Assembly: GCA_947305655.1 (NCBI GenBank)
Contig: CAMZEA010000001.1
Location: forward strand, 62,211 to 126,210
Reading direction: 5' to 3'
DNA length: 64,000 bases
Source of the DNA: an uncultured Candidatus Saccharibacteria bacterium
GTDB taxonomy: Bacteria > Patescibacteriota > Saccharimonadia > Saccharimonadales > Saccharimonadaceae
In this document: piece after piece, positions 1-64,000 of the stretch
Layout of the letters: every line of letters begins with the position of its first letter
Numbering within the stretch: position 1 is the stretch's first letter
Translations under genes and position numbers: made by a program
The notes under the pieces: model-generated
What the model was told of the DNA's origin: nothing
Databases searched by the model: none
What the model saw: only the letters and a program-made list of their open reading frames with translations

Positions 1-1196
1 TTAGTGAATTTTTCATCGGAATCTTTAAAGGATTCGAGGCCTTGATCGACTTTGATGCCAGGGATAATGCCTTGGTCTTTGATAAATTCGACGAAGGTCT
101 TGCCGTCGTCGGCGGTTTGGCGTGCGGTTTCGTCGAAGAGGATAATACCGTTGACGTATTTAGAAAGATCCGGAGTTGTAAAGAAGATGTTCCGGTAATC
201 GCGACGATGCTGCTCGTCGTCTGGAATATTCATTGTTTCAAATTTTTTATGGATGCTGCCGCCAGATTCGTCTGCCGCTAGGATTCCTTTTCCTTCGGCG
301 AGGAGCTTTTTCGTGTTTTGCTCGATCTCGCTTGCTGCCTCTTCGGCTTTGTCGAAACGTTCGACGCGGTAGTAATCGTCGGCGATTTCGCGTTCGAGGT
401 TGGCAAGGTTTGTAGTGTTATTTAGGCTAGATTTCTCGACGTTTGCACGAGCTAGAAGTAGGGCCTCCCCGGAGTCTTTGCCGAGTGCTAGCGCACCGAA
501 AACGGATGCCGCAATCGTGAGTAGCGAAGATAGCTTCGTGAAGAGATCTTTCTTGTCGTTGAGACTCCAGAATACGCGTTGGCCATCGTACTCGATATAA
601 TTATCGCGGACGAGGATAAAGTTGTCTGGAGTATTCTTGAGCTCGCGATCGGAGATGACGAGATTCGCGCGCTTTAACAGCGGGATGATTTTTGCGATGT
701 CCTGTTCCCCGTCTTTGCTAATGACGAGGCAGAGGCGAGTCTCATTATTTAAGTCGAGATAGGCGCCGATTTCGCCGGCAAGGCGTTGGTTGATTACAGC
801 AGAAGCGTCGATGTAAATCCAATCAGGGCGTTTTGTCGGTGCGGACCATGTTGATTCGGTTGCTTCGCTTGGATTGAGATATACTGCGTTATCATCTTGG
901 CAAAGGATGTAGCGATAGGTTGTCTTCACGTCCTTTGCGATGAATTGGCCATCGAGGAATGTGGCTGGCGTGCCGGAAATGCTGGCATTGAGACCGAAGC
1001 GCGTAAGGACTTCGAGGCTGATACTGGCGCCGCCATAAACACTGACGCGGCGGAAGTATTCGTGTGTACTGCCATTAAAAGCTAAGTCTAGCCATTTGAC
1101 GTGGTGGCTGTCCTCTTCGAAATTATTGCTGCGGTTGTCGAGGCGAAGATAAACATCCTTCGTGACATTACCAATAATCAAGACATTGGGTTGCAT
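1..1196 (-). CDS. Partial CDS (C-terminus runs off the window): degenerate PfkB/ribokinase-like N-domain fused to class I fructose-bisphosphate aldolase
   Basis: Own translation from ATG at 1196: MQPNVLIIGNVTKDVYLRLD...YGGASISLEVLTRFGL (PfkB-like). It continues without stops into ...LAEGKGILAADESGGSIHKKF...GIILFDET...GIIPGIKVDQG (class I aldolase signature) and stays open to base 1. It is absent from the ORF track because no stop lies in the window. TGCTATAAT-N6-ATG lies upstream. Confidence 0.75.
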   Translation of the reverse strand, partial: MQPNVLIIGNVTKDVYLRLDNRSNNFEEDSHHVKWLDLAFNGSTHEYFRRVSVYGGASISLEVLTRFGLNASISGTPATFLDGQFIAKDVKTTYRYILCQDDNAVYLNPSEATESTWSAPTKRPDWIYIDASAVINQRLAGEIGAYLDLNNETRLCLVISKDGEQDIAKIIPLLKRANLVISDRELKNTPDNFILVRDNYIEYDGQRVFWSLNDKKDLFTKLSSLLTIAASVFGALALGKDSGEALLLARANVEKSSLNNTTNLANLEREIADDYYRVERFDKAEEAASEIEQNTKKLLAEGKGILAADESGGSIHKKFETMNIPDDEQHRRDYRNIFFTTPDLSKYVNGIILFDETARQTADDGKTFVEFIKDQGIIPGIKVDQGLESFKDSDEKFT

Positions 1197-1218
1197 GCCC
1201 TAATTATAGCATAAGCAC

Positions 1219-3648
1219 TTATAAATCGCCCCAGTCCTCGCCGATTTTTACATCGACGGCGAGCTTGACTGGTAGTTCTGGTGCAACTTGCTCCATTTTT
1301 TCTTGGAGGAGTTTGGCGACATTTTCGGCCTGGCCCTTGTCGCATTCAATAATTAGCGAATCGTGAACCTGGAGAATAAGTTTAGCGCCTTCTGGTAATG
1401 ACTTATCGACGGCGAGCATTGCGCGCTTCATGAGATCGGCTTCGGTGCCCTGGATTGGCATATTGGCGGCAGCGCGTTCGGCGGCGGCGCGGACGAGGAA
1501 GTTTGGTGCGTGAAGATCCGGCGTTGGGCGACGGCGGCCATAGAGCGTTTCGACGAAGCCCTCGGTGCGGCCCTTTTCGAGTTGTGCGTCGAGGAATTTG
1601 CGCATTGGCGCGCGGAGTTCAAAATAGCGCTCGATGAATTGCTTGGCTTCGTAGAAGCTCATGCCGGCGGCGTCAGAGAGGCCTTTCGGGCTCATGCCGT
1701 AAAGCACGCCGAAGTTGATAACCTTGGCGGCGCGGCGCTGTTGTTTCGTGACCTGGTCCATCGGGACATGGAAGGCGTCGCTCGCGGTCTTGGTGTGAAT
1801 ATCGAGGCCGGCGTTGAAGTCGTTAATTAATGCTTCGTCATGGCTGAGTGCGGCGGCGAGACGGAGCTCGAACTGCGCATAGTCTGCCGAAACGAAAACT
1901 TTACCTTCGTCAGCGACGAAACAGTTGCGGATGCGCTTTCCATCTTCGCTACGAACTGGGATATTCTGGAGATTTGGGTTAATGCTACTGAGGCGGCCGG
2001 TGGCGGTGACGTCCTGCGTATAAGTGGTGTGGATGCGATTATTCTCGTCAGCGAGAGCCGGGAGTGGCGTGACGTAGGTACTGAGTAACTTGCCGACTTC
2101 GCGATATCGTTCGAGCTTCGGAATGATTGGGTGGAGGTCGCGAAGTTTGTCGAGTTCTTTTGCGCCAGTTGAGTAGCCACGGGTAGTTTTCTTAATGCCC
2201 TGCGTTGGAAGACCGAGCTTATCGAAAAGGATTTCGGAGAGCTGGATTGGTGAGTTGATATTAAAATTCGTGCCGGCGAGTTGATGGATTTCGGTTTCGA
2301 GTTTTGCTAGTTCGTCTGAAAATTCTTTGTTTAGTGCGTCAAAGCGGCTATTGTCGATTTTGACGCCGGTTTCTTCCATTCTATAGAGGACTGGAATGAG
2401 TGGAAGATCGAAATCTTCGGCGATTTTCGTGAGTTCTGGCATGGCGGCAAGTTGGCGCTTCTGACGGACATAGTCGTCTTTGAGGTCCGTGGTCGGAACG
2501 AGCTCGAGTTGCTCTGCTTTGCGCGCGAGTGGGTCAAGAAGGAAGTCGATTTGGCCGAGGTCCCAATAAGGGCGACCGTTTTCGATTTCTTTTGCGAGCT
2601 CTGGGTTGTCGTGCATGTCGGATTTGACGTTTTGGCTCAAATAAAGGTTTTCCGGGATTTCGACTTCAATGTCGAGTGGCTCTGGGAGTGCGTATTTGCT
2701 AATTGTTGTATTTTTGACAACAGGCTTAGTGGAGACTTCTGGTGTTGTTGTTTTTGCAACATTCTGTTTGCTCGTCGGAAATAGCTTCTCGAACTTGCTA
2801 ACGAGGGTGCGGAACTGGTATTTCTTAAGTACCGCAAGGACATCGGCAGGATCGAAATCGTTGAGTTTTGCTTTTGCTGGGTCGAATTTGACTGGTGCAT
2901 CGAATTTGATTTCGGCGAGCTGCTTGGAGATATATGCGAGCTCTTTGCCATCCTTGAGCTTCTGGCCGGTTGCGCCAGGGATCTCGTCGACGTGAGCGTA
3001 GAGGTTATCAAGGTCGCCATAAGCCTGGAGAAGGCTAACTGCGCCCTTCTCACCAATTCCTGGTACGCCCGGGATATTATCAGACGAGTCACCTTTTAGT
3101 GATTTGAGGTCGAGGAATTGATTCTTCTTCAAGCCGTATTTTGCTTCGACGGCTTCGACGTCAAACTTCTGGACGTCACTAAAGCCGCGCTTCAATTGAT
3201 ACATATGAATGTCGTTATCGACGATTTGGAGCATATCGAGGTCGCCGGAAATAATCTCGACGCGGACGCCTTGAGCGTCGGCGCTATGAGCAAGCGTGCC
3301 GATTATATCATCAGCCTCATAATCGTCGAATTCATAGAGCGGGATATGGAAAGCTTCGAGGAGCTCCATGAGGAACGGAATCTGAGCATAGAAATCGTCT
3401 GGGGCTGGTTTGCGGTTGGCCTTGTAGTCGGCGTAAATGGCACGGCGGCTGCGAATATTGGTTTTTGGCTTGTCCCAGGCCACAGCGATATATTCTGGTT
3501 GGAGCTTTTCGATAATCTCGATAAGCATTGTGGCGAAGCCAAATACGCCACCTGTTGGCGTACCATCCGGAAGCGAGAGATGCCCCATCGCGTAGTAGCC
3601 GCGATAAAATACGCTTTTGCCGTCAATGATGGTGAGATTATCTTTCAT
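1219..3648 (-). CDS. polA: DNA polymerase I (5'-3' exonuclease plus family A polymerase domains)
   Basis: 809-aa ORF. N-terminal FEN-like region (DNIPGVPGIGEKGA). Pol A motifs DYAQFELRLAA, RRAAKVINFGVLYGMS, QVHDSLIIE. TGATATAAT-N6-ATG upstream. Confidence 0.95.
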   Translation of the reverse strand: MKDNLTIIDGKSVFYRGYYAMGHLSLPDGTPTGGVFGFATMLIEIIEKLQPEYIAVAWDKPKTNIRSRRAIYADYKANRKPAPDDFYAQIPFLMELLEAFHIPLYEFDDYEADDIIGTLAHSADAQGVRVEIISGDLDMLQIVDNDIHMYQLKRGFSDVQKFDVEAVEAKYGLKKNQFLDLKSLKGDSSDNIPGVPGIGEKGAVSLLQAYGDLDNLYAHVDEIPGATGQKLKDGKELAYISKQLAEIKFDAPVKFDPAKAKLNDFDPADVLAVLKKYQFRTLVSKFEKLFPTSKQNVAKTTTPEVSTKPVVKNTTISKYALPEPLDIEVEIPENLYLSQNVKSDMHDNPELAKEIENGRPYWDLGQIDFLLDPLARKAEQLELVPTTDLKDDYVRQKRQLAAMPELTKIAEDFDLPLIPVLYRMEETGVKIDNSRFDALNKEFSDELAKLETEIHQLAGTNFNINSPIQLSEILFDKLGLPTQGIKKTTRGYSTGAKELDKLRDLHPIIPKLERYREVGKLLSTYVTPLPALADENNRIHTTYTQDVTATGRLSSINPNLQNIPVRSEDGKRIRNCFVADEGKVFVSADYAQFELRLAAALSHDEALINDFNAGLDIHTKTASDAFHVPMDQVTKQQRRAAKVINFGVLYGMSPKGLSDAAGMSFYEAKQFIERYFELRAPMRKFLDAQLEKGRTEGFVETLYGRRRPTPDLHAPNFLVRAAAERAAANMPIQGTEADLMKRAMLAVDKSLPEGAKLILQVHDSLIIECDKGQAENVAKLLQEKMEQVAPELPVKLAVDVKIGEDWGDL

Positions 3649-3664
3649 ATCTCTATTATATCAC

Positions 3665-3692
3665 TTGACTTTTTAGGCGTTTGATATATAAT
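3665..3692 (+). promoter_or_regulatory. Sigma70-like promoter, TTGACT-N16-TATAAT, facing away from polA
   Basis: TTGACT at 3665-3670 and TATAAT at 3687-3692. It sits back to back with the polA -10 box on the other strand. Confidence 0.5.
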
Positions 3693-3698
3693 TAGCAT

Positions 3699-3892
3699 TG
3701 CCCTCTTCAAGGGGCAGCATTCATTTCAATTTTCGGAGCGCACGGCAACGCAACAATCTATTTTCAGTCGTGTAATCAGTCAATAATCGTTGCCGTGCGC
3801 TTCTAATAAAAAATAGTATGCTTAGTGGTCGGGGCTTATGCCTCGAAGTTCTTTGGATTATATAAGTGCCGCCATGCGGCACTTCTCTTTTT
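3699..3892 (+). ncRNA. Candidate structured small RNA of about 190 nt, family unknown
   Basis: Promoter at 3665-3692. 16-bp stem pairing 3735-3750 with 3788-3803. Smaller hairpins at about 3702-3716 and 3828-3846. Plus-strand intrinsic terminator AAGTGCCGC-cat-GCGGCACTT plus CTCTTTTT at 3864-3892. No credible ORF. Both flanking genes are on the minus strand. Confidence 0.35.
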
Positions 3893-3893
3893 C

Positions 3894-5123
3894 CTAAAAA
3901 CCGTGATCGAAATAACGCGTAGAGCCAAATGGGATTTTGCATTTTACCTGTTCGGTGCCGAGTGTATCGGCGCAGTGAATTTTGCGGGCGCCAAAACGGT
4001 GATTAATAGCGTCGGTGGCGGCACAGACGGCGGCTTCGTCGTCTTTTTTGTTTTGGTCGAAAGATAGTTGAGGGGTTGGGCTGGTTTGGAGCTTATAAAG
4101 CGTGATGCCGGCGATGCGAACGGGGTTTGGTAGCTCGCGGAAAAGCCGGCGTGCGACCGTGGCGATAGCGTGGTCGGTATTGATTGCTTCTTTTAGGATG
4201 ATTTGGCGATGATAATGGATATCGTCGAGGCCAAAAACCCAGAGATAGACGCCGCGCGCGTAGAGCTCTTTGCTGCGCAGGCGGTAGCCGGCATCTTCGG
4301 CGAGGTGCACGATGCGCGCCTCGGTTTCTTTGCGGGTTAGAGTTTTGCTATCCATGACGTATTGGCGACCGACGGTTTTGATATCGCTAGCGTAGTCGTC
4401 GACTTCGATGCCGCGGAGGCGTAGATACCATTTGTGCCCGTCGATGCTCTTGCAGACGAGTTTTACGAGCGTCATTTCGTCGGCGTCAAGGAATTGGAGT
4501 GGCGTAAAAATTCCAACCGCGTTGAGACGAGCCTCCATGCGGACGTTAATGCCTGGTAAGTCGGTGAGTTTTAGCCCGGCAAAAATTTTGCGTTGGTTGT
4601 CTGATGTAATCTCGTCGAGACCGTCGGGTTTGTGAAGCTCGCCGGCGAGTTTGGCAAGGAAACGATTGCTCGCGATGCCGACATTGCAACGCATATGGCA
4701 GCCAATTTCGGATTTTAGGCGCTGTTTAATTTCGAGTCCGAGCTCGCGGCGGTCGCGGGCGTAAATATGAGCGGGCGCTTGCGTTAAATCAATGACACCT
4801 TCGTCGATTGACTTCATTGTGACGGCGGGCGAATAATCTGACATAATGCGGCGAAGCTTTTGGTGCACGAAAATGTATTTGTCGGGTTCAGTTTCGGCAT
4901 AAATGAGTTCTGGGCAGAGCGCGGAGGCTTCTCGCGTACGCATGCCGACCTTTACGCCGCGCGCTTTTGCCTCGTAGCTTGCGGCGATGATGCAAGAATT
5001 TGGCACAAGGCGATTTGTAATGGCGACGGGTCGACCGCGTAACATTGGCCGGCTTTGTTGCTCGATGGTGGCGAAGCAGGAATTGAGATCAATGTAGAGC
5101 GTGTCGTTCTTTAACTCAGACAT
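3894..5123 (-). CDS. Y-family (UmuC/DinB-like) translesion DNA polymerase
   Basis: LYIDLNSCFATIEQ and SIDEGVIDL palm motifs. UmuC-type C-terminus ...DAINHRFGARKI.... Start set at the internal ATG 5123 (MSELKNDTLYIDL), which overlaps the stop of the upstream ORF (ATGTCTGA). The longer track ORF to 5207 would overlap that gene. Confidence 0.9.
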   Translation of the reverse strand: MSELKNDTLYIDLNSCFATIEQQSRPMLRGRPVAITNRLVPNSCIIAASYEAKARGVKVGMRTREASALCPELIYAETEPDKYIFVHQKLRRIMSDYSPAVTMKSIDEGVIDLTQAPAHIYARDRRELGLEIKQRLKSEIGCHMRCNVGIASNRFLAKLAGELHKPDGLDEITSDNQRKIFAGLKLTDLPGINVRMEARLNAVGIFTPLQFLDADEMTLVKLVCKSIDGHKWYLRLRGIEVDDYASDIKTVGRQYVMDSKTLTRKETEARIVHLAEDAGYRLRSKELYARGVYLWVFGLDDIHYHRQIILKEAINTDHAIATVARRLFRELPNPVRIAGITLYKLQTSPTPQLSFDQNKKDDEAAVCAATDAINHRFGARKIHCADTLGTEQVKCKIPFGSTRYFDHGF

Positions 5124-5397
5124 ATTGGTCTCCTTCAAATTCGAGATACCAGCAGAGCGATTCGCTGTCGAGTGCGATGCGGTAGTCGGTGGAGCCGTCC
5201 GTGACATCGAAGGCGAAGATGGTTTTTAGTCCGTCGTAGCGTGGGTGGACGAGGCCGATTTCGCTAATCTGAACTTCTCTGCCGGTGCCGAGGCGGAACG
5301 CGATTGGTCGGCAGTGACCGAGGATGCCGCGCGAAAAAGTCGCGTCGACGTCGATTGGTTCGTGAAGTGGGTTTTGATAAGAGTTAGATTGATCCAT
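5116..5397 (-). CDS. 93-aa conserved hypothetical protein, translationally coupled to the Y-family polymerase; paralog of 30486..30746
   Basis: 8-nt start/stop overlap with the polymerase gene. Shares C-x-P-[IL]-x-F-R ... I-[ST]-E ... F-x3-V ... L-x2-D-S-x-S-L-x-W-x-L with the 86-aa ORF at 30486..30746. Confidence 0.75.
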   Translation of the reverse strand: MDQSNSYQNPLHEPIDVDATFSRGILGHCRPIAFRLGTGREVQISEIGLVHPRYDGLKTIFAFDVTDGSTDYRIALDSESLCWYLEFEGDQYV

Positions 5398-5460
5398 AAA
5401 AATCCTTTTGACGGTTAATAATAGGGGTGGTGACGCAATATTGGCGTCGGAAATTTATGA

Positions 5461-5490
5461 ATCAAAGCCAGTGACCGAAGTGTAGCTTGA
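5461..5490 (-). promoter_or_regulatory. 5'-terminal mRNA hairpin with UUCG loop (copy A), directly after a TGCTAAAAT -10 box (5498-5506)
   Basis: mRNA sense ATCAAGC-tac-ACTTCGGT-cactg-GCTTTGAT. The 13-nt core ACTTCGGTCACTG is identical to copy B at 30856-30883. Confidence 0.45.
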
Positions 5491-5507
5491 TAGTATTATT
5501 TTAGCAT

Positions 5508-5541
5508 AAAAAACACGGTTGTCGTAATGAAACGGCAACCG
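5508..5541 (-). terminator. Intrinsic terminator downstream of the small ORF 5561..5773
   Basis: Minus-sense CGGTTGCCG-tttcatta-CGACAACCG followed by TGTTTTTT. Confidence 0.6.
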
Positions 5542-5560
5542 CGCGCTAAAGGCTAGAAGA

Positions 5561-5773
5561 TTACTGCATACCGAGTCTGCTGCGAACGTCGTCGGGGAGA
5601 CGGCCCGAAGTTGATTCGATTTTGGACAACGTAGAGTAGTCGAGCCTTACGTCCTGGTTGTTTCTAGCAGCCATAATGATGTCTCTTCTGCATTCATCAT
5701 AGCCGGACTGAGTCGCAATATAGCCTTTGCTACCAGTAGAAGTACTGAGGGTGAAATCTGACACACATACCAC
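5561..5773 (-). CDS. Small hypothetical protein (67-70 aa, start uncertain)
   Basis: ORF with AAAGGAGG upstream. The track start GTG 5773 abuts the SD, so GTG at 5764 (8-nt spacing) is more plausible. It has its own terminator at 5508-5541. No recognisable motif. Confidence 0.45.
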   Translation of the reverse strand: MVCVSDFTLSTSTGSKGYIATQSGYDECRRDIIMAARNNQDVRLDYSTLSKIESTSGRLPDDVRSRLGMQ

Positions 5774-5873
5774 CTCCTTTCATGATAGGATGTGTCAAAA
5801 TGTATCACCTGGAAGGTGCATTAAACAAGTAACACTCGAATTATACAATTTTTGATAAAAAATGTCAATAGTT

Positions 5874-8800
5874 TTAGGCGAGCAAAGTATCGATGAAGGC
5901 TTTGGTGGTCGTGCCCTCTTCGAGCTCTGGGAAGTCGAGGTCCTTGATGCGTTGATAGACGACCGCGATGAGCTTCTTAACCTGCTCTGCTTCGTTGTCG
6001 TCAAACTCGAGTTCGAGCGAATGATAGAAGCCGGAATTATCTGGCGAAATGAAGTCGATGCGGCCTTTTGTGACTCGGAAACCGGCATAATCGCGACTGT
6101 TTTCAATGAGGAACTTGTAGAAATAGAGCTGAATCTTATAGTTGAGCGTGCCGTCACTATCGCTCCACTTGAATTTCGGCTTGCTTGTCTTGAAATCGGA
6201 AACGGTAATCGTTTTCGATTTGTCGTCGATTTCGATACGATCGATTTTGCCGCCGATGAGCGTGTTGCCGAGAAGGATGTTCTCGGTAAAGAAGCTGCGC
6301 TCAGAATCGGTGCGGATGTCGCGAAGCTTGGCGCCAAAGGCTTTGAGGAAGCCTGGAAGCTCGGCGTCGCCGCGGTCGCGGAGATCGCGTTTGGCGTCGT
6401 CGGTAGTATCGGCTTTGTCAACGAGCTCATTGAAGAGCTTGATGGCGTCTTCGTCGGAGAGCTGCTCTTTGTTGAGCTGGTCCATAACTTCGTGAATGCA
6501 GTTACCGTAGTCGATATTGAAGTTGCTCTCGCCGCGGATGCCGATGATGTAGCTAATAAAGAAGCTGAGCGGTCCGGCGTATTTGGCATCAATATAAGTG
6601 TTGAGCTGGGTTGGGAAGAGGCGGAAATGCTCGACTTTTGGCTGGTAGAGATTTTTGCGAACCTCGTCGCTCGGGACGTATTTATCGAACCAATAGTCTG
6701 GCGTGAGATACTTTGGCTCAAGCTCGTCGGAACTGCTTGGAATGATATCGCTGAATGGTGCTGGAATGGCTCGGCTAGTAATCTTATTGTCGGCTTCGAC
6801 GGCGTCGAGGAAGCGGAGGCGATCATGCTCTTTGTCGTTGAAGTCGGAAAGGCTATAAGTCATATATAGCTCGGCGCGGGCGCGGGTGATGGCGACGAAG
6901 AAGACGCGAAGTTTTTCGTCAATAGAATCGCCGGTGTGGCGGACATATTCGAGGTTGCGTGGGAGAGCGAGGCGGTCATTGTTACCCTTCGAGGTGCCCC
7001 AGTTATCGTTGTCGACGGCGATCATGAAGACGTAATCATACTCGAGGCCCTTGGCGGAGTGGACGGTCTGGACGACGACGGCATCTTCGGCCTCGTGATA
7101 TGGCGAACGGTCGAGGATTTGAATATCGGCGGCGCGGTAAGCATCGAGGCGAGCGATGAATTCAGCAAGTTTTTCTTTGTGGTTTTCGCTTTTTGAAACG
7201 GCGGTGCGGAGCGTATTGAGGTTACTATAAAAATCGTAGTCCATATAGTCCGGATAGAACTTGGTTGCAAGCGTGTCGATGAAATAATCGGCTGGGTGCG
7301 TGGTGGTTTTTGCGGCAAGTTCGACGCAGAAATTTGCTGCGGCCTTGATATGCTCTGGACGCTCTTCTTTTAGCATCTCTTCGATGATGGCGCGGTGATT
7401 GTGGTGCGCGTCGCCGATGAGGCCGAGCATCTCTGCCGGGCTAATGCCGAAGCAATCGAGTGAGAAAATATGGAAGGCGAATTCGTCGGTATATTGCGGG
7501 TTGGCGGCGAGTTTCAGTAGGAACTTGCTAGCCTCAATAATCGTGTCGATTTTTGGGCTATCTAGGATGTTTTCGCGCTTTTCGTAGGACACGAGAATAT
7601 CTAGGCTATGAAGATACGGCAGGATGGATGCGAGCTGTTTGTGCTTCGGCGCGATGATGGCGATTTTGTTGCCTTTCACGCCGCTATCGAGGAGTGCCTT
7701 GATGCGCTTGGCGACAGACGAATATTCGGCTTGGTAGCTCTTGAATTCTTCGTAAGAAATATGAGTTCTTGCTGGCGGGTTTTCGGCAGTAATGCGCTTG
7801 TCGATGTTGACGTTTGGCGCTTTGCAGAAGCGATCTTCGCCCTGCTCGATGACGTTATGCGCGAGTTCGAGAATAGCGGCGCTGCTGCGGTAGTTTTTGC
7901 TCAGCAAAATATGCTTTGGATGATATTTTTCGTTGAATTCGAAGAAGTTCGAAGTGTTGGCGCCCTGGAAGCCATATATTGCCTGGTCATCGTCGCCGAC
8001 CGCCATGATATTTGGATTACCTTCGTTGGCCGGATTATCGGTCAGAAGTGCGACGAGCTGGGCTTGCGCGTCATTCGTGTCCTGGTACTCGTCGAGGAGG
8101 ATGTATTGGAAACGTTCTTGGGCGTTATAGCGTTTTTCGTCATCTTCTTTTAGGAGCTTAATCGCCATAAGGATCATGTCGTCATAGTCGTAGAGGCCTT
8201 TTTCTTCGAGGGCTTTGCTGTAATGGCGAAGAATGAATGCGAGGTCGGCGAGCTTCAAGGTTGCGGCGATGTCTTTGAAAATATAGTTGTTGTCGCCGTC
8301 TTTTTCGAAGTATTTTTTGCGCCATTCGCGAAGCGGCGTAGCAATACTCGCATCTTCGTCGCGCTCGAGCAGGATTTGCGCGAGCGAGCGATAATAAATA
8401 TTTGCGATTGGTTCGACGCGGTCGGTAATATAATTGCCGCTTTCGTCGACGAAATCTTTGATTTTTTCGAGAATGCTTTCATAGGCCGGGAGATTTTTCG
8501 GATATTTTTCGCTAGTGGCGACGAGGTCATCCTTGATAGCTTCGAGAATTGCTTCGTTGTCGGCTTCGTTTCGTGCGATGATTTTTGCAATATCGTCTGC
8601 GTCGAGCGCGGCGGCCTTGAGGCTGCTAATTGCGCTAATAATATCTTTGGTTGCCCAGTCGCCGCGAAGTGGCGATGTGATTTTGAGCTGGGATTGGATT
8701 TCGCGAATCATAGCGAAGCGGTCGAGTTCGTCGATGCTGTTCTGAAGGTCTGGACGATGTTCCTGGAGCAAATATGAGCCGAATGAATGGTAAGTATGAA

Positions 8801-9059
8801 TCTGTACTTTGTAAGCCTCGGGGCCAATGAAGTTTGCGAGGCGGTGGCGCATGTTGCTCGCGGCGGCTTCGGTGAAAGTTAGACACAAAATATTATCCGG
8901 CAAAACGTCAGTCTGTTTCAGAATATTTGCGACGCGGACGGAGAGGAGCTGAGTCTTACCAGTACCTGGGCCAGCGATGACTAATAGTGGGCCATCAATA
9001 TGGTCGACGGCAGCGCGCTGCTCGTCGTTCAAGGAATTGTATGCTTGTTCGAAATCCAT
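5874..9059 (-). CDS. UvrD/PcrA-type SF1 helicase fused to a C-terminal PD-(D/E)XK (RecB-family) nuclease
   Basis: Helicase motifs AGPGTGKTQ, LLDEYQDTN, AVGDDDQAIYGFQGA, KNYRSS, VHSAKGLEYDYVF, FFVAITRARAELY. C-terminal GGKIDRIEID...VSDFKTSK...YKIQLYFY nuclease motifs. Start set at ATG 9059 (MDFEQAY), preceded by TATAAT-N6. The track extension to 9221 overlaps the upstream gene. Confidence 0.9.
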   Translation of the reverse strand: MDFEQAYNSLNDEQRAAVDHIDGPLLVIAGPGTGKTQLLSVRVANILKQTDVLPDNILCLTFTEAAASNMRHRLANFIGPEAYKVQIHTYHSFGSYLLQEHRPDLQNSIDELDRFAMIREIQSQLKITSPLRGDWATKDIISAISSLKAAALDADDIAKIIARNEADNEAILEAIKDDLVATSEKYPKNLPAYESILEKIKDFVDESGNYITDRVEPIANIYYRSLAQILLERDEDASIATPLREWRKKYFEKDGDNNYIFKDIAATLKLADLAFILRHYSKALEEKGLYDYDDMILMAIKLLKEDDEKRYNAQERFQYILLDEYQDTNDAQAQLVALLTDNPANEGNPNIMAVGDDDQAIYGFQGANTSNFFEFNEKYHPKHILLSKNYRSSAAILELAHNVIEQGEDRFCKAPNVNIDKRITAENPPARTHISYEEFKSYQAEYSSVAKRIKALLDSGVKGNKIAIIAPKHKQLASILPYLHSLDILVSYEKRENILDSPKIDTIIEASKFLLKLAANPQYTDEFAFHIFSLDCFGISPAEMLGLIGDAHHNHRAIIEEMLKEERPEHIKAAANFCVELAAKTTTHPADYFIDTLATKFYPDYMDYDFYSNLNTLRTAVSKSENHKEKLAEFIARLDAYRAADIQILDRSPYHEAEDAVVVQTVHSAKGLEYDYVFMIAVDNDNWGTSKGNNDRLALPRNLEYVRHTGDSIDEKLRVFFVAITRARAELYMTYSLSDFNDKEHDRLRFLDAVEADNKITSRAIPAPFSDIIPSSSDELEPKYLTPDYWFDKYVPSDEVRKNLYQPKVEHFRLFPTQLNTYIDAKYAGPLSFFISYIIGIRGESNFNIDYGNCIHEVMDQLNKEQLSDEDAIKLFNELVDKADTTDDAKRDLRDRGDAELPGFLKAFGAKLRDIRTDSERSFFTENILLGNTLIGGKIDRIEIDDKSKTITVSDFKTSKPKFKWSDSDGTLNYKIQLYFYKFLIENSRDYAGFRVTKGRIDFISPDNSGFYHSLELEFDDNEAEQVKKLIAVVYQRIKDLDFPELEEGTTTKAFIDTLLA

Positions 9060-9075
9060 ACTCTTATTATATAGA

Positions 9076-10227
9076 CTATTTGCGGACGAGTATAGCGAGA
9101 GATTCGATGTGCGGTGTGCGCGGGAAGAAGTTGTATGGTGTAACTTTTTGGATTTCGTAATCGTCGGTAAGCATCGCAATGTCGCGGGCTTGGGTGATTG
9201 GATTACAGGAAAGATAAACAATTGTCTTCGGTTTGACTTCGTTAAGCTTTTCGATGAGTTTTTTATCGCAGCCGGCGCGTGGCGGATCTAGAATGACGGT
9301 CTGGTCTGGTGTAATATATTCTGTGACATCTTCGGATTTGGCGAGGACGCATTTCGCGTTTGTGCCTTCGGCGTTCTTTTGCATTTCTTCATAGGCGGCG
9401 CCGTTTACTTCAACAAGCATTAGATCTTTGTCGCGTGCGACGGAAAGACCGATGCTGCCGACGCCAGCGTAGAGGTCGAGGACGTTATTGGTCGTAATGT
9501 ATTGCTGGATTTCTTTTAGAACCATTTCATAGACCGGCAAATTGATTTGGAAAAAGCCGTTCGGTGAGTAGCTATATTTGTAGCCGCAGAGCGTGTCTTC
9601 GAGATTCTTCATAATTGGATGTGGCTGGCCATTGACGAATAAATCGCCGCTGACATTGCCCTGCTGGTCGCAGCGCAAAAGTAGCGATTGATAAGTGCGC
9701 GCTTCGGCATGTTCGGCGTTGAGTTTCGTGATGATCTCTTGGGCTTTGGCCCAGATTTCTGGGCGCTCGATACTGGACTGCGTGATTGGAACTTTGCGGT
9801 GTGTGCCACGTTCGTGGAAAGCTGGATAAATCTTGCCATCATTATTGTCCCAATAGAGCGAATACTCCATTTTGTTGCGATAGAAAAAATCTTTGCCGTC
9901 GGTAACGGTCGGCTCTGGATTAATGGCGAGATGGTTTTGCATGAAGCATTCTTGGACGAGCAGACGTTTCTGCTCGAGCTCATAATCGTAATCCATGATT
10001 TGCCATGGGCTGGTTGCGAGGAAGCATTTGTCTTTTGGCATAATGCGATGCTCGCTGGCATTAAAAATATGGCGCCCAACGCCTTCGCAGTAGCTGCGCT
10101 TGTCTTTTGTGACGTCGAATTCTACGGGCTCATTTGGCAAGGCATTCCAAATAAAGGCTTTCTTGCCGTCTTCGGTTTCGCCGATGCCCTGTCCGCCTGG
10201 GACGAGCTTGAGAATTGTGGTTAACAT
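9076..10227 (-). CDS. TrmA/RumA-family SAM-dependent RNA (uracil-5-)-methyltransferase
   Basis: LDLYAGVGSIGLSVA (SAM motif), ILDPPRAGC, YLSCNPITQARD (catalytic Cys motif). TGCTATAAT-N7-ATG upstream. Confidence 0.85.
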   Translation of the reverse strand: MLTTILKLVPGGQGIGETEDGKKAFIWNALPNEPVEFDVTKDKRSYCEGVGRHIFNASEHRIMPKDKCFLATSPWQIMDYDYELEQKRLLVQECFMQNHLAINPEPTVTDGKDFFYRNKMEYSLYWDNNDGKIYPAFHERGTHRKVPITQSSIERPEIWAKAQEIITKLNAEHAEARTYQSLLLRCDQQGNVSGDLFVNGQPHPIMKNLEDTLCGYKYSYSPNGFFQINLPVYEMVLKEIQQYITTNNVLDLYAGVGSIGLSVARDKDLMLVEVNGAAYEEMQKNAEGTNAKCVLAKSEDVTEYITPDQTVILDPPRAGCDKKLIEKLNEVKPKTIVYLSCNPITQARDIAMLTDDYEIQKVTPYNFFPRTPHIESLAILVRK

Positions 10228-10278
10228 ATCTGTTATTATAGCATATTTTCCCCTGTTATTGGTGGTATAATAGTGCTA

Positions 10279-11217
10279 ATGAAAAACGTTATAGAAGTCA
10301 AGCATTTAACGAAAAGTTATAAACAAAATAAGGCCGTTGACGATCTGAGTTTGACGGTAAAAGAGGGTGAGATTTTGGGCCTTCTCGGCCCGAATGGTTC
10401 GGGCAAAACGACCACAATGAACTGTATTCTCGCTTTGCTAAAATTCGATGACGGAAAGATTTCGATTTTTGGTAAAGAAATGGCGCCGGATTCATATGAC
10501 ATTAAAGCGAAAATTGGCGTCGTGTTTCAGGAAGTTGCAGTCTTTGACGAATTGACGGTCTATGGAAATATCGATTATTTCTGTGGCCTATATATCGAAG
10601 ACAAAGCGACGCGCGCGCAGTATGTTGAAGATGCGTTAAAGCTTGTTGGCCTCGAAGAAAACAAAAACCAATATCCGAAGCAATTGTCCGGTGGTTTGCT
10701 CCGTCGTTTGAATATCGCGTGTGGTATCGCGCATAAACCAAAGCTCATCTTCCTTGATGAGCCGACGGTCGCTGTTGATCCGCAGAGTCGTAATAATATC
10801 CTTGAAGGCATTAAAAAGCTCCGTGATGACGGCGCGACGATTGTTTACACGACGCACTACATGGAAGAAGTCGAGATTCTTTGCGACCGCGTGATTATTC
10901 TTGACCATGGCAAGATTATTGCTGAAGGCACGAATGACGAGCTTAAGGCGCTCGCGAAGATTGAAGAAAAAGTTACGATTGAGGTGGCTGAGCTTTCACC
11001 GAAGCAACTTTCTGGTTTTGAAAATATCAAGAATGTTGATACTGTTAGCTATGAAGATGGAATTTTAAAAGTTGTGTTTGGCAAAGGCAAAAATAATCTT
11101 GCCGAGATGATTGATTATTTGAAGGCAAATCGCATTCAATATAGCCGCATTTTTGCTGAACGCCCAACGCTTAATGATGTATTTCTCGAGCTTACCGGCA
11201 AGGAGCTTCGCGACTAA
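10279..11217 (+). CDS. ABC transporter ATP-binding protein
   Basis: Walker A GPNGSGKTT, signature LSGGLLRRL, Walker B LIFLDEPT. Start set at ATG 10279 by TGGTATAAT-N7-ATG. Confidence 0.9.
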   Translation: MKNVIEVKHLTKSYKQNKAVDDLSLTVKEGEILGLLGPNGSGKTTTMNCILALLKFDDGKISIFGKEMAPDSYDIKAKIGVVFQEVAVFDELTVYGNIDYFCGLYIEDKATRAQYVEDALKLVGLEENKNQYPKQLSGGLLRRLNIACGIAHKPKLIFLDEPTVAVDPQSRNNILEGIKKLRDDGATIVYTTHYMEEVEILCDRVIILDHGKIIAEGTNDELKALAKIEEKVTIEVAELSPKQLSGFENIKNVDTVSYEDGILKVVFGKGKNNLAEMIDYLKANRIQYSRIFAERPTLNDVFLELTGKELRD

Positions 11218-12374
11218 TGTTTTGGCATAACTATAAGTATGCGCTAAAGACGCTCGTGAAGAACAAGTCATTGGTTTTTTGGACGCTTGCCTTTCCGTTT
11301 ATTCTTGCGATTTTCTTTAATCTCGCGTTTTCTAGACTTCATGATTATGACGTGTTCGAACCTTTCGACATCGCCGTCGTGCGCGATGACGCATATAGAA
11401 AAGAAACGGTATTTGCAGAAGCATTTGGCTCGCTAACGCGTGGCGATGAGCGTCTATTTAAAGCAAAATTTTCGACCCGCGATGAAGCAGAAAAATTGCT
11501 TAGTGAAGAAAAAGTTGAAGGCATCGTATATGTTGAAGATGGCCAGGCACATGTGAAGATTAAAAAGAACGGCACAAATCAGACTGTGCTAAAAATGGCG
11601 ACTGAACAAGTTGCGCAGAGTGCCGGTATGATCAATGATATTGCGGCTGCCGAGGCTGAACGCTCTGGCGGAGCGATGAACCAGTTTGAGATCTACGCAA
11701 AGGCAGTTGAGATTGTCCAGAATGCAGAGCCGAAAATTGAGGACGATTCGCACGTGATGAATGTAGTTTCGATTGAGTTCTTTACGCTTATCGCGATGGC
11801 CTGCATGCAGGGCGCGATGCTCAGTACGGAGATGCTCAATCGTTGTCTGCCAAATCTCTCGCACCGCGGCAAGCGCGTAGCGATTGCACCAACGAAAAAG
11901 AGCCGCGTAATTCTCAGCAATACTCTCGCTGGCTATACGGTGCTGCTCGTGTCCGTGATTTTATTAATTCTATTTATGCGCTTTGTGCTTGGTGTAGATT
12001 TTGGCACCCATACTTGGCTGATTATGGCGCTAGCGGCGGTCGGATCGCTAACTGCGACGATGATGGGCATGCTACTTGCCGTTGCGTTCAAAATGAACGA
12101 TAACGCGAAACAAGTAGTCGTGTTGTCTGTTACGATGGTCGGTTGTCTGTTTGCTGGCATGTTTGGCGGTATGAAAATCATATTCGATGAGGCTTGCCCG
12201 TGGATGAACAAAATCAACCCGGTTGGCCTAATTACGGACGGTTTTTATTCCCTGCTTTATTACGAAGACGCGACGCGCTTCATCGTGAATGTCGTAAGCT
12301 TGCTAGTAATTGCGGCGGTATTCTTCGTATTGTCGGTAAGAAGTTTAAGGAGGGCGCGCTATGACAGTATCTAG
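11217..12374 (+). CDS. ABC-2-type transporter permease
   Basis: TAATG overlap with the ATPase gene. N-terminal TM, large loop, then a C-terminal cluster of about 5 TM segments. Confidence 0.8.
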   Translation: MFWHNYKYALKTLVKNKSLVFWTLAFPFILAIFFNLAFSRLHDYDVFEPFDIAVVRDDAYRKETVFAEAFGSLTRGDERLFKAKFSTRDEAEKLLSEEKVEGIVYVEDGQAHVKIKKNGTNQTVLKMATEQVAQSAGMINDIAAAEAERSGGAMNQFEIYAKAVEIVQNAEPKIEDDSHVMNVVSIEFFTLIAMACMQGAMLSTEMLNRCLPNLSHRGKRVAIAPTKKSRVILSNTLAGYTVLLVSVILLILFMRFVLGVDFGTHTWLIMALAAVGSLTATMMGMLLAVAFKMNDNAKQVVVLSVTMVGCLFAGMFGGMKIIFDEACPWMNKINPVGLITDGFYSLLYYEDATRFIVNVVSLLVIAAVFFVLSVRSLRRARYDSI

Positions 12375-13512
12375 AGCTTTCTGGAAGATTGCCCTGAAGA
12401 ATATCGGGACGATTATTCTCTACACGGGTCTACTAATAATGTTCGGCACGATGAATATGAGTTCTGGCGCATCTACGACGCAGTTTGAAGCGACGAAGCC
12501 GACAGTTGTGGTATTCAACCACGACAAAGAGGCTGGCGTCACGAAGGGGCTTATTGAATATCTCGATAAAAACGCCGAGATAGCGAAAGATTATGCAGAC
12601 GATGACCGCTTGAAAGATGCGTTGTTCTACGAACGCGTGATGCTCGTTCTCGATATCCCGGAAGAATATCATCAAGAGTTTGCGCTCGGTCATGAGCCGG
12701 AGTTAAAGATGCGTTCTTCGTCTGGGTATAGTGCGGAGCTCGCAAAAGTTATTGTGCGCCGATATCTTTCGGCGGCAAAGGCTTACACTTCGCTTGGTTT
12801 AAATGATGAGGAGTTGAGAGCAAAAGTCGAGGAATCGCTTGGGAACGAAATTGTCGTAGAGACTGCGTCGGCAGCCGATACTTCTAAGTATACGGTTGCG
12901 ACACGCTACTTTAGCTTCGCAAACTATAGTATTCTCGCCTGCGTCATTACGATTATTTGTCTAATTATGATGTCGTTTAATCGGCTCGAAGTTAGGAAGC
13001 GTAACCTAGTGAGTAGTATTGAAATCTCGAAGATGAACCGTGTGCTACTGAGGAACTGTTGCATCTATTCGTTGGCTGTTTGGCTATTCTTTGTAGCGAT
13101 TAGTTTCTTTGTTGTCGGGTTTGATGTAATGTGGGGCATTCATGGCCTGCTGTATGCTACGAATGCGTTGATATTTAGCGGTTGTGCTACGACTGTAGCA
13201 TTCCTCGTCAGCCACTTCGTGAATAGCCAGGGCGCAGTAAGCGGCATGATGAATGTGATTGCGCTCGGTTCGAGTTTCCTTTGTGGCGCGTTCGTGCCGG
13301 CGGAATATTTGCCGGACGCCGTGCTTGCGTTTGCGCATATTATGCCAAGCTACTACTTCATTGATGGCAGCAACAAGATTATGGCGCTAGAAGATTATAG
13401 TTTCAATTCTCTGCTGCCAGTTTTCGTCAATATGGGAATCGTGTTGGCGTTTGCGATTGCTTTTGCGTTGATCACGAATTATGTATCAAAGAAGAAGCAA
13501 AAGATAGCATAA
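12361..13512 (+). CDS. ABC-2-type transporter permease (second subunit)
   Basis: 14-nt overlap with the previous gene and the same topology (N-terminal TM, loop, C-terminal TM cluster). Confidence 0.8.
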   Translation: MTVSRAFWKIALKNIGTIILYTGLLIMFGTMNMSSGASTTQFEATKPTVVVFNHDKEAGVTKGLIEYLDKNAEIAKDYADDDRLKDALFYERVMLVLDIPEEYHQEFALGHEPELKMRSSSGYSAELAKVIVRRYLSAAKAYTSLGLNDEELRAKVEESLGNEIVVETASAADTSKYTVATRYFSFANYSILACVITIICLIMMSFNRLEVRKRNLVSSIEISKMNRVLLRNCCIYSLAVWLFFVAISFFVVGFDVMWGIHGLLYATNALIFSGCATTVAFLVSHFVNSQGAVSGMMNVIALGSSFLCGAFVPAEYLPDAVLAFAHIMPSYYFIDGSNKIMALEDYSFNSLLPVFVNMGIVLAFAIAFALITNYVSKKKQKIA

Positions 13513-13515
13513 AAA

Positions 13516-13542
13516 ATACCCCCGATTTGGGGGTATTTTTTT
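13516..13542. terminator. Bidirectional intrinsic terminator between convergent ABC operons
   Basis: AAAAAATACCCCC-gattt-GGGGGTATTTTTTT, with an A-tract on one side and a T-tract on the other. Confidence 0.75.
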
Positions 13543-14850
13543 CTATTCGTAACGCAATGCGTCGATTGGGTTTTTCTTCGAGGCTTTTCTTGCCGGCAAG
13601 GTGCCTGCGAGGAAAGCGATGAACATAATGATTGCGACGATTGTAATCATTGTGAGCGGTTCGAAGATAGTGAGCGTGAAGGTTGGGAAATCCGCAAGGA
13701 AGGTTTCGCGTGCGATTCCGTTCACGATATTACCGATGATCATCGAGACGACAACACCGACGGCGGAGCCCCAGAAGCCAAGGAGGATTGCCTCGCAACT
13801 AAAGCTTGCGAAGACTTTGCCGTTGCTCATGCCGAGAGCCTTGTCGAGGCCGATTTCCTTCGTGCGTTCCTGAACCGACATGAACAAGGTATTGATGATG
13901 CCGATAGAGGCTGCGACGAGTGCGATACCGCCGAAGATATTGAAGACGATGAGGATGGCGTCAAAGAAGACTTTGAACATGCCGACTTCGTCGTCAACAG
14001 ACATTGCCTTGAGGCCGATTTTTTCGAGCTCAGCTTTGACGCTGTCGATTTTTTCTGGATCAACATCGGCGGTTGCCTGAGAGCTGCGATTGAGCTCTGG
14101 TGCGTAGCCTTCGTAGTTAATCTCGTTGGCGTGCGTCCAGAAGGAAAGATTGACGCGGCTGCCGCCCATCGAAAGGATACCTGGGGCCTGGGTGCCGGAA
14201 ACCTTTACGTCGAGAATGGTCTGGCAATCGCTACGCTTGACAGCGCTCGTGCGGCACTTAAGGTCGCTAGGGACGGCGATTTGGACGGTTTCGCCGACGA
14301 TTTCACTGACGTTTTCGTAGCCAAGGGCTTTTGCCATGTCCTCGTTGATAGCGATTTCATATGGAGCGTCCTTGGCGGTGTTCGGCGAGACGCCGTTGCT
14401 CATGTCGAAGTTAATGCCCTCGACGACGAGGTTAATATTGATGCGATAACGCTTGTCGGTTCTGCTGCTCGTGATGTAGTCTGCGGTTGCGTTCGGGAGG
14501 GCATTGAAGACTTTGATGCCGTCGATTTTCTTCGCAGCCTCAATTTGCTCATCCTTGATATACATTGAGGCGTTTGCGTCGTCCTTATCCTCGGTGTATT
14601 CCTGCGGGCTATTACCGCTGAGCATGCTTGCCATGGTGTCATAGGCTTCGGTCGGCATCATTTCGAGATAACCGTCGCCGCCCATGTTCTCGATTTGCTT
14701 ATTCATCCAGTCATTCACGCCGGCGTTGATGGCGGAGTTGAGGATGATAGTGAAGCTACCGACGAAGATTGCAAGAATCGTTAGAATACTACGGATTTTG
14801 TTGCGCCAAAGATTGGAGTTGGCGTCATGAATGATATCTAGAACTTTCAT
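13543..14850 (-). CDS. FtsX/MacB-family ABC transporter permease
   Basis: N-terminal TM, about 250-aa extracytoplasmic domain, three C-terminal TMs. ATGA-type overlap with the ATPase gene. Confidence 0.85.
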   Translation of the reverse strand: MKVLDIIHDANSNLWRNKIRSILTILAIFVGSFTIILNSAINAGVNDWMNKQIENMGGDGYLEMMPTEAYDTMASMLSGNSPQEYTEDKDDANASMYIKDEQIEAAKKIDGIKVFNALPNATADYITSSRTDKRYRININLVVEGINFDMSNGVSPNTAKDAPYEIAINEDMAKALGYENVSEIVGETVQIAVPSDLKCRTSAVKRSDCQTILDVKVSGTQAPGILSMGGSRVNLSFWTHANEINYEGYAPELNRSSQATADVDPEKIDSVKAELEKIGLKAMSVDDEVGMFKVFFDAILIVFNIFGGIALVAASIGIINTLFMSVQERTKEIGLDKALGMSNGKVFASFSCEAILLGFWGSAVGVVVSMIIGNIVNGIARETFLADFPTFTLTIFEPLTMITIVAIIMFIAFLAGTLPARKASKKNPIDALRYE

Positions 14851-15557
14851 TTCTTAGCTCCTTTCTTAGTCTTGGCATCTTCGACGATTTCGCCATCTGC
14901 GATGCGAATCTGGCGCTTGCATTTTGCGGCGAGCTCTTCGTCGTGGGTGACAATGATTAGTGTGATGCCCTTCTCTTTATTGAGATCAAAGAGCAACTTT
15001 TCGATTTTGTCGCCAGTGGCGGAGTCGAGGTTGCCGGTTGGTTCGTCGGCGAAGATGACCTTCGGGTTGTTGACGATGGCGCGGGCAATACAGACGCGCT
15101 GTTTTTGGCCGCCAGAAAGGTCTTTGGCCTTGTTCTTGGCCTTATCGTCTAGCTCGACGACTTTGAGGGCTTCCATGGCGCGGCGCCTGCGTTCGCGGCG
15201 GCTGATGCCGGCGATCTTGAGCGGGAGGATAACGTTATTCAGTACGCTATCATTTGCGTTCATGAAGAAGCTCTGGAAGACGAAGCCGAATTCCTTGTTG
15301 CGTAAGCGGTTGAGCTTGCGGTTCTTGAGTTTACTGGTGCTCCTACCATTTAATGTTATTTCTCCGCTGGTTGGTTTGTCGAGAAGTGCGAGGAGATGCA
15401 TCAGCGTGGATTTGCCGGAGCCGGATTTACCGACGATGGCCACTGATTCGCCCGCATTTATCTCGAGGTTGAGGCCACGAAGCGCCTCGAACTTAGTATC
15501 GCGCTTTCCATAAACCTTTTTCAGGTTGCGCGTAGATAAAAGTGAACTTGTTGTCAT
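14847..15557 (-). CDS. MacB/LolD-type ABC transporter ATP-binding protein
   Basis: GKSGSGKST, LSGGQKQRVCIARA, IFADEPTGNLD. Confidence 0.95.
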   Translation of the reverse strand: MTTSSLLSTRNLKKVYGKRDTKFEALRGLNLEINAGESVAIVGKSGSGKSTLMHLLALLDKPTSGEITLNGRSTSKLKNRKLNRLRNKEFGFVFQSFFMNANDSVLNNVILPLKIAGISRRERRRRAMEALKVVELDDKAKNKAKDLSGGQKQRVCIARAIVNNPKVIFADEPTGNLDSATGDKIEKLLFDLNKEKGITLIIVTHDEELAAKCKRQIRIADGEIVEDAKTKKGAKK

Positions 15558-15575
15558 AGCTCATCTATTATACCA

Positions 15576-16031
15576 TCACATCGTGACGAACGCGATGCCA
15601 ATGGCGATCCAAAGAATGATGCGTTGGATGAGACGCGTAGCGGCGTACGCGATGAGTCCGCCAAGAATATTTGGTATGACATCTCCGAAGCCGAAAAGAC
15701 CGTTTGGCGCAATTGCGACGGCGATGGCGTAGACGAGGCAGGCTGGGATATAGAAATAACCGAAGCCGCTGACAAATTTGATAGTGAGTGCGCAGACGAG
15801 GATGGTCTCGGCGACCCAAATAATGATAGCTAGTGCGCTAAATGGATAAAGCCCTGGGAATAATGTTGGGAGTAGTAAGAAATCTAGAAAGTATTTTGCT
15901 AGGAAGATACCGAGTAGGACAAAAAAGCTGGCGACTGTGAAGCCTTTAACTTTGGCTGGTTTTTTGTTTGGATTGAATTTTTTCGGCTGATATTTGGCTG
16001 GTGGTACGTAGGGTTTGTCGGTGTCTATCAT
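15576..16031 (-). CDS. Hypothetical membrane protein (151 aa)
   Basis: Four hydrophobic segments. Start set at ATG 16031 (TATAAT-N6-ATG). The track extension to 16100 would overlap tRNA-Gln. Confidence 0.6.
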   Translation of the reverse strand: MIDTDKPYVPPAKYQPKKFNPNKKPAKVKGFTVASFFVLLGIFLAKYFLDFLLLPTLFPGLYPFSALAIIIWVAETILVCALTIKFVSGFGYFYIPACLVYAIAVAIAPNGLFGFGDVIPNILGGLIAYAATRLIQRIILWIAIGIAFVTM

Positions 16032-16074
16032 GTCTAGATTATAGCCTATTTCTGTGGTAAAATATCCTGCAGAT

Positions 16075-16149
16075 TGGGCCTTCGCCAAGTGGTAAGGCAA
16101 CGGGTTTTGGTCCCGTCATTCGCAGGTTCGAATCCTGCAGGCCCAGCCA
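16075..16149 (+). tRNA. tRNA-Gln (anticodon UUG), CCA encoded
   Basis: Manual cloverleaf: acceptor TGGGCCT/AGGCCCA, anticodon stem ACGGG/CCCGT, loop TT-TTG-GT, T-arm GCAGG-TTCGAAT-CCTGC. Confidence 0.9.
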
Positions 16150-16292
16150 AGAAGAAATAGAAAAACGCCCGTAGGGCTGTTTTTTTTGTTTCATTGCTCG
16201 CCGTAGGCGAGGCAGGATTCGAGCCAGGTTCGTCCAATGCCCGGCGAGCTAGCGAGCGACGGCGCATTGTTCATATCCTGCAGGCCCAGCCA
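16132..16292 (+). repeat. Direct repeat of the tRNA-Gln 3' end (att-like scar)
   Basis: The 18-nt ATCCTGCAGGCCCAGCCA occurs at 16132-16149 and again at 16275-16292. Each copy is followed by a similar AAGAAA..GAAAAAC-hairpin-T-tract. A third partial copy, ATATCCTGCAG, is at 16062-16072. Confidence 0.7.
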
Positions 16293-16333
16293 CAAGAAAA
16301 CGAAAAACTCCTGAAGGGAGATTTTTTGTTTTT

Positions 16334-16864
16334 CTAATAATCCTCCGGCAATTCGTCTTCACGAAGAATAGTCGGGATTTCGATGCCGGAGTCCGTGTAT
16401 TCGAAACCGAAATTTTTGATTTCTTTTGGTGTTATGACGTTGATTGGATGGTGGAGTTTTATGTTTAGCTCCTTTTCATAATCCACGCCATCTTCTTTTT
16501 GCGCTTCGACGTCAATGAATAAGTCCAATGATTGGTATGTAGGAGTAAAAGATAGTTTGTCGCTAAAGGCCGGTGTTTTGTGCGAATAGGAAACATACAT
16601 ACGATTATCCGTAATTCCGTAAGAATAAAGATATAGTCTCAGCGAACTTAAATATTTTACGACGGCCTCGGCGATTTCGTCATTTGTCTGTAGGGTTTTA
16701 TCGACGTTAAAAGATAGGCGTGTCGGATATGCGGCGAGTTCTGAGTCGTCGTCTGCGTCGATATCGTACGGGTATACCTCATAGTTCAACAAATGGTAAT
16801 ACTGGTCGTCCTCCTTATAACGAATATCAAGATGAATGGTGGTCTGTTTTGAGTCTAGGTTCAT
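16334..16864 (-). CDS. Hypothetical acidic cytoplasmic protein (176 aa)
   Basis: Clean ORF with TGATAGAAT-N6-ATG. A terminator-like hairpin lies downstream at about 16300-16325. No motif recognised. Confidence 0.7.
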   Translation of the reverse strand: MNLDSKQTTIHLDIRYKEDDQYYHLLNYEVYPYDIDADDDSELAAYPTRLSFNVDKTLQTNDEIAEAVVKYLSSLRLYLYSYGITDNRMYVSYSHKTPAFSDKLSFTPTYQSLDLFIDVEAQKEDGVDYEKELNIKLHHPINVITPKEIKNFGFEYTDSGIEIPTILREDELPEDY

Positions 16865-16948
16865 GCCCTCATTCTATCACTACGTGTTTGCTCTGCGCCA
16901 GCCATAAAATGTTTTGCTAGGAAAATAGCAGACGAAGCGATTATTATA

Positions 16949-16977
16949 TTGACAAATATTACAAAGTATGGTATACT
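16949..16977 (+). promoter_or_regulatory. Near-consensus promoter, TTGACA-N17-TGgTATACT
   Basis: TTGACA at 16949-16954 and TATACT at 16972-16977, with TG at -15/-14. Confidence 0.6.
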
Positions 16978-17189
16978 GTATTTTGTCGTTTTGTTTGGAC
17001 GAAGTAGCTTACTAAGATGAAATTGAGGTTCTCAGTTTTTGTCTTCTCTGTGCAGAAGAGTCGTTTTAACAGATTGGCAAGATTCAAATAATAAACATGA
17101 GGTGAATGAGAAAGATGCAAAAAATTGAATCTAGACACGTAACAGTAGGAAAATGCAGTAGCGATGAAACAAAAAAAGGAGAAAAAGAA

Positions 17190-17567
17190 ATGAAAAAGAC
17201 ATTAATCAAGAACTGGGACCTTAAGTTTGGATCAGGTAGTCCCCACTACGAAATTGTGAAGTCGATCGCGTCAATCGTTTTAGGCGCCCCTTTGGGCGTT
17301 TATACGATTCTCCCGAAGGTCGATTTCTTCGCAGACACAAGCGCTGACGGAGGAAAAACCTTCGTTGGCACAATCGATTTTGAGAACGTAAAAACGATTA
17401 CGGTCGTCAAAAAGGCGACCATCGATGGGCATCCCCATGACCTTTTGCGCCTTAAGTCTAGATCGGGCCGTGTAGTTTACACCTATACGGACTGGTTTGG
17501 GCCTGGCGCATTAGGCGAATTGGATAAGATGGCCGACGTGGGCAAGGTTTTTGGCCTTTCCGCGTAG
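17190..17567 (+). CDS. Hypothetical protein (125 aa; in-frame upstream starts at 17106 or 17115 are possible)
   Basis: AAAGGAG 8 nt before ATG 17190 (MKKTLIKNWDL). Strong terminator follows at 17595-17620. Confidence 0.65.
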   Translation: MKKTLIKNWDLKFGSGSPHYEIVKSIASIVLGAPLGVYTILPKVDFFADTSADGGKTFVGTIDFENVKTITVVKKATIDGHPHDLLRLKSRSGRVVYTYTDWFGPGALGELDKMADVGKVFGLSA

Positions 17568-17594
17568 TAGAGACAACTACCTAAATCCAAAAAA

Positions 17595-17620
17595 GCCCGT
17601 GCAGCCAGCACGGGCTTTTT
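17595..17620 (+). terminator. Intrinsic terminator
   Basis: GCCCGTGC-agcca-GCACGGGC followed by TTTTT. Confidence 0.8.
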
Positions 17621-17647
17621 GCAGCTCTCGCGTCAATACCCCCCCCA

Positions 17648-17676
17648 TTGACTTTTTAAACCACTTGTGCTATAAT
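17648..17676 (+). promoter_or_regulatory. Promoter, TTGACT-N17-TGcTATAAT
   Basis: TTGACT at 17648-17653 and TATAAT at 17671-17676. Confidence 0.6.
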
Positions 17677-17739
17677 ATTATATTACGAGAGTACGCGAAA
17701 AAGCGGAAATTGAATAAATTACAAAGGTGGTGAATCAAT

Positions 17740-18330
17740 ATGATTGATTCGTACGGTAAGTTGCTTGGGGGGATTAAGCAGGCAGTTCGTGAGAAGGCCC
17801 TTACAGTCCCTAGATTTAAGGAAAAGAAGGAAGGTTGCATTCGTGTGACTTCCTGCCCGTTCTGCGAGGAGTCGAGCCGATGGCTTGGCGCTTCCGCTCC
17901 GTTTGATCCGGATGACATCCCTGATGTCGAGGATGCATATGTCATTCTTCCTGGCGGTTCTCGTGTTGCGAAATTCGAGAATGACGATGGAAGCATCGAC
18001 ATTGTCGATACGTATGCGATAACCGCAATGAAAATTGCGCAGTTATCTTATCTTCAGGACCAGGACGAGGGGTTGCTTTCGACGAATGATCCGTTTTTAG
18101 CTAAGGGCTTGGAGCCCGAAAACGGGTTTGCCAAATGGTGCGGTGCGCTTTGCTGCGAAATTAACTTTGCTGACGGCACGCCGTTTGCCTACATCTATGT
18201 GAGCGTTTCTGGCGCGAGCCAGGAAGAGGATCTCGCATGCGCAGCAGCCGCCATCGACGTTATCATGGAGTTCTTCTCTGACGAGGAGCAGCTCGCGGTA
18301 ATTGCTCCCGTTATTGACGGGACCACCTAA
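17740..18330 (+). CDS. Hypothetical protein (196 aa)
   Basis: AAAGGTGGTGA SD before the ATG. Contains CPFCEES. The C-terminal YIYVSVSGASQEEDLACAAAAIDVI weakly resembles the GlcG/DUF336 'GVSG..D..A' motif; that is my impression only. Confidence 0.7.
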   Translation: MIDSYGKLLGGIKQAVREKALTVPRFKEKKEGCIRVTSCPFCEESSRWLGASAPFDPDDIPDVEDAYVILPGGSRVAKFENDDGSIDIVDTYAITAMKIAQLSYLQDQDEGLLSTNDPFLAKGLEPENGFAKWCGALCCEINFADGTPFAYIYVSVSGASQEEDLACAAAAIDVIMEFFSDEEQLAVIAPVIDGTT

Positions 18331-18336
18331 AATGAA

Positions 18337-18363
18337 GGCTCTGGCTTAAAAACCAGAGCCTTT
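18337..18363 (+). terminator. Intrinsic terminator
   Basis: GGCTCTGG-cttaaaaa-CCAGAGCC followed by TTT. Confidence 0.7.
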
Positions 18364-18388
18364 CGCATGCTTCTGCTATAATGAGTAT

Positions 18389-18484
18389 ATGGAAGAAGCG
18401 GACGATAAAGATTTGGAATTATTGGATGCTGAACTCGCCGAGTCGGATCGCGACGATGGCGATATGCTTGCCTGTGGGGATTAG
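18389..18484 (+). CDS. Candidate leaderless small ORF encoding a 31-aa highly acidic peptide
   Basis: TGCTATAAT-N6-ATG at 18389. Peptide MEEADDKDLELLDAELAESDRDDGDMLACGD. A hairpin follows directly. The longer track ORF 18381..18572 starts inside the -10 box and reads through the terminator. Confidence 0.3.
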   Translation: MEEADDKDLELLDAELAESDRDDGDMLACGD

Positions 18485-18489
18485 CCGTC

Positions 18490-18525
18490 AAAAAGCCGGT
18501 CCTTTTTTATTGGAAAGGGCCGGCT
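18490..18525 (-). terminator. Intrinsic terminator for 18550..19023 (hairpin shared with the small plus-strand unit)
   Basis: Minus-sense AGCCGGCCC-loop-GGACCGGCT followed by TTTTT. Confidence 0.65.
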
Positions 18526-18549
18526 TCGTGTTTAAGAGTAGTTGCTTGC

Positions 18550-19023
18550 TTACTTTTCGTCTACCTCGATGATTGAAGTATTGAAGTTCTTCGAAATAGA
18601 TGCCAAGAACATATTCTCGATATCCATTTCGTCGATTCCCTGCTTCTTGATTGCTTCTTCGCGAGCAAATGCTATCTTGTAGTGTACCCTTCTCTGCTTC
18701 ATTGTGCCCATAATCGGGGTGAAGTTTTCGAGCGGGCGAACGGGATAGTCTTCCGTATAAGCATTCACGATTTCGCAACAGAGTTCGGGATTCTCCTGGA
18801 GCTTTTCGTAATCATTGCCGAGCTCTATCGACAACGAGATGTCGCCCTGCTCCGTGCCGCTCGTCAACGTTACCGAGATGTAAAAGCGCGGTTTTGCTGA
18901 GCTTCCGGACTCTTCTTTTGCCTGCTTCAGATTTTTTTCGACTACGCGACGGAAATCTGCTACTGCCCCCGCGAGCTGCTTGTGGGTGTCGTTATCGGCG
19001 CAACGCCATTCTGCCTTAAACAT
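18550..19023 (-). CDS. Hypothetical protein (157 aa)
   Basis: AAGGAGGAAA SD 7 nt before the ATG. Clean ORF with a terminator downstream. No motif recognised. Confidence 0.7.
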   Translation of the reverse strand: MFKAEWRCADNDTHKQLAGAVADFRRVVEKNLKQAKEESGSSAKPRFYISVTLTSGTEQGDISLSIELGNDYEKLQENPELCCEIVNAYTEDYPVRPLENFTPIMGTMKQRRVHYKIAFAREEAIKKQGIDEMDIENMFLASISKNFNTSIIEVDEK

Positions 19024-19155
19024 TATGTACTTTCCTCCTTAAGGAACAAATTTATCGCCAAATCGGCGACATTTGTTCCATTATGGCATAAAAGTATGAA
19101 AAAGTCAAGAAATGACGAGGCATAAAGATACCCCGTTTTCTCACGGGGATATCTG

Positions 19156-19755
19156 TTATTGTTCGTCGATGATTTTTGCTTTGACGGTCTTCGTGGCTTT
19201 GTAATTCATGACTCCGCTCGTCATATCTACAAAAGCGAAGATGATGAGCATGACGCCGAAAACCTGAAGGATAAGATCTGGGACGATGATTTTGCCGAAG
19301 ATACAGAGGGCGCCACAGGCAATGCCGATGACGGATAAGATGAGGGCGTTCTTGTAGTTTGGATTCCCGCTCTTTGCCTCGAGGGTGTCTTGCAGGCGGA
19401 AAATACCCTCGATAAGAAGGAATACGCCAACGATAATCGAAATCACCTCTTTGATGAAGCCGTTTTGGATGATGAGAAATGCGCCAGCGATGCCGAGGGC
19501 AATGGCTGTGATGAGCTTTGGTACTTCTTTTAGGTCGCGGTTTTCGACGCGCAGATACGCAATGAGATTATAGGCGGCGAGGACGACGAAGGTTGCGCCA
19601 ATAATAATGGAGATTAGGCTTGTTACTTTGTCTGCCCAAATGAGAAGCGCAATACCAAGCGCGAGCAAAATAACATTCATATAGATCGGCATTGAGAATT
19701 TGCGCACTTTTTTGGCGGCTTTTACCTCAATTTTGCGAACTGCTTTATCGGACAT
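19156..19755 (-). CDS. HdeD/DUF308-like multi-pass membrane protein
   Basis: Six regularly spaced hydrophobic helices with repeated G-rich helix pairs. TGCTATAAT promoter plus AAAGGGAG SD. Confidence 0.6.
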   Translation of the reverse strand: MSDKAVRKIEVKAAKKVRKFSMPIYMNVILLALGIALLIWADKVTSLISIIIGATFVVLAAYNLIAYLRVENRDLKEVPKLITAIALGIAGAFLIIQNGFIKEVISIIVGVFLLIEGIFRLQDTLEAKSGNPNYKNALILSVIGIACGALCIFGKIIVPDLILQVFGVMLIIFAFVDMTSGVMNYKATKTVKAKIIDEQ

Positions 19756-19806
19756 GATGTCTCCCTTTAATACTGCTTATATTATAGCAGATGTTATAAT
19801 AGGCAT

Positions 19807-20451
19807 ATGAAGAAAAAGGGGCTTGCCGAGGATAAATTGGGGCTAGTGCTACATATTATTGGCGCGGCTTTAGCGGTTCCGATTTTGGTGCTCTGCACGG
19901 TTCGTGGTGCAATTGAATATGGCGCGGCTGGCGTTTTGACCGGTCTTGCTTTTTCGGTCTCGATGTTGGTATTGTCCCTTTTTTCGGCGATTTATCATGG
20001 GCGTAAAATCAGGGGCAAGGAAGAAAATTTCTTCCGTGTGATGGACTTTTGTTCGGTGTTTTTCTTATCGGCAGGCGCCTATACGCCTATCGCTCTCATC
20101 TCGCTCATGAAAGTTGATCCAGCAATAGCATGGACGCTGTTTGGCGCAGTGTGGGCATTGGCTATTTGGGGGATTATTATGAACTTAATTGGTGCGGAAA
20201 AATATAAGGACCTCTCGATGGCCTGTTACATTGGTCTTGGTTGGTGTATTATTCTGTGCCTCCCGCGTATTATTGCTCTGCTCCCGCCAATCGGCACGAT
20301 TTTGATGTTTGTCGGCGCAGCGACATACACTGCGGCTGGGATGGTATTTGGTTTCGACCGCGGCTCTAAGCATGCGCATTCGATTTTCCATATTTTGTTG
20401 CTTGTCGGCAATATTAGCTATGGCCTCATGATTCTGTTGTGCGTTTTGTAG
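19807..20451 (+). CDS. Hemolysin III / PAQR-family channel protein
   Basis: Seven TMs with His motifs SAIYHG and HSIFHILLLVG. TGTTATAAT-N6-ATG. Confidence 0.85.
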   Translation: MKKKGLAEDKLGLVLHIIGAALAVPILVLCTVRGAIEYGAAGVLTGLAFSVSMLVLSLFSAIYHGRKIRGKEENFFRVMDFCSVFFLSAGAYTPIALISLMKVDPAIAWTLFGAVWALAIWGIIMNLIGAEKYKDLSMACYIGLGWCIILCLPRIIALLPPIGTILMFVGAATYTAAGMVFGFDRGSKHAHSIFHILLLVGNISYGLMILLCVL

Positions 20452-20537
20452 AACGTGCTAAAATAGTTTTATTCCTTCGGTTTGGGTGCTTCACAAACCG
20501 CGTTATTTATCATCCTAATTCTAAGGGGGAAAACATC

Positions 20538-20969
20538 ATGAAGAACGTCAGAAAATGTAAGATCACTGCACTGAGCAACAACGACGTAAATTCAGACGAG
20601 GTAATCGAATCGATGCTTACAAAAGCAGGCGTAGAAGAGTTCGTATTTGGTTATCCGGGATTTCATGTGTCTTGGTCGGTGGCGACAGTCGACGACGAGC
20701 TCTATGCTCGAAGGACTGTCGGCGCATCAATGGAAGGCGCAGTCGCTGATTATTATCGTTTCAGTCTCGAAGATCGCGAACGCATCTGTGAGCTATACGA
20801 TATGGTGGCGGCCGACGTGGCGAGCTACAACTTTAAAGGGTATTTAAGCCCCAAGGCGAAAGGGCTGCAAGGGTTGCTCGACGTCTTTGGGCGTAAATTC
20901 TCAAATTTCATGAGTCGCGTGATGGTATATTGCACGCACCCGCTAGTCGAGGAGGGTTATGGACATTAG
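20538..20969 (+). CDS. Hypothetical protein (143 aa)
   Basis: AAGGGGGA SD before ATG 20538 (MKNVRKCKI). The track extension to 20439 overlaps hlyIII and lacks an SD. Confidence 0.65.
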   Translation: MKNVRKCKITALSNNDVNSDEVIESMLTKAGVEEFVFGYPGFHVSWSVATVDDELYARRTVGASMEGAVADYYRFSLEDRERICELYDMVAADVASYNFKGYLSPKAKGLQGLLDVFGRKFSNFMSRVMVYCTHPLVEEGYGH

Positions 20970-20979
20970 GATGACTTAG

Positions 20980-21022
20980 CCCGGTCTAGTTTCTATCTTA
21001 GGAATTAGACCGGGCGCTTTTT
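20980..21022 (+). terminator. Intrinsic terminator
   Basis: CCCGGTCTA-17 nt-TAGACCGGG followed by CGCTTTTT. A second perfect 11-bp hairpin (GGAAGAAAGCG/CGCTTTCTTCC) lies at 21063-21090. Confidence 0.6.
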
Positions 21023-21101
21023 ATGCTTGCGTTTTTGGCGGCTTTATGATAACATAGGTGGTGGAAGAAAGCGCCCCCCCGCTTTCTTCCTTTATGTATG
21101 T

Positions 21102-21178
21102 GGGGCGTTAGCTCAGCTGATTAGAGCGCCTGCTTTGCAAGCAGGAGGTCGAGGGTTTGAATCCCTCACGCTCCACCA
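21102..21178 (+). tRNA. tRNA-Ala (anticodon UGC), CCA encoded
   Basis: Acceptor GGGGCGT/ACGCTCC with the G3:U70 Ala identity pair. Anticodon arm CCTGC-TT-TGC-AA-GCAGG. T-loop GGTTTGAATCC. Confidence 0.95.
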
Positions 21179-21191
21179 TTTTTATTGCCCT

Positions 21192-21223
21192 TAAAAATAA
21201 CCGCCAAGTGGCGGTTATTTATT
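21192..21223. terminator. Bidirectional terminator (tRNA-Ala and prmC)
   Basis: AAAAATAACCGCC-aagt-GGCGGTTATTTATTT. Confidence 0.65.
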
Positions 21224-21998
21224 TAGTTTTGCAAAAATATAGAATAAAGTTTTGGGCCTTCTTGAATGAAAAACCGTGCGTCTTGGCGTAGTTCTTTATT
21301 TGCTCGTGTTGTGATGGGTCTGCTTCGAGTAGAAGGCGGCACGGTACATTGATTTGGTCGATTAGACGATAAATCAGTTCAAGTCCTTCTTTTTGGGCAT
21401 AGAGCGCAAGCTCCGGCTCGTAGCGAAGACTATTTTTGTCGAGCCAGTTCCAGGTCTTGTCGACATATGGGAGATTTGCGATAATGAGTGGTTTTTCTGG
21501 CAAATCGACTCCGTCTAGCAGGTCACTTTTGCGGAAGTTCAGTTTTGCGCCGAGCTGTTTGGCATTTTTTTGAGCAACGCTTAGAGCGGAGTCGGAAATG
21601 TCGACGGCCGTTATTTCGGCTTTTGGGAGTTCGAGAGCTAATGTGATAGCGATGCAGCCGGAACCAGTTCCGACGTCTATGATGCTTTTCGGTTTTGCAG
21701 CTTTTGCAATCTCGATAATATCTTCGGTCTCTGGGCGCGGAATAAGGACTTCTGGCGTGACGATGAAGCGTCGGCCATAAAATTCTTTGTATCCGAGGAT
21801 GTATGCGAGCGGTTTACCGCGCATTCTGCTAGCAAGCATCGTGTCGCAGAGCTGCTCAATGTTATCTGGGAGCTCTTCGTCGTCGTTGGCTACTAGATAA
21901 CTGCGGTCGTTAGCCTTGAGGCAGTGCGTCAAAATCACTTCCGCATCGAGGCGATCAATATATTGCTTGCTTCTCTCTATCCACTCCGAGATAGTCAT
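21219..21998 (-). CDS. prmC: Release-factor glutamine N5-methyltransferase
   Basis: DVGTGSGCIAITLA SAM motif and IIANLPYV (NPPY-type motif). Confidence 0.9.
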   Translation of the reverse strand: MTISEWIERSKQYIDRLDAEVILTHCLKANDRSYLVANDDEELPDNIEQLCDTMLASRMRGKPLAYILGYKEFYGRRFIVTPEVLIPRPETEDIIEIAKAAKPKSIIDVGTGSGCIAITLALELPKAEITAVDISDSALSVAQKNAKQLGAKLNFRKSDLLDGVDLPEKPLIIANLPYVDKTWNWLDKNSLRYEPELALYAQKEGLELIYRLIDQINVPCRLLLEADPSQHEQIKNYAKTHGFSFKKAQNFILYFCKTK

Positions 21999-22003
21999 AG
22001 TGT

Positions 22004-23665
22004 TTAGGCCGCGTCACCAAGTTCTTGCTGTGCCGGTCGGTTCGGATTAACGAACATTGGGTTAGTCGGTTGCGGCATTGGGCGCTGCTCGAGCTCTGCG
22101 GCAAGATCTGCTTCGGTTCGCTTAATCCTCTCTGTGAGGTCGTTGATTTCTTTTCGAATCTTGCGTTGCTTGAAGCCGAAGAAGTCCTTTGTATTCTGGA
22201 GGCGATTATTAGCTTCCCAGAGGGCTTTTTTGTAGCTTTCGAGAAGTGCATTGTATCGAGCTACGCGTTCTTCGCTGTAGCCTTCTTTTTCGAGTTTGGC
22301 TTTTCTCTCATAGTCTTCGCGCATGACGTCGTTGACGATTTTATCTATATTATTTTTCTTCGGCTTGCCGCTTACTTCTGCGATTGCGATGGCTTGGCCG
22401 GCAATTTTCTTAAGCGCCTCTTTTGCTTGGTCTTCGGTTTCGAATCCGCCGATTTCGATTGTGCGAGCTTTTGGCTGGTTTTCGACTCCGGCTTTGCGGC
22501 GTTCTTCTTCCTCTTTTGCCCTCATATCTTTTTCGTAGGCTATTTCGACTGAACCCAGCGCGAGAGCGAGCTCTTCGTCACTCATCTCGTCGATCCTCGC
22601 TACATCTACGCCGGCTTTTTTGAGGTATTTTGCATATTTGCGGCTGCGCAAGTCGTGGCGGTTTTTCGCGATACGTTCTTCGTTGGTTAGCGTTTCGGCC
22701 GCTTGGTCTTGAGGGGCGGCTAGCTTTTCTTCAATTTTTTGCTTTAGGCTGTCGAGTTCTTCGTCGGAGTAATTTTCGATATCGGACGCCTTTACGCCAA
22801 GTTCGGCATAGAATTTAACTGCGCTTCTGCCGCGGACGAAACGAAGTGCTTCTTTGCGCTTTGCTTCCTTGTCTTCGTTATTTTCTGGGGCTTTTGGCGT
22901 TTGCGGTTCGGCGTCTCCGTGATTGACAATCGGCGTAATCTTGGCCCTCTTCGTTTTTAACTCTTCTGCTAGCTGTGAATACCTTTCGGAAATTGCCTGA
23001 ATCTTCGCGAGAGACTTACGCATTTCTGCGAGCGAATCATTAATAGACTCGCCATTTTCGGCGTTTTGCTCCTGAACGGTTTTGAGCTGCTCGGCGAACT
23101 GATTATGGCCATGACTAAAGACGGCGCCACCTTCGGCTGCTTCGATGCGCTTGGCCCAATCATTGGTGCTTTCGCCTGGTTTGCGCGGGTATTTATCGTG
23201 AAGGGCGCGTTTTTCTTTGTCGTCGAGAGTGCTCCATTTACTTCGATTCTGGCTGTCGCGGTATTCTTGGAGGGACGGAATCATTTTTTTGACGCGAGCA
23301 TTGTAATCTTCGAGGCTTTCGTTTTCTTCGCGAGGGGTTTCATCCATGATTCTTTGGGCTTCATGCTGCCATTTGAGGCGGATGCCGTAATCCGCAGAAC
23401 TTTCGCCTTTTTGGCGAGGATTGAGATCGAAATCGCTTTCGGTGCGTTCATGTTCGACGCCCTTATCGTCGATGCGGACATTCTTTTCGCCATCGAAGTT
23501 TGTAAGGTCAATGGTCTTTTCGGCGTCTTCGGTCGAAAAATCTACGTCTTGGAATTTGCTTGCCTGCTGTTCCAAAGCGGCCCAGACATTTTCCATCTCG
23601 GCTTGTTGTTTTTCGTCGAGATTTTCGAGCTCATTCTTAGGAGCCCCCTCGAGTCCCTCTTTCAT
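22004..23665 (-). CDS. Highly charged E/K-rich repeat-containing hypothetical protein (about 553 aa)
   Basis: Three P-R-x3-E-S-x2-D-[YW]-x2-R repeats and two [YF]-x3-G-V-x3-I-[ED]-x-[YM]-S-D-E-E-L repeats. Only 5 nt upstream of prmC. ATG 23665 preferred over TTG 23668. Confidence 0.7.
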   Translation of the reverse strand: MKEGLEGAPKNELENLDEKQQAEMENVWAALEQQASKFQDVDFSTEDAEKTIDLTNFDGEKNVRIDDKGVEHERTESDFDLNPRQKGESSADYGIRLKWQHEAQRIMDETPREENESLEDYNARVKKMIPSLQEYRDSQNRSKWSTLDDKEKRALHDKYPRKPGESTNDWAKRIEAAEGGAVFSHGHNQFAEQLKTVQEQNAENGESINDSLAEMRKSLAKIQAISERYSQLAEELKTKRAKITPIVNHGDAEPQTPKAPENNEDKEAKRKEALRFVRGRSAVKFYAELGVKASDIENYSDEELDSLKQKIEEKLAAPQDQAAETLTNEERIAKNRHDLRSRKYAKYLKKAGVDVARIDEMSDEELALALGSVEIAYEKDMRAKEEEERRKAGVENQPKARTIEIGGFETEDQAKEALKKIAGQAIAIAEVSGKPKKNNIDKIVNDVMREDYERKAKLEKEGYSEERVARYNALLESYKKALWEANNRLQNTKDFFGFKQRKIRKEINDLTERIKRTEADLAAELEQRPMPQPTNPMFVNPNRPAQQELGDAA

Positions 23666-23747
23666 CAAAATACCTCTCTTATGCTTATGTTTATCATAAC
23701 AAAAAGACCGCTTGAATACAAGCGGTGCTTTCTGTTTTTATTAGGGG

Positions 23748-25001
23748 TTATTTTTTCCAGCTTTTGCGTGGCTTGCTGAGCAAGTTTTTGAAATTGATTT
23801 TTGCGGTAAATTCAATCGCATTTTTGCGGAAGATATAAGAATCGAGTTTGACGACGAGGGCGCCGACAATTGCGATTTCTGCGAGCGCGACCCAGAACTC
23901 CCAAGCTTGGAGGTTGCCGAAGACGGCACGAAGCATGATTGCGATTGGGGCGCTTGGTGGGAAGTAGCTAAGGAAGTAGCTAAGCGCGGTCGGTTCAACC
24001 ATGAGGGCGCTAATGAAGAAGATTGGCAAGATAACCATGATGACCATGAAGCTCGAGTAAGAGTTCGCATCCTTTGCGGTTGGCGAGATGACGCCGACAA
24101 AGAGGCTCATTGCAGTGAAGAGGAAGTAGGAAACAATAAGGAATAGGAGATATTGGAGAATGCTCAAGACGTCTAGGCTGATATTGAAGTTGTCCGGGAA
24201 GATGCTTGCGCTCTGGGCGATTTTGTAAAGCGCGAGAACCGGCAGAACGAGCACGAGAAGCTGAATGATGCCCACTACCATGAGCGACACGACTTTGCCG
24301 AGCATGAGCTGAGCTGGTTTGAGGCTGGTGAGAATTAGCTCGCTAATGCGATTCTCTTTTTCCTCGACCATGGCGGCCGTGAGACGTTGGCCAAGCACGA
24401 TCATGAGGATATAGAAACAAGCGAGCCCGACGGCTGGTCCGATGATGGACTTAATGCGTTCGCCATTATCGATGACGTGGTCGTCCTTGTTGTCGTAGGT
24501 AGTCGTATCGTAGTCAATGGCGCCGGTAATGACGAGATAATCGATTTGGTCGACATTCTGAAGCGCGGTCATGTTGAGGATGGCGCGGATTGGTGAAGAA
24601 TAGTCGGAAATGAGGCTAGATTTTTCTGGCTTCGTGTAAATTTCGACTTTCTTTGATTCGGCGAAATTGTTCGGCAAATAGTAGAAGATGTCGTAGGTTT
24701 TGTTTTTGACCTTTTCGATACCTTCTTCTTTACTTGCGATGAGCTCAGCGCTCTGTCTTTCGCCCTTTCCGTTGACAAATTCCGGCGCTTTGATATAGCC
24801 CGATTCGTCATAAATTGCAAGTTTGCTGTCCGAAGTATCGGTTGCCGACGAAATAGTTTCCTCGGCGTTATACCCGACGAAGCCGGCGAACGCGATATAG
24901 AGCGCAAAGCCGACTGGGATGAGGATTGCGGCAATCCAGAAGCTAGGCTTCTTGAGGCTGCGGACGATTTCGAAACGGATGACTTCCAAAGTTTTGTTCA
25001 T
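23748..25001 (-). CDS. ABC-2-type permease (NatB-like)
   Basis: N-terminal TM, about 170-aa outer loop, C-terminal 5-6 TMs. Start set at ATG 25001, preceded by AAAGGAGGAGG. Confidence 0.8.
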   Translation of the reverse strand: MNKTLEVIRFEIVRSLKKPSFWIAAILIPVGFALYIAFAGFVGYNAEETISSATDTSDSKLAIYDESGYIKAPEFVNGKGERQSAELIASKEEGIEKVKNKTYDIFYYLPNNFAESKKVEIYTKPEKSSLISDYSSPIRAILNMTALQNVDQIDYLVITGAIDYDTTTYDNKDDHVIDNGERIKSIIGPAVGLACFYILMIVLGQRLTAAMVEEKENRISELILTSLKPAQLMLGKVVSLMVVGIIQLLVLVLPVLALYKIAQSASIFPDNFNISLDVLSILQYLLFLIVSYFLFTAMSLFVGVISPTAKDANSYSSFMVIMVILPIFFISALMVEPTALSYFLSYFPPSAPIAIMLRAVFGNLQAWEFWVALAEIAIVGALVVKLDSYIFRKNAIEFTAKINFKNLLSKPRKSWKK

Positions 25002-25002
25002 A

Positions 25003-25734
25003 TTATGCCTCCTCCTTTTCGCCATAAATGTCTACGAAGATTTGGTCGAGGGTCTTATTATTAAATTGTTTGCGGACGTCTTTGACGCTGCCGTAGGCAC
25101 GCGCAACGCCGTTCTTTAGGAGCAAAATATCGTCGCAGAGGCGTTCGACTTCGTCCATATAATGCGTGATCATGATGATGGTGCAGCCTTTCTTGTGCTG
25201 CTCTTCGATAATCTCCATGAGCAAGCGGCGGTTGACTGGATCGAAGCCTTTGGTCGGCTCGTCGAGAATCAGAAGCTCCGGGTCGTTCATGACGGTGATG
25301 CCGAGCTGAACTTTTTGCTGCATGCCCTGGGAAAGCTTGTTGATTTTGGTCTTTGCGAATTCTTCGAGGCCGACGCGCTTTAGGTAGTCCATAATCCAGG
25401 TTTTCGCATTCGTTAGGCCTTTTAGGCGCGCAAAATACATCATAACGTCGAAGACATTTTCTTTTTTGTAGAGGCCGCGTTCTTCTGGGAGATAGCCGAT
25501 TCGAACAGGGTCGCCCGGTTCAAATTGTTTGCCGTTAATATGTAGTGTGCCCTTGTCGGCAAAGTAGAGGCCGAGGAGCGTACGGATAGTTGTAGTTTTA
25601 CCGGAACCGTTACTGCCAAGAAGGCCAAAGATTTCGCCACGCTTTACGTTGAACGATAAATCTTTGATGACGGTTTTGCCGGCAAATGAGATTTTGAAGT
25701 GCTCGACTTCAATGATATTGTCTAATTTTGCCAT
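25003..25734 (-). CDS. ABC transporter ATP-binding protein (NatA-like)
   Basis: GSNGSGKTT, LSQGMQQKVQL, LILDEPTKGFD. Start set at ATG 25734 by TATAAT-N6-ATG. Confidence 0.9.
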   Translation of the reverse strand: MAKLDNIIEVEHFKISFAGKTVIKDLSFNVKRGEIFGLLGSNGSGKTTTIRTLLGLYFADKGTLHINGKQFEPGDPVRIGYLPEERGLYKKENVFDVMMYFARLKGLTNAKTWIMDYLKRVGLEEFAKTKINKLSQGMQQKVQLGITVMNDPELLILDEPTKGFDPVNRRLLMEIIEEQHKKGCTIIMITHYMDEVERLCDDILLLKNGVARAYGSVKDVRKQFNNKTLDQIFVDIYGEKEEA

Positions 25735-25812
25735 GCATATATTATAGCCCATAACAGAGAGTTTATCGAGCTTATGCTTCACTAATCCGGTTCGGACTGA
25801 CAGAATGGTGGC

Positions 25813-27234
25813 ATGAAAAAATTCATTATATCCATCATTGTCAGCTTATGTCTTTCGCCGAGTTGTTTTGCGCTTGAGAACCAATGAATAGATAACTGCC
25901 CGTATGTTGAGGCATTATTCGCGCGCGGGTCGGGCGCGGAGGCTTATCATTCGGAGGTTTATTACGAAGTCATTGATGGCCTTGAGCTGGCCTATAAGAG
26001 CTATGGATTGACATATCGTCTGACGGAGGTTGAATATCCGGCGGTACCGGTTGCGAATTTGCAGCAGATTTTTGAGGCGTATATTTCGGCCGGGAGGGCG
26101 TACGAATTTGGTGCGAGCGTCGAGGCTGGCGTGCAGAGCATCTTGGATTATAGAGACTATATGCACTGGAAATGCCCTGATGAGAAGTTCGTTTTAATTG
26201 GATATTCGCAGGGGGCAATGGTCGTAAAGGACGCGGCAAAGAGTTTTGATAGTGACGAGCTGAGGTTTGTCTTGACGATTGGCGATCCGGAAACGTATTT
26301 GCCGGAGGGCGAGGGCTGGTTCCCTCGAGCATGCACATCTTCGAACGTTGATTACAGTTTGTCCAGATGGCGTTACTACGCGCCTGAATGTCATACCTAC
26401 GAGGGACTGTTTGGCGGCGCGAAGCCGTACGAACCGGAGAAGTTTCGGAATAAATATTCCCTGATGTGCAACCGCGATGATTTTATTTGCGGTAGCTCGC
26501 ATAATCCATTCCGGAATGGTGGCCATACTGCCTACGCTGGCACTGGGCTAGTACGCGATGCGGTGTGCGATTTGGTTGATGCAAAATATCGAGCGGAGCG
26601 AACTTATCTCGAGGGATTGACGGAGCGCCCGGTAGTGAGCCGGAGCGCCGAGAACATTGTGCTCGCTTCTTCCGAGCAGGCTTCGCCCAGTGTTCGGATG
26701 CAACGAATTGACGGCGACAAGGTTTTGCTCATGTGGAACGCGCCGCCGGCTACTGGCTATGCGATGATTAGTCTGAACGGCGTAGTCTTAGGATATGTAG
26801 AGGCGGTGCGTGGCGAGCTAGAAATACGAGATTTAGACTATCGGGTTGAGAATAAAATAACCGTGTCATTTTTGGGGTCTGATGGCGAGACTACGACTAG
26901 TGATAGCTATGCCCTGCCAACCGTTATAGTTCCGCTCGAGGAAGAGGCTGTTGTTTCGGAGGCGATACCGGTTGAAGATTCGCCTGCGCCGGATTCGGAG
27001 GCGGCGCCTTCTGGCGATGGTCCGGCTCGCGTAGAGGCGGCCATAGATATGCCGATGCCGCAAATCGATAATGATTCGGAGAGTGCTCCGACGGTTGGGT
27101 CGTCAAAAAATGATCCGCGAAATCCTCTTTCGCGCGATTCGCCTGGCAGTAGTCGTATGCCGCTTAAAATCACGATAGCACTCATGGGCGCTAGCGGCGC
27201 TCTACTATTGTTTTGGCTCGGTAGGCGACGATAG
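25813..27234 (+). CDS. Cutinase-family secreted serine hydrolase with FN3-like domain and C-terminal anchor; interrupted by an in-frame TGA at 25885-25887 (possible pseudogene or read-through)
   Basis: ATG 25813 gives the signal peptide MKKFIISIIVSLCLSPSCFALENQ, then TGA, then in frame IDNCPYVEALFARGSGAE... (cutinase N-terminal strand), GYSQGA nucleophile elbow, and C-terminal LKITIALMGASGALLLFWLGRRR. The track ORF starts only at TTG 26008. Confidence 0.65.
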
Positions 27235-28455
27235 CTATTTGTCGAGGCCGGAAAGTGTCGTATTCCAGTTGAGGCGTTGCCCGATTGAGGCTTGGTCGGC
27301 TTGGTCAGCTAAGCGCGTGATGCGGTTGCCGGCGCTGGTTGTTGCGTGATAACTATATTCCCATTTGATGGTCGGTCGATCTAGTTTTTCGGCTTGGATT
27401 TTTTCGAAGCAAGTCGCCTTGTTTTTGAGACATTTTTCGCCGAGTGCATTCCATGCCTCTAGGTCATCTTCGTCGGCCGTGATAATAATATTCGCTTCAA
27501 TCGCTGCGCTGCGCGGGACCTCGTTGTTGCTGGTTTGGTCGAACATGAAGTTGCCGAGCGAGTAAGTAATAAGCTTGCCTTTGTAGGCTTCGGTGTCTTG
27601 GACGGTGTGCGGGTGGTCTGCAATGACCGCGTCGGCGCCTTCGTCAATAAAGCGGCGATAGATGTTTTGACGGAGCTGGTCGTGCGCGGTTTTATACTCT
27701 GCTCCCATGTGCGGCATAACGATGGTCGGTATAGTGGCGGCGTAAGCTTTGACATTCTCGTGATAGTCTTCTCCCGGGACGCCATATACGCCATGTGCGC
27801 TGCAGAAACCAAACGGGAAGGTCATTTCTTTGGTCTCGCCGTTGTCTAAGGTGGCTACGACTGGGAGGACGAGGATGCCGCAGTTATTGGCGTCAGTTTC
27901 GTCGTTTGCGTATTCGGGGTCGTTCCTGTCGTTCCCTGTGCGCTTTGGTGTGCCGAAATACTGGATATCGTATTTGCCGAGATAGCTACGGGTTGTGCGG
28001 AGGCCTTCTAGCCCCTGGTTCCCGGCATGGTTATTGCCGAGTAAAAATGCGGTAAAGTATTTTGCGGCTTCAGGTAGATAGTCCGGGTCGCAGTTAAACT
28101 TAAAGATCGATTCCTCTTCTTTGTAGTTATGCCCGTTATCGGTGATTGGGCATTCTAGGCCGCCAATCCATGCTTGGTATTTGTCTCGTTCTAGCGTGTC
28201 GAGTTGAGAGAATGGGTACTTGACGCCAAGCTCTGAGGCGCGCGCATTTTGATTAGTTCTACGACCCCAAAACGTGGTGCCGACGAAGAGATACTTCGCG
28301 TTCATTTTGGTGATTTTTGGATCTGGCGGAGTTTCCTCTGCGACAGGAGATGCTGTTTCGTTGGTGCTATTTGTTACGCAGAATAAGATGGCGCAGACGA
28401 CAGCCGCAACCGCTAAGACGCCGGCTCCAATAAAAACCAATGTCTTCTTTTTCAT
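27235..28455 (-). CDS. CapA-family (metallophosphoesterase-like) membrane-anchored protein
   Basis: N-terminal TM. Motifs NNHAGN, VMPHMGAEY, ADHPHTVQ. TATAAT-N6-ATG. Confidence 0.8.
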   Translation of the reverse strand: MKKKTLVFIGAGVLAVAAVVCAILFCVTNSTNETASPVAEETPPDPKITKMNAKYLFVGTTFWGRRTNQNARASELGVKYPFSQLDTLERDKYQAWIGGLECPITDNGHNYKEEESIFKFNCDPDYLPEAAKYFTAFLLGNNHAGNQGLEGLRTTRSYLGKYDIQYFGTPKRTGNDRNDPEYANDETDANNCGILVLPVVATLDNGETKEMTFPFGFCSAHGVYGVPGEDYHENVKAYAATIPTIVMPHMGAEYKTAHDQLRQNIYRRFIDEGADAVIADHPHTVQDTEAYKGKLITYSLGNFMFDQTSNNEVPRSAAIEANIIITADEDDLEAWNALGEKCLKNKATCFEKIQAEKLDRPTIKWEYSYHATTSAGNRITRLADQADQASIGQRLNWNTTLSGLDK

Positions 28456-28473
28456 AGCTTCATTATAGCTTAA

Positions 28474-29187
28474 TTATGGGCGAGTGGAGGCAACTTTGTG
28501 CGCGCGGGTTTCGGCGGTGTCGTTTAGGCGTGCAAGCTTAGCCGGCTGTCCGGTTTGGCGTTCGATGGCTTTTGAAATCAGGAAGTCTGTGATACGTGGG
28601 TTCTTCGGAAGGATTGGGCCATGGAGATAGGTGCCGATGCAGTTATGATATCTAGCGCCCTCCAACTCGTCGTCTCCATTGTTGCCGTTGCCCTTAGAAA
28701 CGGTCCCGAGCGGGCGGACGTTCTTGCCGAGCCTCGTTAGCCCGGAGTGGTTTTCGTAACCGACGATTTCGCCAAATTCTGATTCGTCAACGACGACGTT
28801 GCCGATTAGGCGGTTTTTGCCTGCGACCGTATGAAGGTCGAGTATGCCGATGCCTTCGATTTTGTTGCCGTCGCCGGTCTGGAAGTATTCGCCGAATAGT
28901 TGATAAAGTCCACATACGACCAGAGTTGGAACGTCGGATTCAACGAGCTCTTTTAGTTTTGGTCCGATAGCGCGAAGGTCGTCCTCGATAGTGTTTTGGT
29001 TGGAATCTTGGCCGCCACCGCCAAAAATAATATCGATGTCGTCTGGAATTGGGTCGCCTGGTTCGTGGACGACGACTTCGGCTTTAATGCCGCGCCATTC
29101 ACAGCGTTTGACAATAGAAAGGATATTGCCATGATCGCCGTAGAGATTCATTTCTTTTGGATAGAGATGGAGGATTCTTAGTTTCAT
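28474..29187 (-). CDS. gatD: Lipid II isoglutaminyl synthase, glutaminase subunit GatD (CobQ-type GATase)
   Basis: VVCGLYQLFGEYF (nucleophile Cys) and TYLHGPILPKNP (His). ATGA overlap with murT. Confidence 0.85.
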   Translation of the reverse strand: MKLRILHLYPKEMNLYGDHGNILSIVKRCEWRGIKAEVVVHEPGDPIPDDIDIIFGGGGQDSNQNTIEDDLRAIGPKLKELVESDVPTLVVCGLYQLFGEYFQTGDGNKIEGIGILDLHTVAGKNRLIGNVVVDESEFGEIVGYENHSGLTRLGKNVRPLGTVSKGNGNNGDDELEGARYHNCIGTYLHGPILPKNPRITDFLISKAIERQTGQPAKLARLNDTAETRAHKVASTRP

Positions 29188-30416
29188 AGTATGCTCTTTC
29201 CTGAGATGATTTTGCGTATTTCTAGCATGGCAGTATAGGTGGCAAAAATGCGTTTTGGTTTTTCGCCGTTCTTTGTGAATCTCTCGATGGCGGCCTTTAG
29301 GTCTTCGACGACTGCGCCGGTTTCGATTTCGTCATATTTGAGGCGTAGTGCCATGTCGGTTGCGCGAACGCCGGAAACGACTTTGACGTGCTTTAGGCCC
29401 TTGAAGTTTACGTTCCAGAGCCAGGAGACGTCGCGCCCGTCGGCAATTGCGTCATTAATGGCAATCATATATTCATGTTCGTCGTCGACGAAGGAAGCAA
29501 GGCTGAGCTGGAAGGCGCTTGGGTTTTTGACGAGTAATAGCTCGACTTCGGCGCCGTTAATCATGAAAGTTTCGCCACGCCCAAATGCGGACTTAATTTT
29601 CGCAAGTGATTCGATTAGTCTCGCGTTGTCGCTGTCCGGTAAGACGGTCTTTACGAGCGCGAGCGCACCGGCGGCGTTATAGGCATTGTATATGCCTTTG
29701 ACGTTTAACGAAGCTGTATATTCTTCTTTGCCGATTGTGAAAGTGGCTTCTTTGCCTAGTTTTTCTAGCGTAGCGAGGGCTGGCTTTCTTGATGCCTTCT
29801 CCCTGTGTTTCGTGAGTAGATCGTCGTCGGATGGGAACTCGCCAATCAACTCGTCGGAGAGCCCGAAATAGACGGTGCTTTTAGCTTCAATTTTGCCAAT
29901 GCGCGGATCTTCGCGGTTTAGGATAACTGCTTTCTTGGTGGCCTTTGCGACTTTTTTAAGGCAGTCGGCGGTGTGGTCGATTTCTCCGAAGCGGTCGAGC
30001 TGGTCGCGCTGGACGTTGAGCAGCAATGCATAGTCGATCGGCGCAACCTCACTGTATTTGACAGCGTGTGCCTCGTCGAGTTCTAGAACGGCGATATCAT
30101 AATCGAATTTGCCGCTAATTTTGATGTTCTTCAAGATGGCGGAAATGACGCCGCGGACAAAGTTGCTACCGGTGTTATTCGTGAAGACTTTGAGTCCCTG
30201 TGCTTCAAAAAGTTCGGCGACCATTTTGGTTGTCGTGGTTTTACCGTTAGTACCGGAAACTACGACGACGCCATAGGGCAGTTTGCCGAGAATGTCGCGG
30301 ACAAAATGCGGGTCTCTGCGTTCGACGACGAGGCCTGGTAAGGCAGAACCGCCGTTACCGCGTAAACGGGTGAGTTTTTGAACGGTTTTACCGAGAATTA
30401 TGCTCGTTTTCTTCAT
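29184..30416 (-). CDS. murT: Lipid II isoglutaminyl synthase, Mur-ligase-like subunit MurT
   Basis: VSGTNGKTTTT P-loop and Mur-ligase middle-domain layout. Coupled to gatD. Confidence 0.85.
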   Translation of the reverse strand: MKKTSIILGKTVQKLTRLRGNGGSALPGLVVERRDPHFVRDILGKLPYGVVVVSGTNGKTTTTKMVAELFEAQGLKVFTNNTGSNFVRGVISAILKNIKISGKFDYDIAVLELDEAHAVKYSEVAPIDYALLLNVQRDQLDRFGEIDHTADCLKKVAKATKKAVILNREDPRIGKIEAKSTVYFGLSDELIGEFPSDDDLLTKHREKASRKPALATLEKLGKEATFTIGKEEYTASLNVKGIYNAYNAAGALALVKTVLPDSDNARLIESLAKIKSAFGRGETFMINGAEVELLLVKNPSAFQLSLASFVDDEHEYMIAINDAIADGRDVSWLWNVNFKGLKHVKVVSGVRATDMALRLKYDEIETGAVVEDLKAAIERFTKNGEKPKRIFATYTAMLEIRKIISGKSIL

Positions 30417-30446
30417 AAAATATCCATATTCATTATACCACGAAAG

Positions 30447-30468
30447 AAAAATAGCCCGTTTGGGGCTA
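30447..30468 (-). terminator. Intrinsic terminator after the 86-aa gene
   Basis: Minus-sense TAGCCC-caaac-GGGCTA followed by TTTTT. Confidence 0.55.
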
Positions 30469-30485
30469 CTCTTCGGGGCGCTCGA

Positions 30486-30746
30486 TTAGCCTTCGGTCAG
30501 CGTCCATGCGAGGGACGTCGAATCGAATTCGAGCTGGCAATGCATTTTGCCGACGACACATTGGAAGATGTGCTTGGCAGTATTGCCGACGAACTTGATG
30601 CGAGCACCGATAGTTTCGGTAATCTCGATCTTGTCCTCCCCTGCTTTTCGAAAGTAAAGCGGCTGGCATGGGATGCGGCTGTAGTTAAACAGCGCCATGA
30701 CCTCGACCGGTTCACTTTTGGCTAATTGGTTGTTAATGTTTTTCAT
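30486..30746 (-). CDS. 86-aa conserved hypothetical protein, paralog of the polymerase-coupled 93-aa ORF
   Basis: AAGGAG SD 7 nt before the ATG. Shared motifs with 5116..5397: PCQPLYFRK / HCRPIAFRL; IEITETIG / VQISEIGL; LEFDSTSLAWTL / IALDSESLCWYL. Confidence 0.75.
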   Translation of the reverse strand: MKNINNQLAKSEPVEVMALFNYSRIPCQPLYFRKAGEDKIEITETIGARIKFVGNTAKHIFQCVVGKMHCQLEFDSTSLAWTLTEG

Positions 30747-30855
30747 AAATTACTCCTTAAATTGATTAGATTTTTTGGAGTCATTTATGTGAGCCATGGT
30801 TTTCGGCTCGGTGCCGCCCGCACAATGACGAGATGCAGACGACGATGCGCATTAC

Positions 30856-30883
30856 CGATAACAGTGACCGAAGTATGTTATCG
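30856..30883 (-). promoter_or_regulatory. 5'-terminal mRNA hairpin with UUCG loop (copy B), 7 nt after a TATAAT box (30891-30896)
   Basis: mRNA sense CGATAACA-t-ACTTCGGT-cac-TGTTATCG. Same 13-nt core as copy A, with a different but still complementary outer stem. Confidence 0.45.
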
Positions 30884-31073
30884 TGATTTCATTATATATG
30901 GGTTATTCCGCTTATGCTAGTCTTGAAATGCGAGATTTTTCGAGGGGTAATAGCGTGGAAAAGCGGATTTTGGTCGGTGGATTAATTGTGGGTTAGTTTT
31001 TTGATTTTTGCCCAGAAACGGAAATGCTACGCTTGGTAGCGTAGCATCTGCGTGTGGTTAACCTTATAATTAT

Positions 31074-31102
31074 AGTATAGCACAGATTAGCTAAAAAGTC
31101 AA
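31074..31102 (-). promoter_or_regulatory. Orphan promoter, TTGACT-N17-TGcTATACT, in a gene-free interval
   Basis: Minus-sense TTGACT (31097-31102) and TATACT (31074-31079). Followed by the 9-bp hairpin ATGCTACGC/GCGTAGCAT at 31024-31047. Confidence 0.35.
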
Positions 31103-31117
31103 TAATATTGTGGCAAT

Positions 31118-31150
31118 CTAAAAGCTCGGTCGTCTTATTGACCGAGCTTT
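31118..31150 (-). terminator. Intrinsic terminator after the 110-aa gene
   Basis: AAAGCTCGGTC-8 nt-GACCGAGCTTT followed by T (11-bp stem). Confidence 0.7.
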
Positions 31151-31175
31151 GTAGAAAAGGTGCTGGGCGGACTAG

Positions 31176-31508
31176 TTAGATGCGCGCGAGGGCGGTGCAC
31201 CCGATAATCTGGCCGTCATTCCCGCGAACCGGGCCGGACGTTACCAGAAGATCGGCGCAAGTACGCCCCTCCGCTCTGGCCGCGTTAGCCGTAGTGATCG
31301 ACACGATGTAGTATGTGCCGTCGACGGGCGTCGGGAGACCTTCGGTCTTGCCGAACCGCATCGAGACTATGTCGATGCCGTTCAGGCTATCTACGACCTC
31401 TACTGTCTGAGTTGCCCGAGCAACGCCCTCACTCGGGAACGTTGCCTTTACTTTGCCGTCTGCGATAATTGACACCTCGTGAGGTGTCAGATTGATAATG
31501 TTTGCCAT
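31176..31508 (-). CDS. Hypothetical protein (110 aa, NLTPHE... N-terminus)
   Basis: GGAGGA SD 8 nt before the ATG. Clean ORF with its own consensus promoter and terminator. Confidence 0.75.
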   Translation of the reverse strand: MANIINLTPHEVSIIADGKVKATFPSEGVARATQTVEVVDSLNGIDIVSMRFGKTEGLPTPVDGTYYIVSITTANAARAEGRTCADLLVTSGPVRGNDGQIIGCTALARI

Positions 31509-31689
31509 GTTTTTCTTCCTCCATTTATATATTTATTTTTGAGACAAGCTATTTCTCGATGAAAGTGTATTCGTCGAAAAACAGCTTATCTCAACATGAG
31601 GCGAAATATGGCGTTCAAGCTAATTCGCTGAGATGCCTCCTTGAAATTAACTCATATACTATTATACTACAAAGCGCGTAATTTGTCAA
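31509..31689 (-). promoter_or_regulatory. Consensus promoter (TTGACA-N17-TATAAT, 31661-31689) plus about 145-nt structured 5' leader
   Basis: The leader contains the 10-bp stem GAGAUAAGCU/AGCUUGUCUC (31541-31592) enclosing an inner helix. No ORF with a usable start. Confidence 0.45.
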
Positions 31690-31755
31690 TACTAATCTAA
31701 GTTTTCGATTAGTTCTATGACTTCCGGGAATTCTGTTAGGCCAGACCCAATGGTC

Positions 31756-32403
31756 TTACCAGTTAATTGGGGTTTTGCCCCACTTTTCGAGTTGCTCATT
31801 GCACTTAACGAAGTGGCCGTTGCCGAAGAAGCCATTGTAGGCGGAGAGCGGCGATGGGTGGGCGGATTCGAGGACCAGGTGCTTTGATTTGTCGATGAGC
31901 GTCGCCTTATTGCGAGCGTCGCGGCCCCAGAGGAGAAAAACGAGATGATCGGCATGCTCATTTAGATATTTGATAATATGTTCAGTGAAAGTTTCCCAGC
32001 CTTTGCCGCGGTGGCTGCCGGCGAGGTGGGCTTCGACGGTCAGAACGTTATTGAGCAGCAAAACGCCCTGCTCTGCCCAGCGAGTGAGGTTGCCAGAAGT
32101 TGGGATTGGTGCGCCGGTTTCTTCATGAATTTCTTTGAAAATATTCTGTAGGCTTGGCGGCAACTCAATGCCGTCGCGGACGGAAAATGCAAGGCCGTGC
32201 GCCTGGCCTGGGCCGTGATATGGGTCTTGGCCAATTATGACGACCTTGACGTCATTTAGGTCTGTCGTGAAGGCGGAAAAAACCTGCTGCTTTGGCGGAA
32301 AAATCTTCTTTTTCTCGTAGGCGATATGCAAAAATTCGGAAAGCTCCTTGAAATATGGCTGGTCGAATTCGGCTTTTAGGACCGGCTTCCAGGAATCGTG
32401 CAT
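31756..32403 (-). CDS. ung: Uracil-DNA glycosylase (family 1)
   Basis: [18 protein letters not shown] and HPSPLSA motifs. Confidence 0.95.
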
Positions 32404-32404
32404 A

Positions 32405-33016
32405 TTAGAGTCCGAAGAGCTTGATGAGGCCGGCCTGGATTTCTTCGATGGACGGACTGGCGTCGACGGTTGGGATATTGAAGTCTTTGGCGATATGAAG
32501 ATAGGCGCTGTCTACGCGATGTTGGAAATCCATAGACTTCGATTCGAACGTATCGTTTTTCGAATTATCATCGCGGCCCGTTTGGCGAGCGAGGCGGGTT
32601 TCGTCCGGAAGGGTGAGAATTGCGCATTTATCTGGCTTTACGTACTGTTCCGGCATGGATTCTTTGGTGACGCGGATGATTTTGCTGCGACTAACGCCCT
32701 GGCCGTACCCTTGGTAAGCGAGCGTCGACCACCAGTTGCGGGCGGAAACGACGTAGCCGCCTTCTTTTAAGACTGGTTCGGCGAGCTTGCGCCAGAGTTC
32801 CTGACGGGCAGCCGTGAAAAGCAAAACGTGCGTGAATGGCTCGAGGTTATATTTCTTGTCTTTGATGATGCGGCGGAGTTCGTGGGCGGATTCGAGGTCG
32901 CCATCTGGCTCGTGCATGGTAATGACTGGTTTGCCGGTTTTGCGAAGATGCTCGGCGAGCAATTCGACTTGGGTTGATTTTCCGGTGGCGTCTTGGCCTT
33001 CGATGACGATGTACAT
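32405..33016 (-). CDS. tmk: Thymidylate kinase
   Basis: [16 protein letters not shown]-loop and dTMP kinase layout. Confidence 0.9.
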
Positions 33017-33017
33017 A

Positions 33018-33269
33018 TTAATGCCTCACTTTACTTTCAATTTCTTGTAGCTCGAAACGGTATTTTTGCTTAATGTCTGGATATTTTTCGTGGTCCACTT
33101 CGCTCGTAAACAGATCGTATGGGCGTGCATATAGTCTGCCATCTTCGTAAAGTTGGCGGTAAATAACCATTTTCTCTCCGGTCTCAGAATGAGTGGCGAT
33201 TGCCTCGACGAGATAGCTGTCGCCTTTGAAATGTTTGTAGACCCGGCCGATTAGTATTTCGCGACTCAT
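33018..33269 (-). CDS. DUF1653-like small protein
   Basis: [31 protein letters not shown]...ARPYDLF pattern. ATGA overlap with hisS. Confidence 0.7.
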
Positions 33270-34561
33270 AGTGCGAGCGCCTCAGTCTCACCCGTTGCTA
33301 AATCTTTGGCCTGGAGGTTGCCGGAAGCGGCTTCGTCGCCACCGACGACGACGGCGTACTTTGCGATTTTACCAGCGCGGTTGAACTTGTTGCCGAGCTT
33401 ACGATCGTCAAAGTCGATATCGACATTGAAGCCTTTGGCGCGGAGTTGGTCGGCGACTTTCATCGTGTAGGCAAATTCGTTTTCGCTAAGCGGCATTAGT
33501 ACGTAGTCGACCGGTGCGGCTGTCTCGGTATTAAGTAATTTTTGGTCGTTCAAGACGAAGAAGAGGCGCGTGAGGCCGATGCTGCCGCCGACGCCTGGGA
33601 AGGCCTGGTCAGAGAAGTTGCCGGCGAGGTTTTCGTAGCGACCGCCACTGCTGATACTGCCGATTTCGCGGTAGTCCTTGAGGAAGGTTTCGTAAACGGT
33701 GCCAGTGTAGTAATCTAGACCGCGGATAATCATGAGGTCGATTTCGAGGTCGCTCATGCTCTCTTTGGCATTCAAAATATCGAAAACGGTTTTTAGCTCG
33801 TCGAGGCCTTCGCGGACCGGCGCGAGGTCGCCGATAATCTCAGCAAGCTTGCTCTCGACCGTAGCGTAATCGCCCTTCGTGAACATGAAAGCCATGGTCT
33901 TCTCGACTTGTTCGCCGCTTAGGCCAAGTTTTTCGAGCTGTTCGCGGGATGCTTCGACGGGGACCTTTTCGGCGTGGTCGATAATGCTGCTAATCTCGGC
34001 AGACTTGTCGCTAGCGTTGATGGCGGTTAGGAAACCAGCGAGAACTTTGCGGTTGCTGATGCGAATCTTCATCTCTGGGAGATTGAAGGTCTTGAGCGCG
34101 TCGTGGATACAGGCGATAACCTTCGCGTCATATGCGATTGGAAGTTTGTCGCGACCAATGATGTCACAGTCGCACTGATAAAATTCGCGGAAGCGGCCAC
34201 GTTGGGCGCGTTCGCCACGGAAGTTGCGATTGATCTGGGTGACCTGGAATGGGAAAACGAGATCATTGTTGTGCTCGACGACATAGCGTGCAAGCGGAAC
34301 GGTGTGGTCGAAGCGCAAAGCCTGGTCGGCACTATCGGCAGACTCGGCAGTTTTGCTTACCATATAAATCTGCTTTTCGGTGTCGCCGCCGGCCTTCGCG
34401 AGGAGAACCTCGGCACGTTCGATAATTGGAGTCTCAATATTTAGGAAGCCGTAATGATGGTATACGTCGCTGATGTTTTGTTTGAGCTTGTCAAAAATGG
34501 CCTGCTCAGTTGGTAATAGTTCTTGCATGCCGGAAAGCGGCGACGTATTAATTTTCTTCAT
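33266..34561 (-). CDS. hisS: Histidine--tRNA ligase
   Basis: Class II motifs [36 protein letters not shown]. Start set at ATG 34561 by TGCTATACT-N6-ATG. Confidence 0.95.
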
Positions 34562-34583
34562 AATTAAAGTATAGCACATCTAG

Positions 34584-34610
34584 AAAAAGTCTCCCCTGTT
34601 GGAGAGACTT
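34584..34610 (-). terminator. Intrinsic terminator
   Basis: Minus-sense AAGTCTCTCC-aaca-GGGGAGACTT followed by TTTT. Confidence 0.6.
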
Positions 34611-34615
34611 CGACT

Positions 34616-34981
34616 TCAATCTTTTTTGCGACCTTTGCGGTACGGCTTGAGCGCTTCTTTGAACTCCTTGACATTGTAGTTATGAGCCGACGCGAATTGT
34701 TCGAGCTGATCTTTTTCGACGTCTCGCAATTTTTCTAACGCTCCCTCGGGCAAAACGTGTTTGTCGTCCTTTTTAACGCAAAGTCCCATAACTTTGTATG
34801 GTGGAATGTCTTTTGCGTTCTTTGTCTGAGAAAGAATGGTTATCGTATCGCTGTCGATTGCGACAATTCTGCAATCTACGAAGAAAATGTTTTGTTTGCG
34901 CAGGGCCTTCGGTAAAAGCCCACGCATAGTGCCGCCGAAATACAAAGTGATTGAGTCGCCTAACTTGAATGCATTTCCCAT
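34616..34981 (-). CDS. Hypothetical protein (121 aa, basic C-terminus)
   Basis: AAGGGAGGT SD 8 nt before the ATG. No motif recognised. Confidence 0.7.
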   Translation of the reverse strand: MGNAFKLGDSITLYFGGTMRGLLPKALRKQNIFFVDCRIVAIDSDTITILSQTKNAKDIPPYKVMGLCVKKDDKHVLPEGALEKLRDVEKDQLEQFASAHNYNVKEFKEALKPYRKGRKKD

Positions 34982-35095
34982 GGTGTGGACCTCCCTTTTC
35001 TGATGCTCTGTCGCTCCTCGAGAAACTGCCCTGATTATAACATGCGGAGTTTATGTTTGATTAAAACATTACACTATGGTAATATATTGGAGTGT

Positions 35096-35171
35096 GGCTC
35101 TGTAGCTCAGTTGGTAGAGCAGAGGCCTGAAGAGCCTTGTGTCGACGGTTCAAGTCCGCCCGGAGCCACCA
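35096..35171 (+). tRNA. tRNA-Phe (anticodon GAA), CCA encoded
   Basis: Acceptor GGCTCTG/CGGAGCC (one G-U pair). D-arm GCTC-AGTTGGTA-GAGC. Anticodon loop CT-GAA-GA. T-loop TTCAAGT, with one A-C mismatch in the T-stem. Confidence 0.85.
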
Positions 35172-35277
35172 AACCGCGATTCGGCGTTTTAGCCGATTTT
35201 TTGTTCATTTACCATGTTTTTCCCAAATTAATAGGCCCGCCATGAAGGCGAGCCCATTTTGTCTTGTTTTGGTCGTT

Positions 35278-35706
35278 TCACTTTGCCCTACGGAAAAACT
35301 CGAAGGCGCATTTTTCTTCGAATTTTTCGCGCTCTTTGTAGTCTTTGAAGAGCCACAAAGGATGGTCGGGGATCGACTCTTCGGTAAATAATACCGGATT
35401 CTTAGATTCAAAGTTATTGTGGATTTTGCGTTCACCGCCATATTCATGGTAGTTCGCTATGATATTGATAGCGATAACGTTTGAACTAATCTTCTTAGAA
35501 TCTCCGTCACACATATGATATAGCTTATCCCACTCTTCTGGCGACAAGTCTATATTCATACGGCCGAACGCCCTTGCTCCGCCGATCTCTTCGAGAAGCA
35601 ATGTTATTGCGACTGCCGCGTTTGGATTATCCTTTGACAAATCGAGTGCAATTTCGTGCCTGTGATCCATAAACCAAAACGCACCTTTATTCCTGTAATT
35701 ATGCAT
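35278..35706 (-). CDS. Hypothetical protein (142 aa)
   Basis: GGGAGGG SD 8 nt before the ATG, with a TGCTATAAT promoter further upstream. No motif recognised. Confidence 0.7.
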   Translation of the reverse strand: MHNYRNKGAFWFMDHRHEIALDLSKDNPNAAVAITLLLEEIGGARAFGRMNIDLSPEEWDKLYHMCDGDSKKISSNVIAINIIANYHEYGGERKIHNNFESKNPVLFTEESIPDHPLWLFKDYKEREKFEEKCAFEFFRRAK

Positions 35707-35894
35707 AATACAGCCCTCCCGTGAATAAGATTTTCGATAGGTTTTTAAAGGTTCATATAGCTATTATAGCATACTTTTGCGGAAAAGTCAATAATGTTTG
35801 TGTTTATTTCTTTGGCTTGCGTCGAGTCTGCCTAATTCGCAGAAATCGTTCTTTTGGCTGTTTTCCCATGCTAAAATTTAATTAAGGAGAGTTT

Positions 35895-36563
35895 ATGAAA
35901 AACATCATCATTACCGGGGGTAGCGACGGACTCGGAAAGACCCTTGCTGAAACGCTATCGAAAGAAAATCGAGTGCTTATTTTGGCGACGAACGAAGCGA
36001 AGCTTCGCGCGGTTGCCGATGCCAATAACTGCGATTACGGCGTGTGTGACGTTACTGATTATGATGCAGTGAAGACCGTCGTTGACGATATGGGCAAAGT
36101 CGACGTCCTTATTAACTGTGCTGGCCTTTGGATTCAGGAAGAACTCGATACTAACGATATCGAACGTATTGAGGCGGTCGTGAATGTCAACTTGCTTGGT
36201 GTCATTAACTGTTCGAAGGCCGTTATCCCTGGTATGAAGAAAAACGGTGGCGGTCTCATTATTAATATCAACTCGCAGGCCGGCATTAATCATAAGGCCG
36301 AGCGCGTTGTCTACAATGCGACGAAGTGGGGCGTGACCGGTTTTACAAAGTCGCTTCAGGATGAGGTCGCGAAGTATGGCATTCGTGTGACCGATGTGAT
36401 GCCCGGTATGATGAAGACTGATATGTTTAAGAAGCTTAATATCGAGAAGAATATGGCTAACGGCGTCGATACGAAGGAAGTTGCGCGCCTCATCCAGTTC
36501 ATTATCGATACGCCAGCCGATGTGATGATTCCGGAAGTCGGCATTAAGAATATCAATAACTAG
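35895..36563 (+). CDS. SDR-family oxidoreductase
   Basis: TGGSDGLGK (TGxxxGxG) and YNATK (YxxxK). AAGGAG SD. Confidence 0.9.
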   Translation: MKNIIITGGSDGLGKTLAETLSKENRVLILATNEAKLRAVADANNCDYGVCDVTDYDAVKTVVDDMGKVDVLINCAGLWIQEELDTNDIERIEAVVNVNLLGVINCSKAVIPGMKKNGGGLIININSQAGINHKAERVVYNATKWGVTGFTKSLQDEVAKYGIRVTDVMPGMMKTDMFKKLNIEKNMANGVDTKEVARLIQFIIDTPADVMIPEVGIKNINN

Positions 36564-36564
36564 T

Positions 36565-37110
36565 ATGGCCGAAGAGTATTTTGACGTCTTGGACGAAAAC
36601 GGCAATCAAACCGGCAAGACTAAGCTGCGCAGCGAGGTTCATCGTGACGGCGATTGGCATAGGTCAGTCCATATTTGGATTTTGAATGAAAAGGGCGATG
36701 TGCTTTTGCAGCGTCGCTGCCCTACTAAGGATAGCAATCCAAATATGTTAGATATTTCGTGCGCCGGTCATTTGACTGCCGGCGACGATTCGCTTACTGG
36801 CGCCGTGCGCGAGCTAAAGGAGGAGCTTGATCTCGATGTCCGTCCGGAAGAGCTGAAATATATTGATACTTTCAGGGTTAGTAAGCACTATACTGAATCT
36901 TTCTTTAACCAGGAGTTTCAGGACATGTATGTTTTATGCACGAGTAAGACCATTGATGAGATGAGATTCCAGAAAAGTGAAATTTCCGAGATTATGTTTG
37001 TGCCCTATAAGAAGTTCAAGGATATGGTTGCGAGCCGTCAGCCAGATCTGCTTATTCACGATGGCGAAATGAAGGCACTTTTTAAGCTTTTTGACCCTAT
37101 TTACGCCTAG
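36565..37110 (+). CDS. NUDIX hydrolase
   Basis: Nudix box GHLTAGDDSLTGAVRELKEELDL. Confidence 0.9.
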   Translation: MAEEYFDVLDENGNQTGKTKLRSEVHRDGDWHRSVHIWILNEKGDVLLQRRCPTKDSNPNMLDISCAGHLTAGDDSLTGAVRELKEELDLDVRPEELKYIDTFRVSKHYTESFFNQEFQDMYVLCTSKTIDEMRFQKSEISEIMFVPYKKFKDMVASRQPDLLIHDGEMKALFKLFDPIYA

Positions 37111-37147
37111 TCGCGTGATACAATTAAAAAAAGGAGGAAAAGTGGAG

Positions 37148-38521
37148 ATGGACGAAAAAATCTTCCAGATTATTGCCGATGAGGAACGCCGTCAAAGCGA
37201 GGGCTTGGAGCTGATTCCGAGCGAAAACTATGTCTCGCCACAGGTGCTCAAAGCGATGGGCTCGGTTCTTACCAACAAATATTCCGAAGGCTACCCTAGC
37301 TTCGAAAACCTAGACGGAACTGATGCCCAGGTCTTGAAGGGCGCCGGTGAGGAAAATTATCGTTATTATGGTGGTCAGGATAATACTGACCGTATCGAGC
37401 GCCTTGCGATTGCGCGTGCACGCAGACTATTTCATGCGGACCATGCAAACGTGCAGCCACATTCTGGCGCACAGGCAAATAATGCCGTCTACAACGCTTG
37501 GCTAAAACCAGGCGATACCGTGCTCGGTATGGATCTCGCTCAGGGCGGCCATCTTACTCACGGTGCGCCGGTGACTCAGAGCGCCCAGATTTACAACTTC
37601 ATTGCTTATGGCACGAACCCAGAGACGGGCGACCTTGATTACGACGAGATTGAGCGCCTTGCGATGGAGCATAAACCGAAGATTATCTTGGTTGGCTACT
37701 CGGCCTTCATGAAGATTCCAGATTTTGACCGTATCGCAAAAATTGGCGCAAAGATTCCTGGCTGTCTTCTTATGGCAGATATGGCGCACGTGGCTGGCCT
37801 CATCGCTGGCGGCGTTCATCCAAACCCGCTCGACCATGGCTTCCATGTTATGACGACTACGACGCATAAGACGCTTCGCGGCCCACGTGGCGGCCTCATC
37901 CTCACGAAGGGTGTCGTGAGTAATCCTTTGAAGAAGGTCGGTCATTCGATTGAAAATATTCCGACGCTCATTGACCGCTCGGTCTTCCCTGGTACGCAGG
38001 GTGGTCCACTTATGCACGTCATTGCGGCAAAGGCGGTATGCTTCTATGAAGCCGGTCTTCCTAGCTTCCGCCGCTATGCACGCCAGGTCGTGAATAATAC
38101 TAAGGTTCTAGCCGCTGAGCTGAAGGACGCTGGTTTTGTTCTAATTGGTGGCGGTTCCGAAAATCACCTTATTCTTATCGATACGATTAAGACTTGCGGT
38201 GTCGATGGCAAGACCTTCGAGAAGCTTTGTGACCGCTGCGGCCTGACGCTCAACGCGAATGCGATTCCAAATGATACCCGCAAGCGTTTCTCTCCATCTG
38301 GTGTCCGCCTTGGTACGCCGGCCATCACGACTCGTGGTATGGGTGAAAATGAAATGCGTATGCTAGCAACTTGCCTTAATGCAATCGCCGATTTCTGCCC
38401 TGGCCGCAACAATGGCGAGTGGCAAGACGTCGACATCATGGGCAAGGTGATTGTCGAGCTCCGCGAGGCCGTGAGATACCTCGGTAAGAAGTTCCCAACT
38501 CCGACCGAAAAGAAAGACTAA
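37148..38521 (+). CDS. glyA: Serine hydroxymethyltransferase
   Basis: LELIPSENYVS and TTTTHKTLRGPRGG (PLP lysine). AAGGAGG SD before ATG 37148. The track start 37091 overlaps the NUDIX gene. Confidence 0.95.
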   Translation: MDEKIFQIIADEERRQSEGLELIPSENYVSPQVLKAMGSVLTNKYSEGYPSFENLDGTDAQVLKGAGEENYRYYGGQDNTDRIERLAIARARRLFHADHANVQPHSGAQANNAVYNAWLKPGDTVLGMDLAQGGHLTHGAPVTQSAQIYNFIAYGTNPETGDLDYDEIERLAMEHKPKIILVGYSAFMKIPDFDRIAKIGAKIPGCLLMADMAHVAGLIAGGVHPNPLDHGFHVMTTTTHKTLRGPRGGLILTKGVVSNPLKKVGHSIENIPTLIDRSVFPGTQGGPLMHVIAAKAVCFYEAGLPSFRRYARQVVNNTKVLAAELKDAGFVLIGGGSENHLILIDTIKTCGVDGKTFEKLCDRCGLTLNANAIPNDTRKRFSPSGVRLGTPAITTRGMGENEMRMLATCLNAIADFCPGRNNGEWQDVDIMGKVIVELREAVRYLGKKFPTPTEKKD

Positions 38522-38522
38522 T

Positions 38523-38557
38523 AAAAAAAGAACCGGTGTTAAAACCGGTTCTTTTTT
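38523..38557. terminator. Bidirectional terminator (glyA and recR)
   Basis: AAAAAAAGAACCGGT-gttaaa-ACCGGTTCTTTTTT. Confidence 0.8.
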
Positions 38558-39161
38558 ATAGCTTCGTGCGATTATTTAGCGCCGAGGTTAAGGTGATTTG
38601 GTCGGCGTATTCGAGCGAGACTCCAAGCGGCAAGCCGCGGGCGAGGCGCGTAATCTTGAGATCCGGATACTTTTCGCGGAGTAATTTATCGATAAGAATG
38701 GCGGTCGATTCGCCTTCGACGGATGGGTTGGTTGCAATAATTATTTCGGTGGCGGAATCTTTCTCTACGCGATCGATAAGCTCGCGGATATGGAGCTGAT
38801 CGGCTGTAATGCCATCCATCGGCGAAATGGCACCGCCGAGCACGTGATAAGTGCCGTGGTAGGCTTTGGTTTGCTCGATGGCGTAGATATCCAGCGGCTC
38901 CTCTACTACGAGAATGGTCGCCTTATCGCGCGCAGGGTCATCGTAGAGTGGCGAAACCTCGTCCGACGCGTCCATGATGGCAAAAGTGACTGGGCAGCTT
39001 TTGACGCCATCGTGAAGCACAGAGAGCGAGGAAGCGATATTCTCCGCAATCGTAGGATCGCTTTTAAGCAAAAAGTAGGCGTAGCGCTCGGCGGTGCGAG
39101 GCCCTACGCCTGGAAGGCGCCCTAAAGCGTCGATAACGTCATTTAGTGCGCTAGGTAGCAT
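38556..39161 (-). CDS. recR: Recombination protein RecR (zinc-finger cysteines absent)
   Basis: HhH LPGVGPRTAERYAYFLL and Toprim IIATNPSVEGESTA. The usual CxxC...CxxC region reads KSCPVTFAIMDASDEVSPLY. Confidence 0.9.
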   Translation of the reverse strand: MLPSALNDVIDALGRLPGVGPRTAERYAYFLLKSDPTIAENIASSLSVLHDGVKSCPVTFAIMDASDEVSPLYDDPARDKATILVVEEPLDIYAIEQTKAYHGTYHVLGGAISPMDGITADQLHIRELIDRVEKDSATEIIIATNPSVEGESTAILIDKLLREKYPDLKITRLARGLPLGVSLEYADQITLTSALNNRTKL

Positions 39162-39163
39162 AA

Positions 39164-39460
39164 TTACATACCAAGGCTGCCGAGAGAGCCCATGAGTGGC
39201 TTCATCTTCTCGGTGGCAATTTCTTGTGCTTTGGCAAAGCCATCGCGCATACAGTTTTCAATCCAACGCTCGAGTTCGCGGATATCGTCGAGGTCGACCT
39301 TCTCTGGGTCAATCGTGACTTTGCGAACCTTGAGCTCGCCGGTAATCTGAACAACAACAGCACCGTCGCCGGCTTCTACTTCTACGATTTCATTCTTGAG
39401 CTCTTTCTGAGCTTTGCGAAGCTGATTAATCATCTTCATCTGGTCCATAGTGGCACCCAT
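39164..39460 (-). CDS. ybaB: YbaB/EbfC-family nucleoid-associated protein
   Basis: MINQLRKAQKELKNE...VEAGDGAVVVQITGELKVRKVTIDPE pattern, located just upstream of recR. Confidence 0.9.
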   Translation of the reverse strand: MGATMDQMKMINQLRKAQKELKNEIVEVEAGDGAVVVQITGELKVRKVTIDPEKVDLDDIRELERWIENCMRDGFAKAQEIATEKMKPLMGSLGSLGM

Positions 39461-39461
39461 A

Positions 39462-40916
39462 TTATTCTTCTCCCTTTTCAGTAACTAATGAGTATATATA
39501 TAGTCTATCAGAATTTCGAGTGTTTGGCGACGCGATTATCTGTTTGAGTGCGTATTTTTCGCTATATACTGGCGAAAAGCTTGCGATTTGGTCCGTCTTG
39601 GCGTTCTCTGGCTTATCCGTGGTTTGATAATTGTCATATTTCTCGAGCAAACTAAAGAAGGCATTGTTTTGGTGCGATTCGCCGAGAATGATGACTGTGT
39701 CTTTTGAAATGTTTTCTTTTACGATGGTCAGATCGTTGTTGAAATTGTTTACTACGCGCGGAATATAGTGATAGCCAAAGATAAAGTGAGAGAGGCCGGA
39801 GCTAATGATGAAAATCATAACGGCCACCATCGGGATGATACCTAGCAGGTGTGCGTATGGGTTTTCTGGGAATAGCGAGTACCATTTCTCGATGATGGAT
39901 TCGATGCCGGCGGCGCTTAGGATTGCAATTGGGATAATGATAGAAATTGCTACATCTTGGCTTAGGCCGGAGAGAATAATCGAGAAGATAACGAGCAAGC
40001 TGACGATCGTGTTCCTGGACATGAACATTTTGCCGGCCGAGGCTAGAATGCCGATAATGACAAGCGCGACGGTCGCGAGGCCGAAGAGCGGCGCTAGATA
40101 TACGCTGCTATATGCAAGACTGAAACTGAAGAATGGTGCAAATGCGTTCGTAATGTTTGCGATGAAACTTTCGAAGCTGAGGCTATTCGTAAAGAGGAGA
40201 TTTTGCAATGCGCTTGGATTCAATATACAGCCAATTACGAGCGGTGCGATGCCCAGCGCAAAAATAAGGATACATAGGATTAGCTGATAAACTTTGAGCT
40301 GCTTGAGTGCAAAACGAAGGTGCGGGTGAATGAGGCCGGCGACTGCGATTGCGAGCGCGACGTACGCTAGATATGGCGTATAGAGCGAGAGCGAAATACT
40401 GACGAAAAAGAATATCACGAGCAGTGGATTAACGTTTTCGTTTCCGACTATCTTCGAACCGAGCCACAAAATGAGCGCGAGCCAGAATATGTACATAATA
40501 GCTGGCGTGCCGCTAGTTGCGAGGAACAAGAATGCGGTCGATAAAACCGTCAGTATAGAGCCCACGATTGCGACGTCGGATTTAAACCAGCGGTTGAGCA
40601 AGAGAATAATGAATGCGGCGGTTGCTACGGCGATAATCATTGACGGCAATTTGATTGCGAATAAGTTCAGCCCAAAGATTGCTAGACTGCCTTTTTGTAG
40701 CGCAGCATAAGGAAGGTTTATGATATTTCCCTGCCTCATAAAGTCGGAGCTAAGGTTGCTTGCCTGGACGGTAGAATTCATTTCGGCGTCAGAGAGTCCA
40801 GTCGGTGCAACGCCCGGCAGAGACGCGAGCAAAATGAAGAACGCTACAGAAAGTAGGATATAGCCAATAATGAAGCGATATCTATACAAAAAGAATTGTT
40901 CTACGTGTTTTTTCAC
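39462..40916 (-). CDS. Multi-pass membrane protein, ArnT/PMT (GT-C)-like glycosyltransferase
   Basis: About 12 TMs plus a C-terminal soluble domain. Start set at GTG 40916 by TGCTATAAT-N7-GTG. Confidence 0.55.
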   Translation of the reverse strand: MKKHVEQFFLYRYRFIIGYILLSVAFFILLASLPGVAPTGLSDAEMNSTVQASNLSSDFMRQGNIINLPYAALQKGSLAIFGLNLFAIKLPSMIIAVATAAFIILLLNRWFKSDVAIVGSILTVLSTAFLFLATSGTPAIMYIFWLALILWLGSKIVGNENVNPLLVIFFFVSISLSLYTPYLAYVALAIAVAGLIHPHLRFALKQLKVYQLILCILIFALGIAPLVIGCILNPSALQNLLFTNSLSFESFIANITNAFAPFFSFSLAYSSVYLAPLFGLATVALVIIGILASAGKMFMSRNTIVSLLVIFSIILSGLSQDVAISIIIPIAILSAAGIESIIEKWYSLFPENPYAHLLGIIPMVAVMIFIISSGLSHFIFGYHYIPRVVNNFNNDLTIVKENISKDTVIILGESHQNNAFFSLLEKYDNYQTTDKPENAKTDQIASFSPVYSEKYALKQIIASPNTRNSDRLYIYSLVTEKGEE

Positions 40917-40949
40917 TGTGATTATTATAGCATAACCAACAAGACGCAA

Positions 40950-42296
40950 CTAGTCGTGCTTTGTGTCGAGCGACATGAAGCGAACGTGTTCCTTGTCGAA
41001 GAAGAGTTCGATATTTGCAGTGGCGCCGCGGCGGTGCTTGGCGATAACGAGGTCGGCGATGTTCTGGCGGTCAGTTTCTTTGTCGTAGTAGTCTTCGCGG
41101 TGGATGAACATGACGATATCTGCATCCTGCTCAATAGAACCAGATTCGCGGAGGTCGGAGAGGACCGGAATCTTGCTATCGCGCGTATCGACGCCGCGGT
41201 TGAGCTGTGACAATGCGATGACCGGCACGTTAAGTTCGCGAGCAATTAACTTGAGACCGCGAGAAATTTCGGAGACTTCCTGTACGCGGTTTTCGGAGCT
41301 GCGTGAGGAGCTGCCTTGCATGAGCTGGAGGTAGTCTACGACGATGAGACCGAGATCGTGCTCGTGTGCGACGCGGCGGGCCTTGGTGCGCATCTCCATC
41401 ACGTTCATGCCGGCTTTATCGTCGATGAAGATTTGGTCCTCAGAGAGTTCACTCATGCCGTCAGAGATTCGAGCGAAGTCGTCGTCGGTAAGATTGCCGG
41501 TGGAAATATTAAACGAGTTAACGCCGGAAGCATCAGAAAGCATGCGGTTTGCGAGCTGGTCGCGGCTCATCTCTAGCGAGAAGATGAGGACGGCCTTTTT
41601 GTTGATGGTCGCAACGTTACGTGCGAAGTTCAAAGCAAGTGCGGTCTTACCCATGGCTGGGCGTGCGGCGAGGATGATGAGGTCGGAGCGATGGAAGCCG
41701 GCCGTAACGCGGTCAAGGTCTGGGTAGCCAGTCTTGAGGCCTGCGATTGAGCCCTTGTTCTCGTGCAATTGCTCGAGGCGATCAAAGGCGGATGAAAGTA
41801 AATCGGCGAGCGCGATGGCGTCGGTCTTGATATTCTTGTCCGAGACGTCAAAGAGGACTTTTTCAGCCTCGCTCATAACGGCTTCGGCGTCGTCGCTTTC
41901 GTTGTAGGCTTCTTCGGTGATTTTAGTTGCGGCGTTGATGAGGCGGCGGCGAATTGCTTTTTCGTGGATAATCTTTGCATAATCGACGGAGTGCGCGGCA
42001 GTTGGCGTATAGTTACTGAGTTCGGAGAGATAGGCGGAACCGCCGGCTTTTTCAACGAGCTTCTTGGACTTTAATTCGTTGCGAACCGTGATAAGGTCGA
42101 CCGAGCGGCGATGTTCGTAAAGCGACCAAATTGCGGTCGCGATGAGGCGATGGCGTTCGTCGTAGAAGTCATTTGGCGAAACAATTTCGACAACATCAGA
42201 AAGGACTTCTTCGGAAATGAGAATAGCGCCGAGTAATGATTTTTCGGCTTCTAGGTTTTGTGGCGTTACGCGCCCGGTTTCTTTTTCGTTACTCAT
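40950..42296 (-). CDS. dnaB: Replicative DNA helicase
   Basis: ARPAMGKTALALN Walker A, IVVDYLQLM Walker B, ALSQLNRGV. Confidence 0.95.
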   Translation of the reverse strand: MSNEKETGRVTPQNLEAEKSLLGAILISEEVLSDVVEIVSPNDFYDERHRLIATAIWSLYEHRRSVDLITVRNELKSKKLVEKAGGSAYLSELSNYTPTAAHSVDYAKIIHEKAIRRRLINAATKITEEAYNESDDAEAVMSEAEKVLFDVSDKNIKTDAIALADLLSSAFDRLEQLHENKGSIAGLKTGYPDLDRVTAGFHRSDLIILAARPAMGKTALALNFARNVATINKKAVLIFSLEMSRDQLANRMLSDASGVNSFNISTGNLTDDDFARISDGMSELSEDQIFIDDKAGMNVMEMRTKARRVAHEHDLGLIVVDYLQLMQGSSSRSSENRVQEVSEISRGLKLIARELNVPVIALSQLNRGVDTRDSKIPVLSDLRESGSIEQDADIVMFIHREDYYDKETDRQNIADLVIAKHRRGATANIELFFDKEHVRFMSLDTKHD

Positions 42297-43653
42297 CTAT
42301 TTCGATTTCCTCTCCCCCACCTATTGCATCCATAATATTCGCGATATCCGGATCAACCGCAAGTGGCTGATCGCTTATTAATATTGTATATGATTCTGGT
42401 AGAACCGATGTAATTAATGAGCGTTTTGCGTCGAGACGTTTGCGAATGAAGGCGTTTGTGGCGTGGATTTCGAAGGTCGTTCCGTTGAGATAAAAGTGTG
42501 CTTTTTCGAAGTTGCTGAGCTCCATCGGGGCGTTCTGGCGGACATTTTCGAGAACTTTTTGCCAGATTTCTTCGCCGGAGCTGCCATCGGCTACGACGGT
42601 GACTTTTGGCTGCTCTTTGGCTGGTTCCGGTTCTGGTTTTGGCTCAGCTTTTAGCGTTTTTTCCGGTTTCGAGGCGGCCGCTTTTTGCACTGGTGTGGCG
42701 GCCATAATTGGGCGCGGGACTACTGTTTGCTCGCGATAGAAAGCGAGGAGCAGTTTTGCGTTTGGATGCGCGTTGCGGCTCACGTCGGTGAGTTTGTCGA
42801 GTAGCGGTAAATAGACGGCTTCTGGTTTTTCGAGAATGCGGTCGATGAGCTCAGCGGCAATTATCTCGGCTTTGATACCAGAATCGAGGAGCTCCTGGAG
42901 GGTTTGGTTGATAGTTGCACTATCGGAGCTGGCGTAGGCGCTCAATAGTTTTTCAACGAGTTCGTCTTGTGGTAGACCGAGTGATTGGTTAAGTAACTCG
43001 GCGGTGATTTTCCCGTCGGTTAAGGTCGAGACTTGGTCGAGCAGCGACAATGAATCGCGGAATGAGCCGCCGCCGCGTTTGACGACAATTTTTAGCGCTT
43101 CGTCGTCAATATCGATCTTTTCTTTTTTGCAGATATTTTTCAGATGATCAAGCATTGTGCCTGGGTCGGCAAGCTTGAATGTGAAGACTTGGCTACGCGA
43201 AGTAATGGTAACAGGCACCTTGTGTGCGTCGGTTGTCGCCATGATGAAAATGACGTGTTCTGGCGGCTCCTCGAGTGTCTTTAGTAGCGCATTGAATGCG
43301 GACTTGCTGAGCATATGAACTTCGTCGATGATGTAGACTTTGTATTTGCCTTTGGTCGGAGCAATAATAGCGCGTTCTTTGAGGTCGCGAATATTGTCGA
43401 CGCCGGTATTGCTGGCGGCATCGATCTCGATGATGTCGAGATAATCGTCTTCGAGTTCGTATTTAAAACCGTTAATTTCGTGGGCGAGAATGCGGGCGAC
43501 AGACGTTTTGCCGGTGCCGCGTGGGCCGATGAAAAGGTAGGCGTGGGCAATTTTGCCATTTTTGATGGAATGGGAAAGAATGTCTGTGATTTGCGGTTGT
43601 CCAATAACCTCATCCAGACTGCGTGGTCGATACCTCCTGTACAACGCCTTCAT
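42289..43653 (-). CDS. dnaX: DNA polymerase III subunit gamma/tau
   Basis: GPRGTGKTS, IIDEVHMLS, TSRSQVF. Start set at ATG 43653 by GGTATAAT-N6-ATG. Confidence 0.95.
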   Translation of the reverse strand: MKALYRRYRPRSLDEVIGQPQITDILSHSIKNGKIAHAYLFIGPRGTGKTSVARILAHEINGFKYELEDDYLDIIEIDAASNTGVDNIRDLKERAIIAPTKGKYKVYIIDEVHMLSKSAFNALLKTLEEPPEHVIFIMATTDAHKVPVTITSRSQVFTFKLADPGTMLDHLKNICKKEKIDIDDEALKIVVKRGGGSFRDSLSLLDQVSTLTDGKITAELLNQSLGLPQDELVEKLLSAYASSDSATINQTLQELLDSGIKAEIIAAELIDRILEKPEAVYLPLLDKLTDVSRNAHPNAKLLLAFYREQTVVPRPIMAATPVQKAAASKPEKTLKAEPKPEPEPAKEQPKVTVVADGSSGEEIWQKVLENVRQNAPMELSNFEKAHFYLNGTTFEIHATNAFIRKRLDAKRSLITSVLPESYTILISDQPLAVDPDIANIMDAIGGGEEIEIDE

Positions 43654-43710
43654 ACTTTTATTATACCTCAAAAAAAGAGTATCTCCCCGCTGATACTCTT
43701 TAATGTCGAA

Positions 43711-44406
43711 CTATTTCTTCTTAGCCGGCTTTTCAATGTCATAGCTGGCATTGAGGAGCTTGTAGGCGCAAGCCGCCGCGGCTGCACCAGCGAGCGGAGC
43801 GACAATGAAGACCCAGACTTGCTTGAGTGCTTCGCCGCCAACGATTACTGCTGGAGCGAGGGAGCGCGCTGGATTAACGGACGTGCCAGTAAGAGCGATG
43901 CCGACCATATGCACGAAGGCGAGCGTCAAGGCGATGATGATGCCGGCAATGTTGCTATGCTCTTTGCGCGCGGTGACGTTTAGGATTACGTAGACAAAGA
44001 CGAAGGTCAGGATGATTTCGACAAGGATTGCGCCGACCATGCTGATATTGGTGCCACTGAGCGCGCCAAAGCCGTTTTCGCCGAGATGCTTAGTGCCAAG
44101 CTCGGTCGTGCTGAGGATTGCATAGAGTAAACCTGAACCTGCAAAGGCGCCAGCAATTTGGGCAACTACGTAGCCGCAGAAGTCCTTGAGGCTGAGTTTG
44201 CCATTAATGAGCATGGCGAGAGAAACGGCCGGGTTGACATGGCAGCCCGAGATCTTGCCAATTGTGTATGCGCCGACGACGATCGAAAAACCGAAGACGA
44301 GCGAGATGAGGAGGATGTTGCCCGTGAGGACAGCAGACCCGCAGCCGAAGAGCACCAAAATGCCTGTGCCCATAAACTCGGCAATATATTTTTTAAATTG
44401 TTGCAT
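43711..44406 (-). CDS. aqpZ: MIP-family aquaporin
   Basis: Two NPA boxes (HVNPAVS, SVNPARS) and six TMs. Confidence 0.9.
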   Translation of the reverse strand: MQQFKKYIAEFMGTGILVLFGCGSAVLTGNILLISLVFGFSIVVGAYTIGKISGCHVNPAVSLAMLINGKLSLKDFCGYVVAQIAGAFAGSGLLYAILSTTELGTKHLGENGFGALSGTNISMVGAILVEIILTFVFVYVILNVTARKEHSNIAGIIIALTLAFVHMVGIALTGTSVNPARSLAPAVIVGGEALKQVWVFIVAPLAGAAAAACAYKLLNASYDIEKPAKKK

Positions 44407-44496
44407 AGAGTTTCCCTTTCAGGTTAATATTACTTTCATTTTACCATAAGGGCTTTGATTTTTTACAAGAGATGTGCTAGAGTAAAAGAGTAATTT

Positions 44497-44817
44497 ATGG
44501 CTAAAACAAAAATATCGATTAAAAAACGACGTCAAATTTTGCGCGACCTGAGTATTTTCTTTACGGCGCTTTCTTCTATTTTGGTGTTTTTTGAGCTATG
44601 CTTAGCCCTACGCGGCAACTGGGATGACCTAAATATGGGCGCCGTGTTCGTTGCGCCGTTATTTGCCGCAATCGGAATGATGTTAGCGATTCTTAATATC
44701 GTTCGCTGCCGTGCGAGGTCGAAAGAAATTATTTGGGCGCTTGCAATGGTTGCTCTTTCTGCCCTATTCTTTTGTTTTGTAATGCTCTATACGTCGATAA
44801 AAATTACGCATATTTAA
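44497..44817 (+). CDS. Hypothetical small membrane protein (106 aa)
   Basis: Basic N-terminus followed by three hydrophobic helices. Terminator follows. Confidence 0.6.
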   Translation: MAKTKISIKKRRQILRDLSIFFTALSSILVFFELCLALRGNWDDLNMGAVFVAPLFAAIGMMLAILNIVRCRARSKEIIWALAMVALSALFFCFVMLYTSIKITHI

Positions 44818-44822
44818 GCAAC

Positions 44823-44851
44823 AAAAAACCGCCCTTCCGGGCGGATTTTTT
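44823..44851. terminator. Bidirectional terminator
   Basis: AAAAAACCGCCC-ttcc-GGGCGGATTTTTT. Confidence 0.8.
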
Positions 44852-45377
44852 ATAGACTTGCTTCAACGGCTGCCCAAGTAGCGTCTGCATTATCTGCTGG
44901 GATAATGACGGTAACCTGGTCGCCTACCTTGATACGGAAGTAAGTGACGGAAGCGTAGAGAATTTTGTATTCTTTGCCGTTTACTTCTACGAAATATTGG
45001 TCGTCATGGCTAGTGAGCGTGCCGATGACAGTCTTGCGCTCGACTGGGCCAATCTGCTTGTAGAGGAACTTACCGTTCTCGCCAATGGTGAGCTTCAAGA
45101 TGTCGCCCTCAACGAGCTTGGACTTCGAAGCATAGTTTGCTGGAACTGGGTAGTTCTTGCCGTCCGGGCCGATCATAATCTGGCCATCGAAGACGCCTTC
45201 AATAATCTTACCCTCTGGGCTTTCGGAAATCGTGCTGGACGGAGCGGTAATGATATCGCCATCGCCAAGCATGGAAGTTAATAATTCTTTAGCAGCAGAA
45301 AGATTAGTCTCTGCCTCGGTCAAAAGGCTACGTAGTCTTTTTATTTGTTTTTCTGGTAATTCAGACATACCTCGCAT
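44850..45377 (-). CDS. Hypothetical protein (175 aa)
   Basis: Clean ORF with an N-terminal helix and a C-terminal beta-rich region. TTGACA-type promoter about 60 nt upstream. Start (45377 or 45368) is uncertain. Confidence 0.65.
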   Translation of the reverse strand: MRGMSELPEKQIKRLRSLLTEAETNLSAAKELLTSMLGDGDIITAPSSTISESPEGKIIEGVFDGQIMIGPDGKNYPVPANYASKSKLVEGDILKLTIGENGKFLYKQIGPVERKTVIGTLTSHDDQYFVEVNGKEYKILYASVTYFRIKVGDQVTVIIPADNADATWAAVEASL

Positions 45378-45592
45378 CCCTGTCTGTTAGTTTTATTAAT
45401 TCTATAATATATCTTTTCAGGTAAATGTGTCAATGCGTGAATTTTTTATTTTTTCCACACGAATAACAGGAGTGAGGTGATTTTTGTTGTATTTTTTACC
45501 ATTGACAAAATTTTAAGCATTAATAATGCTCCCATCCCGGGAGCCCAATATAACTATTATATCATACATAGGCGAAATAGTCAATAGACACC

Positions 45593-45622
45593 AAAGAGCG
45601 GCCCCTGTTGGGGCCGCTCTTT
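45593..45622 (-). terminator. Intrinsic terminator after rplL (13-bp stem)
   Basis: AAAGAGCGGCCCC-tgtt-GGGGCCGCTCTTT. Confidence 0.8.
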
Positions 45623-45656
45623 GTTAAACATTTTCTGACTTTTAAGAATGATGAAC

Positions 45657-46037
45657 TTAAGCGAGTTCGACAGTTGCGCCGGCTTCTTCGAGAGCTTTCT
45701 TAAGAGCTTCTGCTTCGTCCTTAGCAACCTTTTCCTTGACGTTTGCTGGAGCACCGTCAACGATAGCCTTAGCTTCGCCAAGACCGAGACCGGTAGCTTC
45801 CTTAACTGCCTTGATGACAGCGATCTTCTGAGCACCTGCATCCTTGAGGACGACAGTGTATTCGCTCTTCTCTTCAGCGGCAGCAGCGCCACCTTCAGCT
45901 GGAGCAGCAGCTACAGCAACAGCGGCAGCAGCTGGCTCAATGCCATATTCGTCCTTAAGGACGTTCTTTAGCTCGTTAACTTCGAGGACGGTGAGCTTAA
46001 CCAATTCCTCTGCGATTTTCTTAACATCAGCAGCCAT
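45657..46037 (-). CDS. rplL: 50S ribosomal protein L7/L12
   Basis: Ala-rich hinge plus C-terminal [19 protein letters not shown]...[21 protein letters not shown] before ATG 46037. Confidence 0.95.
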
Positions 46038-46091
46038 TTTAGACTCCTTCATATATTAATGGTTTATAGTCCCCCACTTGTGATTGCAAAC

Positions 46092-46616
46092 TTAGGCGTT
46101 TGCCTTGTCGGCAACACCATCGAGCAAAGCGTGCAAATTGCCAGAAAGGCCATTCGTAACGTCGTTGATTGGGCTGAGGAGCATGTCCACGACCTGACCA
46201 ATGAGTTGCTCTTTGCTTGGAAGCTTGGAAAGATCCTGAACTTCCTGCTCGGATAGGTTCTTGCCGTCGCCAGCAAAGGCACCCTTGAGCTCGAGCATCG
46301 TGTGTTCTTTTGCGAATTTCGCAAGAACCTGTGCTGGGGCAACTTCGTCTTCGCTAGAAATAGCGTAAAGAAGCTGACCTTCGAGCGCGGTAGTATCGGT
46401 GTCTTTGTAAGCCGCGATTTCGCCCATAGCAACACGGACGAGGCGGTTCTTGACGACCTTGATTTGTACGCCGCTTTCGCGAGCCAAAGCGCGAAGTTCC
46501 TGCATTTCCTTGACCGTGAGGCCCTGGTATTTTGCAAAAACAGTCATCTTGGCATCGGAAAGAATCTCGTTTAAGTCGGCAACCAATTGTTGTTTCTTAT
46601 CTTTGCTAATTGCCAT
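46092..46616 (-). CDS. rplJ: 50S ribosomal protein L10
   Basis: MAISKDKKQQLVADL...FAKYQGLTVKEMQELR pattern, upstream of rplL. AAAAGGAG SD. Confidence 0.95.
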   Translation of the reverse strand: MAISKDKKQQLVADLNEILSDAKMTVFAKYQGLTVKEMQELRALARESGVQIKVVKNRLVRVAMGEIAAYKDTDTTALEGQLLYAISSEDEVAPAQVLAKFAKEHTMLELKGAFAGDGKNLSEQEVQDLSKLPSKEQLIGQVVDMLLSPINDVTNGLSGNLHALLDGVADKANA

Positions 46617-46766
46617 AGATAGAAATCTCCTTTTGGTTATTAGTTTTGTAGCCAGAAAATGTTAAGGCTCGTCACCAATAATCTAGACATAAGATTTAAG
46701 AATCCTCGGTGGCATGATTAAGCCTTTCGGCCGCCACTGTCTTTGGTAACTTTCGATATTATAGCA
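46617..46766 (-). promoter_or_regulatory. rplJ promoter (TGCTATAAT, 46758-46766) and about 135-nt leader, a possible L10 autoregulatory leader
   Basis: The leader contains GUGGC-19 nt-GCCAC (sense GTGGCGGCCGAAAGGCTTAATCATGCCAC). The L10-leader role is inferred from position only. Confidence 0.4.
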
Positions 46767-46787
46767 AAAATGTTAAAATATTGCAAT

Positions 46788-47216
46788 ATGATTCGTGTTA
46801 TTGCGGGTGGAAAGAAATCTAATGGCTGGCTCGTTGAGGCTTGCGGCGAATATGAGAAGCGCCTGCGCAAGCCATATGTGGTGAGCTGGGATTTTGTTGA
46901 CGAAGAAAAACTCTCCGAGCGCGTGCTGCGTTTGCCTCGCGACGCGTTTGTCGTGCTGCTTGATGAACATGGCGAGATCTTGTCTTCTCCTGAGCTATCC
47001 AATCGTATCTTGAAACCGCTCGAAACTGGGCTCGAAGTCGTATTCGTGCTTGGCGGCGCTTTTGGCCATTTTCCTGAGGAAATGGTCGCCCGCGCGAATT
47101 TAGTCTGGAGTTTATCGAAATTAGTCTTCCCCCATCAGATTTGCCGTCTCATTTTGGCAGAGCAAATATACCGAGCACAGGAGATTGCGCTCGGCCATCC
47201 ATATCATCACGCCTAG
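46788..47216 (+). CDS. rlmH: 23S rRNA (pseudouridine1915-N3)-methyltransferase RlmH
   Basis: SPOUT C-terminus LSKLVFPHQICRLILAEQIYRAQEIALGHPYH. Start set at ATG 46788 (MIRVIAGG). Confidence 0.9.
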   Translation: MIRVIAGGKKSNGWLVEACGEYEKRLRKPYVVSWDFVDEEKLSERVLRLPRDAFVVLLDEHGEILSSPELSNRILKPLETGLEVVFVLGGAFGHFPEEMVARANLVWSLSKLVFPHQICRLILAEQIYRAQEIALGHPYHHA

Positions 47217-47773
47217 TTTAAATGTTTACAAGATTTAAATTGGAATGACATGCCAATTATCGCTACGGCAAGTAGGATAATTATGAAGCTTGGGTAATGC
47301 GGAATTGGATGGTTGACGGCTGCTAGCTCGATGATAGAATATTTTGCGATGAGTTTTGCGCCAGAAAAGGCAGTAGTGATAATGCCGAATGGTTTGATGA
47401 GTTTAATGGCAAAAATGCCGGCAATTACGCCCGCGGCAATCGCGAGGCCGATGTATAGCGGCTCGCTGAGTACGAAGGTATCAATTAATGTTGTCGATAC
47501 GGCATAGGTCGCTACGGCGAAGATGCAGAGTTTTTCTAAGCTAAACCCGAATACGCCGAGGACAACGCCGGCACAGATTGGGATAAGTTTCTGCCATGTC
47601 GGGTCGGATGTGATATTCGGCGCGAGAAGCGAGGCTAGGTAATAGCCAATCGCGAACCAGATAATTACGAACGCGACGCGTTTAAGTTTATAGCCGTAGA
47701 GGGCTAGAAAAACGCCAAGTGCGATGGCGATAATTGCCTCATAGCCCGAGAGGAAGCTAAGATCGATATTCAT
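47213..47773 (-). CDS. Hypothetical multi-pass membrane protein
   Basis: Six hydrophobic helices. ATG 47773 lies 4 nt after the stop of the upstream gene. Confidence 0.65.
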   Translation of the reverse strand: MNIDLSFLSGYEAIIAIALGVFLALYGYKLKRVAFVIIWFAIGYYLASLLAPNITSDPTWQKLIPICAGVVLGVFGFSLEKLCIFAVATYAVSTTLIDTFVLSEPLYIGLAIAAGVIAGIFAIKLIKPFGIITTAFSGAKLIAKYSIIELAAVNHPIPHYPSFIIILLAVAIIGMSFQFKSCKHLN

Positions 47774-47777
47774 AAGC

Positions 47778-48683
47778 TTATTGTATGACAAATATGCCAA
47801 TCGCGCAAAGAATCACGGCGATGATATGCGCGAGGACATCTCGGCGATTGAGTTTCTCGCGGCCAAACTTTGGCCAGATAATAGAGAAGATAATGCCGAA
47901 TACGAAGGTAAGGATGAGCTCCGCTGCATTCGTGAAGGCGGACGCTAGTGCAGTGACGCCCAGGATGAGCCCGTAGCGATACATGAAGTCTGCAAGGGTG
48001 CAGATTATCTGGTTGAGGAGTGTGACAGATAGATATTTTGCTCCGACGTGCTCCATGACGTAGTGGTGACGGCGGCGAATTTTAGGAATGAAGCTGATGG
48101 CTAGGTCGGACGCGCCGCGACCAATCAAGAAGAATGTGAATACCGTGATGAAATGCTCTTGATGCCCGACGCGGACGGCGATGCCGCTAGAGGCGGTCGC
48201 AAAGAGGACGTATATAATGAGCAACAATGCGGCACGCATTTCCATACGGCGGGAGTTGCGGCGTTTCGAAAGTATGACCACGATTGGGGCGAGCAAAATC
48301 AGGACAAAGCCGATGATTTGCTGGAGATTAATGCTCTCTCCGAATAGGAAGAAGCTGCCTGCGAGGAATAGGATTGGCTGCAGCTGGTAGAAGATGGCGG
48401 CGCCAGTGGCATTCTCTCCTTTTAGTGCGCTGTAGTAGAAGATGCTACCGACCGAGTGAAGGACGCCTGAGAGCAATAGAATTAAGATCGGCGCGCCGTA
48501 GTTGATGGAATTGCCGAAGCAGATAGCAAGAATGACGGCAAAAATAAGGTAAGTCGGGCCGTTGATGGCCTTCATTGCTTGCGGCGTACGGTTCTTAAAA
48601 ATGACATCAGTGAGGTAGTTGTCGAAGAAGGCGCTGATGCCCCAAATCGCCGCTGCTAATAGACATAAAATTAACCAAAGCAT
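47778..48683 (-). CDS. EamA/DMT-family transporter
   Basis: Ten TMs arranged in two 5-TM halves. Start set at ATG 48683 by TGCTATAAT-N7-ATG. Confidence 0.8.
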   Translation of the reverse strand: MLWLILCLLAAAIWGISAFFDNYLTDVIFKNRTPQAMKAINGPTYLIFAVILAICFGNSINYGAPILILLLSGVLHSVGSIFYYSALKGENATGAAIFYQLQPILFLAGSFFLFGESINLQQIIGFVLILLAPIVVILSKRRNSRRMEMRAALLLIIYVLFATASSGIAVRVGHQEHFITVFTFFLIGRGASDLAISFIPKIRRRHHYVMEHVGAKYLSVTLLNQIICTLADFMYRYGLILGVTALASAFTNAAELILTFVFGIIFSIIWPKFGREKLNRRDVLAHIIAVILCAIGIFVIQ

Positions 48684-48749
48684 TAGCATTATTATAGCAA
48701 TTCCGACGCCGAATATGCTACAATATGCTTATGTTAATGAGGAATTTTC

Positions 48750-50717
48750 GTGGGCTTCTTCGGTAATCTCTTTAAAAAACCGAAAACTGAAGCGGTTTAT
48801 GAGATAAAATCTCCTGATCGTAGGTTGGTCGCGACGTTCATGGTTGACCATGGGCAGATTTCTTATTTTGTTAAAAAAGACGACAAGATTATATTGCGCA
48901 AGTCCCGTTTGGGTCTGCTTTTGAAGGACACTACTCCTCTTGCCGACAATTTCTCGATTGTTCGTGCGTATTCCCGTTCGGCCGATGAGACCTGGAAGGC
49001 CTTCTGGGGAGAGCAGCGAGTAATTCGCAATAATTATAACGAGACGGCTTTCTATCTCGAAGAAACTGAAAAACCAAATCGCCTACTAACGGTGCGTTTT
49101 CGCCTCTATAACGACGGCGTCGCTTTCCGTTATGAAGTACCGGCTCAGCCGGCAATGGAAAATATGGTCGTCGCCGATGAAATCACTGAGTTCTCGGTAG
49201 ACTCTAATTCGCGCTCTTGGTGTATTCCTGCTTATCAGCCCGATCGTTACGAATATGACTATTCGGAACATCCAGTTTATTCTATTACCGATTCTGTCCA
49301 TACTCCAATCACTATTCAGACTCCTGTTGGCTATTATGTCGCGATTCATGAGGCGGCCCTATATAACTATGGATCGATGACTTTGCGCCTCAATAACTCG
49401 TCCTTGAAGGCGGATATTACGCCGCTTTCCGATGGTATGCGCGCTTATGTTGAATTGCCGTTTTCTACGCCTTGGCGTACGATTACGGTTGCTCAGGACG
49501 CACTCGACCTTACTGTTTCTCGTATGATTTTGAACCTTAACGATGCGCCGCGCGACGACTTTTCGTGGGTTGAACCGACCAAGTTTATGGGTATTTGGTG
49601 GGCGATGTATGTCGGCGAGTGGACTTGGGCTCCTGGTGAGCGCCACGGCGCAACAACTGAACATGCGATGCGCTATATTGATTCCTGTCGTAATCTTGGA
49701 ATTCCTTCCCTCCTCGTTGAGGGCTGGAATGATGGCTGGGAAGGTGATTGGCTCGAGAATGGCGTCAATAATAAATTCACGCAGTCGACGCCTGATTTTG
49801 ATATGAAAGCGGTCACTGATTACGGTCGCAAGAACGGTGTCGAAATAATTGGCCATCATGAAACGGTTGGCTTTATCGATAATTATGAGGCGCAGCTTGA
49901 TGATGCTTACAAGTATTTGGCGCAGTATGGCATTCGTTACGTAAAATCGGGCTATGCCGGCTCTAAGATGACAATTAATGGTCATCGCGAGTTCCATCAT
50001 TCGCAGCTTGGCGTTTTACACTATCAGAAAGCATTGGAGCTTGCTGCTAAGTATCATATTATGCTCGACGTCCATGAGCCGATTAAGGGCACCGGTATTG
50101 AGCGTACTTGGCCTAACTTGATGACTCGCGAGGGCGCTCGTGGCCAGGAATATGAAGGCGGTGCTTTGGCGCCATCGCATGCTTGTTATTTGCCATTTAC
50201 GCGCCTTCTTAGTGGCGGCATGGATTATACGCCTGGCATTCTTGATGTTTCGAATTTCTCAAAGCGTATCGCTTCGACGCTGACTCGTCAGCTCGCTTAC
50301 TACGTGACGATTTATTCTTCAATGCAGATGGCGGCTGATCGTCCGCAGATTTATGAATCTCAGCATCCAGACCTTTTCCACTTTATCCGCGAGGTCCCGA
50401 CGCGTTGGGAGCAAACTGTGCCGCTACTCGGCGAGATTGGCAAGTATTATGTCGTTGCGCGCCAGCAATGGGAAGGCACTGATTGGTATGTTGGTGGCGT
50501 GACGAATGAAGAAGGCCGCAAGCTCGATCTCTATTTTGACTACCTCGAGCCGGGCGTGAATTACGTAGCAGTGATTTACCGCGATTCTGAAGACGCGCAC
50601 TACCGCGATCATCAGCTCGGATATGTCATAGAAGAGCGCATCGTGCGCCACGGCGACAAAATGGAGATGTACGTCGCGCCGGGCGGCGGTTTTGCGATGC
50701 ATCTCAAGAAGCAATAG
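48750..50717 (+). CDS. Glycoside hydrolase, GH97-like (alpha-glucosidase/alpha-galactosidase family), no signal peptide
   Basis: 655-aa ORF. N-terminal SPDRRLVATFMV..GQISYFV..SRLGLLL layout and a central TIM-like region (YVKSGYAG, HEPIKGTGIERTWPNLMTREGARGQEYE). The family call is from memory of the GH97 layout. GTG start with GAGGAA SD. Confidence 0.65.
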   Translation: MGFFGNLFKKPKTEAVYEIKSPDRRLVATFMVDHGQISYFVKKDDKIILRKSRLGLLLKDTTPLADNFSIVRAYSRSADETWKAFWGEQRVIRNNYNETAFYLEETEKPNRLLTVRFRLYNDGVAFRYEVPAQPAMENMVVADEITEFSVDSNSRSWCIPAYQPDRYEYDYSEHPVYSITDSVHTPITIQTPVGYYVAIHEAALYNYGSMTLRLNNSSLKADITPLSDGMRAYVELPFSTPWRTITVAQDALDLTVSRMILNLNDAPRDDFSWVEPTKFMGIWWAMYVGEWTWAPGERHGATTEHAMRYIDSCRNLGIPSLLVEGWNDGWEGDWLENGVNNKFTQSTPDFDMKAVTDYGRKNGVEIIGHHETVGFIDNYEAQLDDAYKYLAQYGIRYVKSGYAGSKMTINGHREFHHSQLGVLHYQKALELAAKYHIMLDVHEPIKGTGIERTWPNLMTREGARGQEYEGGALAPSHACYLPFTRLLSGGMDYTPGILDVSNFSKRIASTLTRQLAYYVTIYSSMQMAADRPQIYESQHPDLFHFIREVPTRWEQTVPLLGEIGKYYVVARQQWEGTDWYVGGVTNEEGRKLDLYFDYLEPGVNYVAVIYRDSEDAHYRDHQLGYVIEERIVRHGDKMEMYVAPGGGFAMHLKKQ

Positions 50718-51060
50718 TAAGAGAAACAATCGTATCGTAACCGAAGCGCGAACGGACTTCGTATCCTTTTTCGCGAAGCTTGTCTGCGGTTTCAGCGTCG
50801 AGTGGCGTTTTGGCGCTACTTTTTACGCTAAAACGGAGGCCATTTGCGGACGATGATTGAGATAGGGTAATTTTGTCTCCGGTCTCACAGTTTTTGAGCG
50901 CACGTTTTATTTCTGTTGCGAAAAATGATTGGACGGCTTCCTCGTTTTCGACTTTGGCGGACAAGTCTTGAAAATCTAGATTAATGGAAATTTTGCGGCG
51001 ACCGCATTTTTCGATAAGTTCTTGATAGATTGGCGAAATAATATCTATGATTCTGCTCAT
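50704..51060 (-). CDS. Hypothetical protein (118 aa), faint resemblance to a degenerate histidine-kinase ATPase fold
   Basis: TGTATAAT-N6-ATG at 51060, overlapping the stop of the upstream gene. Convergent 14-nt overlap with the GH97-like gene. Confidence 0.55.
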   Translation of the reverse strand: MSRIIDIISPIYQELIEKCGRRKISINLDFQDLSAKVENEEAVQSFFATEIKRALKNCETGDKITLSQSSSANGLRFSVKSSAKTPLDAETADKLREKGYEVRSRFGYDTIVSLTIAS

Positions 51061-51067
51061 GGCTATA

Positions 51068-51616
51068 TTATACACCAGGAGTAAATTGTTTTAGCTGCTC
51101 GCGGTGTCGCTTATAGAGCTTGTCGTGTTCGCCTACTTCGCGCCAGAAGGCGTCGGAATGGTCCATATGATTAATATGGGCAAGTTCATGGATAATTACA
51201 TAGTCTCTGAGCGGTTCTGGAACTTTCATGAGCCCGATGTTGAGTGAGATGGTGCCAGAGCTGCTGCGGCTGCCCCAACGCGTGTTTGCGTGGCTAAGAC
51301 GAATGCCGGAGTATTTGTAGTTATATTTCTTCGCCCAGAATTCTAGTCGGTACGGAAGATATTCGCGCGCTTTCTTTGCGAGAATTTTCTTTTGCGCATC
51401 GCGAGCTCGCTGGGTCGAAGGATCCTTTACTGGAAGCTTTTCTTTGATTTCTTTGCGCATTGAATTGAGAAAGCGTTTTGCAAGAAAGTCCGAAATCCCG
51501 GATGGTACCGTAATAGTTAGTTTACCTGATGTGGCAACCGAGAACTTGGCGCGTGTTGACCAGGCGCTACGGCGCACTACGACTTCCCCGAAATCCGGGT
51601 CTTTGAAGCTAGACAT
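51068..51616 (-). CDS. YgjP/DUF45-type (M48-like) zinc metallohydrolase
   Basis: DYVIIHELAHINHMDHSDAFW (HExxH..H). Confidence 0.85.
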   Translation of the reverse strand: MSSFKDPDFGEVVVRRSAWSTRAKFSVATSGKLTITVPSGISDFLAKRFLNSMRKEIKEKLPVKDPSTQRARDAQKKILAKKAREYLPYRLEFWAKKYNYKYSGIRLSHANTRWGSRSSSGTISLNIGLMKVPEPLRDYVIIHELAHINHMDHSDAFWREVGEHDKLYKRHREQLKQFTPGV

Positions 51617-52107
51617 TATTTTATATCCGCGAGGCGACTAAGGACGTTTTTGATCTGAGTTTGCGCGGTGTGCTTGCCGGAAATAACAAGCGGATTCTCA
51701 GCCTCAGTAGGTGCTTCGAGATGCTCGTATGACGCACTAAGTGCGGCCTTTGCATCGGCGAGCTTTTTGAAACGATGGAGCATACGCTGTTTGATAGCAT
51801 TTATGTCGGTCTGAACCCAAACGAGGACGTTCTGATAACCAAGCTCGTCAAAGAGTTTGCGCATTTCTTCGCGATCTTTTTCGGTTTCACCCATTCCCTC
51901 GATAATAATAGTTTGTTTGCCGCGGGAAATGATGCGGATGAATTCTATCACGGATTTGCGAGACAGTTTCTGCTCGCGCTGTATCTTGTCGAAATTAATA
52001 AATGGCGCTTCGATTGAAGTACTGAAGTTTTCTGCAAAGCTGGTTTTGCCGCTCATTGGGGCGCCAAAAACTAGGATAGCGTATGGTTTTTTCTTCCCAG
52101 TAGTCAT
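51616..52107 (-). CDS. Small P-loop kinase-like ATP-binding protein (AAA_33-like)
   Basis: ILVFGAPMSGKTSFAE Walker A. TACAAT-N6-ATG. TAATG overlap with the next gene. Confidence 0.7.
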   Translation of the reverse strand: MTTGKKKPYAILVFGAPMSGKTSFAENFSTSIEAPFINFDKIQREQKLSRKSVIEFIRIISRGKQTIIIEGMGETEKDREEMRKLFDELGYQNVLVWVQTDINAIKQRMLHRFKKLADAKAALSASYEHLEAPTEAENPLVISGKHTAQTQIKNVLSRLADIK

Positions 52108-52131
52108 AATGTAATTGTATCGGATAGCGAA

Positions 52132-52824
52132 TTATTTTGCAAACTTAGGTGTACTTGAGGAATTGGCGATGAGGACTTGGCTCGGATAATAGAAAAACCA
52201 CACGAGGTAGGAGAGGATTGGCAGGAAGAATGGCGGAAGTGCACCGTCCAATATAAGGAAACGTAGAGCGACGCAAATATCGCAGCATAAGAATGCGATA
52301 AAGCCATAGAATGCGCAGCGGGTTTGGAAGCGACGGTTGTTTTTGTTATTGTTTTTGGCGGCGGTTATTAGATTGCATAGTAGTAGCAGGCCATAAACCG
52401 TCGCGATGGCATATATAGGCTGGAGGCCGAACGCGACACCTAACGCGCACAATAGGCTAATTGCGCATACGTAATATCCTAGAGCTTTCGGTTCGAGCTT
52501 CGTTAGACGCATAAAGTGCATGAATTGAGCGAAGCTGAATACGAATACGCCTGGAACGACAAACGGCGTCCAGACAAGGATTGTGTCGGCAAGAAATGTG
52601 AACAATAGTGCTAACTGCAGAAGGTAATCATGGCGATACTTCTTGTTCGCATAAATAACGCAGAGGAAGATGCCGGCATATTTAATGACTGAAGTGCCGA
52701 TGAAATTCGGGACAATGAGATCGAGAAACAAAAAGCTGATGTAGATACTGGCCCATATGATGAGCCATTTCATATCTACGTATGAAAGACGCTTGAAATC
52801 GCCTAGCCATGTTTTTATTGACAT
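52132..52824 (-). CDS. YhhN-like membrane protein
   Basis: Eight TMs with FLADTIL, GVFVFSFAQFMHF and FLCCDICVAL motifs, reminiscent of YhhN. Start set at ATG 52824, just after the upstream stop. Confidence 0.5.
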   Translation of the reverse strand: MSIKTWLGDFKRLSYVDMKWLIIWASIYISFLFLDLIVPNFIGTSVIKYAGIFLCVIYANKKYRHDYLLQLALLFTFLADTILVWTPFVVPGVFVFSFAQFMHFMRLTKLEPKALGYYVCAISLLCALGVAFGLQPIYAIATVYGLLLLCNLITAAKNNNKNNRRFQTRCAFYGFIAFLCCDICVALRFLILDGALPPFFLPILSYLVWFFYYPSQVLIANSSSTPKFAK

Positions 52825-52826
52825 TT

Positions 52827-55800
52827 TTATTCCTCGTTCTGGTGCCCTGCTATACAGCGTACCGACAAGGCGTACCATTTATTGGTCGTAGAGTGGTTAT
52901 TGCCTAGATAGAGGTCGCCCCAGCGATTAACGACGACGGTTAAGCCTATGGTGCTTTCGCTGAGGGATGGGCCCGGCTTCGAGCTGCCGGTCCAGATTTT
53001 GCCCTGAGAACCGCGAGATGAGCCGGTGTTGTCGACGCTATATGAGCCAGCGAGGACGAAGTTCACTGGGTAGGATAGCCAGTTATTGGTAATATCGAAG
53101 GAGTGGCTGATTTGTCCGTCCCCGCCCATTAGCTGATCGAGTGTGGCGGTTTGCTGATTGTTGCGGCCGGTCGGTATATGCCAGTTTGCCGGGCAAATGT
53201 CTCCGCCGGCGTATGCAGCGCTTCTGCTGCTTGTCCCATGGCCTGCTGTGGCGGTATACCAGTTGTAGTGCCCGCCGTATGCGTACCATGAGGTGACATT
53301 ATCGTTATCGTTGTAACTTGCTGGATTATTTCGGTCGATATCTGCGGTACTGAATGAGATATGGCTTTCGCAGTCGTTGCTGATTTCTTGGCATTCAGCG
53401 ATGGTCTCTGTGGCTTTTCCGTGGAACTTCTGATTGAATTCGTTGATAAAATCCTGGGTTGGGTTGTTCGTATTGGTACTATTAATGGTTAGGCTCGGGC
53501 TGTTTAGATCTAGTCTCAAGTTCTCAATCATCCACCAGTGCCCGTCTGCGAGTTTCGCTACCGCATAGACATTATCGTCGCGTTCATCGCGAAGAGCGAT
53601 AACGGTGTTTTGTGGCGCAGATGCATACGGCTCGTTATTTTCATTGAAGCTTTGCATCGTTACGCTCGTCTCTGCTGATTGCCACTGGGCGTAGAGATAA
53701 ATATCGTCTACGGCTGCGAGAGTAATATATTGGTTTGGGCCATACATCGTGCCGGTGCCGTCAGCTTTTGTATTCCAGCCAATGAAGCCGTTGCCGGCGA
53801 GACTAAAGTTAGGCGCAGTAAGCACCGCGGTATGGTCTGGCGGGCAGATTTGCTGTGCCGGCATCTCGCCCACAGCAGAAGTATTATTCTTCAGGTAGTG
53901 GACGTTCGTACAGTTTTCCTCCCAGAGCGCGTACAAGGTGGTCGTGTCTGCTACATTGAACGATTCGCCGGCGTAGAACATCTCTTCTTCGTAGACGTAG
54001 TTTTGGCCGTAGATCTTGTCTTTATTATTCTCTTCGATCCAGGCGGTGAAGCTGTAGTGTTCGCGGGTTGGCTCTTCGTCTGTGATAGTAAACGAATAGC
54101 TATGGCCAGTTGCGGTTGCGGTTTGCGCCTCTGGCGCATCTTCGCCGCCGTTTGCATCGTAGTTCAAGGTAAAGGTTCTCTCGGTGTTGTTTGTGGCCGA
54201 GTATGGATTGCCCGTAACACAGCGAGCAGAAAGGAGATAAGGGAGCGCTCCGAGTTGTTGCCCCGCGATAAACCCTGCCTGTGACGATTCTACGCCAGGC
54301 TTCATGAGCATTGTTGCGTAGACATTATAACTACTATTGCCGTGGTCATATAGAGCGTCGCTGCCGAGATAGAAGCCGACCAGGCCGCGGTATAGGTAAT
54401 CCGTGCTTTGCCCAAGCATTGAGCCGAATCCTGGGGCATAGATGCCTGCGAACATAAAGTTGTTCGGGTAGCTTGTCCATGTGGCTAGCTGCTCATCCAT
54501 CGTCTGGGTGTCATCTGGGTCGAGGGCGTCTTCGAGATTGCGGTAGTCGCCTCCGTCGTCGCCGCTAGGTACGCGCCAGCCGCTTGGGCAGATTTCATCG
54601 CTATCGTCTTCGTTGTCTGTGCCACGGACGTTGTCTCCCGTGTAAAATCCGCCATAGCCATATAGCGCAGTATCATCGTTGGAGCCGTCGCCGCGGTTTG
54701 TCACGCTACTTATGTCAGAGTCGGCGAGTTCCGTGCGAATATTTTCAATTGTCCAGCAGTTGCCGTCTGCAAGGCGAGCTACTGCGTAAGTCTCGTTATT
54801 GCGTTCGTCTGTGAGGGCCGTAATTTCGCCTTCCGCGAGGTCAGCGCACTTGAATCCAGCCATTTTACCTGCCGATTTAATCCAAATGGCATAGAGCTTG
54901 AGCGAGCCACTATTTGGCATAGTAATGGTTTGGTTTGGACCGTACATTATGCCGGTACCGTCGGCTTTTGTACCCCATCCAGCGAAACCATAGCCTGCTC
55001 TACTGAAGTTTGTAGCGCGGAGCATGACGTCTTCGCCTGCGGTTGCGGCCTGGTCCATCATTGCGCCTTCGGCGTCGCTGCTGTTTGCGTAGTAGCAGAT
55101 GCCGGTACAGTCGCTATATGAGAATATGACGTTGTTCTCTAGCGTGAAACTGTCGTCGAGAGTAGATGCTGCGCCTACGGTGAGGGTAGCAAACGCAATA
55201 GACACTGCGGCGACCGTGATGATAGCGGCAGAGATTTTGTGGTGTTTTTTGTAACAGATAAATACTATGAATGTAGTCAATGATGCGATGAGTATTATGG
55301 CTGCAGTTTTGATGGTCGCTGCGTCAGAATCCGTTTTCGGGTTATTGCCGGCTGGTTCGCTTGCGGCGGGAGTAATTTCCGCTTTGGCCAGAGTAGTGGT
55401 CGGTTTCGGGTCCGGTTCTGGGTCTGGTGCGACGGTGACGGTTTGCGTAGCAGTTTGACCCTCGTCGTTTTCGTAGGTTATTTTGATGGTCGTGTCGAAT
55501 TGTTGCCGCGCAAGAGATGGCGATTCGATTTCGTTGCTATAGATCGCTTTGAAAACGAGGCTGAACGTGCTGCCAGAAGCTATTGTATCTTCGATGTTGC
55601 TGTTGTAATCGTAACTAAGATAGTTATTGCTCGCGCTGATATTTGCGCTAAGGATATGACGGGTTTTTGTGTCGGAATTTTCGAAGGTGAAGGTATATTC
55701 GACGTACTCGCCGACATTGTGGAAGACGATACTATTTGTTGCGGTCGTATCCGAGAAGTCCGAAATTGAAGCCTCGGTTTGAGCGGATTTGTTTGAAATT

Positions 55801-55922
55801 ACCGCGTTTTTTATCTTAAAGACCTGCTCTGCCGCATGTGCGGGGCTAATAATTGCGATTGCACTCAGAACCGCAAAAAAGGCGCCAAAGCATGCACCTA
55901 CAAATATACCTCTCTTTTTCAC
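52827..55922 (-). CDS. 1031-aa cell-surface protein with an internal sortase-type sorting signal, Listeria-Bacteroides repeats and two Fibrobacter-succinogenes-paralogous-type domains
   Basis: GTG start and signal peptide ...ISPAHA/AE. NPKTD + hydrophobic stretch + YKKHHK at aa 194-229, then a second hydrophobic anchor. Three F.GW...G.MYGPNQ...LYA.W repeats. Two copies of YAVA.LADG.W..EN...YGG.Y...CP..W..P. Confidence 0.85.
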   Translation of the reverse strand: MKKRGIFVGACFGAFFAVLSAIAIISPAHAAEQVFKIKNAVISNKSAQTEASISDFSDTTATNSIVFHNVGEYVEYTFTFENSDTKTRHILSANISASNNYLSYDYNSNIEDTIASGSTFSLVFKAIYSNEIESPSLARQQFDTTIKITYENDEGQTATQTVTVAPDPEPDPKPTTTLAKAEITPAASEPAGNNPKTDSDAATIKTAAIILIASLTTFIVFICYKKHHKISAAIITVAAVSIAFATLTVGAASTLDDSFTLENNVIFSYSDCTGICYYANSSDAEGAMMDQAATAGEDVMLRATNFSRAGYGFAGWGTKADGTGIMYGPNQTITMPNSGSLKLYAIWIKSAGKMAGFKCADLAEGEITALTDERNNETYAVARLADGNCWTIENIRTELADSDISSVTNRGDGSNDDTALYGYGGFYTGDNVRGTDNEDDSDEICPSGWRVPSGDDGGDYRNLEDALDPDDTQTMDEQLATWTSYPNNFMFAGIYAPGFGSMLGQSTDYLYRGLVGFYLGSDALYDHGNSSYNVYATMLMKPGVESSQAGFIAGQQLGALPYLLSARCVTGNPYSATNNTERTFTLNYDANGGEDAPEAQTATATGHSYSFTITDEEPTREHYSFTAWIEENNKDKIYGQNYVYEEEMFYAGESFNVADTTTLYALWEENCTNVHYLKNNTSAVGEMPAQQICPPDHTAVLTAPNFSLAGNGFIGWNTKADGTGTMYGPNQYITLAAVDDIYLYAQWQSAETSVTMQSFNENNEPYASAPQNTVIALRDERDDNVYAVAKLADGHWWMIENLRLDLNSPSLTINSTNTNNPTQDFINEFNQKFHGKATETIAECQEISNDCESHISFSTADIDRNNPASYNDNDNVTSWYAYGGHYNWYTATAGHGTSSRSAAYAGGDICPANWHIPTGRNNQQTATLDQLMGGDGQISHSFDITNNWLSYPVNFVLAGSYSVDNTGSSRGSQGKIWTGSSKPGPSLSESTIGLTVVVNRWGDLYLGNNHSTTNKWYALSVRCIAGHQNEE

Positions 55923-56006
55923 AATTTTGACCCGTTATTGTTTGTCTATATATCTATTAAAGCATAATCGTTATCTGGAGTAAATAGATATTTAAGGTTT
56001 TTCATA

Positions 56007-56032
56007 GAAAAAGCCCGAGTGTTAACTCGGGC
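56007..56032 (-). terminator. Intrinsic terminator after tRNA-Tyr
   Basis: Minus-sense GCCCGAGT-taac-ACTCGGGC followed by TTTTTC. Confidence 0.75.
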
Positions 56033-56040
56033 GTTTTCGA

Positions 56041-56126
56041 TGGTGCTGGGAGTAGGAGTCGAACCTACGAAGGCCGAAGCCGGCAGATTTACAGTCTGAT
56101 GCGTTTGACCACTTCGCTATCCCAGC
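56041..56126 (-). tRNA. tRNA-Tyr (anticodon GUA), long variable arm, CCA encoded
   Basis: Sense GCTGGGA...CAGA-CT-GTA-AA-TCTG...GGTTCGACTCC...TCCCAGC-A-CCA. Own promoter TTGATA-N17-TGCTAAAAT at about 56140-56170. Confidence 0.9.
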
Positions 56127-56172
56127 AAAGTACTAAACTATTTTAGCACAAGCTGGGGTTGTTATCAAGAAA

Positions 56173-59100
56173 TTATTGTCCGTAGCCTTCGAGCATAGCT
56201 GCGCGGAAGTCTTCAATTAGTTGTTGGTCCGCGGTTTCGTCTGTTGACCCTTGATAGAACCAGTCGAGTACCGCGGAGTTGTCGCGGAGCCCCATGCCAT
56301 TCGTCTCGTCTAGCATCCAGACATATTTCCTGGTCGTATTGTATGTGCTGGTCTTGGTCGTGTGATCATAGTATCTATTTCTATCTGGCCTGCCGCTGAA
56401 TGTTGATAGCTCGTATTCGCGATCTTTTGTTTCGTTATCGACACCGAGTATGGCCTCGACGAGGTAGGCGATAGTGCCTGTGCGGTCTGATCCTTGCGTG
56501 CAGTGGAAGTAGACGTTTTTATTGTTAATTACTGCTTGCATGAGTGTTATGAGAGAATCGCGTGTCCATTCATAGTTGTATTTTGATTGGGTTTTAGCTG
56601 AAGAATCATTATATTTGAAGTTGTAATGAATGGTCATTTTTCTAATATATTCTGGCATCTGTACCGTAGCGTCACTTTCGCGGAGGTCGAGTTCTGTTGT
56701 AACTCCTAGTTTTTCTAGAGCACTAATATCGTTTTGCGCGATGGCTTCCCCGCGTATTAGTCGTCCGTACTTAACTTTGTGCCCATCGATACCGGTTAAG
56801 CCGCCGAGGTCTCTGACGTTTCTTGCTGCCGGCAAAGTGATGACGCGAGTTTCGCCCGTCGCTTTGACATATCCGTAGACTGTTGGGTCGGTTGCTGATT
56901 CCCATTTATATAACGTGCCCGGAATCATGTTCGTAATTTTGCCGTTATCGGTAGTTACGTAGTCGGCAAGGCCTTTTATCGTTTTGTCTTCGTTGACTAT
57001 GTAAACGTTTATATTGCCACTCGTTTTAGTATCATATGCCTCTTGGCGATCGCAGTAGTTCACGCCGGTGTTGTTTTTGTCATAACGATATTCGTAGTAT
57101 TCTCCAGTTGTTTGATTCCAGTCTGGCGAGAGGTCTGGGCTACTGTTCATCTTACACTGGTGGCTTTCGCTATCGAAATTGTCGCGTAGATTGTTCCAAA
57201 GGGCTGTCTTACTAGTATTCCAGCTATCGATGTTTTGGTAGTAGCTTTGAATAGCGTCGCTCATTACGTTATGCTCTACGATTTCTTCAGGATCCTTTGG
57301 CTCTTCTGCTTCGAGCTTTATGTACATGTTGGACATCGTTACCGTTATAAAGCGTTTCGGGGCCATATCTGTCTTATTTGGATATGCGCCAAACCATGTA
57401 GTTAAATCGAATGTTGGACTCGTGCGTCTGTCGAGTTCTATGCGTTCTGTGCCGTTAATAGAATAGTATAGCACCCCGTCTTCCCTTATTAGCTTTATGC
57501 TTGTTGTCGTCGAGATGGCGGGAGCTGGATTTGCGCTTCTCGCCGAACCTGTTCCGTCTACGTTCGAATTTATCGTGATCGATGATGATGATCTGCGAAT
57601 AATTATGCCGGGAGCTTTACCAGTCGGATCTTTTTCGCTCATGAATGTTTGTTGGTTATCATTCCAATTGCTTGCTTCTTGGACGTAGTCTTTAATTTCA
57701 AAATAAATCTCATAGTCTTTGTTTATGTTCGTAGTATTATAGAGAGCTATTCCGGTATCAATAAATTCTTTACCCGTAACGGCTGTCGTATAATTGCAAG
57801 TATTGCCTGAGACGTTCCCGTGATAGACGCCATCCGCCTTTGACGAAGCGAAAATACAATCGCCCGGATTTTGCCAGACAATTGGCATCGTATTGAATGT
57901 CCAGTGTGCATAGAGTACAGCATCGCCAGTGACTACGTAAGGCCATTCGATTTTTGTACCATTTTCCGCCTCCGTGAACCAGCCATCGAATATGTAGCCG
58001 TCACGGGTGACCTCTGGGGAATCGCTTTCTTGGAGTGTTTCGTCAACTCTTTTGTTATATGTTATATTGGACTCGTTGTTTTGTGGAACAAAGGTTAGAG
58101 TGGCGTTTACGTAGATTTCGACTGCGACGCCTACGACTTTGTTTGATTGTTTACCTACAATGTTTACCGTTGTAGTTCCCTTTGCGATTGCCGTTACAAC
58201 TCCATCTCCGTTGATAGTCGCAATATCTTCGTTGCCCGTAGCGAACTCGAACTGTTCAATTTCGCTTTCGTTTTCGATTGTAATCTGGTTAGTTTCCCCA
58301 ACTTCTAACGATAAGCTAGCTGGTGAAATTGCCGCCTGCGAGACGTCTTTCTTCCAATGTGCATGATACGTGACCTCGCCCATAATTGGCGTAGATGTGG
58401 TTAGTTCTTCGCCCCCAGTCTCTGTAGTAAACCAGCCTTCAAATACGTGGTTTTCGAGTGTTGTAGCTGGGAGGACGGAGATAGTGCTCCCCTCGGTGAC
58501 GCCAGTAATGTCCGCTACATCACTACCGCCATGTGCATTAAAGTGGACGATATACTTCGGCAATGCGACGCTAACGTTTAGCGTTGCTTCAAGCGTCGAG
58601 CGTGAACCTACGAGAGTAATTGTTGTGCTGCCGGCTGCTACGGTTGTAATATTACCGTTTTCGTCGACAGTGACGATATTGGTATTATCGCTGCGGTACG
58701 TGAATGGCTCAAGTTCGTTTGCGTTTGTTACGTTGACTTGTGCCGATTCGCCGCGCGTGATCGAAATATTAGATACGATAGCATTCGTGATGTCCATCGT
58801 CCAGTGGGCCTCGACGTTAGTGTCGTCCGTAATAGGTGTGCTGGTCGTGAACTCCGTATCGCTGTTTTCTAGGAACCAGCCATCAAAGACGTAGCCCGTG
58901 CGAGTCGGATCGGCAGGAAGCGTTCCAATTGAGCTTCCTTCTTCGACATCGGTAATGTCGGCGATTTCGTTTCCGCCCTTGGTGTCGAAGTGAACGGTGT
59001 ATCTTGGGAGAGTTACCGTGACTGGGATTTCGAAGATTTCGCCAGAGCGGCTGCCGGTGAGTACGATTTTCGCTTGGCCATTAGATACTGCAGTAACCTT

Positions 59101-62064
59101 GCCGTCTTGGTCTATCGTGGCGATTTGGTCGTTGCTAGACGACATAGTGAATGGCTCGATATTGTTCTTGTTGGTTATAGTTAGATATGCTTCGTCTCCG
59201 CGAGTAAGTTCGAAGGAGCTTGGCGATGCAATAGCCTGCTGAACGTTACGTGCCCATTTTGCGATGATCTTAACATCTTCGGTAGGCGTGTAGCCGTCTG
59301 AGATTTGCGTATTTCCAATGAACCAGCCATCGAAAATATACTTTTTGCGTGTCGTAACCGGGAGCGTCTCGATTGAGGTACCCTTTTCGATTTGCATTTT
59401 CTTATAGGAGTTGTCTAGGGTGCCCGATTTCGCATCAAACTCGACTTGGTAGTAATTCCAATCCATCTCGCCAAGGCGAATCGATAGATTGCTCAGTGTA
59501 CCGACTAGAACATTCTTTGGTTCTGGGTCTTCGGTGCCATCATTTGGATAAGCGCCAAACCATGTGGTCTGGTTGAAGTATTGATTGAAGTCGCTGACAT
59601 CCTGGAGCTCGAATAGGTTGCCGCCGTTTATCGAGATATAGACGATTCTATTGTGGCGAACGATTTTAATAGTTTGGAACTCGGTGTATGGCTTAATGTA
59701 GTTTGCCTCAAGGTAGCCAGAGCCCGTTTCGTTTAGGAGCGCCGAGCGAATGTCGATATTGTTTCCGCTCTTGCGAACAACGACGCCTGGCGATTTTGCT
59801 TGAGGAAGTGGGCTAGGTGGATTTGGGAGTTGCGATGTAGGATGCGTCGTGCTGATTTTGTTGCTAACAAAAGTTGCTTGCGCCTCAACTTGATTTGGTG
59901 AGTAGCTGTCGATATTGAAGGAGATTTCATAATCTTTATCAAAGTTTTCTGAAGTGTTGAGGGAGATTCCGGTGTCTACGAATGTCTGGCCCACAAAGTT
60001 AGTATCGCCAAATTGGCAGGTGCTGCTCGTTGTGATTGTGCCGTCTTTGCCGTTGAATATACAGTCGCCCTCGACGCTGAAAACTACTGGGAATTTGTCT
60101 TCCCATACGGCGTATAGGGTTACGGTGCCGCTGGTTGCAAGATTGATTACTTCTTCGCCATCGCTATATTCTTTTGTCGTTGCATTTGGATTTGTCGACC
60201 AGCCCTTGAAGTTGTAGCTTGCGCGCTGGAATTGGTTAGCGCTTAGATCGGCAACTTGATCGTAGGTCATGTCCTGCGGGTTCATTGAGCCGGTCGCATC
60301 GTCGGCGTTTTTATCGAATGCGATAGTGTATTTTCTTGCGGTCCACTGCGCGTATAAATGATACTCTCCGCCATCTACGCTCGTGAGATTTTGGACCTCT
60401 TCTTTATCTCCATAGCCAGTGCCGGAATCATTTGGATTTACGCTCCAGTGATCAAAGTCGTAGCCTGGGCGCGAGAAACTGTTCTCCGCAAGTGAGGTTG
60501 GTGTTTGATCGTATGTGAAACTCTGAGAAGCCGTAGCGCTGCTATTTAGGTAGTTGGCATGGAAGATGACCGCATATGTGTTTGCGCGATAGTTCGCGCC
60601 GATTGTGGCGTCTTCTGCGCCTATCGTGAAGCTTCGCGAGGCGTCAGTAACGCCGTCGGTCCAGTCGACGAAGGTATAGCCGGTTTTGCTATCGGCCGTT
60701 AGTGCGCCGGATTGCTCGAAGTAGTATTTTTGACCACTTATAAAGTCATCGCTTGAAATGGAGCCGGCATTTTCGCCAAATGTGACGGTGTACTGGTTGC
60801 GCACGTAGTAATACTCGATGAGCATTTCGCCGTCGCCTGTGATTTTCTTGCTCTGTGCAGCAGGGGCCGTGAAGCCGGTATATGTCTTGCGATCTGGCGT
60901 AGCAATGGTGTCGGTCGTGCCGGTTTCATTGTCGGTTTCAGCTAGGGTGTAATGGTCGCCGCCGCCGATATTCTGTTTGTAGTGCTTGACGGTATATGCG
61001 GTGTTCGTATTTGCGGTCCAGAAGGCATAGAGCGTAATTTCGCCTTCGGTGCGAAGATTGATGACGGATTCTTCATCGGTGTAGCTGTTGCCAGAGTCAT
61101 TGCTTTCGGTGTTCCAGTGATTGAAAGTATATCCTTCGAGGACGAAGCTGTTTTTGCTGAGTGGTTTCGCCTGGTCGTAAGTCATGGTTTGCGCACTCAT
61201 GCTACCAGCAGCGACGGAGCTATTCTTGTCGAAGATAATTTGATAAGTGTTCGCCTCGTAAATAGGCTTGATTGTCGTCGTTTCGGTTAACTCGATTGTG
61301 ATTGGATTAGCGGTTGCGTCGTTACTCCAACGGTCGAATACGTAGCCTACGCGGTCGTTTGCGGTCAATGTAATCTTAGTGCCATATTTGTATTCGCCGG
61401 TAGGGAGAGAAGATGTGGTATTCTCGATATCGCCGAGAGCGAATGCGATCTTTTCGCGGTCATAATCGTAGATAATCTCGGTGCTGCCATCTTCGGCAAC
61501 GGTTGTGGTTTTGGCGGCAGGCGCAACAAAGCCAGTATAGGCCTTCGTCGATGGCGTGACGCTATTCCCGACCACTCCGGTTTGTGTTTCAGATTCAACT
61601 ATAGAGTAATCGTCGTTTTCGAGGTTTTGCTGACGGTGAATGACGGTATATTTTGCGGTTACTTCCGGTTCGGAAGGAGCATCAGGCTCGTCTGGAGTGG
61701 ATGGAGTTTGGTTGTCTGACGGCTTTGTGCTTGGAGTGACGTTAGACGGCGCAACTGGCTCTACGGGGTTTTCGTCCGGTTCCGGAACCGGTTCTGGCTC
61801 CGGGTCGACATGCGGAATTGGATCGACTGGCTGTGGTTCTGGCGTTTCTCCTGGATTAATCGTGATATGGATCGGCGTGATAATAAGTAGCGGCACGAGA
61901 ACAAGTGTTGAAATAAAAGACGTAATGAAGGCAAGAGATTTTTTGGTTTTAATTTGGCGAATAAGGAAAGCAATTGAAATTATAACCAATAAAATGGCTG
62001 CTATCCAACGAAGTATACCCGACGCATTTGATGCGTCAACAAAGGTATAGTACTCTGTTTTCAC
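56173..62064 (-). CDS. 1963-aa membrane-anchored giant surface protein with a C-terminal CX5R tyrosine-phosphatase-like domain
   Basis: GTG start with AGGAGG SD and TGTATAAT -10. Two N-terminal TMs and a P/E-rich spacer. Two MucBP-like modules, nine Listeria-Bacteroides-type repeats, three Big_2-like modules and two LamG/ConA-like modules. C-terminal NVRDLGG...VYFHCTQGSDRTGT. Confidence 0.9.
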   Translation of the reverse strand: MKTEYYTFVDASNASGILRWIAAILLVIISIAFLIRQIKTKKSLAFITSFISTLVLVPLLIITPIHITINPGETPEPQPVDPIPHVDPEPEPVPEPDENPVEPVAPSNVTPSTKPSDNQTPSTPDEPDAPSEPEVTAKYTVIHRQQNLENDDYSIVESETQTGVVGNSVTPSTKAYTGFVAPAAKTTTVAEDGSTEIIYDYDREKIAFALGDIENTTSSLPTGEYKYGTKITLTANDRVGYVFDRWSNDATANPITIELTETTTIKPIYEANTYQIIFDKNSSVAAGSMSAQTMTYDQAKPLSKNSFVLEGYTFNHWNTESNDSGNSYTDEESVINLRTEGEITLYAFWTANTNTAYTVKHYKQNIGGGDHYTLAETDNETGTTDTIATPDRKTYTGFTAPAAQSKKITGDGEMLIEYYYVRNQYTVTFGENAGSISSDDFISGQKYYFEQSGALTADSKTGYTFVDWTDGVTDASRSFTIGAEDATIGANYRANTYAVIFHANYLNSSATASQSFTYDQTPTSLAENSFSRPGYDFDHWSVNPNDSGTGYGDKEEVQNLTSVDGGEYHLYAQWTARKYTIAFDKNADDATGSMNPQDMTYDQVADLSANQFQRASYNFKGWSTNPNATTKEYSDGEEVINLATSGTVTLYAVWEDKFPVVFSVEGDCIFNGKDGTITTSSTCQFGDTNFVGQTFVDTGISLNTSENFDKDYEISFNIDSYSPNQVEAQATFVSNKISTTHPTSQLPNPPSPLPQAKSPGVVVRKSGNNIDIRSALLNETGSGYLEANYIKPYTEFQTIKIVRHNRIVYISINGGNLFELQDVSDFNQYFNQTTWFGAYPNDGTEDPEPKNVLVGTLSNLSIRLGEMDWNYYQVEFDAKSGTLDNSYKKMQIEKGTSIETLPVTTRKKYIFDGWFIGNTQISDGYTPTEDVKIIAKWARNVQQAIASPSSFELTRGDEAYLTITNKNNIEPFTMSSSNDQIATIDQDGKVTAVSNGQAKIVLTGSRSGEIFEIPVTVTLPRYTVHFDTKGGNEIADITDVEEGSSIGTLPADPTRTGYVFDGWFLENSDTEFTTSTPITDDTNVEAHWTMDITNAIVSNISITRGESAQVNVTNANELEPFTYRSDNTNIVTVDENGNITTVAAGSTTITLVGSRSTLEATLNVSVALPKYIVHFNAHGGSDVADITGVTEGSTISVLPATTLENHVFEGWFTTETGGEELTTSTPIMGEVTYHAHWKKDVSQAAISPASLSLEVGETNQITIENESEIEQFEFATGNEDIATINGDGVVTAIAKGTTTVNIVGKQSNKVVGVAVEIYVNATLTFVPQNNESNITYNKRVDETLQESDSPEVTRDGYIFDGWFTEAENGTKIEWPYVVTGDAVLYAHWTFNTMPIVWQNPGDCIFASSKADGVYHGNVSGNTCNYTTAVTGKEFIDTGIALYNTTNINKDYEIYFEIKDYVQEASNWNDNQQTFMSEKDPTGKAPGIIIRRSSSSITINSNVDGTGSARSANPAPAISTTTSIKLIREDGVLYYSINGTERIELDRRTSPTFDLTTWFGAYPNKTDMAPKRFITVTMSNMYIKLEAEEPKDPEEIVEHNVMSDAIQSYYQNIDSWNTSKTALWNNLRDNFDSESHQCKMNSSPDLSPDWNQTTGEYYEYRYDKNNTGVNYCDRQEAYDTKTSGNINVYIVNEDKTIKGLADYVTTDNGKITNMIPGTLYKWESATDPTVYGYVKATGETRVITLPAARNVRDLGGLTGIDGHKVKYGRLIRGEAIAQNDISALEKLGVTTELDLRESDATVQMPEYIRKMTIHYNFKYNDSSAKTQSKYNYEWTRDSLITLMQAVINNKNVYFHCTQGSDRTGTIAYLVEAILGVDNETKDREYELSTFSGRPDRNRYYDHTTKTSTYNTTRKYVWMLDETNGMGLRDNSAVLDWFYQGSTDETADQQLIEDFRAAMLEGYGQ

Positions 62065-62116
62065 TTAACCTCCTAATTCTTCTTTTATTATACATTAGCG
62101 CATTGGCGCAATGCAA

Positions 62117-62145
62117 CAAAAAAGCGCAAATGAATTTGCGTTTTT
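62117..62145 (-). terminator. Intrinsic terminator after tRNA-Thr (symmetrical A/T tracts)
   Basis: AAAAAAGCGCAAA-tgaa-TTTGCGTTTTT. Confidence 0.7.
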
Positions 62146-62159
62146 CGTTCTTCCTCGGA

Positions 62160-62235
62160 TGGAGCCGCAAATCAGACTTGAACTGATGACCTGCCGCTTA
62201 CAAGGCGGCTGCTCTACCAACTGAGCTATTGCGGC
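62160..62235 (-). tRNA. tRNA-Thr (anticodon UGU), CCA encoded
   Basis: Sense GCCGCAA-TA-GCTC-AGTTGGTA-GAGC-A-GCCGC-CT-TGT-AA-GCGGC-AGGTC-ATCAG-TTCAAGT-CTGAT-TTGCGGC-T-CCA. TGTAAAAT -10 upstream. Confidence 0.95.
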
Positions 62236-62276
62236 ATAGGTATATTTTACACTTTTTCTAATATTTTTAAAAGCGG

Positions 62277-63203
62277 CTAGTTATCTTTGACGGAAATTTT
62301 CTTACGCTCGTCGCCACGAATAGATATGGATTTTGTACTGGCAGGTTTTACTTGTGCCTGCGGTCTTACTGGGCGCCGGATAATCATCCTTGGTTTAGCA
62401 ACCGGTCTTGGTCCAGTGGCGACTGGACGGCGAATAATCGTCTGCCTCTGCGTGCGTGTTGCCTGACGGGCAAGCTTCTGTTCGCGGCGCTTCTCGGCAG
62501 CGGCGGCACGGTTCGCAATGCGCGTCTGTTTAGCTTCGAGGCGTTTCTGGCGGTTCTTATTTTTTTCTCTCTCTGCGGCTTCGGCACGGGCGGCTTGCAG
62601 CTCTTCGATGCGTTTGCGAGTCGCTTCTGCGTTTTCTTGATCGCCTGCGTTTTCGTAAATTTCGAGAATATAGCGTAAAACTACTGCAGTTGGGCTAAGG
62701 CTGTAAGCAGTCTCGAGCGCTTCGATTGCTTTCCCGCGTTCGCCTAGTTTTTCGAGTGCTTTTGCGTAAGCAATGTAACGACCAGGCTGGTCGCCTTCCA
62801 TTTCGATGGCCTGGCTAAATGCCATGGCTGCTTGCTCGTATTTTTTCGTTTCAAAATAGATGAGGCCGACGTTGTGAATGCTCGACGCGTTGTTATCTAG
62901 GCTCTGGGCGATCTCGAAACATTCAACTGCCTCTTTGTATTTCTTTTCTTTGGCATAAATAATACCAAGGCGGTTGTAGGCTGCGGCGTTTTTTTCATCG
63001 AAACGCAAAATTGTGAGGAGCGCCTTTTCTGCCTTCATTGGCTTCTGCTCGCGAATAGCACCTTGCGCAAGCCCCCAAAGCTTTTTGATTTGTGGGTTTT
63101 TGCGAATTTCGTCGATCTCTTCTTCCTCGTCTTCTTTGCCGTAATTTGGAATAAAAAAGATGACAAATAGACATAGTAATAGTAGAAGCACTGCGGCTAA
63201 CAT
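62277..63203 (-). CDS. Membrane-anchored TPR-repeat protein with a basic R/K/Q-rich C-terminal tail
   Basis: N-terminal TM and about 4 TPR-like units (e.g. AAYNRLGIIYAKEKKYKEAVECFEIAQ). The tail has two IIRRPV repeats. TGCTATAAT-N7-ATG. Confidence 0.8.
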   Translation of the reverse strand: MLAAVLLLLLCLFVIFFIPNYGKEDEEEEIDEIRKNPQIKKLWGLAQGAIREQKPMKAEKALLTILRFDEKNAAAYNRLGIIYAKEKKYKEAVECFEIAQSLDNNASSIHNVGLIYFETKKYEQAAMAFSQAIEMEGDQPGRYIAYAKALEKLGERGKAIEALETAYSLSPTAVVLRYILEIYENAGDQENAEATRKRIEELQAARAEAAEREKNKNRQKRLEAKQTRIANRAAAAEKRREQKLARQATRTQRQTIIRRPVATGPRPVAKPRMIIRRPVRPQAQVKPASTKSISIRGDERKKISVKDN

Positions 63204-63211
63204 AAGTACTA

Positions 63212-63886
63212 TTATAGCATACCAGCGGTTAACTGGAGCTTCACGTGGCCGTTGGCGGCAAGATTATCTGAGATGGCTAGCAGTTTGTCGAGCTTTTGGA
63301 GGAATTGCGGATTCCCTGTTAGAAAATATGATTTATAAGAGAGTTCAATGGCACATTCGACGACTTTTAATGCGCCTAAGCGTGAAGATTCTTTGTTTAG
63401 CTTCGATATTTTTTCGACTAATTCTGGAAGATTTGTTTTTGTAGCCGATAAGTATTGTTTCGCCAATTTTAATACTTCTTCGTCGTAGTCAGGCGTATCC
63501 GAGATTTTCGTTTCGTTTTTTAGGCTATAATTGTTGGCGCGCGATTTGATGGTCGGCAACAGTTTGCTCGTGTTATTGCATAAGAATACGAAGTGGAGCT
63601 TGTCTTTCGGCTCTTCTAGGGCCTTTAGGAACGCATTGGCGGCGTTTGCGTTCATTGTCTCTGCGCCTTCTACGATAATATAAAAGTCGTGAGCATGCTT
63701 TGCTTCGGCGATAGTCGAGAGTTCGCGAATTTTTGTGATATCTATTGTGTTTTTATCTTCGTCCGGCTTGATATGGATCGATGCTGGGAAAAATTCTGAA
63801 TAATCTGTGCCGAGCGGCAGCTCGAAAATAGAGAAGTTCTTCTTGGCGGCAATGTCGGCGATGTCGCTTAGGCTATTTAACTGCAT
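63212..63886 (-). CDS. holB: DNA polymerase III delta-prime-like subunit (short form, no Walker A region)
   Basis: NAFLKALEEPKDKLHFVFLCNNTSKLLPTIKSRANNY matches the clamp-loader sensor region. Only 224 aa. Confidence 0.75.
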   Translation of the reverse strand: MQLNSLSDIADIAAKKNFSIFELPLGTDYSEFFPASIHIKPDEDKNTIDITKIRELSTIAEAKHAHDFYIIVEGAETMNANAANAFLKALEEPKDKLHFVFLCNNTSKLLPTIKSRANNYSLKNETKISDTPDYDEEVLKLAKQYLSATKTNLPELVEKISKLNKESSRLGALKVVECAIELSYKSYFLTGNPQFLQKLDKLLAISDNLAANGHVKLQLTAGML

Positions 63887-64000
63887 TGCGGAATTCCTCC
63901 GGCAACGGTGCAGTAAAAGTGACGCGTTTGCTCTCCGGAATTGTGATCTCTAGGCTTGCGGCGTGGAGGTACATGCGGTCGGCTTTTGGCGACTTTGGGT
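63873..64000 (-). CDS. Partial CDS (N-terminus beyond window): C-terminus of an RluA-family pseudouridine synthase
   Basis: Own translation ...KSPKADRMYLHAASLEITIPESKRVTFTAPLPEEFRNAVK*, matching the RluA-family 'LHA..L.f.hP......f.aplP' end. TAG at 63873-63875 overlaps the holB start by 14 nt. Confidence 0.65.
   Translation of the reverse strand, partial: PKSPKADRMYLHAASLEITIPESKRVTFTAPLPEEFRNAVK

What the first reader, a model, noticed from the sequence alone, without database searches (positions are those of the whole stretch)
30747..30896. Same 5'-terminal UUCG hairpin, with compensatory stem changes, in front of both paralogous small genes
Each of the two paralogs (5116..5397 and 30486..30746) is preceded by a -10 box followed almost immediately by a hairpin.
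- Copy A is at plus 5461-5490. Its mRNA sense is AUCAAGC-uac-ACUUCGGU-cacug-GCUUUGAU, starting a few nt after TGCTAAAAT.
- Copy B is at plus 30856-30883. Its mRNA sense is CGAUAACA-u-ACUUCGGU-cac-UGUUAUCG, starting 7 nt after TATAAT.

The 13-nt core ACUUCGGUCACUG is identical in both copies. It contains a C(UUCG)G tetraloop on a 2-bp stem plus an asymmetric CAC(UG) internal loop. The outer stems differ completely in sequence but stay complementary. That is covariation, which argues for an RNA structure rather than a DNA operator.

Both hairpins would sit at the very 5' end of the transcripts, ahead of ~75-nt and ~135-nt leaders. Possible roles are a shared protein-binding or stability element, or co-regulation of the polymerase operon and the orphan paralog, for example after DNA damage.
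Basis: seen in the sequence. Interest (0 to 1): 0.65.

Follow-up and report, generated by a model that had tools for sequence, protein, structure and literature searches.

The report
Conserved 5'-end hairpin of Saccharibacteria leaders
Two related small genes of a rumen Saccharibacteria genome, one of them fused in an operon with an error-prone DNA polymerase, start their mRNAs with the same conserved UUCG hairpin, the first part of previously undescribed structured leaders that hide the ribosome-binding site and start codon.

Summary
The 13-nt core ACTTCGGTCACTG occurs exactly twice in the window, each time 7 nt after a -10 box and between complementary arms. A covariance model finds only these two copies in 64 kb.

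It is an RNA structure. About 95 distinct versions from relatives keep the fold while the outer stem changes freely: 95% of cells pair, against 82% when shuffled and 5-30% when slid. The 2-bp inner stem switches AC/GU to GC/GC.

The hairpin (P1) is the first module of family-specific 5' leaders. Both leaders carry a conserved box complementary to the Shine-Dalgarno sequence and start codon. The B leader adds a covarying hairpin P2, whose invariant loop can pair with that box, and an invariant hairpin P3. No Rfam family matches.

A and B are distant paralogs of a DUF6504-like all-beta family that sits next to Y-family polymerase genes. In metagenomes every correctly folded P1 preceded a B gene.

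Most likely these are post-transcriptional control leaders. P1 probably caps the 5' end and serves as a specific recognition module. The factor that opens the leader is unknown. I rate it a new member of a known kind, of moderate interest.

The parts
30891..30896 (-). -10 box TATAAT of the B promoter; predicted start at about 30884
   Evidence: invariant T3 A4 A6 T8 in 69 sequences; 136 of 141 contexts have a -10 hexamer 3-8 nt (mode 7) before the first paired base.
30856..30883 (-). P1 of the B leader. Outer stem 30883-30876 with 30863-30856; bulged U at 30875; inner AC/GU at 30874-30873 with 30868-30867; UUCG loop at 30872-30869; CAC internal loop at 30866-30864.
30813..30843 (-). P2 hairpin of the B leader. 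Arms 30843-30834 and 30822-30813; invariant loop GUCAUU at 30829-30824.
   Evidence: 9 of 10 pairs have changes on both sides; the loop is invariant.
30791..30809 (-). P3 hairpin GAGCC...GGCUC. The stem sequence is invariant; the loop varies.
   Evidence: 69/69 at all five pairs; no covariation is possible.
30777..30789 (-). Box CAUAAAUGACUCC. It is complementary to the SD-to-AUG segment; its AAAUGAC part is also complementary to the P2 loop.
   Evidence: near invariant; pseudoknot 100% paired; 92.7% paired; (helix worth about -10.9 kcal/mol).
30744..30756 (-). Shine-Dalgarno GGAG to start codon of B (GGAGUAAUUUAUG), the partner of the box.
30486..30746 (-). Gene B: an 86-aa all-beta protein, an orphan paralog in the DUF6504-like family. 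It is monocistronic, with a terminator-like hairpin at about 30443-30467.
5498..5506 (-). Extended -10 TGCTAAAAT of the A-polymerase operon promoter; predicted start at about 5491-5492.
5461..5491 (-). P1 of the A leader: AUCAAGC / GCUU(U)GAU outer stem with a 3' bulge and the same apical core.
5454..5463 (-). Box GAUUCAUAAA of the A leader, complementary to UUUAUGGAUC (5400-5391: start codon plus first codons). Its GAU can instead close the base of P1.
   Evidence: 10 pairs kept in 8 sequences; in the minimum-energy fold.
5432..5448 (-). Invariant second hairpin GACGC-caauauu-GCGUC of the A leader.
5116..5397 (-). Gene A: a 93-aa paralog of B. Its stop overlaps the start of the polymerase gene (ATGTCTGA).
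3894..5123 (-). Y-family (IMS, DinB-like) DNA polymerase, translationally coupled to A.

Best explanation
The hairpin (P1) is an RNA structure at the very 5' end of two mRNAs. One is the operon of small protein A plus a Y-family translesion polymerase. The other encodes the orphan paralog B.

P1 is the first module of family-specific, structured 5' leaders that act after transcription. In both leaders a conserved box just downstream (A) or about 70 nt downstream (B) pairs with the Shine-Dalgarno sequence and the start codon. The thermodynamic ground state therefore blocks translation.

In B, the invariant loop of a second, covarying hairpin (P2) can pair with the same box as a pseudoknot, which would free the ribosome-binding site. 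In A, the base of P1 competes with the box helix for the same GAU.

P1 itself most likely does two things.
- It leaves no single-stranded 5' end, which would protect the mRNA from 5'-end-dependent decay.
- Its invariant apical part (A-N-[A/G]C-UUCG-G[U/C]-C-[A/C]-C-U) is a specific recognition module for a factor shared by both mRNAs. The small A/B proteins themselves are the simplest candidates (feedback control).

**Shown:** the structure, its conservation, its position next to the promoter, its restriction to this gene family, and the complementarity of the box to SD/AUG.

**Inferred:** the 5' end itself, the effects on stability and translation, the switch, and the identity of any bound factor.
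For: **Structure of P1.**
- 49 distinct P1 sequences from 74 B loci all fold alike.
- In a gapless alignment of 80 distinct P1 sequences, 95.4% of cells pair, against 82.2 +/- 0.9% when shuffled (0 of 500 shuffles reach it) and 5-30% when slid. 71 cells change on both sides, against 22.8 expected.
- In A-type leaders the inner stem switches AC/GU to GC/GC.

**Sense-strand RNA.** G-U pairs versus A-C mismatches: 145:14 in P2, 30:13 in P1, 50:0 in the pseudoknot.

**5'-terminal position.**
- -10 hexamer to stem spacing has a mode of 7 nt; 136 of 141 contexts have a -10 hexamer.
- B-mRNA contigs in six metatranscriptomes end at 30855-30866 with nothing upstream.

**Leader logic.**
- P2 covaries at 9 of 10 pairs. 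The pseudoknot is 100% paired, with only wobble-keeping changes.
- Box to SD-AUG is 92.7% paired.
- G in CAUAGAUGAC goes with C in ACUAUG in 5 of 7 cases, against 1 of 62 for A.
- The minimum-energy folds of both window leaders sequester SD and AUG, a helix worth about -10.9 kcal/mol in B. RNAalifold finds the same helix in 8 A-type leaders.

**Specificity.**
- Only two hits in the window and one per locus in 89 sources.
- Of 120 metagenome matches, all 71 with the P1 fold are B-type: 65 precede a B gene, and 6 on cut contigs are identified by their flanks.
- In L323 the A-type leader directly precedes the polymerase gene.
Against: - No 5' end was mapped directly. One metatranscriptome (X13) and two runs of uncertain type cover the region upstream of the hairpin at equal depth. 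That could be read-through from an upstream promoter or DNA carry-over.
- The pseudoknot, P3 and most of the box helix are invariant, so covariation cannot prove them. The one compensatory case may be a single event in one subclade.
- The B model has no structural relative in the PDB and no recognisable RNA-binding fold.
- UNCG loops are usually folding nucleators rather than protein sites.
- In L323 gene A itself lacks the leader, so strict self-regulation of A is not universal.
- More distant family members next to polymerases lack P1.
Confidence: 0.6

Rival explanations
1. P1 is only a structural cap or folding nucleator. It is a very stable UUCG hairpin at +1 that protects the 5' end and guides co-transcriptional folding, with no specific trans-acting partner. 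Regulation would then come from folding kinetics: the pseudoknot or P1 base forms first and gives a short window for translation before the SD/AUG helix forms.
For: - The position is fixed at the predicted +1.
- cUUCGg loops are classic stability elements (established knowledge). The rare loop variants are UACG, also a UNCG loop, and UUAG.
- The 2-bp inner stem needs such a loop to be stable at all.
- The protein shows no RNA-binding fold.
Against: - A pure cap would not need the invariant closing A-U, the C-[A/C]-C 3' internal loop or the fixed 1 x 3 asymmetry.
- These features are kept across paralogs that share only about 26% protein identity.
Confidence: 0.25
2. The B leader is a riboswitch. 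P1, P2, P3 and the pseudoknot form an aptamer for a small molecule, perhaps one linked to nucleotide or DNA-damage metabolism. Ligand binding shifts the box between the P2 loop and SD/AUG.
For: - A multi-stem architecture with variable stems, invariant loops and junctions, and a pseudoknot overlapping an SD-sequestering platform.
- The fold z-score is -2.9.
- No known family matches.
Against: - The A-type leader keeps P1 but lacks P2 and P3, and is too simple for the same aptamer.
- The element is tied to one protein family of unknown function, not to a metabolic pathway.
- No candidate ligand follows from the context.
Confidence: 0.12
3. The inverted repeat is a DNA operator for a repressor (LexA-like or other) that overlaps the transcription start.
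For: It lies directly downstream of the -10 box, in front of a translesion polymerase operon, where SOS boxes are common.
Against: - The arm sequences are not conserved; they covary.
- The conserved core is asymmetric and sits in the 'spacer'.
- G-T pairs are tolerated on the sense strand only.
- Bulges differ between clades.
- No GAAC/GTTC-type box is visible in either promoter.
Confidence: 0.03
4. The hairpin is an intrinsic terminator or attenuator, or the end of a separate small RNA, rather than the 5' end of the mRNA.
For: In the window's subclade an independent small transcription unit with its own promoter and terminator lies about 130 nt upstream. Some RNA contigs run through the region.
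Against: - No U tract follows P1, and the terminator scan does not call it.
- Each P1 has its own -10 box at a fixed distance.
- The upstream unit is absent from 56 of 74 B loci, which still have P1.
Confidence: 0.03

Closest known systems
5'-terminal stabiliser hairpins of bacterial mRNAs (E. coli ompA hp1, B. subtilis aprE and ermC leaders); from my own knowledge, not checked in papers here
   Same: A stem-loop starts within 0-2 nt of the transcript start and leaves no single-stranded 5' end. It lies in a long leader of a well-expressed small gene.
   Different: Those hairpins have no conserved loop or internal-loop sequence and are not shared between paralogs. Here the apical 14 nt are nearly invariant in about 95 variants, and the hairpin is coupled to an SD/AUG-masking box. 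The effect on stability is untested.
cspA-family 5' UTRs with the 5'-proximal 'cold box' (E. coli cold-shock paralogs); from my own knowledge
   Same: Small all-beta proteins are encoded by paralogous genes with long structured leaders. A short element conserved among the paralogs sits at the extreme 5' end. Alternative leader folds control translation, and feedback by the protein has been proposed.
   Different: There is no sequence or fold relation to cold-shock domains. A temperature signal is unlikely in a rumen organism. One paralog is coupled to a DNA polymerase.
Autogenous translational operators such as the phage T4 gene 32 leader (a 5' pseudoknot plus an A/U-rich stretch over the ribosome-binding site) and ribosomal-protein leaders (an L10 leader is present in this window)
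   Same: A structured 5' element is found only on the regulator's own mRNAs. In B it is a pseudoknot followed by an A/U-rich linker and a masked SD.
   Different: Binding of A or B to RNA is not shown, and the fold has no known nucleic-acid-binding relative. There is no homology to any Rfam leader.
SD-sequestering pseudoknot riboswitches and RNA thermometers (for example preQ1-II/III, SAM-II/V, ROSE and fourU)
   Same: Both use an expression platform in which a conserved box pairs either with SD/AUG or with an upstream loop.
   Different: No ligand is known and no Rfam model matches. The A-type version lacks the multi-stem part.
Small accessory genes upstream of Y-family polymerases (umuD-umuC, yolD-uvrX, imuA-imuB) under LexA control
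   Same: A small gene lies directly upstream of, and is translationally coupled to, an IMS polymerase gene. This cassette recurs in distant bacteria.
   Different: The small protein belongs to a DUF6504-like family, not to UmuD or YolD. Control appears to act on the RNA, not through an operator.

Membership tests
Any Rfam 15 family | Covariance-model match at or near the gathering score | tested here: not met
   The whole window at gathering scores gives only tRNAs and the L10 leader. Both leaders at E <= 10 give only noise hits well below the thresholds.
Conserved structured RNA (general criterion) | Base pairs maintained through compensatory changes in homologs, beyond shuffled and slid controls | tested here: met
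   P1: (95.4% against 82.2% shuffled; 0 of 500 shuffles reach it). P2: (9 of 10 pairs change on both sides). Inner-stem AU to GC.
UNCG tetraloop hairpin | A C(UNCG)G loop closed by a C-G pair | tested here: met
   C-UUCG-G is invariant in A5, apart from one UACG and one UUAG variant.
5'-terminal stabiliser hairpin | The stem begins within a few nt of the transcript 5' end | tested here: inconclusive
   The -10 to stem spacing has a mode of 7 nt. RNA contigs end at 30855-30866 in six runs, but three runs read through, and no true 5'-end data exist.
5'-terminal stabiliser hairpin | The hairpin lengthens mRNA half-life | not testable with these tools
   This needs decay measurements.
Intrinsic terminator / attenuator | A G+C-rich stem followed by a U run | tested here: not met
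   The scan calls no terminator at either P1. The tails are GGUAAUGC and UCAUAAAU.
LexA/SOS-type DNA operator | Conserved palindromic half-sites at a fixed spacing | tested here: not met
   42 different 5'-arm heptamers occur. The arms covary rather than being conserved, and the conserved core is asymmetric.
Riboswitch | A conserved multi-stem aptamer plus an expression platform | tested here: inconclusive
   The B leader has both. The A leader has only P1, a small hairpin and the platform.
Riboswitch | Direct binding of a small-molecule ligand | not testable with these tools
   This needs in-line probing or ITC.
Autogenous (feedback) translational operator | The element is found only on the mRNAs of the regulator's own family | tested here: met
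   All 71 correctly folded P1 among 120 metagenome matches are B-type. There is one hit per locus in 89 sources and two in the window. The promoter-anchored pattern could not catch A-type promoters or cores with other -10 boxes.
Autogenous (feedback) translational operator | The encoded protein binds the element | not testable with these tools
   The model is a six-strand beta protein with no structural relative.
Pfam DUF6504 (proteins A and B) | A match to PF20114 at its gathering score | tested here: inconclusive
   A and B themselves give no hit. 29 of 71 profile-linked relatives hit PF20114, best E 1e-6. Membership is therefore transitive.
Paralogy of A and B | Significant sequence or profile similarity | tested here: met
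   hhalign gives probability 97.8% and E 1e-12 over 77 columns. BLASTP alone finds nothing.

The most novel reading that the evidence does not exclude
Saccharibacteria of this lineage control translesion synthesis at the RNA level rather than through a LexA operator. In this reading the abundant orphan protein B and its polymerase-coupled paralog A bind the shared P1 hairpin and keep both leaders in the SD/AUG-masked state. When A and B are drawn away, for example onto damaged or single-stranded DNA or onto the polymerase, both mRNAs open. That would be a gp32-like titration circuit built from a DUF6504-family protein and a new RNA motif.
Probability: 0.12. Interest if true: 0.85.

Novelty: new member of a known kind. 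Interest (0 to 1): 0.55.

Why it matters
Saccharibacteria are ultra-small, host-dependent bacteria with very few known regulators, and almost nothing is known about how they control gene expression.

This work defines a well-supported structured RNA leader in that group that matches no Rfam family. It has clear covariation, an explicit masking of the ribosome-binding site, and a module shared between two paralogous genes.

It also links an uncharacterised protein family (DUF6504-like) to Y-family polymerases in several bacterial groups. That gives a concrete handle on how error-prone DNA synthesis is kept in check in genomes where no operator is visible.

The motif is small enough (28-31 nt for P1, about 125 nt for the B leader) for direct biochemical tests.

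Tried and rejected
- **Rfam.** Searches at gathering and permissive thresholds gave nothing relevant.
- **BLASTP of A against B.** No alignment; the link was recovered only by profiles.
- **The 14-base core in viral contigs.** 120 or more matches. On my reading only a few have P1-like arms, and the filter was too loose to count them. I treated them as chance and used them as an informal null.
- **Promoter-anchored pattern in metagenomes.** 49 of 120 matches lack the arms, including one repeated human-gut sequence. These are chance matches or other hairpins such as GAGAC-UUCG-GUCUC terminators.
- **A relaxed regular expression.** It picked up a hairpin over the stop codon of B in a few loci (L044, L045, L047). 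It is unrelated.
- **RNAalifold on the MAFFT alignment.** It missed P1 because the 3'-arm bulges are misaligned. It proposed pairing P1's GGUC with the GACU of the box. Both segments are invariant, so this cannot be tested, and it is weak (-4.9 kcal/mol).
- **My strict stem-scoring script.** It undercounts stems with internal mismatches, so I relied instead.
- **Fold and sequence searches of the protein against the PDB.** No relative.
- **Literature searches.** Nothing on Saccharibacteria SOS or riboswitch motifs, or on DUF6504. Only a citation of a Patescibacteria LexA study, which is not held in the library.
- **RNA runs for the A locus.** Only one run of doubtful type holds it, so no 5'-end information exists for A.
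- **More distant family members (L336, L337, L339).** Checked for P1; absent.

Full report
**1. What is in the window**

On the minus strand, gene B (30486-30746, 86 aa) is preceded by these elements in order:
- TATAAT at 30896-30891
- seven bases
- the hairpin CGAUAACA-U-AC(UUCG)GU-CAC-UGUUAUCG at 30883-30856

Gene A (5116-5397, 93 aa) is preceded by these elements:
- TGCTAAAAT
- seven bases
- the hairpin AUCAAGC-UAC-AC(UUCG)GU-CACUG-GCUUUGAU at 5491-5461

The core ACTTCGGTCACTG occurs exactly twice. Both sequences fold as proposed.

A covariance model of the hairpin was scored over all 64 kb on both strands without filters. It finds these two sites (E 7.6e-11 and 3.2e-9) and then nothing better than E = 2.1.

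**2. The genes**

*Family assignment.*
- Neither small protein matches Pfam or NCBIfam.
- BLASTP finds no similarity between them.
- Profiles built from their relatives align with probability 97.8% and E 1e-12. They are true but distant paralogs, about 26% identical.

*Polymerase link.*
- The stop codon of A overlaps the start of a Y-family (IMS) DNA polymerase gene.
- The synteny UvrD/AddA-like helicase, small ORF, A, IMS polymerase, then PolA further on is kept in relatives.

*Fold.* The AlphaFold model of B is a confident six-strand all-beta protein (pLDDT 87.5). It has no structural or sequence relative in the PDB.

*Wider family.*
- A profile search of 1.8 billion representatives finds 117 clusters, nearly all proteins of 50-120 aa; three are multi-domain proteins of 458-1241 aa.
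- 29 of 71 distant members individually hit Pfam DUF6504, best E 1e-6.
- Three distant members also lie directly upstream of an IMS polymerase gene, or overlap it. One is in a 3.4-Mb genome next to an SRAP gene.

The family is therefore a conserved small partner of Y-family polymerases, and B is an orphan copy.

*Source.* The window comes from a rumen Candidatus Saccharibacteria MAG, or a very close strain of it. Locus L003 encodes an identical B protein.

**3. The hairpin is a conserved RNA structure**

*Conservation in B orthologs.* A protein-guided scan of one genome per species returned 80 B loci (312 confirmed in all). Of the 76 loci with upstream sequence:
- 74 carry [A/G]CTTCGG[T/C] about 135-155 nt before the ATG.
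- The other two carry UACG and UUAG loop variants.

*Fold.* The 49 distinct sequences all fold into one architecture:
- an outer stem of 7-10 bp, often with a single 3' bulge
- one unpaired base on the 5' side
- a 2-bp inner stem closed by UUCG
- a 3-nt 3' internal loop

*Covariation.* I added metagenome and A-type copies to reach 80 distinct sequences. These align without gaps because they are anchored on the core, not fitted to the structure. Counts for the four top outer pairs plus the two inner pairs:

| Measure | Observed | Controls |
|---|---|---|
| Cells paired | 95.4% | shuffled 82.2 +/- 0.9% (0 of 500 reach it); slid 5-30% |
| Cells changed on both sides | 71 | 22.8 expected |

- Three of the four outer pairs show four to five pair types.
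- The inner A-U becomes G-C in A-type leaders, together with CAC to CCC.

*Strand.* G-U pairs outnumber A-C mismatches, so the structure belongs to the sense-strand RNA and not to double-stranded DNA:

| Helix | G-U | A-C |
|---|---|---|
| P1 | 30 | 13 |
| P2 | 145 | 14 |
| Pseudoknot | 50 | 0 |

The arms have 42 different heptamers, and the conserved core is asymmetric. An operator is therefore excluded for practical purposes.

**4. Position at the 5' end**

*Promoter spacing.* In 141 distinct contexts, 136 have a -10 hexamer matching at least 5 of 6 positions, 3-8 nt before the first paired base. The mode is 7 nt, seen 80 times. Transcription would then start at, or one base before, the stem.

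*RNA evidence.* It is indirect, because only assembled contigs of metatranscriptomes are available.
- In six runs (X2, X4, X5, X6, X9, X11) the B-mRNA contigs cover the coding region and leader, with none of them reaching upstream of 30866. In five of those runs they stop at 30855-30866; in X11 the contig ends at 30801.
- Runs X9 and X3 have a separate contig over 31019-31074.
- X13, and the doubtful X1 and X3, cover the gap as well. That could be read-through or DNA.

This is consistent with a start near 30884 but is not proof.

*Expression.* B sequence is held by at least 18 RNA-type runs. The A locus is held by one doubtful run. That fits a well-expressed B and a silent polymerase operon. 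This is an inference from presence only.

**5. The hairpin is the first module of larger leaders**

*B leader.* Aligning 69 B leaders shows, after P1:
- **P2**, a long hairpin. 9 of its 10 pairs change on both sides, and its loop GUCAUU(U) is invariant.
- **P3**, a hairpin with an invariant stem GAGCC/GGCUC and a variable loop.
- **A near-invariant box**, CAUAAAUGACUC(C/U).
- **An A/U-rich linker**, then the SD and the AUG.

*What the box pairs with.* The box is an almost perfect complement of GGAGUnnUUUAUG.
- 92.7% of cells pair.
- The variant CAUAGAUGAC goes with ACUAUG in 5 of 7 cases, against 1 of 62 for the common form. This may be a single evolutionary event.

*Alternative pairing.* The AAAUGAC part of the box is also complementary to the P2 loop. 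All 483 cells pair, and the only changes keep a wobble pair. Covariation cannot prove this pseudoknot.

*Energies.*
- The minimum-energy fold of the window's B leader is P1 + P2 + P3 + box:SD-AUG.
- The masking helix contributes about -10.9 kcal/mol.
- The P2-loop:box duplex is about -7.3 kcal/mol.

*A leader.*
- P1 is followed at once by GAUUCAUAAA, which pairs with UUUAUG(G/A)AUC, the start codon plus four bases. This holds in all eight sequences and in the minimum-energy fold.
- The GAU of the box can instead close the base of P1, so the two helices compete.
- An invariant hairpin GACGC...GCGUC follows.

*L323.* In this relative the complete A-type promoter and leader stand directly in front of the polymerase gene, whose first codons (AUGAAUC) still match the box. 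Gene A has moved upstream, behind a promoter that abuts its ATG. The leader therefore serves the polymerase operon as such.

**6. How far the element reaches**

- No Rfam family matches.
- The model finds one hit per locus in 89 sources.

| Rows | What they are |
|---|---|
| 65 | Have the P1 fold and precede a B-family gene |
| 6 | Have the P1 fold and B-type flanks, on contigs cut before the gene |
| 49 | Lack the arms |

- No other gene class appeared. The pattern required TATAAT and an exact core, so A-type promoters and divergent cores were not sampled.
- The bare core in viral contigs behaves as chance.
- More distant family members lack P1. One of them (L336) still shows start-codon masking in its predicted fold.

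**7. Interpretation**

*Shown.* A strongly conserved, covarying RNA hairpin sits next to the promoter. It is shared by the leaders of two paralogous genes and restricted to them. In both leaders a conserved box is complementary to SD/AUG.

*Inferred.*
- P1 forms the 5' end and protects it.
- The leaders hold translation off by default.
- In B the P2-loop pseudoknot, and in A the base of P1, provide the alternative 'on' pairing.

*Why I favour a specific partner.* The apical nucleotides are invariant across paralogs that have diverged to 26% identity. That argues for a specific partner rather than a mere cap. The element occurs only on these mRNAs, so the encoded proteins are the simplest candidates. 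Nothing in the protein model supports or excludes this.

*Confidence in the alternatives.*
- Pure structural cap: 0.25
- Small-molecule riboswitch: 0.12
- DNA operator: 0.03
- Terminator or separate small RNA: 0.03

**8. Comparison and verdict**

In function the element resembles three known kinds:
- 5'-terminal stabiliser hairpins
- the cold box of the cspA paralogs
- autogenous operators such as the T4 gene 32 leader

Its platform resembles SD-masking pseudoknot switches. These comparisons rest on my own knowledge of those systems. It is not a member of any curated RNA family.

I class it as a new member of a known kind, the structured cis-regulatory mRNA leaders. It is of moderate interest because it lies in a poorly understood phylum and is attached to a translesion polymerase and an uncharacterised protein family.

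Noticed in passing
window 31014-31102 (-): An independent small transcription unit lies about 130 nt upstream of the B promoter. It has the promoter TTGACT-17-TG-TATACT, a start at about 31067, the segment GGUUAACCACACGCA, and the hairpin GAUGCUACGC/GCGUAGCAUU plus a U-rich tail, giving an RNA of about 55 nt. It is present in 18 of 74 B loci, with a compensatory UA-to-AU swap in the stem. Separate metatranscriptome contigs cover it. No Rfam family matches.
   Followed up: partly
window 30910-30928 (-): A conserved DNA element, TTTCAAGACTAGCATAAGC, lies over the -35 region of the B promoter. It occurs in the window's clade and its nearer relatives but not in the more distant B loci, which use TGnTATAAT promoters. 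It may be a regulator or sigma-factor site, so B may also be controlled at the level of transcription.
   Followed up: no
L323:2480-3125: In one relative, gene A has separated from the polymerase. It sits behind a promoter that abuts its ATG (leaderless-like). The full P1 leader directly precedes the polymerase gene, which begins with the same AUGAAUC as A genes.
   Followed up: partly
window 5116-5397 and 30486-30746; L336, L337, L339: The A/B proteins are a divergent branch of Pfam DUF6504. The cassette of a small DUF6504-like gene followed by an IMS polymerase gene recurs in distant bacteria, including a 3.4-Mb genome where it lies next to an SRAP gene. This suggests an uncharacterised accessory subunit of the polymerase.
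   Followed up: partly
window 30300-31200 versus 4900-5800: B sequence is held by at least 18 metatranscriptome runs from ruminant guts. The A/polymerase locus is held by only one run of doubtful type. This fits a constitutively expressed B and a silent polymerase operon.
   Followed up: partly
window 5312-5324 (-): A near-copy of the core (TCCTCGGTCACTG, 2 mismatches) lies inside the coding region of A, in the codons for GILGHC. It has no flanking arms and is probably chance.
   Followed up: no
window 46645-46764 (-): A ribosomal protein L10 leader (Rfam RF00557, 54.5 bits) is present. This shows that protein-binding autoregulatory leaders are used in this genome.
   Followed up: no
L044:1761, L045:309, L047:1761: A hairpin with a GGC-UAAG-GCC apex spans the stop codon of B in a few relatives. 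A separate terminator hairpin follows it. It is unrelated to P1.
   Followed up: no
window 5561-5773 (-) and the equivalent ORFs in L325-L333: A small ORF of 53-73 aa always lies between the helicase gene and the A promoter, and it ends in the terminator that abuts the promoter. Its sequence is not obviously conserved; L002 has a CxxC-rich version.
   Followed up: no

Follow-up and report, generated by a model that had tools for sequence, protein, structure and literature searches.

The 1031-residue surface protein described here, encoded in a 64-kb stretch of Saccharibacteria DNA that was analysed as a whole (the window), is best explained as a single precursor in which an internal sortase-type sorting signal would mount an N-terminal module and a second transmembrane helix (TM2) would export a large passenger, the N-terminal part forming a portable leader like the anchor of the streptococcal Zmp proteases. 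We put the probability of this reading at roughly 0.6. Within this explanation, and as judged from sequence comparisons, giant Flg_new-type surface proteins of Saccharibacteria and some Bacillota share this N-terminal anchor cassette as a portable leader. For Saccharibacteria, which live attached to other bacteria, surface proteins are the contact machinery.

Gene, reading frame and domain order

The precursor comprises, in order, a signal peptide, an Ig-like module (N-module), a Pro-rich spacer, the pentapeptide NPKTD, a first transmembrane helix (TM1), the basic loop YKKHHK, TM2, and two units of Flg_new plus FISUMP (Table 1). Exactly three hydrophobic segments were found in the protein by Kyte-Doolittle analysis (residues 4-31, 201-226 and 229-255). 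The hairpin region (positions 55167-55346, residues 193-252) reads ...EPAGN-NPKTD(194-198)-SDAATIK-TAAIILIASLTTFIVFIC(206-223)-YKKHHK(224-229)-ISAAIITVAAVSIAFATLTVGA(230-251)/AST..., and the location of NPKTD was confirmed on the DNA. The anatomy given in the initial annotation is borne out throughout: a signal peptide, a module of about 135 residues, a spacer, a tripartite signal, a second signal-like helix and a large extracellular remainder.

Neither a stop codon nor a frameshift was found within the 1031-residue frame when the DNA and the translation of the region were inspected. The hairpin region offers just two other in-frame start codons, a TTG at L214 and a GTG at V240, and an internal translation start was rejected since both codons sit inside the TM helices. 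The frame runs on without a stop or a usable start, as had been noted before, and 802 residues follow the basic loop, the sorting signal being internal and not at the extreme C-terminus.

The initial annotation had considered a fusion of two adjacent surface-protein genes. Across the nine full-length relatives (46-95% identity) the frame is uninterrupted and every element from the signal peptide to TM2, with module, motif, TM1 and basic loop in between, is retained; in the alignment across K229/I230, a comparison that had been proposed at the outset, no stop separates the two residues in any of them. One orthologue (locus L001) is found in the same gene order, the continuous ORF recurs across the independent ENA, Logan and NCBI assemblies, at identities down to 46% and in synteny, and the same architecture is present in 13 further loci. 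With 126 cluster representatives of the wider family likewise continuous, a fusion at the assembly level or as a recent event is contradicted; an ancient domain fusion is possible. That adjacent genes were joined artificially, by mis-assembly, sequencing error or a missed stop, is extremely improbable in the light of these recurrences; the sole argument for it is that a sorting signal inside a protein is odd a priori.

Table 1. Features of the precursor gene, with window positions.
Feature	Residues	Position	Strand	Basis
Whole gene, surface protein precursor, GTG start	1031 aa	52827..55922 (incl. stop)	-	ORF list; nine full-length relatives at 46-95% identity; syntenic orthologue in L001
Sec signal peptide, predicted cleavage A-H-A/A	1-30	55833..55922	-	Hydrophobic segment 4-31; A30 invariant and A28 nearly so in alignments A1, A2 and A4
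N-module, Ig-like beta-sandwich, undescribed family	31-152	55467..55832	-	AF2 model; profile search
Pro/Thr/Glu-rich disordered spacer	153-193	55344..55466	-	pLDDT 30-48; length differs among orthologues
Sorting motif NPKTD (family consensus NPKTGD)	194-198	55329..55343	-	P195/T197 conservation; presumed sortase cut after T197
TM1, predicted stop-transfer helix of sorting signal	206-223	55254..55307	-	Hydropathy; AF2 helix 201-226; conserved family-wide
Basic loop YKKHHK, predicted cytoplasmic	224-229	55236..55253	-	K226 and K229 nearly invariant in full-length relatives
TM2, predicted internal signal peptide or signal anchor, ending V249-G250-A251/A252	230-251	55170..55235	-	A251 invariant (A1, A2, A4)
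Passenger, two units of Flg_new (InlB B-repeat) + FISUMP	252-1031	52830..55169	-	Pfam and TIGRFAM matches

In the AF2 model the N-module consists of nine strands with pLDDT above 90, and throughout the family it occupies the N-terminus. It matched no Pfam or NCBIfam model, and a Foldseek comparison with the PDB returned generic Ig-like sandwiches only; the module represents a previously undescribed domain family for which Pfam and NCBIfam hold no model. An isopeptide bond within the module was considered and found unsupported; the candidate Lys in the first strand varies across the family. Short family matches resembled free-standing N-module genes, but the one that was checked (P0197) proved to be truncated where its 644-bp contig ends.

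The passenger exceeds the Pfam gathering thresholds for PF09603 (57.6 bits, threshold 33.9) and PF09479 (45.4 bits, threshold 27), and also matches TIGR02145 (61.2, cut-off 41.65) and TIGR02543. The domain following TM2 (residues 254-349) was modelled by AF2 with a pLDDT of about 85. The neighbouring gene (56173..62064, 1963 aa) and its L001 orthologue encode proteins that start with a TM-RQIKTKK-TM hairpin and have neither the motif nor a V-x-A site; the neighbouring protein is also without the module, so a plain hairpin anchor can suffice.

The internal sorting signal in the leader family

An exhaustive HMMER search (E<=1e-3) with the leader (N-terminal 260 residues) brought together at least 289 clusters (50% identity) as one previously undescribed family. 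Word-indexed searches had missed known relatives, giving no match with the N-terminal 292 residues and a single one with a 28-sequence profile, and were replaced by the exhaustive search. The hairpin is present in 126 of the 150 best of the 289 clusters. In these 126 representatives the net charge of the loop is always positive (+2 to +10, median +4), and a conserved [V/A]-x-A-like site, of the pattern [AVSTIGL]-x-A, ends TM2 in 114. The family passengers consist of Flg_new repeats with FISUMP, DUF285-LRR (BspA-type LRR) or tyrosine-phosphatase domains. Family members with a named organism are all Saccharibacteria, and one family locus looks Bacillota-like.

Retention of the hairpin with loss of the pentapeptide had been regarded in the initial annotation as evidence against a sorting signal. 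The pattern found was the reverse: xPxTx occurs 0-15 residues upstream of TM1 in 125/126 hairpin representatives, with the consensus N-P-K-T-G-D (Gly at position 5 in 83 of the 125, Asn in 13 and Ser in 7; Asp as the next residue in 92). P.T just before TM1 was seen in 125/126, compared with a background of 9.7% per 24-residue window of the same proteins, and P.T[GNSD] in 107/126 representatives compared with 2.4%. The enrichment of the motif upstream of TM1 is far beyond chance. P195, T197 and A251 show no or almost no variation in alignments A1, A2 and A4, at a mean column identity of 32% in A2, and the motif residues thus appear to be under selection.

The hydrophobic segment and the positive residues of a sorting signal are both represented, by TM1 and the YKKHHK that follows it, and by its sequence the combination of PxT(G/D/S), TM1 and basic loop is predicted to be a sortase-type sorting signal. 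YKKHHK has a double role, as charged tail of this signal and n-region of the internal signal peptide. Position 5 (P1'), the residue before which sortases cut and which is Gly (or, in class B, Asn or Ser) in their signals, is Asp198 in the window motif and D, S or G in the full-length relatives. The window segment gave no match to the NCBIfam sorting-signal models, TIGR01167 included, even at E<=10. The internal signals of two relatives (P0121 and P0169) reach the TIGR01167 cut-off of 15.9 with 16.0 and 15.9 bits, and those of other relatives match NF033073, NF033846 (NPXTG-anchored) and TIGR03063 weakly. The LPXTG anchor described by TIGR01167 has the same tripartite layout; in the leader family the position of the signal is internal.

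Of particular relevance is class B sorting, as the motif had initially been labelled sortase-B-type. Recognition by B. anthracis SrtB involves NPKTG and a required P2' Asp (PMC11987632). The family consensus NPKTGD, followed by a TM and basic residues, resembles class B substrates (IsdC: NPQTN in S. aureus, NPKTG-D in B. anthracis) down to the P2' Asp. The label therefore suits the family, but the window motif itself, NPKTD, lacks the P1' Gly and has no NCBIfam match. Class B substrates and NF033846 differ further in that their signal is C-terminal and ends the protein, whereas 780 to more than 2600 residues follow it in the leader family. Such a C-terminal signal does occur next to a family member in one Saccharibacteria genome (L008), where an 864-residue protein ends in VPDTGANSTPNTGD-TM-RKRKAKNEA followed by the stop codon and scores 22.6 bits with TIGR01167. 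Here the same signal is found at a true C-terminus.

These data bear on the idea that the hairpin is an uncleaved double-pass anchor that tethers two extracellular parts, with PxT(G)D having some other role, for example in helix capping, membrane insertion or glycosylation. The motif-free hairpins of the neighbouring protein and its L001 orthologue, the degenerate window motif and the absence of a sortase from the about 340 kb searched (see below) are in line with such an anchor. Helix capping, however, is hard to square with a P and a T that are invariant while their distance to TM1 ranges from 0 to 15 residues, and the match of the consensus to the known SrtB recognition sequence, the protein terminating with the same signal in L008 and the conserved site at the end of TM2 argue against an uncleaved anchor, which on balance we regard as unlikely.

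Topology, maturation and the search for a sortase

A hairpin topology can be read from the sequence. In it, the Ig-like N-module would be exported by the N-terminal signal peptide, TM1 would halt transfer so that the basic loop remains cytoplasmic, and TM2 would restart export, now of the approximately 780-residue Flg_new/FISUMP passenger. With this arrangement both large parts are expected to be extracellular and joined by a helical hairpin.

Cleavage by a sortase behind T197 would attach the N-module to peptidoglycan. The last residues of TM2 form V-x-A, a signal-peptidase-type site assigned by sequence rule, and signal peptidase I therefore probably cleaves behind A251. Following both cuts the passenger would be held non-covalently via the wall-linked N-module, or be released; if TM2 is left uncut, it would stay membrane-anchored by the hairpin. 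A precursor split by a sortase, the second possibility raised initially, is better supported than fusion by the continuous architecture, although the split itself, like all processing steps, cleavage included, is something we infer from sequence. The C-terminal part had been taken to be membrane-anchored, which holds if TM2 is uncut but overlooks the conserved signal-peptidase-type site at its end, because of which this part may leave the membrane. The model of one precursor with an internal sorting signal predicts neo-termini at T197 and A252.

All ORFs of the 64-kb window and of 15 related loci, about 340 kb of sequence, were searched for sortase genes, by TLxTC-type motif and by phmmer with S. 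aureus SrtA and SrtB queries; none was found. Sortases and sorted proteins have been reported for TM7 (Saccharibacteria; PMC3812714). For more than half of the CPR genomes sortases are reported, albeit with a patchy distribution outside Microgenomates (PMC6744442). We also considered cleavage of the motif by a different kind of enzyme (e.g. a membrane-associated peptidase in sortase-less lineages), which would give two fragments and no covalent wall link. In its favour are the negative sortase search over the about 340 kb and the residue at P1', which differs among close orthologues (D, S or G). Against it stand the tripartite layout and NPKTGD consensus, both specific to sortase signals, and the C-terminal copy in L008, which passes TIGR01167; cleavage by another enzyme is a distinctly improbable alternative.

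A more far-reaching version of the single-precursor model is put forward only tentatively. Here a sortase would attach the N-module to the wall, signal peptidase would free the passenger, and the passenger would be retained by binding its own former N-module, the cassette being shared horizontally between Saccharibacteria and some rumen Bacillota as a general way of mounting host-contacting adhesins and effectors (FISUMP, BspA-type LRR, tyrosine phosphatase).

Comparison with the Zmp anchor

Judged by analogy, pneumococcal IgA1 protease, with its unusual anchor at the N-terminus, appears to offer the only described counterpart of the leader. The streptococcal Zmp/IgA1 proteases (ZmpA, ZmpB, ZmpC and ZmpD; MEROPS M26) are described as having a signal peptide, an N-terminal LPXTG, a pair of hydrophobic segments and a further site for signal peptidase (PMC3518915; PMC7939560). 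The second hydrophobic segment has been proposed as a second signal peptide, which amounts to the same secretion model (PMC3518915). The leader family shares with this outline the signal peptide, a sortase-type motif, two hydrophobic segments, the second site after TM2 and a very large extracellular passenger. Maturation of a sortase-split precursor, initially thought to be an unusual route, is therefore not unprecedented, because the Zmp/IgA1 layout is the same (PMC3518915).

The two systems differ in several respects. The Zmp motif is LPXTG (class A type), whereas the leader family has NP(K)T(G)D or VPxTG, and the Ig-like module of about 120 residues is not described for Zmp. A profile search of PDB sequences found no relatives, and the solved Zmp structures are without the leader region. 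The Zmp passenger is an M26 protease (HEXXH), in contrast to Flg_new with FISUMP, DUF285-LRR or tyrosine phosphatase; Peptidase_M26 was absent from the window protein, in which Pfam detects Flg_new and Fib_succ_major only, and from 11 other family members scanned. Zmp proteins are streptococcal and the leader family belongs to Saccharibacteria, a different phylum; the leaders are likened here by layout.

If the single-precursor reading is true, an oddity of pneumococcal IgA1 protease would become a general anchoring strategy, shared by giant surface proteins from at least 289 clusters. The NPKTGD consensus can serve as a pattern when genomes of the Candidate Phyla Radiation (CPR), which includes Saccharibacteria, are searched for sortase targets, and internal signals of the cassette type should not be called gene fusions in annotation. 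As candidate sortase-substrate peptides, EPAGNNPKTDSDAAT and xNPKTGDx were noted.

Layout and continuity of the surface-protein gene

The studied gene (Table) lies in a window of 48.5% G+C and starts with GTG. Hydropathy analysis of its product gave three hydrophobic segments (aa 4-31, 201-226 and 229-255), and the signal peptide, module, spacer, NPKTD motif, TM1, YKKHHK loop and TM2 described in the initial annotation were all recovered. From the motif to TM2 the reading frame is free of stops and frameshifts. It also offers no credible site for internal initiation; near the hairpin, in-frame TTG and GTG codons occur only within the TM helices.

Features of the studied gene and its predicted product
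Feature	Residues	Window position	Strand	Remarks
ORF	1-1031	52827..55922	(-)	1031 aa
Signal peptide	1-30		(-)	cleavage predicted at ...SPAHA/AE
N-module	31-152		(-)	after signal peptide
Spacer	153-193		(-)	Pro/Thr/Glu-rich; between N-module and motif
Motif NPKTD	194-198	55329..55343	(-)	followed by SDAATIK up to TM1
TM1	206-223		(-)	hydropathy
Basic loop YKKHHK	224-229		(-)	between TM1 and TM2
TM2	230-251		(-)	ends V-G-A/A-S-T
Passenger	after TM2		(-)	two Flg_new (InlB B-repeat) plus FISUMP units (Pfam and NCBIfam)

A whole-protein search retrieved nine full-length relatives with identities of 46-95%. They come from independent assemblies (ENA, Logan and NCBI), and source names of the hits identify the organism as Candidatus Saccharibacteria. 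A word-indexed search with the N-terminal 292 aa alone missed the 95%-identical relatives, which the full-length query recovered. In the alignment of these proteins the signal peptide, module, motif, TM1, basic loop and TM2 lie in a single frame in all nine, uninterrupted across the hairpin. The motif varies (NPKTD, NPSTD, TPNTS, NPTTS, VPNTG, VPSTG), and P195, T197 and A251, at the end of TM2, are invariant. The orthologue P0005 (62% identity) is encoded on a 543-kb scaffold with the same gene order as the window: TPR protein, giant Flg_new/phosphatase protein, studied gene, YhhN, AAA_33, YgjP and GH97. The single frame in nine relatives and this synteny speak against the earlier suggestion of two fused adjacent genes, at least as an assembly or recent event, and the probability of an assembly error is negligible. 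The internal arrangement noted in the initial annotation is real and conserved.

The leader cassette and its distribution

When aa 1-260 were used in an exhaustive HMMER search, 289 clusters defined at the 50% identity level passed E<=1e-3; their proteins are 126-2904 aa long and all match at the N-terminus. Among the best 150 of the 289 clusters, on which motifs and hairpins were counted, the module is followed by a two-helix hairpin in 126; the 24 hairpin-less hits are all short, and the one inspected is cut by a contig end. Of these 126, 125 have xPxTx 0-15 aa ahead of TM1, whereas P.T has a background of 9.7% per 24-aa window. N-P-K-T-G-D-N is the consensus, with Gly at position 5 in 83/125 and Asp at position 6 in 92/125, and the counts include NPKTG (25), VPDTG (11), VPNTG (10) and NPKTN (8 of 125). 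The inter-helix loop is basic throughout (126/126, net charge +2 to +10), an [AVSTIGL]-x-A site, typically V-K-A/A, ends TM2 in 114/126, and a hydrophobic signal segment is present at the N-terminus in 121/126. Across 28 aligned sequences (mean column identity 32%) only Met1, Y128, P195 and T197 are invariant; A30 and A251, the -1 positions of both predicted signal-peptidase sites, are nearly so.

The first domain past TM2 is the same Flg_new-like domain in almost all members (97/116 by strict pattern, most others by eye), while the distal passenger differs (FISUMP, DUF285/BspA-type LRR, Big_2 or Y_phosphatase3). The conserved unit, as read from the sequences, is therefore a leader cassette of signal peptide, Ig-like module, putative sorting signal, internal signal peptide and first Flg_new domain. 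Two FISUMP-family proteins, P0061 and P0120, have about 30 residues followed by VPDTG or VPNTG, TM, basic loop and TM, with neither signal peptide nor N-module; they may represent mis-called starts, truncation or another reduced leader form.

For aa 1-352, AlphaFold2 with a 13-sequence alignment modelled two parts confidently, a nine-strand beta-sandwich (aa 32-152, pLDDT above 90) and a domain at aa 254-349; spacer and hairpin had low confidence. When the PDB was searched with Foldseek, all matches were generic Ig-like ones (best E = 3e-4, TM-scores <=0.5). PDB sequences yielded no relative of the module profile, and neither Pfam nor NCBIfam has a model that matches it. The N-module is an undescribed leader domain with a predicted Ig-like fold.

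A subset-profile scan of species-representative genomes yielded 12 loci, all in Candidatus Saccharibacteria MAGs from ruminant or gut samples, several of these genomes carrying at least two family copies; named cluster members are likewise Saccharibacteria. Paralogues are neighbours or on one contig in the Saccharibacteria loci L005 (2..2620 (-) and 6451..11742 (+)) and L011 (6903..9116 and 9974..14929), and loci L007 and L010 share contig CAMJDZ010000005.1. The AT-rich member P0155 is encoded at L015 (ENA ERZ28653836 scaffold_16, ~28% G+C). Because the adjoining Der GTPase is far nearer to B. subtilis EngA (531 bits) than a Saccharibacteria Der is (255 bits) and a DnaD-type protein is also encoded, this genome is probably from Bacillota. 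The family would thus span at least two phyla with a common habitat, which suggests a cassette common to rumen Bacillota and Saccharibacteria, possibly through horizontal transfer.

Probable sorting-signal identity and proposed maturation

B. anthracis SrtB recognizes NPKTG-D and requires the P2' Asp (PMC11987632); the family consensus is identical to this sequence. The designation of the motif as sortase-B-type thus suits the family, but less so the window's own NPKTD, which has Asp at P1' and whose segment matches no NCBIfam sorting-signal model. Among the family's motif-TM1-loop segments, P0121 (16.0) and P0169 (15.9) reach TIGR01167 (cut-off 15.9); matches to NF033073 (doubled LPXTG) and NF033846 (NPXTG-anchored) are below threshold. 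At the Saccharibacteria locus L008 the gene after the family member (9932..13141) encodes an 864-aa protein (13577..16171 (+)). Its signal peptide is normal, and its sorting signal lies at the true C-terminus, VPDTGANSTPNTGD-TM-RKRKAKNEA* (TIGR01167, 22.6 bits), to which the sorting-signal columns of the family HMM align. A purely structural helix-cap role is disfavoured, since P and T are fixed despite a distance to TM1 of 0 to 15 aa.

The L008 864-aa protein also has a Gly-rich region and InlB-type repeats, and its C-terminal signal is canonical with a doubled motif. Doubled motifs occur inside family members too (VPNTNDDTVVPNTG in P0121, VPNTGTNPNTGD in P0246) and recall NF033073.

A search for sortase genes found none within the window and 15 related loci (about 340 kb). 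Sortases and sorted proteins have been reported in TM7 (PMC3812714), and the sortase family occurs in more than half of CPR genomes with a patchy distribution (PMC6744442), the patchiness being among the points that weaken the sorting-signal reading. That some other enzyme, not a sortase, makes the cut is considered quite improbable.

The topology follows directly from the sequence, with the N-module and passenger predicted to be extracellular and the basic loop cytoplasmic. A sortase would cut after T197 and link the N-module to the wall, and signal peptidase I would cut after A251. With both cuts made the hairpin (aa 198-251) would be the sole membrane remnant; to stay on the surface, the passenger would then have to bind either the wall-linked module or the wall directly. 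Alternatively, the hairpin could serve as an uncleaved anchor, which we regard as unlikely. A bare hairpin exists in the same genome, in the neighbouring 1963-aa Flg_new/Big_2/Y_phosphatase3 protein (56173..62064 (-)), which starts with a 19-aa tail and TM-RQIKTKK-TM, has no N-module, PxT motif or V-x-A site, and looks like a reduced version of the cassette. Homologous phosphatase-bearing proteins of other genomes (L008 9932..13141, P0141, P0155, P0203 and P0223) carry the full cassette.

Comparison with the Zmp anchor and neighbouring genes

In streptococcal Zmp proteins a signal peptide is followed by LPXTG and two hydrophobic segments, and there is a second signal-peptidase site (PMC3518915; PMC7939560). 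The N-terminal anchor of the present family would work alike, but the family is not part of the Zmp family: motif class, N-module, passenger and phylum all differ, and the M26 domain is absent from 11/11 members scanned. The best reading is that Saccharibacteria and some Bacillota have a variant, with putative processing, of the rare N-terminal sortase-anchor architecture for which streptococcal Zmp proteases had been the only described case.

In the window, tRNA-Tyr (56041..56126 (-)) and tRNA-Thr (62160..62235 (-)) each lie directly upstream of a giant surface-protein gene. Downstream lies an ORF for a 248-aa membrane protein, which in its longest reading extends over the final 17 codons of the studied gene (52827..52878); the ORF's orthologue at L001, the locus of P0005, matches Pfam YhhN and overlaps the P0005 gene by 14 nt.

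Follow-up and report, generated by a model that had tools for sequence, protein, structure and literature searches.

The window, a stretch of 64,000 nucleotides from an uncultured Candidatus Saccharibacteria bacterium, contains a gene for a large surface protein between two tRNA genes. The gene, its expression signals and its flanks are the following:

56041..56126, minus strand, tRNA-Tyr(GTA), a flank, 47 nt past the stop of the 1963-aa gene
56173..62064, minus strand, complete surface-protein gene encoding 1963 aa (GTG start; TAA stop counted in)
62069..62074, minus strand, ribosome-binding site AGGAGG, with the GTG start at 62064, 4 nt further on
62087..62116, minus strand, sigma-70-type promoter read from the sequence: TTGCAT at 62116-62111, an 18-nt spacer and TATAAT at 62092-62087
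62160..62235, minus strand, tRNA-Thr(TGT), a flank, directly upstream of the 1963-aa gene

The promoter lies downstream of a hairpin and a T-run, which come after tRNA-Thr, and tRNA-Tyr is followed by a gene encoding another surface protein, of 1031 aa. Since the open reading frame is intact, has its own promoter and ribosome-binding site and shows a full-length orthologue, a pseudogene or an annotation artefact is ruled out, and the reading frame described in the original prediction stands. A protein of identical sequence is on record in NCBI/ENA, on a contig of 137 kb. The orthologue (L002) belongs to Candidatus Saccharibacteria bacterium RGIG6027, from sheep omasum, and its locus is syntenic with the window. 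The neighbouring genes are 77-97% identical to those of this bacterium at the protein level, whereas the 1963-aa protein shows only 68% identity, distributed as a mosaic. Divergence is greatest in its C-terminal third, with 26-66% identity in 50-aa windows, and the low synonymous identity in this third suggests allelic replacement.

The protein encoded by this gene shows an N-terminal membrane anchor, a spacer, a stalk of repeated modules and a C-terminal cassette which includes a phosphatase domain:

61867..62016, minus strand, N-terminal membrane anchor by hydropathy: TM1 aa 17-35, loop RQIKTKKS, TM2 aa 44-66
61660..61857, minus strand, acidic Pro/Glu/Ser/Thr-rich spacer, aa 70-135, presumed wall-spanning linker
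60097..61656, minus strand, proximal repeat block, aa 137-656 (Pfam and local HMMs)
59458..60102, minus strand, possible ConA-like jelly-roll unit 1, aa 655-869, with a conserved Cys668/Cys683 pair
57895..59451, minus strand, alternating Flg_new/Big_2 block, aa 872-1390 (Pfam and local HMMs)
57298..57897, minus strand, possible ConA-like jelly-roll unit 2, aa 1390-1589, with a Cys1403/Cys1423 pair
56839..57297, minus strand, cassette N-part, aa 1590-1742 (AF2 model)
56176..56838, minus strand, Cys-dependent phosphatase domain of the Y_phosphatase3 type, aa 1743-1963 (Pfam, PDB, AF2 and Foldseek)
56476..56505, minus strand, P-loop HCTQGSDRTG, with the nucleophile Cys1855, Asp1860 and Arg1861

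The two N-terminal hydrophobic helices and the P/E-rich spacer that had been predicted are both present. Kyte-Doolittle hydropathy over the whole protein shows two hydrophobic segments, at aa ~17-35 and ~44-66, and none beyond aa ~66. The RQIKTKKS loop which joins them has a net charge of +4, and by the positive-inside rule the hairpin is predicted to adopt an N-out/C-out topology with this loop in the cytoplasm. The hairpin is kept in the L002 orthologue, and in five relatives (L001, L004, L068, P0001 and P0002) it is located after an extra N-terminal domain. A weak match of the spacer to a TonB Pro-rich region is a composition effect only. Neither an [LIVS]Px[TSA]G motif, anywhere in the protein, nor a C-terminal hydrophobic segment was found; the anchor is the N-terminal hairpin and not a sortase (LPXTG) signal. 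Both the body and the C-terminal end are predicted to be extracellular, as in the original prediction, because there are only two transmembrane segments, with the +4 loop between them and an acidic tail after TM2; because the stalk modules are of types typical of extracellular proteins; because six of the seven cysteines form three conserved local pairs, the seventh being the catalytic one; and because the homologues all bear signal peptides, transmembrane anchors, dockerins or a probable T9SS-like C-terminal secretion tail (this tail judged by eye).

The proximal block shows two 'YTVxH...YTGF' beta units (aa 137-209 and 355-428) interleaved with five Flg_new/Flg_new_2 (Listeria-Bacteroides) repeats. 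In the alternating block, four Flg units (aa 872-939, 1022-1090, 1171-1239 and 1322-1390) enclose three Big_2 units (aa 950-1017, 1099-1166 and 1250-1317). Pfam detects Flg_new in eight stretches (E=5e-66), Flg_new_2 in two and Big_2 in three (E=1.6e-23). The local HMMs recover eight of the Flg-type repeats, the three Big_2 units, the two YTVxH units and the two units of ~200 aa; with the Pfam Flg_new_2 unit at ~210-272 the Flg-type repeats are nine, so that the predicted numbers of nine Listeria-Bacteroides repeats and three Big_2 units were both recovered. The two units proposed to be MucBP-like are genuine repeats, as 21 copies of this unnamed unit are contained in nine related giant proteins, but the MucBP label fell: the isolated units have no match to MucBP (PF06458) in Pfam even at E<=10, and neither a profile of 17 sequences nor phmmer gave any match in the PDB. 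The two units proposed to be ConA/LamG-like are repeats too, and belong to a family of ~200-aa units with 78 copies in 47 giant proteins, in which the Cys pair and a WFG motif are invariant. The isolated units (aa 655-869 and 1390-1589) show no LamG, ConA or CBM match by sequence (Pfam; phmmer and profile against the PDB), and a protein homologue search with the ConA-like unit gave a single fragment. The AF2 model of the unit is poor (pLDDT 45, from an alignment of four sequences), and the best Foldseek matches examined for this poor model are all ConA-like folds, at query-normalised TM-scores (TMq) of 0.35-0.42: the BoNT binding domain, galectin, neurexin LNS and LamG domains, and PL7 lyases.

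As had been proposed, the C-terminal module is a genuine PTP-fold domain of the Y_phosphatase3 type. The match to Y_phosphatase3 (PF13350) covers aa 1743-1905 with E=3e-24 and 86.7 bits, against a gathering cutoff of 22.2, and the PDB sequence matches are 8dhi and 1ywf. For aa 1590-1963 AF2 gives a confident model (pLDDT 89.6, pTM 0.91), which Foldseek aligns with 8dhi/8dhj at E~1e-9 and with PtpB (1ywf) at 2e-7, at target-normalised TM-scores (TMt) of ~0.5-0.57; laforin (4rkk) is among the weak fold matches, at E~1e-3. The motifs RNVRDLGG and ELDLRE are also contained in the domain. The position of HCTQGSDRTG at nt 56476-56505 confirms the numbering of Cys1855 and Arg1861 in the HCX5R loop, and these two residues, whose conservation was a check set for the prediction, are invariant in an alignment of 121 homologues and in 80 genome loci. 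In the 121 homologues the C, G, D, R and G of the P-loop are invariant, and C, D, R, NxRDLGG and DLR are invariant or near-invariant; the pattern HCxxG[A/T/S]DRTG is present in 80/80 loci. The P-loop position at which enzymes of the PtpB type carry a lysine is Ser1859 here and is alanine in 60, threonine in 15, serine in five and lysine in none of the 80 loci. The position equivalent to the general acid Asp82 of PtpB is not clearly conserved in the homologue alignment. The cassette N-part comprises a short helical region with a Cys1637/Cys1671 pair, a disordered loop and an fn3-like beta-sandwich, and is conserved jointly with the phosphatase domain in homologues; in relatives it gives weak, sub-threshold matches to fn3 and to Pur_ac_phosph_N, the N-terminal domain of purple acid phosphatases. 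Because of the Y_phosphatase3 score, the confident PTP-fold model and the retention of the catalytic residues despite fast divergence of the C-terminal third, the cassette is probably a catalytically competent phosphomonoesterase.

Relatives of the cassette were found in 385 species genomes by genome scan. The best 68 of them are proteins of 1,000-2,700 aa from ruminant-gut Saccharibacteria and low-GC Bacilli, and an exhaustive HMMER search gave 155 representatives at E<=1e-30, most of them of 1,000-3,300 aa. The first protein search for the cassette returned only proteins of <=654 aa; it took the genome scan and the exhaustive HMMER search to reveal the giant homologues. Dockerin proteins and secreted proteins of Bacteroidales also bear the cassette, and some relatives show Big_2 together with a weak CBM_4_9 match. 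The fusion of a giant protein with a phosphatase is therefore a large family and no singular oddity. The claim that such an adhesin-phosphatase fusion had not been described agrees with the literature searched, in which no account of this architecture was found (dockerin- and tail-fibre-linked tyrosine phosphatases included), but the fusion itself is widespread. The placement of the phosphatase at the distal tip holds for this protein and not for the family: in ~26 Saccharibacteria homologues a linker and a transmembrane anchor at the C-terminus come after the domain, which therefore lies close to the producer's own membrane, and the proteins of phages and Bacteroidales carry it at the N-terminus or in the middle. 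Since the position varies, reach toward a partner cell is no conserved requirement.

The cassette is encoded in 178 IMG/VR viral contigs. In the two contigs examined (L095 and L108) its gene is located between tail-fibre and lysis genes: in L095 it overlaps a collagen-like tail-fibre gene at that gene's stop codon, and in L108 it is flanked by tail-fibre genes and an endolysin. A third locus (L138) shows a tail-fibre-type collagen-repeat protein with the cassette at its C-terminus. Three phage proteins of ~600 aa superpose on the whole cassette fold, with TMq of 0.57-0.65. INPHARED phage genomes gave no match to the cassette by tblastn, and PHROGs contains no family for the phage cassette protein; beside this absence, the phage genes could be cargo located between the tail and lysis modules and not parts of the virion.

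In a comparison with known systems the domain comes closest to the Y_phosphatase3 enzymes. PtpB of Mycobacterium tuberculosis (1ywf/2oz5), which is likewise exported, and the PTP of Clostridioides difficile (8dhi/8dhj) share with it an above-threshold Pfam score, the PTP fold, the NxRDxGG and DLR motifs and the HCxxGxDRTG P-loop with an Asp within the loop, at a sequence identity of about 20%. Unlike them, the cassette has an obligatory helical region and fn3-like sandwich before the phosphatase, and the domain is borne on a membrane-anchored stalk of ~1,600 aa, whereas known Y_phosphatase3 enzymes are soluble proteins of ~250-300 aa. The signature of the ALP (PtpB-type) group is HCXXGKDR[TA]G, in which the extra Lys serves substrate binding (PMC6409689); with Ser1859 at this position the protein falls outside the group, and the suggestion of a lipid phosphatase of the phosphoinositide type is disfavoured because this defining lysine is absent. 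Pho16B and the PTP-like cysteine phytases of rumen bacteria, such as PhyA of Selenomonas ruminantium, are likewise extracellular Cys-dependent phosphatases and a precedent for non-protein substrates, but Pho16B keeps the ALP lysine and is a single-domain enzyme of 38 kDa (PMC6409689), and the phytases belong to another Pfam family (PF14566), to which the 1963-aa protein shows no match at E<=0.01. Laforin and SEX4, the glucan phosphatases, are also fusions of a beta-sandwich, carbohydrate-binding in their case, with a Cys phosphatase of the DSP fold, and the phosphomonoesters they attack are bound to a polymer. The 1963-aa protein has no CBM20 or CBM48 and no DSPc above threshold in Pfam, which sets it outside that group, and the resemblance is architectural only and serves as a lead. 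Giant repetitive surface proteins of reduced-genome or predatory bacteria, such as those of the CPR (Vampirococcus), of Omnitrophota and of Apilactobacillus ('Giant'), are likewise very long and extracellular, with Ig-like, Flg_new-type repeats, and are proposed to have a role in cell-cell interaction; their titles and abstracts mention no PTP-type module, and 1,963 aa is modest beside them. With phage tail-fibre and tailspike enzymes (depolymerases, esterases) the likeness is one of gene location: the cassette is shared with proteins of ~600-670 aa at the end of the tail module, and this place, like the C-terminus of a collagen-repeat protein, is that of receptor-binding or receptor-modifying enzymes. 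No description of a phosphatase in a tail-fibre or tailspike role was found in the literature searched.

Among the options named in the original prediction was an effector delivered on contact. In this reading the C-terminal phosphatase would be released by cleavage or carried into a partner or competitor cell, and would there dephosphorylate cytoplasmic proteins or lipids in the style of polymorphic toxins. An enzymatic C-terminal domain on a long filamentous protein, the strong divergence and suggested allelic replacement of the C-terminal third, and a weak match to Tc-R-P (PF22785, 'polymorphic toxin system DSP-PTPase') at E=7.5e-4 all suit it, although this match scores 20.4 bits, under the 27-bit gathering score. 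The tRNA-Tyr gene 47 nt past the stop leaves no room for an immunity gene, no small downstream gene is conserved in the Saccharibacteria loci, and 68/68 giant homologues share one type of phosphatase cassette with no alternative toxins; a classical delivered toxin is therefore not supported. Pfam recognises no pre-toxin, peptidase or translocation domain, and in many homologues the chain continues beyond the phosphatase, with a membrane anchor or other domains, so that delivery appears quite improbable. If the PTP fold instead bound phospho-ligands as a 'lectin', so that the adhesin tip trapped its substrate and turned over little or none of it, this would agree with the location of the domain among adhesion-type modules and with the equivalent of Asp82, which is not clearly conserved. 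Pseudophosphatases usually lose the Cys or the Arg, whereas here every homologue examined keeps the nucleophile Cys, the Arg and the P-loop Asp, which is the pattern of active enzymes. The P-loop Asp is described as the acid/base catalyst in the ALP group (PMC6409689), and a purely binding role is very improbable.

A use in nutrient scavenging has more in its favour, and is a serious possibility while still on the doubtful side. The phosphatase would free phosphate, or metabolites made importable by dephosphorylation, from soluble organophosphates of the rumen, such as phytate and other inositol phosphates, nucleotides and sugar phosphates, and the stalk would serve for display or as a tether to feed particles. 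The carriers are reduced-genome lineages of the ruminant gut (Saccharibacteria and low-GC Bacilli), a domain whose distance from the anchor varies suits plain display, and dockerin-borne relatives are placed in feed-degrading complexes. Selenomonas ruminantium and like rumen anaerobes secrete Cys-dependent PTP-like phytases. Pho16B, a secreted Y_phosphatase3 enzyme from a soil metagenome, is promiscuous and hydrolyses phytate (PMC6409689). The lack of a PTPlike_phytase match stands against scavenging, as does the cost of a ~1,600-aa stalk for so small a genome, and this use explains neither why the cassette is encoded in phage tail modules nor why the 1963-aa gene is mosaic and evolves fast.

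The explanation to which we give the most weight, with the case for and against it about evenly balanced, is that of a surface-displayed phosphomonoesterase which acts outside the cell, probably on the envelope or a glycan of another cell. The envelope or glycan target is proposed because of the location of cassette genes in phage tail modules, the dockerin and CBM_4_9 relatives and the missing P-loop lysine, and the contrast between the mosaic gene and its more conserved neighbours, of the kind expected of interaction genes, counts in its favour. The earlier suggestion of action on a foreign envelope thus gains indirect support from the phage tail modules. PTP-fold enzymes cleave monoesters, whereas in the envelope, as in teichoic acids and capsule linkages, phosphate occurs mostly as diesters; this, the variable position of the phosphatase and the possibility that the phage genes are cargo count against it. 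According to this extracellular-enzyme explanation, a ruminant-gut bacterium of the Saccharibacteria type would display the 1963-aa protein as a cell-surface fibril. The two-helix hairpin would keep the N-terminus in the membrane with its positive loop inside the cell, the acidic Pro/Glu spacer would cross the wall, and ~16 beta-sandwich modules (nine Flg_new-type, three Big_2, two YTVxH and two probable ConA-like jelly rolls) would form the long stalk. The C-terminal cassette, composed of the helical piece, the fn3-like sandwich and the Y_phosphatase3-type domain, would be exposed outside the cell, where Cys1855 as a thiolate may act with Arg1861 and the P-loop Asp1860. It would work extracellularly in the anoxic, reducing gut, with no injection. 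The likeliest substrate would be a phosphorylated envelope component of another cell, or a phosphorylated glycan, met on contact, and the action would be analogous to that of the enzymatic domains of phage tail fibres, which share the cassette.

A module common to giant surface proteins and phage tail clusters suggests an undescribed enzyme acting on the surfaces of other cells. More broadly, and only tentatively, the lysine-less cassette may represent an unrecognised class of contact-acting phosphatases that modify envelopes or glycans, common to phage tail fibres and to the fibrils with which episymbiotic or reduced-genome bacteria of the gut (Saccharibacteria and low-GC Bacilli) attach; in both it would serve to recognise or remodel a phosphorylated bacterial-surface receptor during attachment, entry or feeding. 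If so, an arms race with the partner would account for a gene that is mosaic and recombining. An enzyme that is conserved and predicted to be catalytically intact, on the largest surface protein of these Saccharibacteria, offers a testable handle on host recognition and exploitation by Saccharibacteria and other ultra-small episymbionts, about which little is known beyond type IV pili. Phage tail clusters with the cassette would add phosphomonoester hydrolysis to the repertoire of receptor-modifying phage enzymes, and a scavenger of phytate or other organophosphates would bear on phosphorus cycling and feed use in ruminants. Either way, a function would be provided for several hundred large proteins which are now named 'tyrosine phosphatase family protein' or are unnamed.

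The 1963-aa predicted surface protein of the window has at its C-terminus a Cys-dependent phosphatase of the Y_phosphatase3 family, intact in structure and maintained in evolution; the assignment is well supported, the activity predicted. The Pfam Y_phosphatase3 match covers aa 1743-1905 (E=3e-24; 86.7 bits, cutoff 22.2), and the P-loop, HCTQGSDRTG, was read from the sequence at nt 56476-56505 of the minus strand. The AlphaFold2 model of the C-terminal cassette (aa 1590-1963), obtained with a 121-sequence alignment, has a mean pLDDT of 89.6 and a pTM of 0.91, and contains a small helical part, a beta-sandwich and a PTP domain of alpha/beta type, with a loop at model residues 57-68 as the sole disordered stretch. 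Foldseek against the PDB matched this model to the C. difficile protein tyrosine phosphatase (8dhi/8dhj, E~1e-9) and to M. tuberculosis PtpB (1ywf/2oz5), with far weaker matches to DSPs, Siw14, PFA-DSPs and laforin; the PDB sequence search found the same two proteins. Cys1855, Gly1858, Asp1860, Arg1861, Gly1863 and Thr1864 are invariant in 121/121 sequences, and the motifs NVRDLGG and DLR reach 90% conservation or more. The CX5R phosphatase module of the original prediction is borne out by the Pfam match and the PTP-fold model, and its Cys1855/Arg1861 pair by this invariance. The "atypical lipid phosphatase" group, which includes PtpB, is defined by the signature HCXXGKDR[TA]G, where Lys binds the substrate and Asp is the acid/base catalyst (PMC6409689). 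The Lys position is occupied by Ser in the window protein and by Ala, Thr or Ser in the 80 retrieved genome loci (Lys in 0/80). The domain therefore falls within Y_phosphatase3, in a distinct Lys-less subfamily, which argues against phosphoinositide-type substrates.

The gene encoding this protein and its surroundings show the following features.

Giant gene and neighbouring features in the window
56173-62064, minus strand: giant gene, uninterrupted ORF of 1963 aa
62064, minus strand: GTG start, with AGGAGG 4 nt before it
about 25 nt further upstream, minus strand: promoter TTGCAT-18-TATAAT, read from the sequence
62160-62235: tRNA-Thr, on one side of the giant gene
56041-56126: tRNA-Tyr, on the other side
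52827-55922, minus strand: second large surface-protein gene, 1031 aa, with Flg_new repeats and Fib_succ_major/FISUMP, directly downstream of tRNA-Tyr
48750-50717, plus strand: GH97 glycoside hydrolase, complete (N, catalytic and C domains), Saccharibacteria-type genome
46645-46764, minus strand: Rfam L10 leader, adjoining small ORFs (46064-46616)

The giant gene is bracketed by two of the five tRNA genes scattered in the window, and its promoter directly follows a terminator-like hairpin located after tRNA-Thr. The window has the usual genes of a chromosome, those for PolA, DinB, an AddA-like helicase, DnaB, DnaX and HisRS, together with the L10 leader. The giant protein is deposited in NCBI/ENA, unnamed, on a 137-kb contig. 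A 554-aa ORF (22004-23668, minus strand) has no Pfam match at E<=1e-5.

The stalk was mapped with Pfam and with local iterative HMMs built on the window protein and 68 related giants. In the window protein, Pfam finds eight stretches of Flg_new (E=5e-66), two of Flg_new_2 and three of Big_2 (E=1.6e-23).

Modules of the window protein
aa 137-209 and 355-428: two YTVxH units (local HMMs)
aa ~210-272, 274-351, 425-494, 497-576 and 579-656: Flg-type repeats 1-5 (Pfam/local HMMs)
aa 872-939, 1022-1090, 1171-1239 and 1322-1390: Flg-type repeats 6-9 (Pfam/local HMMs)
aa 655-869 and 1390-1589: two ~200-aa units (local HMMs)
aa 950-1017, 1099-1166 and 1250-1317: three Big_2 units (Pfam/local HMMs)
aa 1590-1963: phosphatase cassette (local HMMs)

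The module counts predicted originally (2 + 9 + 3 + 2) are therefore right, but two of the labels were not confirmed. The YTVxH units, called MucBP-like, match no Pfam model even at E<=10, and their family profile finds nothing in the PDB. The ~200-aa units, called LamG-like, have no sequence-level match in Pfam or the PDB; the best fold matches examined for their poor model (shallow alignment, pLDDT 45) are all ConA-like jelly rolls, namely the botulinum toxin binding domain, galectins, neurexin and laminin LG domains and PL7 lyases. A ConA/LamG-like fold is plausible, though unproven. Cysteines number only seven in the protein: one is that of the P-loop, and the other six make up three local pairs that each lie within one module and are kept in homologues.

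Hydropathy analysis shows exactly two hydrophobic segments, at aa ~17-35 and ~44-66, and none above threshold in the other 1,900 residues. These segments are joined by a loop, RQIKTKKS, with four positive charges; the N-tail of 16 residues is weakly acidic, and the stretch of ~65 residues behind the second helix is rich in Pro and strongly acidic. The positive-inside rule predicts a hairpin that is N-out, loop-in and C-out, in agreement with the earlier placement of the body outside the cell, and a membrane-anchored extracellular fibril is well supported as the predicted topology.

A genome scan found cassette relatives in 385 species-representative genomes, and an exhaustive HMMER search of 1.84 billion representatives gave 6,670 matches at E<=1e-3 and 155 at E<=1e-30. 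The adhesin-phosphatase fusion, of which the original prediction knew no described case, thus represents a widespread family rather than a single occurrence. Of the best 150 HMMER matches, 103 reach 1,000 aa or more (median 1,598, maximum 3,294), with the cassette nearly always C-terminal. In the best 68 loci the carrier ORF ranges from 1,000 to 2,700 aa, the shorter ones being cut by contig ends. By record title and GC, the loci fall into ruminant-gut Saccharibacteria/Nanosyncoccus (38-49% GC) and low-GC "Bacilli/Erysipelotrichaceae" MAGs (26-33% GC). Four representatives of the giant loci share with the window protein a Flg_new(/Big_2)-rich body and a C-terminal Y_phosphatase3 domain. Four types of anchor are found.

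Anchor types of the family
Type 1: N-terminal TM hairpin (window protein and the syntenic locus L002)
Type 2: signal peptide, ~140-aa domain and TM hairpin
Type 3: single N-terminal signal or anchor
Type 4: Ser/Asn-rich linker after the phosphatase, conserved xPLGV motif and C-terminal TM helix (~26 Saccharibacteria loci)

In the ~26 Saccharibacteria homologues of type 4 the phosphatase is membrane-proximal; thus the distal-tip position holds for the window protein, but only for some members of the family. The C-terminal ~110 aa of these giants show the Ser/Asn-rich linker, xPLG[V/A/L] at ~44-66 residues from the C-terminus, a hydrophobic helix and a short polar/acidic tail (L028, L030, L033, L036-L038, L041, L042, L044, L046, L048, L050-L052, L054-L056, L058, L061, L062, L065 and L066). 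This tail, missing from the window protein, has the look of a C-terminal signal for sorting or anchoring that is so far undescribed. The low-GC Bacilli giants (L015-L022, L025, L029, L045, L057 and others) have an N-terminus of the "...SIYRE/AIYR..." type. Upstream of them lie a signal peptidase I of the archaeal/SipW type (TIGR02228, score above cutoff) and one or two ~170-aa proteins whose N-termini resemble those of the giants; downstream there is often a conserved ~165-aa single-pass membrane protein. This arrangement recalls TasA-type SipW-dependent secretion operons.

The cassette is also found in other contexts. P0001 and P0002 are stalk-less proteins of ~600 aa with a TM hairpin as in the window protein, and P0047 and P0099 are cassette-dockerin fusions. 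Secreted Bacteroidales cassette proteins show Big_2, a weak CBM_4_9 match and a C-terminal tail that, judged by eye, resembles a T9SS sorting domain. A cassette relative is encoded on 178 IMG/VR viral contigs; these proteins have ~600-670 aa and no signal peptide, and most begin with MAKKLYEE..IA.AIR.KNG. Gene order (tail-fibre genes, cassette gene, lysis module) was examined in two viral contigs: in L095 a large tail protein is followed by a collagen-like tail-fibre gene, on whose stop codon the cassette gene (7539-9374) begins, and in L108 the cassette gene (7644-9629) lies between tail-fibre genes and the endolysin. In L138 (5517-8906), a 1,129-aa collagen-repeat protein of tail-fibre type has the cassette at its C-terminus. 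Foldseek against viral models matched the whole cassette (~400 columns) to three gut-phage "tyrosine phosphatase family" proteins of ~600 aa (query-normalised TM-scores 0.57-0.65). The cassette was not found in PHROGs families or in the GenBank phage collection.

The part of the window between 47.8 and 63.9 kb is syntenic with the contig of Candidatus Saccharibacteria bacterium RGIG6027 (L002, sheep omasum), with 77-97% protein identity in neighbouring genes. The most conserved of these is the GH97 gene (97% identical). L002 shows no counterpart of the 1031-aa surface-protein gene, so the locus varies in gene content too; that protein has relatives close to the giant gene elsewhere in Saccharibacteria (L037, L052 and L063). 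The giant gene is 68% identical overall to that of L002 (3111-9107), with the following distribution.

Identity to L002 (first in amino acids, then the share of identical residues that have identical codons)
Flanking genes: 77-97%; 44-58%
Giant gene, aa 1-600: 64-79%; ~50%
Giant gene, aa ~650-1050: 96-100% (97-98% in nucleotides); 93-97%
Giant gene, aa 1400-1963: 37-50%; 30-59%

The near-identical middle segment spans ~1.2 kb (approximately 58915-60147, aa ~640-1050), against a genome background of ~76-84% nucleotide identity, which indicates a recent inter-lineage recombination. The C-terminal third, to which the cassette belongs, resembles an allele of deep divergence, and amino-acid changes accumulate faster in the proximal third than in neighbouring genes. 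The catalytic motifs are retained despite this mosaic and divergence.

Activity of the phosphatase outside the cell is plausible. The anoxic, reducing gut would let an exposed catalytic thiolate survive, and such activity would fit the restriction of the family to gut anaerobes. Most probably the cassette would then act on a phosphomonoester of another cell's envelope or of a glycan, a role given about an even chance if the protein is an extracellular enzyme. It is favoured because in phages the cassette occupies the place of enzymes that bind or modify receptors, because it travels with dockerins, Big_2 and CBM-like modules, because the beta-sandwich always precedes the phosphatase, as in glucan phosphatases, and because the Lys of lipid phosphatases is missing and the giant gene evolves like an interaction gene. 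The main rival is a scavenging ecto-phosphatase on phytate, nucleotides or sugar phosphates, which suits the auxotrophic carriers and the rumen habitat and has precedents in Pho16B and PTP-like phytases, but leaves the phage-tail context unexplained.

The original prediction had also considered an effector delivered to a partner cell; its extracellular, foreign-envelope part gains support, and its delivered effector does not. A translocated toxin is unlikely given that no immunity gene and no trafficking or processing domain were found, the domain type is invariant, the Tc-R-P score is below threshold and, in many homologues, the anchor follows the phosphatase domain. A purely binding, non-catalytic domain is likewise improbable, since Cys, Asp and Arg are invariant.

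In the literature searched, no account was found of PTP-type phosphatases on giant surface proteins from Saccharibacteria or Bacilli, on dockerin proteins or in phage tail modules. The enzyme family is an established one, and databases already show the combination of domains; what is rated as new is a Lys-less, sandwich-coupled, predicted extracellular Y_phosphatase3 subfamily that is unusually deployed.
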